A stretch of 30,240 nt of DNA from Bacteriovoracaceae bacterium (GTDB lineage Bacteria > Bdellovibrionota > Bacteriovoracia > Bacteriovoracales > Bacteriovoracaceae). The translations under genes and the position numbers were made by a program. Within the stretch, counting starts at the first letter, position 1; every line of letters starts with the position of its first letter. The stretch covers positions 1 to 30,240 of the forward strand of contig JBFGZE010000033.1 of NCBI GenBank assembly GCA_041586955.1, read 5' to 3'. Shown here in pieces: positions 1 through 30,240 of this stretch. Below the pieces are notes generated by a model. The model did no database searches, had not been told where the DNA came from, and saw only the letters and a list, made by a program, of their open reading frames with translations.

Positions 1-1
1 G

Positions 2-3000
2 CGAATACAAAACGGTGGTGCTGTTAGCCTATTTAATGATCTCGCCGATGTTGATACAGTGAGCTCCACTCCCACTGATGGACAAATGCTAATCTTTAAA
101 ACCGGTAGCGGCAATTGGGAACCATCTGGTGCCATCACCACTAACACCGCAAACAATAATGTTACTTTTTCCAATGATGTCATCATTTCCGGGACAGGGC
201 TCTCCGTCAATGGGACTGATGTTTGCTTATCAGATGGCAGCAATTGCCCGGCCTTCTCCACCGGAATAAACAACGGAGCTGGAGATATTACTTTAAATGC
301 CTCTACGGGCAGCGATGATATTCTTCTCCAAATAGGATCGACCACTCAGGCCAAAGTTGATGATAGCGGAAATTTTGGTATTGGCGCCACCAACGCCACT
401 CCCGCCACTGCCCTACATGTGAAAAAAGACGATGCCAACCTCATCACCATCGACCGCACCGATAACGCTTCGATCAGCAATAAATTTCAAATAGGGTCGG
501 CCGATAATGGCAGTGCCGATATTTTAACCATCGGCTCTGATACCACCGCTAACTCTCTCTCTATAGATGAAAATGGCAATGTGGGCATTGGAACAAATTC
601 TCCCTCTCATCTATTTACTATCGAAAAAAATCAACCCGCCGTGACATCGGGAATGATAAAAAATACCAATGCTAGCGGAAGGGCCTTACTTGAATTTGAA
701 AATGATTTAGGCCAGGGTTTTGTAGGGATGGCGGGCAGCACAGATACTCTCAATTCTTCACGTTTTCAAAATCGACTAGTCTTATCGAGTAATGCTGTCG
801 CCTTTTCGGCAGGTACTGAGAATTTTATTTGGTTTAACAAAGGTTATAGTAGCTCTGGTTATGAGTCGATGAGACTAGAACGAGCTGCAGGCGATGGAGA
901 TTCTCGTTTGGGAATCGGCACTGGTTATAATGCCACCGACTCTGGTGACTTTAATAATTATATTCCCCCCTATAATTTAACTTTAGGGGCCTATAGTAAT
1001 ACAAATAGAAGCATAGGGGTTGAAAGACAAGTGCATCCCTCAATCTTTGGCGGTCGCTCGTTGACCATTAATGCTGGAGGAGCTGCTGACGGGGAAAGTG
1101 ATATTAATGGTGGGGATCTCATCCTCGCCTCTGGGACCGCCACAGGGACAGGAACTTCTGGGATTCAATTTCAAACTGCCACCGCTCAAGGGGCGACAAA
1201 TACCACGGATAATGCTCCCACGACTAAAATGACCATTACAGGCGCAGGAAAAATTGGCCTTGGCATAACGACCCCCGACGCCAGTACAATATTCCATTCC
1301 CAAAACGACGGCAAAGGCTACATCCGATCCGATGTCTATCGTGAACATGTATACGGTGGAGGACTTGATATTCGCCATGCCCGAGGGACAATTGCCGCTC
1401 CCATAAAACTTAACCAAAATGATATGATGTCAGTTCTTTATGCCCGTGGCTATGATGGCAGTACCTTTATCGAAGGATCCTATATCGCTTCAGTTGTCGA
1501 TAATGTCCCTTCAGCTGGGTCATTAGCGGGAAGATTAGACTTTGCCACCAGGCAGGCCGGATGGGGATTTTCTGATGTTAAAATGACAATAAAATCAGAG
1601 GGCAATATTGGGATCGGTACGCAAACGCCAGATGTTCGAACCGTAATTACGAAGGGTGCACTCTGCGTCTCGAGCGATGCCAATTGTGATGGCAATAATG
1701 ATAATGAAGGTGAAATACACGCGGAAAAAATCTGTGATGAGACCGGGACCAATTGCCAAGATATTTCCGCTGGCTGGGGCGGTACCGGTGATTTGATGAG
1801 CGATGGCACTATAACAATGACAGCTCCATTAAAGCATGCCGACGGGACTGCTGCACTTCCCTCTTTAACTTTTGGCACAGACTTAGACACCGGTATTTTT
1901 TCTGATGCTGGAGATGAATTAAACTTTTCTACTAATGGGGTGGAAAGAATGACAATAAGTAGTAACGGTACTCTTGGGCTAGGAGCGCCTTCGCCCACCT
2001 ACTCCTTAGATATATTACAGGACAATTACCAACAAATAAGATCGATCCGCGATAATTCAACGGGGACGGCCGTATGGTCCAATGATCTCTACTCAACAAC
2101 AAGTTTTGGCCCAACATTTCAAACCCAACTTGCAAGAGGATCTATTGCCTCACCACTTGCCATTACAACTGGCACTCACTTCCTGCAATTAGTCGGAAAA
2201 GGCCATGACGGGACGGCCTTCCAACAATCCGCACAAATCTATATGACCTCCTCTGAGAATTGGACTTCTGGTGCGACAGGCTCAAAACTAGGTTTTTACA
2301 CCACTGCCAATGGTAGTAGTTCGCCTAGTGAAAATCTGACCATTTTAGATAACGGGAATGTCGGTATCGGAGTAACGACCCCAACAGAAGAATTAGATGT
2401 CGCCGGCGATATCAAGGCAACCACCGTAACAACCTCCAATAATATCTATGCGAGCGCTACCGTCTATGGCCAGGCCGGAATTCGAGATTTAAGTGATAAC
2501 GGGACAGGATTTTTATTTCCGGTAAATGGTCAAGTTTCCATTGATATCAGTGGCAGTGAGGCCCTTAGAATTGACCCTTCTAGGAATGTGGGGATTGGGA
2601 TTAGCGCGCCAGAAGAAAATCTCCATATCCAAGGAGATGGCACCACAGGCATCAATGATATTATGATCCTTGGTACATTAGGCAATAGCGGAAATGGCAG
2701 AGGAACCGGTTTATTATTTAAAACTCCAGGTGCTGCATCCAGCGTCAAAGGCGCCCGTATTGCAGCAGAAGGAGATGGGGGTGTTGCCCTCTCCTTTCAT
2801 ACCTCCCCGGATTATCTTGATACCGACCCGACAGAAAAAGTAAGGATCTCTTCTTCTGGCGATATGGGAATAGGAACCACTTCGCCCGGATCAAAACTTC
2901 ATGTCGATGGTGGTGGCATTTGTGTGACCGATGATAATTCATGTGATGTCTTGCCAGGTGCCGGAGGAATATCCTCGAAAACAGCGGCGGTCACCGGCGC

Positions 3001-3484
3001 AGACTACGCCGAATATTTTGAGGCCCAAGAAAAAATGCGACCCGGCGATGTCGTAGGGCTTGATCCTCAAAGTGGTAAGGCCAAACTCTATCAACCGGGT
3101 GATCAATTATTAGGAATTATTTCCACGGCACCAGGAATTGTAGGGAATTCCACCTTAAATAATGATAATGCCGTCCTTGTGGCGCTCTTAGGCCAGGTAC
3201 CAGTTAACTCAGAACAAATTCAGATGGACAATGGACTTGTTAAAACCCTGGATCAAAAGGTAATAGGTTTTCAACTGGCCTCTGGTGATGTTTATTTAAA
3301 TATTAGCACCAGCTCAGAGAGCTTGATCAAAGAAATTTCTCATCTAAAGCAGAAGGCCTTAAAACAATCAGAGCTGATAGGCCAACAAGAAAAAGAAATG
3401 GCCAGACTTGAACACCGACTAAAGGAACAGGAAAAAAAGTTCTCCGATGAAATTCACAAAATCAAATCTATCCTAGGTTTATAA
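2..3484 (+). CDS. Giant mosaic fibre/adhesin protein (phage tail-fibre-like) with C-terminal Peptidase_G2-like intramolecular chaperone and coiled coil; 5'-truncated by the window edge
   Basis: The frame is open from nt 2 (RIQNGGAVSLFNDLADVDTVSSTPTDGQMLIF...), so GTG59 is probably not the real start. G/S/T/N-rich, with many GN(V/I/F)GIG(T/V/I) repeats and four C-x6-C motifs. C-terminal GADYAEYF...PGDVV...LGIISTAPG...VALLGQVPV followed by a K/E/Q heptad coil. Confidence 0.8.
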   Translation, partial: RIQNGGAVSLFNDLADVDTVSSTPTDGQMLIFKTGSGNWEPSGAITTNTANNNVTFSNDVIISGTGLSVNGTDVCLSDGSNCPAFSTGINNGAGDITLNASTGSDDILLQIGSTTQAKVDDSGNFGIGATNATPATALHVKKDDANLITIDRTDNASISNKFQIGSADNGSADILTIGSDTTANSLSIDENGNVGIGTNSPSHLFTIEKNQPAVTSGMIKNTNASGRALLEFENDLGQGFVGMAGSTDTLNSSRFQNRLVLSSNAVAFSAGTENFIWFNKGYSSSGYESMRLERAAGDGDSRLGIGTGYNATDSGDFNNYIPPYNLTLGAYSNTNRSIGVERQVHPSIFGGRSLTINAGGAADGESDINGGDLILASGTATGTGTSGIQFQTATAQGATNTTDNAPTTKMTITGAGKIGLGITTPDASTIFHSQNDGKGYIRSDVYREHVYGGGLDIRHARGTIAAPIKLNQNDMMSVLYARGYDGSTFIEGSYIASVVDNVPSAGSLAGRLDFATRQAGWGFSDVKMTIKSEGNIGIGTQTPDVRTVITKGALCVSSDANCDGNNDNEGEIHAEKICDETGTNCQDISAGWGGTGDLMSDGTITMTAPLKHADGTAALPSLTFGTDLDTGIFSDAGDELNFSTNGVERMTISSNGTLGLGAPSPTYSLDILQDNYQQIRSIRDNSTGTAVWSNDLYSTTSFGPTFQTQLARGSIASPLAITTGTHFLQLVGKGHDGTAFQQSAQIYMTSSENWTSGATGSKLGFYTTANGSSSPSENLTILDNGNVGIGVTTPTEELDVAGDIKATTVTTSNNIYASATVYGQAGIRDLSDNGTGFLFPVNGQVSIDISGSEALRIDPSRNVGIGISAPEENLHIQGDGTTGINDIMILGTLGNSGNGRGTGLLFKTPGAASSVKGARIAAEGDGGVALSFHTSPDYLDTDPTEKVRISSSGDMGIGTTSPGSKLHVDGGGICVTDDNSCDVLPGAGGISSKTAAVTGADYAEYFEAQEKMRPGDVVGLDPQSGKAKLYQPGDQLLGIISTAPGIVGNSTLNNDNAVLVALLGQVPVNSEQIQMDNGLVKTLDQKVIGFQLASGDVYLNISTSSESLIKEISHLKQKALKQSELIGQQEKEMARLEHRLKEQEKKFSDEIHKIKSILGL

Positions 3485-3610
3485 GAATGCACGCCAATAC
3501 GAGGAAATTCTTCAGCAAAGAAACCTTTGCAAAGTATTTTCGTTCGCCTTATAGCGGCCTTTAATGACAATAAAATCACTTAAATTAAAATACTTAAACT
3601 AAAGAGTGAG

Positions 3611-3640
3611 TTGATAGGGTTTTAAGGAAAATGCTATACT
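3611..3640 (+). promoter_or_regulatory. Candidate sigma70 promoter for the sugar-binding protein gene
   Basis: TTGATA (3611-3616), 18-nt spacer, extended -10 TG-C-TATACT (3632-3640), 42 nt upstream of ATG3683. Confidence 0.4.
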
Positions 3641-3682
3641 CAAACTCGATTTCATTTAAGGGTTTTAAGTCTAGGACCTTAT

Positions 3683-4624
3683 ATGAGTGCCATATTTTTA
3701 ACCTTTTTAGCGCTCTTTTTTATTCATCCCCAGGGCGAACCGCTTCACCCTGAAATTTTGGTAGTGCCCAAGGGAGAGGTGCTAAAATTTTGGAAAGCAA
3801 TCAAGGCCAGAGCCAAAAATACCTCTTATCAATTAAATACTCCCATCATTTGGCGCGGCCCGATTGATGAGAGTAATACTGAAACCCAAATAAAAATTGT
3901 CAATCACTATATTCATTCCCCTATCAAAGTGCTAGTCCTTGCTCCTAGTCACTCCAAATTACTAATCGAACCTGTCACAAAATTCATCGAACAAGGTAAA
4001 AAGGTTGTCATTTTTGATTCTGATTTAGATGAAAAAGTATACCATTCCTTTGTAGGTACAGATAATCTCAAGGCCGGATATAAAATAGGCCAATACTTTG
4101 CCAGTCAAATGCCCAAAAACGGAAAAGTCATGATCATCCATCATAATAAAAATAATTCATCTACCAAAAAACGAATCCTAGGGTTTATTAAGGCGCTAAA
4201 AGACTCTCCAAAAAATCTTATTATCATTTCGGAGGTTCAAGCAGGACAGAGTGTCGGAAAACCATTTCACCTCACTTTAGAAAATTTAAAAACTAGACCC
4301 CAAATTAAAGGGATTTTTGCTCCTAATGAATCGACATTAGAGGGTGCCGCACTGGCGTTCGAAAAGGCCGACCGTAAAGATATCATTCTCATGGGTTTTG
4401 ACATTAATCAAACTATCTATCAAGCATTCCTTAATGATTATATCAAAGCTATTCTTTTACAAGATCCTGAAGGCCTAGGCCATCAAGCGGTGACCCAGGC
4501 CATTCATTTATTAAAAAATAAACCCATAGAAAAATATATTTATACAAAACGAATTTTGCTGACCAGAAAAAATTTTCACCTAGCGGAGAAGCACCGCTTA
4601 TTAGGTTATTTTATCAACCATTAA
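3683..4624 (+). CDS. Periplasmic sugar-binding protein (RbsB/Peripla_BP_4 type)
   Basis: N-terminal hydrophobic segment; motifs VVPKG..FWKAI, VLAPS, VVIFDSDL, FVGTDNLKAG, R..GF, GIFAPNE, MGFD, LLQDP..LG typical of type I periplasmic binding proteins. Confidence 0.85.
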   Translation: MSAIFLTFLALFFIHPQGEPLHPEILVVPKGEVLKFWKAIKARAKNTSYQLNTPIIWRGPIDESNTETQIKIVNHYIHSPIKVLVLAPSHSKLLIEPVTKFIEQGKKVVIFDSDLDEKVYHSFVGTDNLKAGYKIGQYFASQMPKNGKVMIIHHNKNNSSTKKRILGFIKALKDSPKNLIIISEVQAGQSVGKPFHLTLENLKTRPQIKGIFAPNESTLEGAALAFEKADRKDIILMGFDINQTIYQAFLNDYIKAILLQDPEGLGHQAVTQAIHLLKNKPIEKYIYTKRILLTRKNFHLAEKHRLLGYFINH

Positions 4625-4652
4625 ATTAAAGACCTCGTCAGAGGCCTTTAAT
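4625..4652. terminator. Probable bidirectional intrinsic terminator between convergent genes
   Basis: ATTAAAGACCTC-GTCA-GAGGCCTTTAAT: 12-bp stem with one mismatch (G-U wobble on the minus strand), A/T-rich flanks, between the stops at 4624 and 4668. Confidence 0.7.
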
Positions 4653-4667
4653 ATTAAACAATTGAGC

Positions 4668-6455
4668 TTAAGCATTTGTGCTCGTTCCAATCTTTTTCAT
4701 ACGATTTTCCAAATCAGCGCCTGTACGCAAGATCAGGTGAATCGGACAATTGGCCAATTCAAAATGCCGGCGGATACCGTTTTTTAAATAACGCTTATAA
4801 TGGTCTGGAATCCCCTTTGAACGATTGGAAAAAAGAAGAAAGGTTGGTGGCCCAGATTTAATCATGGATGCATACTTCACTTTAAATCTTTTACTCCCAC
4901 CGCCTTTAGCGACAATAGGATTGCGGTCAATCATTTCATATATGAGGCGATTAACTTCACCTGTTGGAAGAGCGCGCTTACGTGAGAGAAGTGTTCTTTT
5001 AATCGACTCTCTTAAAGGTTTAAGCCCTTTCCCCATTTTAGCGCTGATCGGAATAATATCGCAATAATCTAACCAAGGAATATCTCGCCTTAAATCATCA
5101 ACCCATTTTTTTCTTTCTTTATCATTTTTAAAGTCTTTATTTTTTAAGTCCATTTTGTTGAGAACAAGAATGACTGACTTCCCTTTCTCAAGCGCAATAT
5201 CCACCAGACGGCGGTCTTGATGGCCAATACCTTTCGTCGCATCTGCCAAAAGCAGAACCACGTCAGATTCAGTAATACAACGCAAAGAGCGGTAAACCGA
5301 ATGGGTTTCAATAAAATCCTTGGTTGAACTTTTACGGCGAATCCCGGCCGTGTCGATGAAGTGTAATGAGCGCCAATAATTACCGGCGGACTTTTCCTCT
5401 TCGTTAGGAGCTGTTGCTATCGTCTCCTGGTCGTCATCATTTTCATCATTATCCAGAGAAAAGGCCTGTTCCATTAGACGATTATCATTTGTCTGTTGAT
5501 CATCTTCAAGGCCTGCCCCTGCATCATGCTCATCAATTTCCCAGTCCAAATCCTCTTGTGCATCACCAAGAAATTCTTGCTGATTTCGCATTTCATTAAA
5601 GAGATCGGGATTATTTTTTCGGAAATCATCATATTGTTGGAATAAAATTTGATCATGCCGGTAGGATTGACCCTTGGCCTTTTCAAAAATTTCAGAATCA
5701 GGTCCGAAATAAAAATCAACATAGCCTTCTATCGGATCAACAGTGGTACCAGCAATATTACTAACGAGCGCTCGCTCCGCTCCCAACAATTCATTGAGAA
5801 GAGTTGACTTCCCAGCATTAGGAGCACCAATCAAGGCCAACTTACCAACAACATCACTGCGTGGAGTGACGCCTTTAGAAAGCCCAGGTCCGGCCTCATT
5901 GCGGTTATTAAAGGCCAGGATTTCTCGATGCAATTCTTCTCTTAAAGTGGTGATCCCCACACCATGAGCAGCAGAGGTTAAAAACATCTGATTCTCATTA
6001 ATACCGAGACCCCAAAACTCAGCTTCATCCCCTCTTTGTTTTTCGGTATCAAATTTATTGACCACCACCCAAAAAGGCTTTTTGGCAGACCTGAGATACT
6101 CCATTATGGAATAATCAAATGGCAAAATCCCTTCACGAACATCAACGGTGAAAAGTACTAAGTCACTTTCGGCGATTGCCATATGGGCATGGCCAATCAT
6201 TTCATTGAAAAAGCTTTTCCCCTGATCCTCGACTTTTTGCGGGTAAAAGCCTCCGGTATCCACTAGGATACAGCTCGTAACAGGCTCATTGGCCAATTCA
6301 TCAATTTTGGCCAGGCCATAATGACGATCACGAGTGACGCCAGGAACATTATGAGTCAAGGCCTTATTTTGTTTTCTCATTAAGCAATTAAATACTGAAC
6401 TTTTCCCAACATTGGGTCGACCAATGAGAGAAATGACCATATGTCTATTGACCAT
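4668..6455 (-). CDS. der: Ribosome biogenesis double GTPase Der (EngA) with a large acidic insertion in GD2
   Basis: GD1: GRPNVGKSS, GVTRD, DTGG, NKFD. GD2: GAPNAGKST, GTTVD, DTAG, NKMD. KH-like C-terminus PPTFLLF...Y.RYL.N.IR..F...PI.L. Start moved to ATG6455 (MVNRH), preceded by AAAAGGGGGGA and just downstream of the era stop. Confidence 0.95.
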   Translation of the reverse strand: MVNRHMVISLIGRPNVGKSSVFNCLMRKQNKALTHNVPGVTRDRHYGLAKIDELANEPVTSCILVDTGGFYPQKVEDQGKSFFNEMIGHAHMAIAESDLVLFTVDVREGILPFDYSIMEYLRSAKKPFWVVVNKFDTEKQRGDEAEFWGLGINENQMFLTSAAHGVGITTLREELHREILAFNNRNEAGPGLSKGVTPRSDVVGKLALIGAPNAGKSTLLNELLGAERALVSNIAGTTVDPIEGYVDFYFGPDSEIFEKAKGQSYRHDQILFQQYDDFRKNNPDLFNEMRNQQEFLGDAQEDLDWEIDEHDAGAGLEDDQQTNDNRLMEQAFSLDNDENDDDQETIATAPNEEEKSAGNYWRSLHFIDTAGIRRKSSTKDFIETHSVYRSLRCITESDVVLLLADATKGIGHQDRRLVDIALEKGKSVILVLNKMDLKNKDFKNDKERKKWVDDLRRDIPWLDYCDIIPISAKMGKGLKPLRESIKRTLLSRKRALPTGEVNRLIYEMIDRNPIVAKGGGSKRFKVKYASMIKSGPPTFLLFSNRSKGIPDHYKRYLKNGIRRHFELANCPIHLILRTGADLENRMKKIGTSTNA

Positions 6456-6468
6456 CTGGTCCCCCCTT

Positions 6469-7440
6469 TTATCGTGAACGCCAAACACGATTCGAATTTG
6501 TCGCTCGTGGTAGGCCTATTTCTTCTAATACAAAATTATTCTTAAACCATTTAGGAGAAACTTTAACGTGCAAATTCAAATGCACATCGCGTCCCACTAA
6601 GGCCTCAATCTTACGGCGAGACCGTGTTCCTATTTCTTTAATCATGGAACCTTTAGATCCAACCACGATGGCCCGTTGACTAGGACGGTTGACCAAGATA
6701 GAAGCAGATATTTTTGAACAATATTCGCCTTCTTTTTTTGGATTTTCGCTATCGGTAAACTCTTCAAGAACAACAGCAATCTCATAAGGTATTTCATCTT
6801 TTAATAATTCAAAGGCCTGTTCACGTATATATTCTGTGGCAAAAAAACGCTCACTCTTATTAGAAATTTCGCCATTAGGGTAACGATGCCTTTTATTTGG
6901 GGCCTCATCACAAAGAGCACCCGTCAGCTCATGGACTAAGTCACCTGTCTTTGATGACACCACAAAGTAACGCTCAATTGAAGGAAAAATCTCCTTTGCC
7001 GTAACCATCACTTCATCTAAAGGTAAGTCGACAGCATTTTCCACCATATCAGATTTAGAAAAGACCAACCACGTTTTCGACAATTCACCTTCAAACTGCT
7101 CTTTAAAGTTCATTAATTGAGGAACAATATCACGCGCTAAATTGATTAATAATAAATTTAAATCCGCGCCGACAGCTCCTTCTCGTGCTTGTTCGTTAAG
7201 ACGCTTGTTAAATTCTTGATTCGAGCGATGAAGCCCTGGAGTATCAACGAGAATAATTTCGGTGCGATCAATACTCAAAACGCAATGGATCTTATTACGT
7301 GTGGTTTGTGGCCGATGGGTCACAACAGTTAGATCTGTTCCCAAAAGATAATTCACAAGAGAGCTTTTTCCCACATTGGGTGCACCTAACACAGAAACGG
7401 TAATGGAGCGATTATGTGGGTGTTGGTCTTCAATTAACAT
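6469..7440 (-). CDS. era: GTPase Era
   Basis: GAPNVGKSS, PQTTRN, DTPG, SKSD (G4 variant), EIPYEIAV, KH domain IVVGSKGSMIKEIG, LHVKV..KW; located between rnc and der. Confidence 0.95.
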   Translation of the reverse strand: MLIEDQHPHNRSITVSVLGAPNVGKSSLVNYLLGTDLTVVTHRPQTTRNKIHCVLSIDRTEIILVDTPGLHRSNQEFNKRLNEQAREGAVGADLNLLLINLARDIVPQLMNFKEQFEGELSKTWLVFSKSDMVENAVDLPLDEVMVTAKEIFPSIERYFVVSSKTGDLVHELTGALCDEAPNKRHRYPNGEISNKSERFFATEYIREQAFELLKDEIPYEIAVVLEEFTDSENPKKEGEYCSKISASILVNRPSQRAIVVGSKGSMIKEIGTRSRRKIEALVGRDVHLNLHVKVSPKWFKNNFVLEEIGLPRATNSNRVWRSR

Positions 7441-7492
7441 AAATAAATCCTCGTCTACTAAATAAAGTTAATGGCATTCTTGTTTCAAATAT

Positions 7493-8314
7493 TTATTTGT
7501 AATCTATCTTTAATTCTTTAACGGCGTTGCTTGCCAATTCTTTTTGTAGGCCCTTTTTAGAATTCCCCTCTAGGCTATTGCTATAATCAGGGCCCACTTT
7601 GAGGGTCACTTTAAAGTGACCTTGGTCGATTTCCTGACATTCATAAATCGGCATACTTTTAAATTGACTGACGCACCATTCTTGCAAACGGCCTTTTTGG
7701 TCAACGGTTTGCAAATGGGAAAGGGAATAAAAAGAAGATCCTGAATATTCCTCATAAAGATGGATAGAGCGCTTGATAAATTTTCCTGCGAGCTCAGCAC
7801 TACCTTCCAATAAAAGGGCGCCTAATAAGGCTTCGTAGGTATCACTAATCAATGAATCCCATTTTGAGGAATCCAACTGAAGCACGCCCTTACCCACCAG
7901 GATAAGCTCATCTAGGTGACATAATCGCCCTAATAAGGAGAGCATTTGAGAATTAACCAAGGCCGAGCGTAAACGGCTTAACTCCCCTTCTGGTAAAGTA
8001 GGAAATTGCTGAAAAAGTACTTGGGAGATGTGTAATTGTAAAATGGAATCACCTAAAAACTCAAGGCGTTCGTTAGAGGCAAGGCCCAAATTTGGAGCTT
8101 CGTGTAAGGCCGATCGATGAGAAAAGACCATTAATAGCAATTCGGGATCTTTAAAGGTATAGTTTAGCAGAGAATTAAACGGACTTTTTTCGATCACTTG
8201 AAGGAAATCCTGGATAAGCTCTTCCCTATTGGAAGTCTTATACCACTTCATCAATGCCCAAGATATATTATCCTCTTGGGAAGTCTTCAAGGTCGTCTGG
8301 TCCATATCACTCAC
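7493..8314 (-). CDS. rnc: Ribonuclease III
   Basis: Signature NERLEFLGDSIL, EGELSRLRSALV, SDTYEALLGA, C-terminal dsRBD (KGRLQEW...P.Y...G.SKK); upstream of era. Start is GTG8314 or ATG8305. Confidence 0.93.
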   Translation of the reverse strand: MSDMDQTTLKTSQEDNISWALMKWYKTSNREELIQDFLQVIEKSPFNSLLNYTFKDPELLLMVFSHRSALHEAPNLGLASNERLEFLGDSILQLHISQVLFQQFPTLPEGELSRLRSALVNSQMLSLLGRLCHLDELILVGKGVLQLDSSKWDSLISDTYEALLGALLLEGSAELAGKFIKRSIHLYEEYSGSSFYSLSHLQTVDQKGRLQEWCVSQFKSMPIYECQEIDQGHFKVTLKVGPDYSNSLEGNSKKGLQKELASNAVKELKIDYK

Positions 8315-8403
8315 TACTATTCAAATGTTGGGCAAAAACTAACAGAAAACCTCGCCCAATGCAAGACAGGTGGCCAGGCCGTGAAAAAAAAGGGGATCTT
8401 TGT

Positions 8404-9351
8404 ATGACTATTAGACAGGAAGGCGAACAGGCACTCCTTCGTTGGGAAAAACAATTCATTGACCGCCTGAAGGCCCGAGGCCTTAGCCTCAATACCGTCA
8501 AGAACTACCAAACGGACCTAAGCTGCTTTAAACAATTCTTATTGAGTGAGCAAGATCACTTAGATATGAGTGATTTCGGCACCCCGCAGATTAAGATCTA
8601 TGGTGAATACCTGGATAACCGCTATAAATCAGATAACTCCCGTCGCCGTCGGGTGCAAACCCTGCGCTTGTTTTTTGACTTCTTGGTGGAAGAACAGGCA
8701 TTTAGCAAAAATCCTGTGAGGGAGATCCCCACTAGTCCTAAATTCCTCGACGTTCCTAGGCCCACTCCTTTTGGCGACCTGAGAGTGGCGTGGAATTTCT
8801 TTAATAAACAGGTAGCAGAGGAAACAGGTCTTGCCCAACTCATTGCCCGCCGCAATCAAGTTATTTTCATTCTTATTTATGGTAGTGGACTCAAAGTCTC
8901 TGATCTCGCCAAGTTGAAGGCCGAGCATATTTTCTTTAACCGGGAAAATCGTGTTATGGTTGCCCCTAATAAAAAAGACCCCTATACCATTCCTCTTCTT
9001 CCGGGCTTTGATGATGTCTACCTGCCCTACCGGGAGGCCTTAGACAAACAAAAACTAAGAGACAAAGTGGAGTTTGATTCACCCTTCTTCAATGCCAACC
9101 CCTACCGGATTCTTTCAGGAGGACTCTCCCCTCGTGGCCTAGAGTTGGTTTTTGAGGATTATCGTAAACAATTAAATATCCAATTGACCCCAAAATCTCT
9201 CCGCCAGGCCTGCATTTTCCGTTGGCTCCACGAAAATAATCCCGATGGGCTAATTCGAGAGTGGCTTGGGGTTTCTCCGAGCTATGATCTTGGTCTTTAT
9301 AAAAAACACCAAAACCTGTTCATCTATAAGGGAGATTTACGAGAAAACTAA
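8404..9351 (+). CDS. XerC/XerD-like tyrosine recombinase family protein with degenerate catalytic residues
   Basis: N-terminal SAM-like domain (GLSLNTVKNYQTDL...LRLFFDFL...NP). Catalytic-domain boxes LIYGSGLKVSDL, LTPKSLRQ and IREWLGV...LY. Start moved to ATG8404 after AAGGGGA; the 8254 start would overlap rnc. Confidence 0.8.
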   Translation: MTIRQEGEQALLRWEKQFIDRLKARGLSLNTVKNYQTDLSCFKQFLLSEQDHLDMSDFGTPQIKIYGEYLDNRYKSDNSRRRRVQTLRLFFDFLVEEQAFSKNPVREIPTSPKFLDVPRPTPFGDLRVAWNFFNKQVAEETGLAQLIARRNQVIFILIYGSGLKVSDLAKLKAEHIFFNRENRVMVAPNKKDPYTIPLLPGFDDVYLPYREALDKQKLRDKVEFDSPFFNANPYRILSGGLSPRGLELVFEDYRKQLNIQLTPKSLRQACIFRWLHENNPDGLIREWLGVSPSYDLGLYKKHQNLFIYKGDLREN

Positions 9352-9425
9352 ATTTATTGACTGTATTATTTTTTTCTCTCCCTGATCATTTTCGATTAAA
9401 ATGAAAGATCAGGAGGCACAGTTTT

Positions 9426-10358
9426 ATGGGTTATATTCCATTTCGTATTTCAACGTTGAGAGCAGAGCATCCTATCCCATTTGGAGTTCATATTCTCTTT
9501 AAGGAGCAATATATACTTTACAATGAGGCGGGAAAGGGATTAGCAAAGGAAACCTTACTTAAATTAAAACAACAACGTATTGCTAAGTTTTACATTCTTG
9601 ATAGCCAAGAACGCGAGTACCAAGACTATTTAGATCAATTATTAAATAACACTCTTAGCGACCCCAATGTCTCAACTGAAGATAAAGCAGCGGTAATAGA
9701 GGGCGCAACAACAACTGCCGTGGAAAATGCCATGGCCAACCCCCATTCTCAAAAATGCTATAATTCAGTGGCCAAAATGGCGCAAAAAATACGAGAGTTT
9801 ATTATCAATGACCCACAGGCGCTGGGCAGTTTATTTGGAGAGACATCACATGATGGTATGCTTTTGGCCCATTCATTAAATGTTTGTGCCCTTTCGATTA
9901 CTTTAGGTAAAATGCTCGGACTGGAACAAAAGCAATTAGACGACCTCTCTATCGCCGCTCTCCTTCACGATATTGGCCATAAGCAATTAGAAAGTAGTTT
10001 TGAACTATTTACCAAAAGTAAAACCGAGTTTGATCTAAAGGATAAAAAATCTTACGCCCAGCATGTCCTTATTGCCCAAGATCTTTTGCAAGATAAAGCT
10101 TATATCGATGAGGATATTTTGCGCCTTATTCAAAGGCATGAAGAAAATCTTTACGGTGAAGGTCCTTTAAAATTAAAAAAACTTGAATTGGATGAAGAAA
10201 TCCTCAGTATCGTCAATGCTTATGATAAAAAAATTATGACTCTCAACCTTAGTCGTGGGGATGCCATCAAGCAATTTATGATAGATGAAGTTGGTAAATA
10301 TAATTTAAAACTACTCACTCAATTTCGAAAAATGCTTAAACTAAGTAACCTCATTTAA
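9426..10358 (+). CDS. HD-GYP-like protein with degenerate GYP motif
   Basis: RBS AGGAGG; HSLNV, ALLHDIG, YAQHV, RHEENLYGEGP (canonical HHExxDGxGYP altered), IVNAYD. Confidence 0.8.
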   Translation: MGYIPFRISTLRAEHPIPFGVHILFKEQYILYNEAGKGLAKETLLKLKQQRIAKFYILDSQEREYQDYLDQLLNNTLSDPNVSTEDKAAVIEGATTTAVENAMANPHSQKCYNSVAKMAQKIREFIINDPQALGSLFGETSHDGMLLAHSLNVCALSITLGKMLGLEQKQLDDLSIAALLHDIGHKQLESSFELFTKSKTEFDLKDKKSYAQHVLIAQDLLQDKAYIDEDILRLIQRHEENLYGEGPLKLKKLELDEEILSIVNAYDKKIMTLNLSRGDAIKQFMIDEVGKYNLKLLTQFRKMLKLSNLI

Positions 10359-10667
10359 AAACGCCCCTTAGGAATATGCGTAGTAATGAGAGAAGATCTA
10401 GTCGAATCGGGATAAATATACCTACCCATTTTTTAAATAAAAGGCCCTATAGTTTCCACCATACATGCTATAGTAAGGTTGCCAAAAAGAAGCATCCACG
10501 TTGCTCAATAAAATATCTGATGTATGTCATTCTCTTTTTTATTACTCGTGGCCTTCTTTAAAAAGGCCGGCAATGCCGCGAGATAAGCTAAGAATAGATC
10601 AGTGATAAGAAACCATCAAACAGATGAATAATAATAAAGTCACGATTAAACATAATTAAAAAAGGAA

Positions 10668-11054
10668 ATGGTGATGACAACACAAAGACATATGAAGGAA
10701 CGAGTTGCTATTCTGGGGGCTTCAGATAAAATCGATCGCTATAGCTATAAGGCCTTTCATATGCTTAAGGATCACGGCCATGAACCAGTTCTGATCTCCC
10801 CTAATTATCATGAAATAGAGGGGCAAGAGGTCTACCATGACCTCTCCTCTCTAAAAGATATTGACACTCTTACCATTTATGTCAAACCAGCGATTTCTCT
10901 CTCTCTCAAGGAACAAATAAAAGCATTGAACCCCAGCCGGGTCATACTCAATCCAGGAACAGAGGATCAAGAACTGGAAGCGTTTTTAAAAAATAATCAT
11001 TTGCCCTTTGAGAAGGCCTGTACCTTGGTACTCTTAACGACAGATCAATTTTAA
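10668..11054 (+). CDS. CoA-binding domain protein (YccU-like)
   Basis: VAILGASDK.DRYSYKA, IDTLTIYV.P, VILNPGTE, ACTLVLL typical of CoA_binding_2 proteins. Start ATG10668 (after AAAGGAA) or ATG10692. Confidence 0.85.
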   Translation: MVMTTQRHMKERVAILGASDKIDRYSYKAFHMLKDHGHEPVLISPNYHEIEGQEVYHDLSSLKDIDTLTIYVKPAISLSLKEQIKALNPSRVILNPGTEDQELEAFLKNNHLPFEKACTLVLLTTDQF

Positions 11055-11524
11055 GTTTCATCTAGTTTTTTAATTAAATTATCCAACTCGCCAGGGGCCT
11101 TAGGAGTCACCGCCATTGAAGCACGCTCCACTGATTTTAATTTTTCAGACAACCATTCAAGACGGCCAATGAACACGGTCATATTAATGGGCGCCTTTGC
11201 CCCTTGTAAATTTTTTAATTGCGCCCGAACCACATCGACCGTATCAAACAGTACAGCGACAATAATAGCTCGCAAGGCCATATCCTTATGCTGAGAGGCC
11301 TTATATCCGATTAATTTACCGAGCTCACAAATAATACCTAATTTAGAATAACCCAAAATACTACAAGTACCATAGATACGATCAATCAATTGGCCATATT
11401 GTTCGAGGAATATTTCCTCATCCAGGCCATTTTCAACATTGTCCAAGGCCTGCTCCATTTCATTACAAATCCCCTCGGCCTCTTCAATAAAAGAAATCAA
11501 TTCCTCATCATCAAAATCATTCAT
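11051..11524 (-). CDS. Stand-alone HPt/CheA-P1-like helical protein with Asp at the phospho-His position
   Basis: FIEEAEGICNEMEQAL...YGQLIDRIYGTCSILG aligns by eye with CheA P1 FFDEADELLADMEQHL...IFRAAHSIKGGAGTFG; ATGA overlap with the upstream gene. Confidence 0.65.
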   Translation of the reverse strand: MNDFDDEELISFIEEAEGICNEMEQALDNVENGLDEEIFLEQYGQLIDRIYGTCSILGYSKLGIICELGKLIGYKASQHKDMALRAIIVAVLFDTVDVVRAQLKNLQGAKAPINMTVFIGRLEWLSEKLKSVERASMAVTPKAPGELDNLIKKLDET

Positions 11525-12681
11525 TTTCTATCCTTCCATATAAAATGTAAGTCCATTATATTAAAAGAGCTATTGAAGGCGCTATTTTGCGCTCCCATAT
11601 TTTCAAGCCATGTTAGGGTGTCATTTTGGAGAATCGCCTCCTCTAAGTATTCATAACCTTTTTTAATTATATTATAATCAATGCGGCCTCCATGGCCACC
11701 ACTTGGGCCATCATCGCCATCAGAAGGAATGGAGCAAAGAATTCCATTATTTTTCTCAAACCAATCAATCCCTAATTCCCACGCCAAGGTACAAAGAAAA
11801 TGAGAGGCCCGACCACCACGCCCTTGATGTCCACTTAAAATAAATGGAAACTCTCCGGACAGACCAAAAATCCCTGCACTCGGGCCTAGACATAATTCCT
11901 TGACGCGAGCAATGGCCTGTGACCCCTTTGTTTCAGATGGCATTTGATACCAATTAATATCATGCCCTCGCTTTTTTAACTCCAAGGAAAAAATATTTGT
12001 ATCGTATAGACAAAAAGATTTTACCCGTTCATCCTCAGGGTTAATTGTCGGGCCACTGCCCACCATTTCAAATTGACCGGATGGAATATCATTCGTCATA
12101 AGATTGACGATTAGTTTCCCCTTCAAAAAGGGTAAAAGGCCACCATTTTTTAATTGGTCCCAGCTTTGACGCCAACGGTTTAGCTCCATGATGCTCATGC
12201 CATTATTCATGTGCTCTTTCATTTCCCTGGCCAAATTATTTAAATCAAGTCCTGCCCTGGGCCAACATAATAGTGCTGATGTACCGCCTGAAATTAAAAC
12301 GATGACCATATCGCGATCCCCAATACTCATCCCCCAGTCCATAACCTCTTGACTGGCCCTTAGGCTTAAATCCCCAGGATAAGGATGGTTGCCCTTAAGA
12401 ACCTTTCCTATTGGCCCGAAATCTAATCTCTCTTCTTTAGTAAGAGTTAAACAATGATCATTTTGTATTTGATGAGTACTATGTCGATTCCATTCTTGAA
12501 AAAAATGATATACTTGACCGGGTGCCGACTTACCCAAACCCAATAAATAAATGTTCTCCACCGGACTTAAGTCTATTGAGCTCCCTGGTAAAACCCATTG
12601 CTCTTTTGTCAATTGTAAATAGGATTGAAAATAGGACTGCCCGCTAAGTAGATCGAGACAATCGGCAATTAATGAATTCAT
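11521..12681 (-). CDS. Glycerate kinase type-2 (DUF4147 + MOFRL)-like protein, divergent
   Basis: GLGKSA, HPYP, LISGGTSALL, LKNGGL, VGSGPT, G.GGR, SDGDDG and NIMDL match the MOFRL-family motif order. Confidence 0.75.
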   Translation of the reverse strand: MNSLIADCLDLLSGQSYFQSYLQLTKEQWVLPGSSIDLSPVENIYLLGLGKSAPGQVYHFFQEWNRHSTHQIQNDHCLTLTKEERLDFGPIGKVLKGNHPYPGDLSLRASQEVMDWGMSIGDRDMVIVLISGGTSALLCWPRAGLDLNNLAREMKEHMNNGMSIMELNRWRQSWDQLKNGGLLPFLKGKLIVNLMTNDIPSGQFEMVGSGPTINPEDERVKSFCLYDTNIFSLELKKRGHDINWYQMPSETKGSQAIARVKELCLGPSAGIFGLSGEFPFILSGHQGRGGRASHFLCTLAWELGIDWFEKNNGILCSIPSDGDDGPSGGHGGRIDYNIIKKGYEYLEEAILQNDTLTWLENMGAQNSAFNSSFNIMDLHFIWKDRK

Positions 12682-13463
12682 TAGTCTTTGTATTTCATTT
12701 TAGGAGGCCTTGTGGCGACAGGGATTCCTAAATGATGGTCCTTAGAGAAACGGTCAAAACCTCTATCATGTGTTTCAATACGGTAATAGTCAATTTCCTT
12801 GGCCAGATGATCGAGTCTGAAATTTAATTCCTGTTGAAGATTAATAGAATCTTTTTTACGGTTTTGTAGCATCTCAATAGCGCGATCTTTGGCCTTTTCT
12901 AAGGCCTGAATTTCTTCATCGTACTTACTCGCAATGTCGAGTCGCTCTTGATTATGAGACCAAAGAAAATGGTTTACATCATTTAATTGCCGCAAAAAAC
13001 TACGTCGTCTTTTAATTAAAACCAATCTCACTTGGGCGGCCTCTCGTACCCGCTCCGCCAATTTGAGAGAACGCCCTTGCATTAAGGCCCCTCGGCGAAA
13101 ATAATGTGATTGTTCTTTACAGGCGTACCAATCCACGACATAGAGGACGATATAATCCTTCTCCACCCCCCGAATACGGGCCTGGCAAAACCCCCCCTTT
13201 TTATTATGAAATCGAAATTCAACAAGGTCACCAGACTTGAAAAATTTAATATTTTTTTGTTCGGAGCGCGCTTTGAGAATCATGCCGCTCGTATCGCGGT
13301 CTGTCACTCGTAAATTAAAGTGAGAATAATCGGCCTTGGGGTCATAAAAACTATCAACATATTCTCCTTGCGAGCTTTCATTTAAAACCCCTTCCTTTTT
13401 GGGTCGTCCCCAGGAACTTGAGCTTAAGGAAAGAAGAATAAATCCAATGGTTAATAGACGCAT
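12681..13463 (-). CDS. Exported hypothetical protein with C-terminal coiled coil
   Basis: Signal-like MRLLTIGFILLSLSSSSWG, beta-rich N-terminal half, heptad-rich C-terminal half; TAATG overlap with the next gene. Confidence 0.7.
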   Translation of the reverse strand: MRLLTIGFILLSLSSSSWGRPKKEGVLNESSQGEYVDSFYDPKADYSHFNLRVTDRDTSGMILKARSEQKNIKFFKSGDLVEFRFHNKKGGFCQARIRGVEKDYIVLYVVDWYACKEQSHYFRRGALMQGRSLKLAERVREAAQVRLVLIKRRRSFLRQLNDVNHFLWSHNQERLDIASKYDEEIQALEKAKDRAIEMLQNRKKDSINLQQELNFRLDHLAKEIDYYRIETHDRGFDRFSKDHHLGIPVATRPPKMKYKD

Positions 13464-13561
13464 ACCGTTATTATCCTTTTTTACATTAAAAAATGTTAGA
13501 GGAAAACTTGTCCGACAGTAGCAAGGCCGTTAATTTAATAGCTCAATTTAAGGAGTCATAA

Positions 13562-14206
13562 ATGGAATTTTTTATCGATACAGGAATTGTTGACGAAATT
13601 AAACAATCATTAAAATGGGGAATTGTTGATGGCGTCACCACCAACCCTTCACTTATTGCCAAGTCCGGCCGGACTCAAGAAGAGGTCATTAAAGAGATTG
13701 CTGGCCTCATTAACGGCCCAATCTCTGCGGAAGTGATCGCCCTAGAGCAAGAAGGTATGCTCAGTGAAGCTCATACTCTCGCTAAGATCCACGATAATAT
13801 TGTGATCAAATTACCACTGACTGAAGCGGGCATTGGGACCTGTAAAATCTTAAGTAGTGAAGGTATCAAAACTAACGTGACCTTATGTTTTTCCTCCAAC
13901 CAAGCTCTTCTCGCCGCTAAAGCTGGCGCGACTTATATTTCCCCGTTCATTGGCCGTCTCGATGATATCGGTCATGACGGTATGCAGTTAATTGAGGAAA
14001 TTAGAATAGTATATGATAATTATGGTTATATGACCAAGATTCTTGCTGCCTCTATTCGCCATGCTCAACATGTTCGCGATGCGGCCCTCGTTGGTGCCGA
14101 TGTGGGAACTATGCCTTATAAGGTGATTGAATCACTTTTCAAGCACCCTTTGACAAGTAAAGGCCTTGACCAATTTATGGCAGATCATAAAAAGGCCAAT
14201 GCCTAA
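13562..14206 (+). CDS. tal: Transaldolase (small FSA/TalC-like subfamily)
   Basis: [27 protein letters not shown] (Glu), Schiff-base [22 protein letters not shown] (Phe). The Glu/Phe pair marks transaldolase rather than FSA (Gln/Tyr). Confidence 0.88.
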
Positions 14207-14256
14207 GCGCCTGACAGCTCATCAATTTTAAAAAATGACCGATAAGCCCTCTAGCA

Positions 14257-15117
14257 ATGGAGGGTTTTTTGCATTACCTAATCATTTTAATCAGTCTCAT
14301 TATTTGCTCCTGCGGACCCATGCAAGAGGAAGAAGTTCGCAAAAAGGGTATTAATATCCCCTTTGAGTTAATGGACGACTTTAAAGCGCGTTGGCCGGCA
14401 TCGATTCAATCGACACCACTCAACCTCTTAGTGCACCCAAGCTTTACTGCCCTATTTCCGAAATCAGAAATTTTAAATCCAGTCCAACAATGGAATAAAA
14501 AACTGCCGGCCCTGACCTTTATCTCTGAAACACTCGCTAGTTCAGGCCTCAATCTTAATAGAGGGCTTGACCAATTTTATGATGGAGAAATGGGCGTTTA
14601 TTATATGAACTCTTGGTATGATGATTTGTCCCCTGATGCTCTGGCGATCACTCAATATTATGGCCTGCCTCGTTTTAGTAGCGACCTTGGCCAGTACATT
14701 GAATTAGTCCACGCCGATATTATTATTAACGGCCGGGATCATACCTATAGCAATGATCCTAATGATATGATTAATTACGATATCCAATCTGTTCTAGTCC
14801 ATGAATTAGGTCATTTTATTGGTCTTGGTCACGTCTATGATTTTTCAACAGATTCAGTGATGTTTCCCTTTTTAGGGACTGATGAGACAATTCGAGTTTT
14901 AGGCAATGACGATTTTGATTTATTAAATGAACTTTATGGTGGATATAAGAGTTTAGCACTGAGGCCAAAAAGTGGTATTCCGTCTTTATCAGGGCGGGTC
15001 GTTGACCCTACACAATTAACTAGAGGGATTATCCAATTGAAAAAAGATGGCCATTGCGAGCATTATCGGGATGGCCTTTTAATTCATGGCCACAAAGTTA
15101 ATTTAAACCGTCTTTAA
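14257..15117 (+). CDS. Matrixin-family (M10) zinc metalloprotease lipoprotein
   Basis: Lipobox-like IICSC after a hydrophobic stretch; ADIIIN; HELGHFIGLGH zinc motif; Met-turn SVMFP. Confidence 0.85.
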   Translation: MEGFLHYLIILISLIICSCGPMQEEEVRKKGINIPFELMDDFKARWPASIQSTPLNLLVHPSFTALFPKSEILNPVQQWNKKLPALTFISETLASSGLNLNRGLDQFYDGEMGVYYMNSWYDDLSPDALAITQYYGLPRFSSDLGQYIELVHADIIINGRDHTYSNDPNDMINYDIQSVLVHELGHFIGLGHVYDFSTDSVMFPFLGTDETIRVLGNDDFDLLNELYGGYKSLALRPKSGIPSLSGRVVDPTQLTRGIIQLKKDGHCEHYRDGLLIHGHKVNLNRL

Positions 15118-15364
15118 ACTTCTTAAGAATTTCCTTTTCTAATAATTCGACTTGCTGTGGATCGACCTGAGATTTTTTTTCAAGGTTTGCTTTCATATGC
15201 AGACGGATTAATCGCATTTGTTGATGATAGGCCTTACAGGCCTTACAAATCACAAGATGAAGCGCCAAACGCCAACTATCAAGTTGATTGAGATTTTCCT
15301 CACTGCATGATAATTCAGTAATACGCTTACATGATAATATTATTAAGTTCATCCAATTCTTCAA
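15098..15364 (-). CDS. zf-HC2 (ZAS) zinc-finger anti-sigma factor
   Basis: LSCKRITEL...LALHLVICKACKAY (HxxxCxxC); the start overlaps the sigma stop codon; no TM segment. Confidence 0.85.
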   Translation of the reverse strand: MKNWMNLIILSCKRITELSCSEENLNQLDSWRLALHLVICKACKAYHQQMRLIRLHMKANLEKKSQVDPQQVELLEKEILKKFKDGLN

Positions 15365-15954
15365 AGATCCCCCTGACGATATTGGCCTTCAACACATTCA
15401 CGGACACGATTTTTTCCTCTAAATATAAGTTGCCTCAAATTAGCAGACGTGACACCTAAAATGTCACAAATTTGATTGGGCCCTTCTCCGTGGACTAATT
15501 TTAAGCTTAGCGCCATTCGCTGATTAGGAGGTAGCTTTTCGGTACACTTCTCTATTATTTCAAATAGTTCCTTTTGCTCAGATAAATCACGAGGGTCCAT
15601 TTCATCTCTGCGCCAATGGCCATTTTGATCGAAACGACTTTCCACCACTTCATCAATAGGATCCATTTTTTCGAATTGTCTGTCTTTGCGCCAACCTTCG
15701 CTCACTTTATTGTAAAAAATGCCAAACAGGAATGTGCGGATATGACTACGTCCCTCAAAACGCTTAACCACTTCAAAAAAGGTGACCCATGTATTTTGGA
15801 CCACTTCCTCGGCCTTTACCGAGTCAAGTCCCTGGCCATAGGCCGCCCGCAATAATTGGCCGGTATAGGCGTGCACCACTTGCGAAATGGCCTGGTGCCC
15901 ATTATTTTTTAAGCGATCTATAAACTCTGGACTCGAAAAATTCTCTTTCGTCAT
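15361..15954 (-). CDS. ECF RNA polymerase sigma factor
   Basis: Region 2 AEEVVQNTW...FEGRSHIRTFLFGIFYNK; region 4 LPPNQRMAL...ICDILGVTSANLRQLIFRGK. Start moved to ATG15954 (MTKEN); the 15999 start would collide with the divergent gene's upstream region. Confidence 0.9.
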   Translation of the reverse strand: MTKENFSSPEFIDRLKNNGHQAISQVVHAYTGQLLRAAYGQGLDSVKAEEVVQNTWVTFFEVVKRFEGRSHIRTFLFGIFYNKVSEGWRKDRQFEKMDPIDEVVESRFDQNGHWRRDEMDPRDLSEQKELFEIIEKCTEKLPPNQRMALSLKLVHGEGPNQICDILGVTSANLRQLIFRGKNRVRECVEGQYRQGDL

Positions 15955-16006
15955 GGCCTTATTTTTTCCTTGTAGTGGCATTTTGTAAACGGGTATCATG
16001 ATTTTT

Positions 16007-16033
16007 TGTCACAATATTTATAATGCTGACACC
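16007..16033 (+). promoter_or_regulatory. Candidate ECF-type promoter/operator upstream of the arsM-like gene
   Basis: TGTCACA (16007-16013), 16 nt, then CACC. The same stretch forms the inverted repeat TGTCA-N15-TGACA and contains TATAAT (16019-16024). Confidence 0.3.
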
Positions 16034-16057
16034 CATAGATTAAAGAGGAGAAACTTA

Positions 16058-17125
16058 GTGAGCGGTAAAAAAGGGCTTCACCAAGAGGTGCAAGATTATT
16101 ACGGAAAAACTTTACAAACGTCGACTGATTTAAAAACCAACGCTTGTTGCACTGTTCAGTCATTTCCCGACCATATAAAAAAGGCGATGGCCCAGATCCA
16201 TGACGAAGTTCATAGTAAATATTATGGCTGTGGCCTGGCGATCCCTGAAAATCTGGACGGACTCGCCGTTTTAGACCTGGGTTCGGGCTCTGGCCGTGAT
16301 GCCTATATCCTCTCTAAATTAGTCGGAGAAAAAGGCAAAGTGGTTGGCGTAGATATGACCCCCGAACAATTGGACGTCGCTCGCCGCCACCAAGATTATC
16401 ACGCAACAACCTTTGGGCATGGAGAGAGCAATACCGAGTTCATTCATGGCCATATCGAACACCTCGACCAATGTGGCCTAAAGGACGAGTCCTTTGATGT
16501 CGCCGTTTCAAATTGTGTTATCAATTTGGCCAAAGATAAAGAAGCTGTTTTAAGAGAAACTTATCGTGTCCTCAAAGAAGGCGGAGAGTTATATTTCAGT
16601 GATGTCTATGCTGACCGACGCATCCCCAAGCATTTAATCGACGACCCAGTTCTCTACGGTGAATGCCTCAGTGGCGCACTTTATTGGAATGATTTTTTAA
16701 CATTGGCAAAAAAGGTTGGTTTTATCGATCCACGCACAATTAAGTCCATTCCCATCACCATCGAAAATAAAGAAATAGAAAAAAAGGTGGGCAGTATTAA
16801 GTTTTATTCCGTCACCTACCGCCTTTATAAAATAAATTCCCTAGAGTCTGATTGTGAAGACTACGGGCAAGCAGTGGCATACAAGGGCACTTTAAAAGAA
16901 TGCCCTAATGCCTTTGAGTTAGATGATCACCACCTTTTTGAAAAGGGCAAAGTTATATCAGTCTGTGGCAATACCTTTGATATGTTGGCGGCCACTCGCT
17001 TTAAAAATCACTTTACCTTTTACGGTGACCAGGAAACCCATTACGGTATTTTTGAAGGCTGTGGTGGTGCTGCCCCATTTAATACTGGAAATACCTCCAC
17101 CCCGGAGACAGGAGCTTGCTGCTAA
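16058..17125 (+). CDS. arsM: Arsenite S-adenosylmethionine methyltransferase (ArsM/AS3MT-like, long Cys-rich form)
   Basis: RBS GAGGAG then GTG16058. VQDYYGK, TNACC, YYGCG, SAM motif VLDLGSGSGRD, GVDMTPEQL, SNCVINL, YGECLSGALYW; Cys-rich tail CEDYGQ...VCGNT...GCG...ACC. Confidence 0.85.
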   Translation: MSGKKGLHQEVQDYYGKTLQTSTDLKTNACCTVQSFPDHIKKAMAQIHDEVHSKYYGCGLAIPENLDGLAVLDLGSGSGRDAYILSKLVGEKGKVVGVDMTPEQLDVARRHQDYHATTFGHGESNTEFIHGHIEHLDQCGLKDESFDVAVSNCVINLAKDKEAVLRETYRVLKEGGELYFSDVYADRRIPKHLIDDPVLYGECLSGALYWNDFLTLAKKVGFIDPRTIKSIPITIENKEIEKKVGSIKFYSVTYRLYKINSLESDCEDYGQAVAYKGTLKECPNAFELDDHHLFEKGKVISVCGNTFDMLAATRFKNHFTFYGDQETHYGIFEGCGGAAPFNTGNTSTPETGACC

Positions 17126-17883
17126 TGAAAATCCTATTCCTTATTCTTACCTTTTGGATGACTTCCCTTTGGGCCTTTGATCACACTCATCAAAGCTATC
17201 ATCAAATTCTTCAAAAACACGTCGTTGTTGATGGCCCCCAAACCTATGTCAACTATAAAAGTCTGAATAAGGAATCCCAGACCTTTGACCAATATTTATT
17301 ATCTTTGTCCCAGGTAAGCGCTAATGAGTACCAAAAATTTTCTAAGGACGATAAATTAGCGTTTCTCATCAATGCCTATAATGCTTTTACTATTAAACTC
17401 ATACTCAATAATTACCCTGTCAAAAGTATTAAAGATATTGGTCACCTCTTTAAAAATAGCTGGAAAATTAAGTTTTTCACCCTCCTCGGGGAACAAAGAA
17501 ACTTAGACAATATTGAACATGACATGATCCGCAAAAACTTTAAGGAACCACGAATTCATTTTGCGGTGGTATGCGCGAGTATCGGTTGTCCTCCACTTAT
17601 GCCGCGGGCCTATCGGGGCAAAACTCTCGAACACCAATTAACACAAGCTGCAAAAAACTTTTTATTAGACTCTAAGAAGAACCGCCTCGATGTACAGAAA
17701 AAAACTTTGTATTTAAGTAAAATCTTTAAATGGTATGGTGGGGATTTCATCAAAAAATTTGGCAGTGTTGAAAATTATATTGCAGGAATCATGAGTGATG
17801 ATCCAAAAGTCAGCGCCATGATTAAAGACAAAAAATTCGAGGTTATATATAATCATTATGATTGGAACCTTAATGAACGATAA
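17125..17883 (+). CDS. DUF547 family exported protein
   Basis: TAATG coupling to arsM; signal peptide MKILFLILTFWMTSLWA; LAFLINAYNAFTI, LDNIEH..IR, EPRIHFAVVCASIGCPPL, LSKIFKWY..DF, YDWNLN. Confidence 0.9.
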   Translation: MKILFLILTFWMTSLWAFDHTHQSYHQILQKHVVVDGPQTYVNYKSLNKESQTFDQYLLSLSQVSANEYQKFSKDDKLAFLINAYNAFTIKLILNNYPVKSIKDIGHLFKNSWKIKFFTLLGEQRNLDNIEHDMIRKNFKEPRIHFAVVCASIGCPPLMPRAYRGKTLEHQLTQAAKNFLLDSKKNRLDVQKKTLYLSKIFKWYGGDFIKKFGSVENYIAGIMSDDPKVSAMIKDKKFEVIYNHYDWNLNER

Positions 17884-18799
17884 TAAATTTACCAACCCAT
17901 TAATAACAGCAAAAGGTGAGCAACGTGCCTTCGTACCTTTTGATGGCTATCAAACCCTATGGTTTAATACGGGAACCCAGTGTAATCTTTCTTGTCAGCA
18001 CTGCTATATCGAATCATCACCCACAAATGATCGCCTTCAATATTTAACGATAGAAGATGTCTTACCTTTTCTCAAAGAATTAAAAAATGAAGAGAGCAAT
18101 TGTCAAAAAATAGGTTTTACCGGGGGAGAGCCATTTCTAAACCCCCAAATGATTCCCATTCTTCATGCCTGCTTAGAGCAGGGTTTTCATTGCCTGGTGC
18201 TGACCAATGCTCACCGAGTGATTAAACGGGTCCACGATGATATCTTACGACTCGACCGAGACTTCCCAGGGCAATTAAAACTAAGGGTATCTCTTGATCA
18301 CTATACCCAAGAATTACATGAAAAAGAACGAGGTGCAGGAACTTTTAAAAGTACCTTGAAGGCCACAAAGCTATTATTTGACCAGGGAATCTCACTATCG
18401 ATTGCGGGGCGTTCCTTAAAAGAGGAAAGTCTCCAAATTGAACAACAAAAATATCATCAACTACTCCTTGAACATGATATTCAACTCCCAATGGATAATG
18501 ACCATTTAGTGATCTTTCCAGAAATGGATTTAAAAAAAGAAGTCCCAGAAATTAGTGTCGATTGCTGGGATATTCTTGGCAAAACACCACAGATGCAGAT
18601 GTGTGCCCATGAGCGGATGATAGTCGTCCCCAAAGAAAGCGGTCAAGCGCAAGTTCAGGCCTGTACTCTTTTGGCCTATGACCCCCAATTCAACATGGGA
18701 CAAACATTAGAAGAGGCCAAACAACAAGTTTTCCTCAACCATCAATTCTGTGCCCAGTTCTGTGTTTTAGGTGGCGCAAGCTGTTCCCAAGCGGGGTAA
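17873..18799 (+). CDS. Radical SAM protein with Cys-rich C-terminus (not canonical ArsS)
   Basis: TLWFNTGTQCNLSCQHCYIESSP (CxxxCxxC), FTGGEPF, VLTN, RVSLD; C-terminal CW...MC...ACTLL...FCAQFCVLGGASC. ATG17873 overlaps the DUF547 3' end by 11 nt. Confidence 0.88.
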   Translation: MNDNKFTNPLITAKGEQRAFVPFDGYQTLWFNTGTQCNLSCQHCYIESSPTNDRLQYLTIEDVLPFLKELKNEESNCQKIGFTGGEPFLNPQMIPILHACLEQGFHCLVLTNAHRVIKRVHDDILRLDRDFPGQLKLRVSLDHYTQELHEKERGAGTFKSTLKATKLLFDQGISLSIAGRSLKEESLQIEQQKYHQLLLEHDIQLPMDNDHLVIFPEMDLKKEVPEISVDCWDILGKTPQMQMCAHERMIVVPKESGQAQVQACTLLAYDPQFNMGQTLEEAKQQVFLNHQFCAQFCVLGGASCSQAG

Positions 18800-18943
18800 T
18801 TATTTTTATACGTCCTATTATCTTGTCAAAAAACATTCTTTTTTTAACTAAGACACAAAGGGATTTATCTACTTCATTCATTGCCGAGGTATTTTTCGAC
18901 AATTTAGTTTAAAAAGCTAAACTTCCCCTACTTCTACCCTCAA

Positions 18944-18972
18944 AATGGCGACTTAAATAATAAGTCGCCATT
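18944..18972 (-). terminator. Intrinsic terminator downstream of the malectin-domain gene (possibly bidirectional)
   Basis: Perfect 12-bp stem AATGGCGACTTA-AATAA-TAAGTCGCCATT, 15 nt past the stop at 18988; T-run on the minus strand. Confidence 0.8.
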
Positions 18973-18987
18973 CGAATTTAAATTTAA

Positions 18988-21249
18988 TTAATTTGCCATT
19001 CTATAGATCGAGAAATCAGCTACCCCCGTGGGGCCCCAGCCTGGCTCTTTAGGAAACTTAAGGATACGCATATGTTCCCATGGGATCCCCTTGAGATAAT
19101 TCAAAGAGCTTGGAAACATCTCTGCTGGATATGGATCTGTTGGCCAACTTTGAGGATTTATAGCGTAAAGCGAAACAGCTCCACTATAGTCACCAACATA
19201 GGCACCGTATTGTTGTAATGCCTTAGCGATGATACGCTCATAAGAAGTCATATTAAACTTACTCAAGTCTAAGTTTGGATCGAGCTGTAAGTGAGCTCCC
19301 TCTGGGATCGCTCCAGGTGTCGTGACCCATCCATCACTGGCCGTCGCAGGAGGAACAAACCCACCAGCGGCAGCTATCGGTAATGCCATAAAAAGAGCAT
19401 GGTCAATACGGCCTTGCTTAAACTCTTCTGGCCAAATGATTCCTGCCATTGCGGCAAACCCTGATGCTTTAGCACCGGATCCGGTAGGAAATATACCATT
19501 ACTATCTAAGGCAATACGGTTCCCCCAAGAAGTACTCCAAGAACCATCGGCATGTTTTTTGGCCTGCCAAAAATCATACTCATAACCTGTTGAGATATCC
19601 ATAATCACCATATGCCCATCCCTCTGCGGATCTGGCTTAGCATTACTAGGGATAGGAACATTGACCATCGCTTGAAAACCGTACTTCGTATTAGAACCAG
19701 TAATCGCGACATCATAGCGAGGTGTTTTTGCATCTGCAACATACACAGGGACTGACCATGTACGCATGTTTAATATCGGATCATAAGTTTCGCGCGTGGC
19801 CTTAACTAATGCCTGAACCATCGCGCCAGAGTCTGGATCGATTGCGGGATTTGCTGGAATGGGTGTGTTCCAAACACTATCTTTTGAATACAACGGTAAA
19901 GGTAGATATGGAGGTAACAGGGCCCCGGACTGAGTTGGAGCAGATAAAGTCTTAACTGTTATTGTACTCGATAGACCTGACTCATTTGATTTATTATCCA
20001 ATGCTCTAACCGCATATGTATAAGTGGTAGAAGCACGAAGGCCGGTGTCTGTATATGTCGTCGCTGTACTTGTTGCCAAATACGACCCATCTCTATAAAC
20101 CTTATAGCCTAATATACCATCACTATCACTGGATGCACTAAAAGAAAGCATAACAGAACTGTAAGTAATATTTGATGAAACTAGGTTTTGTGGGACGGTA
20201 GGCGCCACTTCAGGTGCTGGGGCCGGTGATTCCGTCGTCACACTAGGATCTAGAGGAGTCTCTGACGTCTTATGGATCTCAATTGCATTAATGATAGGAT
20301 TATCAAGACCTCCGATAAAATCGATGTTAAGTGTACTGTCATTTACTGAAACTTCACTTATGGTTTTAATGATAGCTTTGTATAATCCACCTGCCTCACT
20401 AAATACATCAATGTTTGAAAGAGACTTATTTTCAACATTAACACCAAAAACTCTTTTGCCAGCAAAATAATATTGATTAGTCTCAGCAAAGTGTAGTTTT
20501 ACGGTATATGTTCCATTTTCAACAGGAACTTTATACTGAGACGGCCCCCACCTTTCTGTTTGGTATAAGCGATCACTATTCGTATTTTCAATTGCAACAG
20601 AAGCCCCTCTATCAACAATGTCACCTCCAGAAACATAACGATCAGATTGCCAAACAACTCCTGCAGCATCTGTATATGAATTCATACTACCCGATTGAAT
20701 GAAAATTGAAGAAAGGTAGCCATTATCAGATGGTGCTGGTTCTGGTTCTGGTGCTGGTGCAGGTACCTCTGTTGATTCTTGTGTTTGAAATGAAAGATTC
20801 AGATAATCAAAAATGATATTACTGGCATTTCTCCTCGAATAAACTTGGAGCCTTAACGTTCCCTTAGAACTTAAATAGTCATTGAGAGGCCCGGCCAGTT
20901 TAAATTGAGCATCGTGAAATTTACCACTAGAAAAAGCTCTTAAGTCTGCAACCGCTTCCCAAGAACGTCCTTTACGAACTTTAATTCTATAAGAGTTTTG
21001 ATCTAATACTTTAAACTTAATATTGACGATTGGCACTCTCAAGTCTTTATTAGACTGGAAGTAAAAATCAATTACGCCAACGCCTTTTCTTTTGGTCGTA
21101 TGCAGGGTCAAATATTTGGCGTCGTCTTTAGCTAAAAGGTCTGCGACACTGCCATCAATGTGTCCACTCCGGACGACAGAGTGACTGGGACTCAATGCAT
21201 ACAGACTAGATGAAAGAAATGCTAGTAGTAAATAAAGTATGGTTTTCAC
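18988..21249 (-). CDS. Secreted multidomain protein: N-terminal beta domain, malectin, FN3, C-terminal domain of unknown function
   Basis: RBS GGGAG + GTG; signal peptide; PAPEP linkers. Malectin (LYQTERWG..Y.VPVENGTYTVKLHFAE...RVF.V.VE...IDVF.EAGG...INAIEI, ~20272-20710). FN3 (PTVPQNL...GYKVYRDG...YTDTGL...YTYAVRALD, ~19948-20204). C-terminal ~300-aa domain (DGHMVIMD...EYDFWQ...AGII...IDHAL...SDG...ALQQYG). Confidence 0.85.
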   Translation of the reverse strand: MKTILYLLLAFLSSSLYALSPSHSVVRSGHIDGSVADLLAKDDAKYLTLHTTKRKGVGVIDFYFQSNKDLRVPIVNIKFKVLDQNSYRIKVRKGRSWEAVADLRAFSSGKFHDAQFKLAGPLNDYLSSKGTLRLQVYSRRNASNIIFDYLNLSFQTQESTEVPAPAPEPEPAPSDNGYLSSIFIQSGSMNSYTDAAGVVWQSDRYVSGGDIVDRGASVAIENTNSDRLYQTERWGPSQYKVPVENGTYTVKLHFAETNQYYFAGKRVFGVNVENKSLSNIDVFSEAGGLYKAIIKTISEVSVNDSTLNIDFIGGLDNPIINAIEIHKTSETPLDPSVTTESPAPAPEVAPTVPQNLVSSNITYSSVMLSFSASSDSDGILGYKVYRDGSYLATSTATTYTDTGLRASTTYTYAVRALDNKSNESGLSSTITVKTLSAPTQSGALLPPYLPLPLYSKDSVWNTPIPANPAIDPDSGAMVQALVKATRETYDPILNMRTWSVPVYVADAKTPRYDVAITGSNTKYGFQAMVNVPIPSNAKPDPQRDGHMVIMDISTGYEYDFWQAKKHADGSWSTSWGNRIALDSNGIFPTGSGAKASGFAAMAGIIWPEEFKQGRIDHALFMALPIAAAGGFVPPATASDGWVTTPGAIPEGAHLQLDPNLDLSKFNMTSYERIIAKALQQYGAYVGDYSGAVSLYAINPQSWPTDPYPAEMFPSSLNYLKGIPWEHMRILKFPKEPGWGPTGVADFSIYRMAN
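20731..20764. repeat. Imperfect 6-nt tandem repeat encoding a Pro-Ala/Pro-Glu linker
   Basis: tggtgc tggttc tggttc tggtgc tggtgc aggt reads PAPAPEPEPAP on the minus strand. Confidence 0.6.
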
Positions 21250-21639
21250 CTTTGTACTCCCTATTAAATTTTGCTAAATGCTTATTAAGAACAATCTTTT
21301 TATTTTATTTAGTATAATGGCATGTACAATAGTGATCATACTCCTTTGAGCGGCGTTTTTTTATATTCCGCCATAATGACTTATAACCCCCTTATTTTAA
21401 ATGGGAAAATTCTTTTTTTTAAAGCGTTCCCTATTGAAAATTATCAATAAAAACTGCCATAACAATGAGGCATTCTTTAAATTATCAGGAACCTAGCGAG
21501 GAGTATTGATCTAATCCTATTAACCGATAACAATGATGGTAAAATACCACTTTTTCACTGCATAAACTGTACCATTGTTAGCAATAGCAGTGTGATTGAA
21601 GAAATCAAGAGCTGCCCCCTTTAAGTCACTAGGAGGGTA

Positions 21640-22065
21640 TTATAAAAAGGAGTCCACGATATTTAATAATAGGCCGTATCGAAATAATTTCCCAAAAAAC
21701 ATATAAAGAAAAATATAAGAGGCCCGTAACTGCAAAAGGCCACAAACCGCCGCAATGAATTCCCCCACAAATGGTAACCAACAAAAAAATGACAACCACT
21801 CCCCTCGCCCCGACAAACGCTTTTCCCATAGGTCCAACCGCTCCTGATCAAATCGTAAAAATTTAAGAGTAACCGCCCTGCCTTTGTATTTCGCCAACAA
21901 ATAACAAGTCATTCCACCTAAAGTATTACCAAGTGTCGCGATAACTAAAATCCAAGAGAGAGAATGCCCAACGGATTGCAGATATAATAAATAGGCCTCA
22001 GAACCTAAAGGAATAAAGGACCCCGCTAAAAAGGAAATTATCAATAAATTAACGAGTGCCAACAT
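21640..22065 (-). CDS. YqaA/DedA (VTT domain) membrane protein
   Basis: SFLAGSFIPLGSEAYL, ATLGNTLGGMTCY, WLPFVGE, GKLFRY: YqaA motif pattern. Overlaps the upstream gene by 17 nt. Confidence 0.85.
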   Translation of the reverse strand: MLALVNLLIISFLAGSFIPLGSEAYLLYLQSVGHSLSWILVIATLGNTLGGMTCYLLAKYKGRAVTLKFLRFDQERLDLWEKRLSGRGEWLSFFCWLPFVGEFIAAVCGLLQLRASYIFLYMFFGKLFRYGLLLNIVDSFL

Positions 22066-23335
22066 GACGTCTCAATTCCCATAAGAGCGGAAAAAACCAA
22101 AGGTGAGTCATTAACTCACCCAGGGGTAGCCAAACTTCATCAACACCATAAAAAGCGTAGGAAAAACAACTAAAGAATGCATATATAATAGGTAGGCGTA
22201 GACCTAAAAGTAAGGACGGTATTAGCATCCAAATACAATACCATGGATTATAAACTGGCGTAAAAAACAAAAGCCCAGCGAAAATGCCAACTGCCGCCTG
22301 CATAATTTGGCGATTGGTAATGATCCATTTTTGACGCCACACACACCGCAGGATCATGATAGCAAGCCAGATAAGATAAAGACCGTACCCATAAGTGGTT
22401 AGGACACGCGCCTGAGAGCTTGCAAGACCAAAAAGACGGTGTAGCAGTGAATAAAAACCGGGATTCCATACCCAATAAGAACTAAAGGCACGCATGCCAT
22501 GCCAATCTCCCTTAAATTGATGGGCCCAACTCCAAAGAAACGGTAAGCTCATAATAACGAGAAAGACAGCACCTCTATATCCCCAACGTTTTAGGCTTTT
22601 ATCACCTGGATGCCCCCGAAAGAATTGAAAAGGTAATAATGCCAACCCCAGAACTTTTAATTGGTAGCTTAGAAAAAGACTCAGCAAATTTTTAAAAGGT
22701 CCGCTATTTTGAAAATAGAAAATAAGGGGAATGGCAGCCACCAGATCAAGATGAACCGATTGAATAAATTCTTTCTGGAAAAATGGAAAAAGTAAAACCA
22801 AAGGCCATAACCGCCATTTGAAACGGGCCCCTTGCCGCCACAAAAACCACACAAGAAAACCATTGGCCAATTGCAATACTCGCAGGCCAAAGTCATATTT
22901 AAAAGCGCCCGCCAAATAAAACCAAACCAATGCTAAAGGGGGATAAATGCCGGGTAGATAAGGAAAACCTATATCTTTTCGATGAGTAAACTCTACCCCA
23001 TCTAATGCGACGGCCTCTGGTGGAGTTAGGTAGGGATTAAAACCCTTAAAAAAAACTTTCGACTCCCAAATATAACGATAATGATCGTTTTCAAAGAGAG
23101 GTTCGCCCAGTAGAATGATCACAAGACCTATACAGAAAACCCCCAGTGAAGGTACCGGAAGGATGGACTTTTTGGGGATAAAAATCCACACCGCAATGCC
23201 ATAAATCAGAGTCCAGGCGATATAAAAAGGACCTCCGGTATATTCCGGCCCAGGAGATTGAAAAATATGGGCCAAAACCGTAATTGCGATGCTATTAATT
23301 AGCCAAAAGAGATGAATTCGCCAACTTTCTTTCAT
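22049..23335 (-). CDS. Polytopic GT-C-fold (GT87/DUF2029-like) glycosyltransferase
   Basis: About 10 hydrophobic segments; first loop ENDHYRYIWESKV...GFNPYL.PP; IYPPLA; HLD; late YNPWY motif. This pattern is typical of polyprenyl-phosphosugar-dependent transferases. Confidence 0.7.
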   Translation of the reverse strand: MKESWRIHLFWLINSIAITVLAHIFQSPGPEYTGGPFYIAWTLIYGIAVWIFIPKKSILPVPSLGVFCIGLVIILLGEPLFENDHYRYIWESKVFFKGFNPYLTPPEAVALDGVEFTHRKDIGFPYLPGIYPPLALVWFYLAGAFKYDFGLRVLQLANGFLVWFLWRQGARFKWRLWPLVLLFPFFQKEFIQSVHLDLVAAIPLIFYFQNSGPFKNLLSLFLSYQLKVLGLALLPFQFFRGHPGDKSLKRWGYRGAVFLVIMSLPFLWSWAHQFKGDWHGMRAFSSYWVWNPGFYSLLHRLFGLASSQARVLTTYGYGLYLIWLAIMILRCVWRQKWIITNRQIMQAAVGIFAGLLFFTPVYNPWYCIWMLIPSLLLGLRLPIIYAFFSCFSYAFYGVDEVWLPLGELMTHLWFFPLLWELRRHVGTR

Positions 23336-23364
23336 ATTCTATAAGTTACTGCAAAGGAGAAAAT

Positions 23365-24108
23365 GTGTCTGGCCAAAAGGATACCATAGTCATTATTCCC
23401 GCTTTTAATGAAGAAAAGTCTATCGGTTTAGTGCTCGACCAAATCCCTAGGGAGCGGGTTGAAAAAATCATCGTCGTCAATAATAATTCTACCGACCAGA
23501 CGGAGTCCCAGGCCTTAGCACATGGAGCAGAAGTTATTTTTGAAGGAACTCCAGGCTATGGAAATGCCTGCTTAAAAGGTATTGCCCACCTCAAAGATAA
23601 ACCACCGAAAAATGTCGCATTTCTTGATGGTGATTTTTCTGATGACCCACGCGAATTATCGATACTACTCTTAGAGCTCGACCGAGGCCATGATTTGGTT
23701 ATTGGTTCGCGCAATAGAGGGAAGGCCCAAAAAGGTAGTTTATTACCGCAGGCCATTTTTGGCAATTGGTTAGCAACCTCATTACTGCGTCTTTTTTTTG
23801 GTGGCCACGCTTTTACCGATCTTGGACCTTTCCGTGTAATTCGCTACCAGGCCTTAATGGATATTAGAATGGAAGACCGTACTTTTGGCTGGACTGTAGA
23901 GATGCAGGCCAAGGCCTTGATCTATAGATTACGATGTTCAGAAATAGCAGTGAGTTATAAGCAGCGAATCGGTGTTTCCAAGATTACCGGAACGCTCAAA
24001 GGGACTATATTGGCCGGACATAAAATTATACAAACTTTATTTATACTCAAATTTAAGTGCCTAATCGGTATCATTCCCCAAAATCATTTGGGAAAAGCTC
24101 TCGACTAG
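23365..24108 (+). CDS. Glycosyltransferase family 2 (DPM1/polyprenol-phosphate glycosyltransferase-like)
   Basis: RBS AAGGAG + GTG; VIIPAFNEE, VVNNNSTD, GYGNAC, FLDGDFSD, DLVIGSR, FGNWLAT, FTDLGPFR, FGWTVEMQ, RIGVSKITGT. Confidence 0.9.
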   Translation: MSGQKDTIVIIPAFNEEKSIGLVLDQIPRERVEKIIVVNNNSTDQTESQALAHGAEVIFEGTPGYGNACLKGIAHLKDKPPKNVAFLDGDFSDDPRELSILLLELDRGHDLVIGSRNRGKAQKGSLLPQAIFGNWLATSLLRLFFGGHAFTDLGPFRVIRYQALMDIRMEDRTFGWTVEMQAKALIYRLRCSEIAVSYKQRIGVSKITGTLKGTILAGHKIIQTLFILKFKCLIGIIPQNHLGKALD

Positions 24109-25047
24109 CTTTTTATCGTATTTACCACTTAATTGTTTAAGATGCTGGATGGCCTCCATCACAGACATAGCTTCACGATAACTTCTTTTAGCAATCATTG
24201 CCGCAAAAGAATCGGCTATCGCCACAACTTTGGCAGGCATATAAATTTCAGGCCCTTTTAAATTATTGGGATAGCCATGGCCATTGGGTTGTTCATGATG
24301 CTGAAGAACTATTTGCTGGACTTCCGAGCGGACTCCACGAAAACCATCGAGAAGTTGCTTCCCCAATTCTGGATGGCGCCACATTTCTTTACGCTGCTCG
24401 GGGGTTAGCTCGACGACCTCCTCAGGATCAAACGTTAATTGCCCGACACCAATATCATGAAGAAAGGCACCCATCCCCACGATCTGCAAATTATTATCAC
24501 TGACGACACCATTACGCTTCGCCAACATGACAGATAGGATACTGACGGTAATAGAATGCTTCATCATATATTTCTGATTACCCATCATCTTTAAGATACG
24601 AATTAAAAACTTCGGACTTTTTGAAACCCCATCGATACAGCCATGAACAACATTATGAGCATTCTCAATCTTCCTCTCATCAACATTCGTTTTTACCACT
24701 AACTCTTGAACCGTTAGGTTGGCCAGCTCTTTTAAAACTTCAATCGCTTCACTCGTGGGCATGGAGTTATCACGAAGACGATCACCTAAATTTTCAAGAT
24801 GGGCGATATAAACTTGATAATCAATCATCGTCACAAAGAAAAAAGTAATACCTTTTTTCTCATAAGCGTAAACTCTCTCCCAATCGAGAACGTCACCCTT
24901 TTTAAAGATTTTAGTATAGGAATTAGTTCCCCTCTGCACACTAATATCAAAAGGCAGGCATCGACTCATCTTTTTAAGAAGATTTAGGGAAATTTGCATA
25001 TAAGAAGTTACAGTTTGATTATTCACAATATTAAGTTTAACTGACAA
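24061..25047 (-). CDS. HD-GYP cyclic-dinucleotide phosphodiesterase
   Basis: HSITVS, FLHDIG, HPELG, HHEQPNGHGYP, VAIADSF, RSYR: complete motif set. Start codon uncertain (TTG25047 or a downstream ATG). Confidence 0.88.
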   Translation of the reverse strand: MSVKLNIVNNQTVTSYMQISLNLLKKMSRCLPFDISVQRGTNSYTKIFKKGDVLDWERVYAYEKKGITFFFVTMIDYQVYIAHLENLGDRLRDNSMPTSEAIEVLKELANLTVQELVVKTNVDERKIENAHNVVHGCIDGVSKSPKFLIRILKMMGNQKYMMKHSITVSILSVMLAKRNGVVSDNNLQIVGMGAFLHDIGVGQLTFDPEEVVELTPEQRKEMWRHPELGKQLLDGFRGVRSEVQQIVLQHHEQPNGHGYPNNLKGPEIYMPAKVVAIADSFAAMIAKRSYREAMSVMEAIQHLKQLSGKYDKKLVESFSQMILGNDTD

Positions 25048-25270
25048 AAGGGATGTGTGGGAAATAGGCAGATATTGACATATCTATTATTTTAGAAAAA
25101 CTTCGCTCTATTACAAAGACTTCAGAGAAAGGGGATCAAGAAGTAACACTCACCAAAATAAAACGGAAAAGTAAATAATTTATATTTCCCTCCAATGTAA
25201 TGTCATAGTAGTTTACAACTCACGTATACAAAGGGTTTCAAAAAAGGAAACCTTTATGTTAGCAGTAATC

Positions 25271-25297
25271 CTTGAAGGGTCTCAAAGGCCCTTCAAG
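25271..25297. terminator. Stem-loop downstream of the DUF3015-like gene
   Basis: CTTGAAGGGTCT-CAA-AGGCCCTTCAAG, 12-bp stem with one wobble/mismatch. A second weaker hairpin (AAAGGGTTTC...GAAACCTTT) lies at ~25231-25255. Confidence 0.55.
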
Positions 25298-25310
25298 AAT
25301 TTTTTCGGCC

Positions 25311-25790
25311 TCATAATTTAGGGAGACATGCCTTCTTCAACTCCTCATCGGCCGCCATCAAATTTTCAATATTTTGGTAAACTCTATCAGGTAAGTATTG
25401 ATCATTTTTTCCGTAAACTTTTTGATAATTTTTATACATCGACTGACCAAAAATGCCCCCCTGGCACCCAATAAGTGAGGCGTAGGCATTAAGATACTCC
25501 CCTTTCCCACGTGACGATTCCGCCACCATATGGTCATAATTAAAATTGAGAAAGGCCTTTTTCATTTCTTTTGCATTATTATCTCTGGGATTGATACCTC
25601 GGCATGCACCTGTCGAGGATAAGAATTGTCCTGTAGAGGTTGGAGAAACTGTAGTTGATGTCACCCAACCGATAAGAGTTCGGGCATTAGGCTGGTTTTT
25701 ATAAAGATAATCGTGACATTCTTTATGATTATATGAAAACCCATTACTTGATAAAAAAGAAAGTATAAGAATCAATCCTAAATTCTTCAT
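25311..25790 (-). CDS. DUF3015-like exported protein
   Basis: Signal peptide; SSTGAC...AFLNFNYDHMVAESSRGKGEYLNAYASLIGC pattern; RBS GAGG. Confidence 0.65.
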   Translation of the reverse strand: MKNLGLILILSFLSSNGFSYNHKECHDYLYKNQPNARTLIGWVTSTTVSPTSTGQFLSSTGACRGINPRDNNAKEMKKAFLNFNYDHMVAESSRGKGEYLNAYASLIGCQGGIFGQSMYKNYQKVYGKNDQYLPDRVYQNIENLMAADEELKKACLPKL

Positions 25791-25934
25791 TCTAACCTCG
25801 ACTTGCTTAAGTTTATTATATGGGCCTCATTATAACCTATTCAGTTAAAAGCGTAATTGATGGTGATAAATACCTGACAATCCTACCTGGTTAGTCAACT
25901 ACCAAAGTGATTTGGACGCAATCGACTCATTCTA

Positions 25935-25943
25935 TGCTATAAT
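25935..25943 (+). promoter_or_regulatory. Extended -10 promoter element
   Basis: TG-C-TATAAT perfect extended -10, ~31 nt upstream of ATG25975, which has a GGAGG RBS. Confidence 0.5.
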
Positions 25944-25974
25944 TCGCAGGCCCCACATTATCCTCGGAGGAAAT

Positions 25975-26175
25975 ATGAAAATAGAACTCAATAAGGATGA
26001 ATGTCATTACCTTGAAGAAATACTCGAAAGTTACGCCAGCAATTTGCGGATGGAGCTTAGAAGAACCGAACGAAGTGTCTATAAAAAGGAATTAAAGGAA
26101 AAGCACCATCACTTGGAAGATATTATCTCCAAAGTGAAGGCCGGCGCAGAGAAAAACCTTTACATGGAAACTTAG
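25975..26175 (+). CDS. Small helical hypothetical protein (66 aa)
   Basis: Strong RBS GGAGG 5 nt before ATG25975; amphipathic MKIELNKDECHYLEEILESYASNLRMELRRTE... Confidence 0.65.
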   Translation: MKIELNKDECHYLEEILESYASNLRMELRRTERSVYKKELKEKHHHLEDIISKVKAGAEKNLYMET

Positions 26176-26320
26176 TTCCTTGATCAAGATTATCGTATTT
26201 AAAAAACTTCTATTCAAATAGCATCTATGGTGATTTTTAGAGAAAAGATGCTCGAGATCTATTATTTCTAACTGAGCGAAAATATTGCTGACTTTCCCAA
26301 ACAAAAAAGAACCATTATAA

Positions 26321-26920
26321 TTGAAAGAAAATTCCAAAGGATTTTTCTTGAATAAAAAATTATTAATCATTCTAACTCTAACTGCTTTAAGCTTCTCTTC
26401 TCATGCTGGCTTTGTGTTTAATACCACGACTTTTTATAATACCAGTGAAGATGATGCCGACGGCGCGTCCTATTCGACATTAAAGAATCACTTCTTTGCC
26501 GGAGCGACATTCCTCAGCAATAATAATATGGCCATCGGTTGGGATTATGCCACTTGGACCCGTGAAGTTAAAGGTTCGAGTTCTGCGACGGCCTCAGACC
26601 TTAGCTTAACGGAAATGGGTCCCCGAATCATTTTTTATATGGGCCAAAATAAAAATTTTTTCGTGTCATTTAATTGGAACCCATTAGTCGAAGGAGATCG
26701 TACTTTATCCACTGGTGTTTCCGAGGAGATTACTGGTTCTAGTTTATACGGATCAGTGGGTTATCAGGCAAAATTATCGAAAAAATTCTTTTTTGGTGGT
26801 TCACTCAATTACCACACGGTTTCAATTAGTAAGGCGACAGTCAATAGTACCGAGTCTGATGTCTCACATTCTTATACCGATATTTACCCCGCTCTTGATT
26901 TTGGAATGCGGTTTAAATAA
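26321..26920 (+). CDS. Small outer-membrane beta-barrel protein
   Basis: Signal peptide ending SSHA; alternating aromatic beta-strands (GSVGYQ, FFFGGSLNY); C-terminal LDFGMRFK. Start may be TTG26348. Confidence 0.75.
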   Translation: MKENSKGFFLNKKLLIILTLTALSFSSHAGFVFNTTTFYNTSEDDADGASYSTLKNHFFAGATFLSNNNMAIGWDYATWTREVKGSSSATASDLSLTEMGPRIIFYMGQNKNFFVSFNWNPLVEGDRTLSTGVSEEITGSSLYGSVGYQAKLSKKFFFGGSLNYHTVSISKATVNSTESDVSHSYTDIYPALDFGMRFK

Positions 26921-26975
26921 TAGTCTGTTTATTAACGGCCTGCTGGCTCTAAGATAGAGATAACCTTTCCTGTGC

Positions 26976-28076
26976 TTATAATAAAAGAATATTTTTTTGA
27001 GTAGCACGGTCAAAGAAATGAGCGTGATTCAAATTGAAAGCGAAGGATAGAGACGCATTTTCTCGAGGTACCTCCAAGTCCATCATCTCAGCAATAATAT
27101 GATTTTCCCCTAAAGAGATTTCAACATAGGAACATTCACCGAATGTCTGTAAACCTGCAACCTTTCCGGATAAGGTCCATTTCTTAAGGCCTTTTTTATG
27201 CCTGGGTAAAAGAATATGAGAGGGCCGAATTCCCATGACTAACTCCTTTCCAGCTTTAAAGAATTCACACTGAGGAGTTGGTAAAGGAAGGCGATGTGAG
27301 TCCCCATCAAAAGAAAGGAAGAGGCCATTACTCTCCTCTCCAATCGTGCAATTGAGAAAATTCATTTTAGGATTACCAAAAAAGCCGGCCACAAATTGAG
27401 AGCTTGGTCGATAAAAAATCTCTAAAGGAGTCCCCTCTTGTTCAATCACTCCATCTTTCATCACCACTAATTGATCAGCAAGAGTCATCGCCTCAGTCTG
27501 ATCGTGAGTCACGTAAATCCCCGTAAAACCCTGCTCATTATGTAATTTCTTAATTTCATAACGTATTTCTTGGCGCAATTGGTGGTCTAAATTAGATAAA
27601 GGTTCATCAAAAAGAATGACTTCAGGTTCTTTAACCAAAGCACTTGCCATTAAAACTCTTTGTTTTTGGCCACCTGATAATTGTCCTGGTCTTTTTTCTA
27701 AAGAATGATCAAGGCCTAAAATCTTCCCCATCCTCTGGACTCGAGAGTCTATGATCTTTGCTCCAAGGTTTTTATTTTTAAGGCCATAGGCCAAATTATC
27801 GTAGACATTCATTTGAGGATAAAGAGAACCATCCTGGAAAACCATAGAAATTGAACGTTTAGTAGGTGACTGTAAATTCTTATCCTTACCTAAAAATGAT
27901 ATTTTTCCTGCTGTCGCTTTTTCAAGGCCCGCAATCATTTTTAAGGTTGTGGACTTACCACAGCCACTCGGTCCGACAAGGACAGTCATTTGCCCCTCAG
28001 GAAAAGAAATATTTAAGTCATTAATAACGGCCTTGCGATTATTGTATTTTTTGGTGATACCTTGAAGATTGATCAT
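26976..28076 (-). CDS. CUT1-family ABC transporter ATPase (MalK/UgpC-like)
   Basis: Walker A GPSGCGKST, Q-loop VFQ, LSGGQKQRV, Walker B ILFDEPLSNLD, YVTHDQTEAMTLAD, FVAGFFG.P.MN, TOBE region GIRP...HFFD; RBS GGAGG. Confidence 0.92.
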   Translation of the reverse strand: MINLQGITKKYNNRKAVINDLNISFPEGQMTVLVGPSGCGKSTTLKMIAGLEKATAGKISFLGKDKNLQSPTKRSISMVFQDGSLYPQMNVYDNLAYGLKNKNLGAKIIDSRVQRMGKILGLDHSLEKRPGQLSGGQKQRVLMASALVKEPEVILFDEPLSNLDHQLRQEIRYEIKKLHNEQGFTGIYVTHDQTEAMTLADQLVVMKDGVIEQEGTPLEIFYRPSSQFVAGFFGNPKMNFLNCTIGEESNGLFLSFDGDSHRLPLPTPQCEFFKAGKELVMGIRPSHILLPRHKKGLKKWTLSGKVAGLQTFGECSYVEISLGENHIIAEMMDLEVPRENASLSFAFNLNHAHFFDRATQKNILLL

Positions 28077-28176
28077 ACGAACCTCCGTGAAGAAAAGTCG
28101 GTTTCTTGGGCCCTGTATACATCAAATCCCCCCCACGAAGTCAATAAAAAAAAATTGACAAGAAGAGAAATATATT

Positions 28177-29637
28177 TTACTTGGGAAAAAGGTCAATGGC
28201 GAGGTGCTCAATATTATCAAAATAATACCCCACACCAATACTGCCTTCCTGCCAGCCTTTTAATTGATAACTCGGCAGATTCACAGGTGATTCCTCTCCA
28301 AAACTAAAACTAGTGAGATCCACTTTGACGAACCAATGGCGATTGATAAAACCAACATAATTGAGGTTGGAACGCGTAATAGTTTCCCAGCGATGATCAT
28401 CATTAACCAAGCTACCATCATAATCAATTAGCGTTTTACCATGGCCCAACTCAAAGGTGAATGCTCCCATCGGCGTATGGCCTGTTATCCCAACATTATA
28501 AATGGTATAATAATTAATCAGATTGATACTTTCTTTTTCGCCTAAAACTTGGCGCCAAGAACTTGCCCCAAAAGTGGGAAAGGTACCCACAGCGTAATCC
28601 CAAATATCGTAATGATCCGGGTGATAAAGAGAGTCAACTCCAATCATTTGCACCATTTTAGGCCAGGCCATCGGGTGAGCATTGGTTGGAGTGCGATCAA
28701 AAATAGTTCCAGTGTCATTGTTAAAATTAGTTGTTTTGGCCAGAGGAGTTTGAAAACGCACGGCATTGGGAATAATCCGAAGGGCCAATAGTCCCCATTT
28801 TTTCCACCAAGGCCTGCCCACAAATGGCGTTTTCATTTTAATTTTGGTGGTCAAGAAGGGGTCTACCTTTCTCGTGAATAAATCATAGGCCTTATTCACT
28901 CCCTCCCAATAATTATCATCACGATTTTCTTCAATATACAGATAAAGGTGATTCGCCCCGAGCTCTGCCGCAAGTACGCGGATGGCCCCCCAGGGGATGT
29001 CATTGGCAAATACTTTACGCTTATGGAAGGCCCATTTACTGACTAATTTAAAAACCTCTGCCATGGGAATCACTTCATCATTGGGATATTTAGCAGTGAT
29101 GATTTTTTCCATTTCCCGGTATTGGCCACGCCACCAATTGATATCCACAGTAGCAGGAGGAAGAATAATCCAACGCCGCTGGTAGGGGCTTTTTTCTAAT
29201 TCCTTTTGAGTGTCGACCTCAAAACGATAAAGGGTATCACAATTAAAAAGGCCGCCAGAAACCAGATCGACCGATAAAGAAAGTCCTCCCAATATCGTTC
29301 CCACCGGGAATAAGAGTGAAGGGACAGCAGCAGGGACCACAGATTGCTTCCAATCAATCTTACAGAAGACTCTTTTTCGTTTAAATTGATTAGGGGCAAC
29401 TTCTAATTGGAAGACATGAGAATAACGGGAGCGACTCCCCTTATACCATAAAGGAGTTTTTCCTAAGAGCAGTCCATCACGGTCGCGTACATTTTGGCCG
29501 CGTGGTTCCGAGTCCAACGCGACGATTTTGCCATGGCGCTTAAATGTTCCACAACTTGAAACGAGAAATATGAAACAAAAACTGAGGGCGAGCGAATAAT
29601 TAGGCCTGAATCTCAGTAAACTCAAATTTGGTAACAT
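28177..29637 (-). CDS. Hypothetical lipoprotein with PEGA-like N-terminus and beta-strand-rich C-terminus
   Basis: Lipobox LVSSC; LDSEPRG...LLGKTPL (PEGA-like); C-terminal amphipathic strands ending SIGVGYYF. Start uncertain because it overlaps the ade 3' end. Confidence 0.6.
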   Translation of the reverse strand: MLPNLSLLRFRPNYSLALSFCFIFLVSSCGTFKRHGKIVALDSEPRGQNVRDRDGLLLGKTPLWYKGSRSRYSHVFQLEVAPNQFKRKRVFCKIDWKQSVVPAAVPSLLFPVGTILGGLSLSVDLVSGGLFNCDTLYRFEVDTQKELEKSPYQRRWIILPPATVDINWWRGQYREMEKIITAKYPNDEVIPMAEVFKLVSKWAFHKRKVFANDIPWGAIRVLAAELGANHLYLYIEENRDDNYWEGVNKAYDLFTRKVDPFLTTKIKMKTPFVGRPWWKKWGLLALRIIPNAVRFQTPLAKTTNFNNDTGTIFDRTPTNAHPMAWPKMVQMIGVDSLYHPDHYDIWDYAVGTFPTFGASSWRQVLGEKESINLINYYTIYNVGITGHTPMGAFTFELGHGKTLIDYDGSLVNDDHRWETITRSNLNYVGFINRHWFVKVDLTSFSFGEESPVNLPSYQLKGWQEGSIGVGYYFDNIEHLAIDLFPK

Positions 29638-30238
29638 CAACCAGACCTTTATCTGTAATTTTTAAACTGGGAATAACCGGTAGCGCCAAAAAGGCCATTT
29701 GAATAAAGGGTTCCTCAAGAACAACACCTTGTGCCTTAAAGGCCGTCTTTAAATCCTTAACACCATCAGCAATTGTTTCCGCTGACTCTAAACTTAAAAG
29801 GCCTGCAATGGGTAAATTTAATTGCGCTTTAACCTGGTCATCATCAACCACCACAAATCCGCCACCCGATTGGATGAGAGCATTAACGGCACAGGCCATA
29901 TCTTCAGGATTCGTTCCAATGCAAATTATATTATGAGAATCATGGGCCACACTACTAGCGATAGCGCCAGACTTAAGCCCTGTTCCACGTACCAGCCCTT
30001 TACTTGGAGGAGACTCTTGGCCATAACGTTCAACGACCACAATAGGAAGGACATCTTCTTGGTCAAAGTGCTGACCATCAAATTGCACTGTTAAATTTTC
30101 GGTAATAATCTCACCGGGCACAATTTGAATACATTTATAAGCACCAGGATCTAAGGTCAGCGCCAAATCCTGTCCAGCAACCTCACGCCGCTTCATAGTA
30201 TTTTCCATGGGAGGCATTGATTGCTCTAATTTATCGGG
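29600..30238 (-). CDS. ade: Adenine deaminase, C-terminal part (gene continues beyond the window)
   Basis: VVERYG, GLKSGAIASSVAHDSHNII.IG, GGG.VVV, LPIAGLLS, PFIQMAFLALPVIPSLKITDKGLVDV; the frame is open to the window edge. Confidence 0.92.
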   Translation of the reverse strand, partial: PDKLEQSMPPMENTMKRREVAGQDLALTLDPGAYKCIQIVPGEIITENLTVQFDGQHFDQEDVLPIVVVERYGQESPPSKGLVRGTGLKSGAIASSVAHDSHNIICIGTNPEDMACAVNALIQSGGGFVVVDDDQVKAQLNLPIAGLLSLESAETIADGVKDLKTAFKAQGVVLEEPFIQMAFLALPVIPSLKITDKGLVDVTKFEFTEIQA

Positions 30239-30240
30239 TA

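Follow-up and report, generated by a model that had tools for sequence, protein, structure and literature searches.

A candidate arsenosugar-initiation module with a distant homologue of ArsS in a Bacteriovoracaceae bacterium

The analysed window, a 30,240-nt stretch of contig JBFGZE010000033.1 from a Bacteriovoracaceae bacterium (assembly GCA_041586955.1), carries an arsenic-related locus at positions 15098..24108 whose genes and overlaps were confirmed as real on re-reading the sequence. On the forward strand, arsM (16058..17125), a DUF547 gene (17125..17883; PF04784, 94.9 bits) and a radical SAM gene (17873..18799; Radical_SAM Pfam, CxxxCxxC) are tightly packed: the arsM stop at 17125 is part of a TAATG (17123-17127) coupling it to the DUF547 gene, whose own stop (17881-17883) overlaps the radical SAM frame opened by ATG 17873, 11 nt being shared. 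Divergent from arsM, the reverse strand encodes an ECF sigma factor (15361..15999; Pfam sigma70 r2/r4, TIGR02937) and, coupled to its stop, an 88-aa Zn-binding anti-sigma-like protein with an HxxxCxxC motif (15098..15364). These junctions and the divergent pair are all present as the first-pass annotation had described them. The probable arsM start is GTG 16058, preceded by the ribosome site AGAGGAG; a longer alternative from ATG 15998 runs into the ECF start, and the true ECF start may be ATG 15954. Further along, the reverse strand encodes a malectin/Fn3 secreted protein (18988..21249), a YqaA/DedA (VTT)-like membrane protein (21640..22065; PF09335, 33.1 against a cut-off of 33.9) and, overlapping the latter, a 428-aa putative GT87-like (GT-C) membrane glycosyltransferase (22049..23335). 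A forward-strand GT2 gene of the AglJ/polyprenyl-phosphate-sugar synthase type (23365..24108; Glycos_transf_2; TIGR04182, 96 against 325) diverges from the GT-C/YqaA pair, and the trio as a whole is not co-directional with arsM. Pfam cut-offs were passed for DUF547, Radical_SAM and Glycos_transf_2. No arsR, arsC, acr3 or arsB appeared among the matches listed for the 29 window proteins scanned with family models, which upholds their reported absence.

Judged by homology, the arsM product is an arsenite methyltransferase of the algal/AS3MT type. It matches the algal/eukaryote-type structures 5evj over its full length (E 6e-116) and 4kw7/4fr0 (E 7e-91), and its C30, C58, C153 and C203 align with C44, C72, C174 and C224 of 4kw7; the four conserved cysteines of ArsM have a catalytic role. 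Unlike those enzymes it is bacterial, has a radical SAM partner in its operon and falls below every NCBIfam ArsM cut-off (NF008823, 174 against 263; NF038099, 96.5 against 400; NF040538, 155 against 500), models that were built on clades other than its own. The locus also differs from a classical ars resistance operon, with arsR/arsC and acr3 or arsB beside arsM, in having no such neighbours. Neither acr3 nor arsB was found in a search of the host assembly, which is 88% complete, and matches to the ArsC, LMWP and ArsP families sit on other contigs. The LMWP protein is tyrosine phosphatase-like by its motif, read by eye; a resistance operon at the ArsP-family match was considered and rejected, the ORFs read at that place including no arsR, acr3 or arsM.

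The radical SAM enzyme (308 aa) has its CxxxCxxC at C37/41/44 and five C-terminal cysteines, of which C244, C264, C293 and C297 are invariant in 20 family members and three ArsS proteins, C304 being nearly so. It does not belong to ArsS (TIGR04167), scoring about 68.6 bits against a cut-off of 300, whereas ArsS positive controls from the host family reach 431-453 bits. Likewise, DUF3641 (PF12345), which gives 189.8 bits in an ArsS control, was detected neither in the window protein nor in any of six relatives at E 0.05. The earlier claim that the radical SAM enzyme comes from a family distinct from ArsS thus holds. Kinship is nonetheless visible: a local profile alignment of the window family with ArsS runs end to end (277 columns, probability 99.5) at about 23% identity, and a single ArsS aligned over 265 columns (score 138) as against 211 columns (score 91) for a control SPASM enzyme. 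On these comparisons we classify the window enzyme as a distant ArsS homologue outside the ArsS family proper. The two AlphaFold models match the same PDB SPASM/twitch enzymes (BlsE, SkfB and SuiB), which places both in one SPASM/twitch subgroup without discriminating between them; a sequence search found no ArsS structure, and matches in the ESM Atlas were all to unnamed clusters from the window enzyme's own family. ArsS is not established as the nearest family, since the Rv1681-family model (NF049973) outscores the ArsS model on the window protein (87.3 against 68.7) and also gives the better best E-value across the family alignment. Membership of the Rv1681 family was itself rejected (87.3 bits against 380); although its model is the best-scoring named one on the radical SAM core, the match is confined to residues 28-204, and literature titles and abstract openings gave no function for an Rv1681-family protein. 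The unnamed family is large: it comprises at least 8000 sequence clusters, and in GTDB at least 575 matches were confirmed. Cheng et al. (2021) reportedly surveyed ArsS homologues phylogenomically and may mention it.

ArsM of the window clade lies within about 10 kb of a radical SAM family gene in 31 of 53 host-family loci. In 80 loci taken across GTDB, ArsM is found near the gene in 13 (12 of the window clade, one of them partial, and one of bacterial type), TIGR04282-like genes in 17, TIGR04283-like genes in 19 and DUF547 in 4; 53 of the 80 have none of the four within 10 kb, some contigs being short, and in 9 a metallophosphoesterase takes their place. The DUF547 protein, which in the window shows an apparent signal peptide (by eye) and a Cx4C motif, adjoins the family gene in 22/53 host-family loci and ArsS in 8/20, and canonical ArsS of the host family adjoins an ArsM and a DUF547 protein 57% and 47% identical to those of the window. 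Radical SAM-ArsM fusions exist in both orders, one being a RefSeq protein of Deferribacter thermophilus, and a TIGR04282-radical SAM fusion occurs on six contigs; the ArsM-fused enzymes, at profile scores of 219 and 191 bits, fall in a subclade further removed from the window enzyme. The family thus co-localises, co-occurs and fuses with ArsM and TIGR04282, so that the lack of co-localisation across genomes which the first-pass annotation had named as refuting its proposal was not observed. In agreement with that annotation, the locus looks biosynthetic, of the arsenosugar type, rather than plainly detoxifying. The TIGR04282- and TIGR04283-like genes of the host genome are unlinked to the locus and below their cut-offs (87 against 134 and 90 against 182). 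Many host-family loci have one common ancestral site adjoining fsa and matrixin genes.

Occurrence was compared in 161 genomes of the host family and 201 of a second phylum, the counts for the ArsM profile, the glycosyltransferase pair, the second phylum and distant carriers being tallied by hand from tables. Within the host family the ArsS-like enzyme occurs in 65 genomes and ArsS in 18, and a single genome has both, against about seven expected if the two were independent (kinship ignored). No ArsS over the cut-off was seen in 60 carriers of the ArsS-like family from other samples, and in the second phylum the two enzymes (21 and 68 genomes, respectively) never coincide; the 21 carriers there look like one lineage and are not independent. 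Window-clade ArsM was found in 55 of the 82 host-family genomes with either radical enzyme and in none of the 79 with neither, so that all 55 of its carriers hold the ArsS-like enzyme or ArsS. It is absent from 20 of 65 ArsS-like carriers and from 7 of 18 ArsS genomes, and 30 of 50 distant carriers of the ArsS-like family gave no ArsM match at E 1e-20.

An orthologue of the divergent ECF factor lies near the radical SAM gene in 12/53 host-family loci and near canonical ArsS in 2/20, and an anti-sigma-like gene accompanies it in related loci; the window anti-sigma-like protein scores 36.1 bits on NF052368, below the cut-off of 50. A two-sequence promoter alignment was weak, and an alignment of seven sequences yielded a 7-base motif (16007..16013, forward strand) about 45 nt upstream of arsM, which keeps its position in all six aligned ECF-arsM loci and is missing from the one aligned locus that lacks arsM. 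On its own the motif is unremarkable in frequency, with three occurrences in the window where 4.9 would be expected; we propose it as a candidate ECF -35 element.

The closest parallel is the Synechocystis pair SsArsM and SsArsS (ArsS = TIGR04167, Radical_SAM + DUF3641), in which arsM is likewise coupled to a radical SAM enzyme of about 310 aa, with CxxxCxxC and C-terminal cysteines in the same order; ArsM/ArsS systems and the window family further have in common DUF547, TIGR04282, TIGR04283, flavin reductase/TVP38 and nucleoside phosphorylase as accessories. The window system departs from that pair in the divergence of its radical SAM enzyme described above, in its AS3MT-type ArsM and in the order arsM-DUF547-rSAM. 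ArsS is described as acting together with ArsM (PMC8552651) and as converting DMAs(III) to 5'-deoxy-5'-dimethylarsinoyladenosine (DDMAA) by adenosylation (PMC13598754). We consider it probable that the arsM-DUF547-radical SAM operon serves to initiate arsenosugar synthesis, with the unnamed distant homologue in the place of ArsS. ArsM, given its solved homologues and four cysteines, would methylate As(III) to DMAs(III); the radical SAM enzyme would cleave SAM and attach the resulting 5'-deoxyadenosyl radical to DMAs(III) to form DDMAA, the arsenosugar precursor, a step assigned to it because it appears interchangeable with ArsS. More speculatively, adenine might then be removed and the arsenoribose handed to an acceptor by a nucleoside phosphorylase together with the TIGR04282- and TIGR04283-like proteins, whose genes lie elsewhere in the genome. 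Control of arsM probably falls to the ECF/anti-sigma pair, and as an optional addition the GT2/GT87-like pair could make a lipid-phosphate sugar and use it at the envelope.

That the module acts on arsenic but yields something other than DDMAA, through MAs(III) adenosylation, ArsL-like aminocarboxypropyl transfer or a later step, appears unlikely. In its favour, the C-terminal domain is too divergent for a DUF3641 match, the partner ArsM is AS3MT-type and not NF038099-type, and ArsL provides an existing non-canonical CxxxCxxC arsenic enzyme (bioRxiv 10.1101/2024.02.01.577332). The arsinothricin pathway (arsQML) likewise pairs ArsM with such a radical SAM enzyme and forms C-As bonds, but no arsQ was seen at the window locus, whose neighbours are of the arsenosugar type. 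ArsL itself is given as 428 aa (PMC8552651); with 308 aa, and with no ArsL model among the matches listed (the best 25 of 55 families, or 20 families), the window enzyme was rejected as a member. Also against this reading, the near-complete mutual exclusion with ArsS, together with the same partner genes, suggests that the two catalyse the same step. Still less probable, to our mind, is a family whose main substrate is not arsenic (a methylated S, Se, Sb or P compound, for example), the ArsM link being secondary and confined to some lineages. The distant carriers with no ArsM match and the top score of the Rv1681 family would fit such a role, as would frequent neighbours and fusion partners such as metallophosphoesterase, an HD nucleotidase-like domain, MTAP and a Cys/Met PLP enzyme. 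Against it, the window methyltransferase retains the four ArsM cysteines, host-family ArsM of this clade never occurs without ArsS or the ArsS-like enzyme, and ArsS too is found without this ArsM. A stand-alone detoxifying ArsM, with the radical SAM, DUF547 and glycosyltransferase genes as neighbours by descent only, is very improbable: the shared fsa/matrixin site in many host-family loci and the failure to find acr3 or arsB in the 88%-complete assembly, by which ArsM could be the main arsenic defence, speak for it, but the adjacency recurs in different gene orders and phyla, gene fusions exist, and ArsM of this clade was in none of the 79 genomes that lack a radical partner.

The genes beyond the operon call for a separate weighing. 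The 428-aa membrane protein has no Pfam or NCBIfam match of its own, in this unlike GT87/MptA-MptB-type GT-C enzymes, and is called GT-C because its homologues carry GT-C families (PF26314 in most close ones, PF09594 in distant ones). D84, R87 and W90 of its DxxRYxW motif are invariant. In this motif, in being a membrane protein, in its GT2 partner and in the occurrence of a natural fusion, it resembles GT87/MptA-MptB-type GT-C enzymes paired with AglJ/Dol-P-sugar-synthase-type GT2. The window GT2 was rejected as the TIGR04283 arsenosugar glycosyltransferase (26.5 bits against 182); it is 44% identical to a GT2 fused with a GT87-like domain and 50-51% identical to GT2s of canonical ArsS clusters in another phylum. 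The pair genuinely accompanies ArsS and ArsS-like clusters, but not obligatorily. In partial support of the first-pass annotation, it travels with the module: a radical enzyme is present in 24 of 26 host-family carriers of the GT87-like gene, where the baseline is 51%, and lies within 10 kb in 13 of them, from nine genera. Moreover, one homologue is fused to TIGR04283 (one sequence), and GT2-GT87-TIGR04283 stand in a row in one canonical ArsS cluster. It is no fixed part of the system, with the pair in only 24 of 82 host-family genomes holding either radical enzyme, in none of the 21 ArsS-like carriers of the second phylum, and without either enzyme in 25 of 56 carriers there. These counts, and a GT2 of NDP-sugar/polyprenyl-phosphate type set beside DDMAA, which bears arsenic at C5' and would therefore not be an ordinary NDP-sugar donor, make it reasonably likely that the pair performs independent envelope glycosylation (an ordinary hexose onto lipid or protein), often beside arsenosugar clusters; its handling or transfer of the arsenic product is doubtful. 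The YqaA-like gene, which had been counted with the unit, was found in none of 53 radical SAM family loci and none of 20 ArsS loci, which puts it outside the conserved unit, and its product did not match a cluster TVP38 protein significantly. Copies of the malectin gene, 92-96% identical, occur on three other contigs; among all loci scanned it stands at this spot in the window only, while in relatives the GT87-like gene directly abuts the radical SAM gene. Both were rejected as system parts and regarded as local insertions.

The host may be predatory, its nearest named homologues being Bacteriovoracaceae. It is rather unlikely that the whole of a bolder picture applies, with a second widespread C-As bond-forming radical SAM family, a GT2/GT87-like pair moving or glycosylating arsenoribose on an envelope lipid or glycan, and predatory Bacteriovoracaceae thereby displaying, under ECF control, a surface molecule that carries arsenic. 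Should the enzyme substitute for ArsS, surveys based on ArsS would overlook a large proportion of the organisms that could make arsenosugars: host-family genomes with the enzyme outnumber those with ArsS by a factor of 3.6, and many of its carriers are heterotrophs with marine or aquatic named relatives. The substitution would then bear on the origin of environmental arsenosugars and arsenolipids, the cluster supplies candidate genes for later steps of the arsenosugar pathway, and the capacity for organic arsenic synthesis may be much more widespread among microbes than present gene labels indicate.

The operon opens on the plus strand with arsM (16058–17125), joined by TAATG at 17123–17127 to a DUF547 gene (17125–17883) that in turn overlaps a radical SAM gene (17873–18799) by 11 nt, and it is divergent from an ECF sigma gene (15361–15999) and an anti-sigma-like gene (15098–15364). 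These reading frames and junctions lie where the first-pass annotation had put them, and a scan of the 29 window proteins bears out its remark that the window has no arsR, arsC, acr3 or arsB match. Neither acr3 nor arsB was found in the 88%-complete host assembly, which elsewhere carries two ArsC-family, two LMWP, one weak ArsR-type and one ArsP-family match; a candidate ars operon on contig C14 was rejected for the region read there. Upstream of the module, fsa/transaldolase and matrixin genes (13562–15117) form a site conserved in many genomes of the host's family, Bacteriovoracaceae, at which ECF, arsM and DUF547 are stepwise present or absent. Farther away, a 1141-aa protein (59–3484), which we infer to be tail-fibre- or adhesin-like, matches only a C-terminal Peptidase_G2 autoproteolytic domain; the Der/EngA GTPase (4668–6488) runs to 606 aa where the model has 432 positions, which points to a long insertion separating its GTPase domains; and a Xer-like tyrosine recombinase (8254–9351) sits beside rnc-era-der, an arrangement shared with two compared loci (L005 and L089).

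Along its entire length the window ArsM aligns with arsenite methyltransferases of solved structure (5evj, E 6e-116; 4kw7, E 7e-91), with C30, C58, C153 and C203 aligned to C44, C72, C174 and C224 of 4kw7, and it falls below every NCBIfam ArsM cut-off. Together, these scores place the protein, at the sequence level, in the algal/AS3MT-like clade and not in the modelled bacterial clades. A motif at 16007–16013 keeps its position before arsM in all six ECF-linked loci aligned and may be an ECF promoter, a lead drawn from known ECF promoter types.

Tried as a member of ArsS (TIGR04167, Radical_SAM plus DUF3641), the radical SAM protein was rejected: its 68.6 bits fall far short of the 300-bit cut-off and DUF3641 is not detected, in agreement with the earlier proposal of a different radical SAM family. 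No ArsS over cut-off was found in the host assembly. The closest named homologues are mostly from Bacteriovoracaceae (53–60% identity), and the unnamed family, here called ArsS-like, is large, with at least 8000 candidates (all 8000 of 8000 scored), at least 575 confirmed GTDB matches and 311 representatives at E 1e-30. Narrow profiles align with ArsS over 146 columns, the core only, and a broader profile over 277 columns in local alignment (probability 99.5, 23% identity); 20 ArsS-like members and three ArsS proteins all keep the same four C-terminal cysteines, and a single control SPASM enzyme gave a shorter alignment and a lower score than ArsS. By profile comparison, the window enzyme is homologous to ArsS over its length. 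Counting against a special closeness to ArsS, the Rv1681-family model outscores the ArsS model on the ArsS-like enzyme. Predicted structures of both enzymes fall among the same SPASM/twitch enzymes, with no finer placement.

ArsS-like is present in 65 and ArsS over cut-off in 18 of 161 host-family genomes; one has both, against about seven expected by independence. That sole genome (G126; L120, L126, L136) has two copies of canonical ArsS as well as a single ArsS-like gene. ArsS over cut-off was found in none of a sample of 60 ArsS-like carriers (50 GTDB-wide, 10 host-family), nor do the two enzymes meet in any of 201 genomes sampled from a second phylum, that of a Balneola record (ArsS-like in 21, which look like one lineage; ArsS in 68). 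Of the 161 host-family genomes, 55 have window-type ArsM, each together with ArsS or ArsS-like, that is, 55 of the 82 with either radical enzyme versus 0 of the 79 with neither, and host-family canonical ArsS adjoins an ArsM 57% and a DUF547 protein 47% identical to those of the window. By every genomic test that we ran, the ArsS-like enzyme, though outside the ArsS family, probably works like ArsS.

The link to ArsM is not universal. Window-type ArsM is missing from 20 of the 65 ArsS-like host-family carriers and likewise from 7 of the 18 ArsS genomes, and an ArsM match is absent from 30 of 50 distant ArsS-like carriers. In 53 loci drawn from the 65 carriers, window excluded and counted by hand, nearby genes include ArsM in 31, DUF547 in 22, ECF in 12, TIGR04283-like and TIGR04282-like genes (arsenosugar-type neighbour families) in 11 and 2, and flavin reductase/TVP38 in 4, while nine loci have none of these; for 20 ArsS loci the corresponding numbers are 11 (ArsM), 8 (DUF547) and 2 (ECF). 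For the best 80 GTDB ArsS-like loci the hand counts are 19 for TIGR04283-like, 17 for TIGR04282-like, 13 for ArsM, 12 for flavin reductase and 4 for DUF547, with at least one of ArsM, TIGR04282, TIGR04283 and DUF547 near in 27 and none in 53. Some of these families also occur fused: radical SAM with ArsM, in either order, in a more distant subclade, with a RefSeq protein of Deferribacter thermophilus among the examples, and TIGR04282-radical SAM on six contigs (163.6 versus the TIGR04282 cut-off of 134). In nine of the best 80 loci the ArsS-like gene is partnered by that of an unnamed metallophosphoesterase, which follows it immediately or, once, is fused to it; these loci are mostly alphaproteobacterial (L012:5991–7976; L064:10947–11825; proteins P0203 and P0204) and possibly represent a different pathway branch. 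Carriers that lack ArsM or have a metallophosphoesterase partner would have to obtain DMAs(III) from outside, use a different methyltransferase or act on a different substrate. Separately, one ArsS-like protein (P0210) is fused to an HD_3/5′-deoxynucleotidase-like domain, and at L013:1164–3689 arsM and an ArsS-like gene are directly followed by genes for a phosphate-binding protein and ABC permeases, a possible link to arsenate/phosphate uptake.

Downstream of the radical SAM gene, a malectin/Fn3 gene (18988–21249), a YqaA-like gene (21640–22065) and the gene for a 428-aa, GT87-like membrane protein (22049–23335) lie on the minus strand, followed by a GT2 gene (23365–24108) on the plus strand. 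The YqaA/GT-C/GT2 set of the first-pass annotation is thus present, but its opposed strands mean that the three genes are not one transcript. YqaA also drops out of the proposed system, occurring in 0 of 53 ArsS-like and 0 of 20 ArsS loci. Since the GT87-like gene abuts the radical SAM gene in close relatives, the malectin/Fn3 gene and YqaA are local insertions; the former, of which contigs C51, C42 and C68 carry partial copies at 92–96% identity, is a recently multiplied secreted-protein module interrupting the cluster.

The 428-aa protein has no family match of its own; most of its close homologues carry PF26314, distant ones PF09594 (GT87), and several bear the source label alpha-1,6-mannosyltransferase. 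Fusions occur among the homologues: one carries a GT2 44% identical to that of the window (16-member cluster) and another, a single sequence, a TIGR04283 domain scoring above its cut-off. The GT87-like gene is present in 26 of 161 host-family genomes. A radical enzyme is also present in 24 of these, and in 13, spread over nine genera, it lies no more than 10 kb away. In the second phylum the GT87-like gene is present in 56 of 201 genomes, 31 with ArsS (three within 11 kb, seven within 35 kb), 25 with neither radical enzyme, and in none of the 21 ArsS-like carriers. The three closest loci there, picked for closeness, have GT2 and GT87-like genes inside canonical ArsS clusters, and the two GT2s compared are 50–51% identical to the window GT2; at L204:9133–9726 a 197-aa gene without NCBIfam match separates the GT87-like gene from canonical ArsS. 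As an optional companion, the GT2/GT87-like pair recurs with both ArsS and ArsS-like clusters and is not unique to the latter.

According to PMC13598754, PMC8552651 and bioRxiv 10.1101/2022.09.23.509062, ArsS adenosylates DMAs(III) to 5′-deoxy-5′-dimethylarsinoyladenosine (DDMAA). Set beside the observed gene content, coupling, homology, co-occurrence, exclusion and fusions, this would have ArsM methylate As(III) and the ArsS-like enzyme, by analogy with ArsS, convert DMAs(III) to DDMAA; later steps would run through MTAP (over cut-off on contig C6) and the host's unlinked TIGR04282-like (contig C15) and TIGR04283-like (contig C3) genes, both under cut-off. Because the arsenic sits at C5′ of DDMAA, an AglJ-type GT2 is unlikely to take it as an ordinary NDP-sugar, and a likelier role for the GT2/GT87-like pair is to add a normal sugar at the envelope; surface transfer of arsenic is a minority reading. 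None of the titles and abstract openings searched describes the ArsS-like family, which the primary ArsS papers may nonetheless mention. Overall, the locus is a genuine and conserved version of the ArsM/ArsS arsenosugar module in which an unannotated enzyme stands in place of ArsS.
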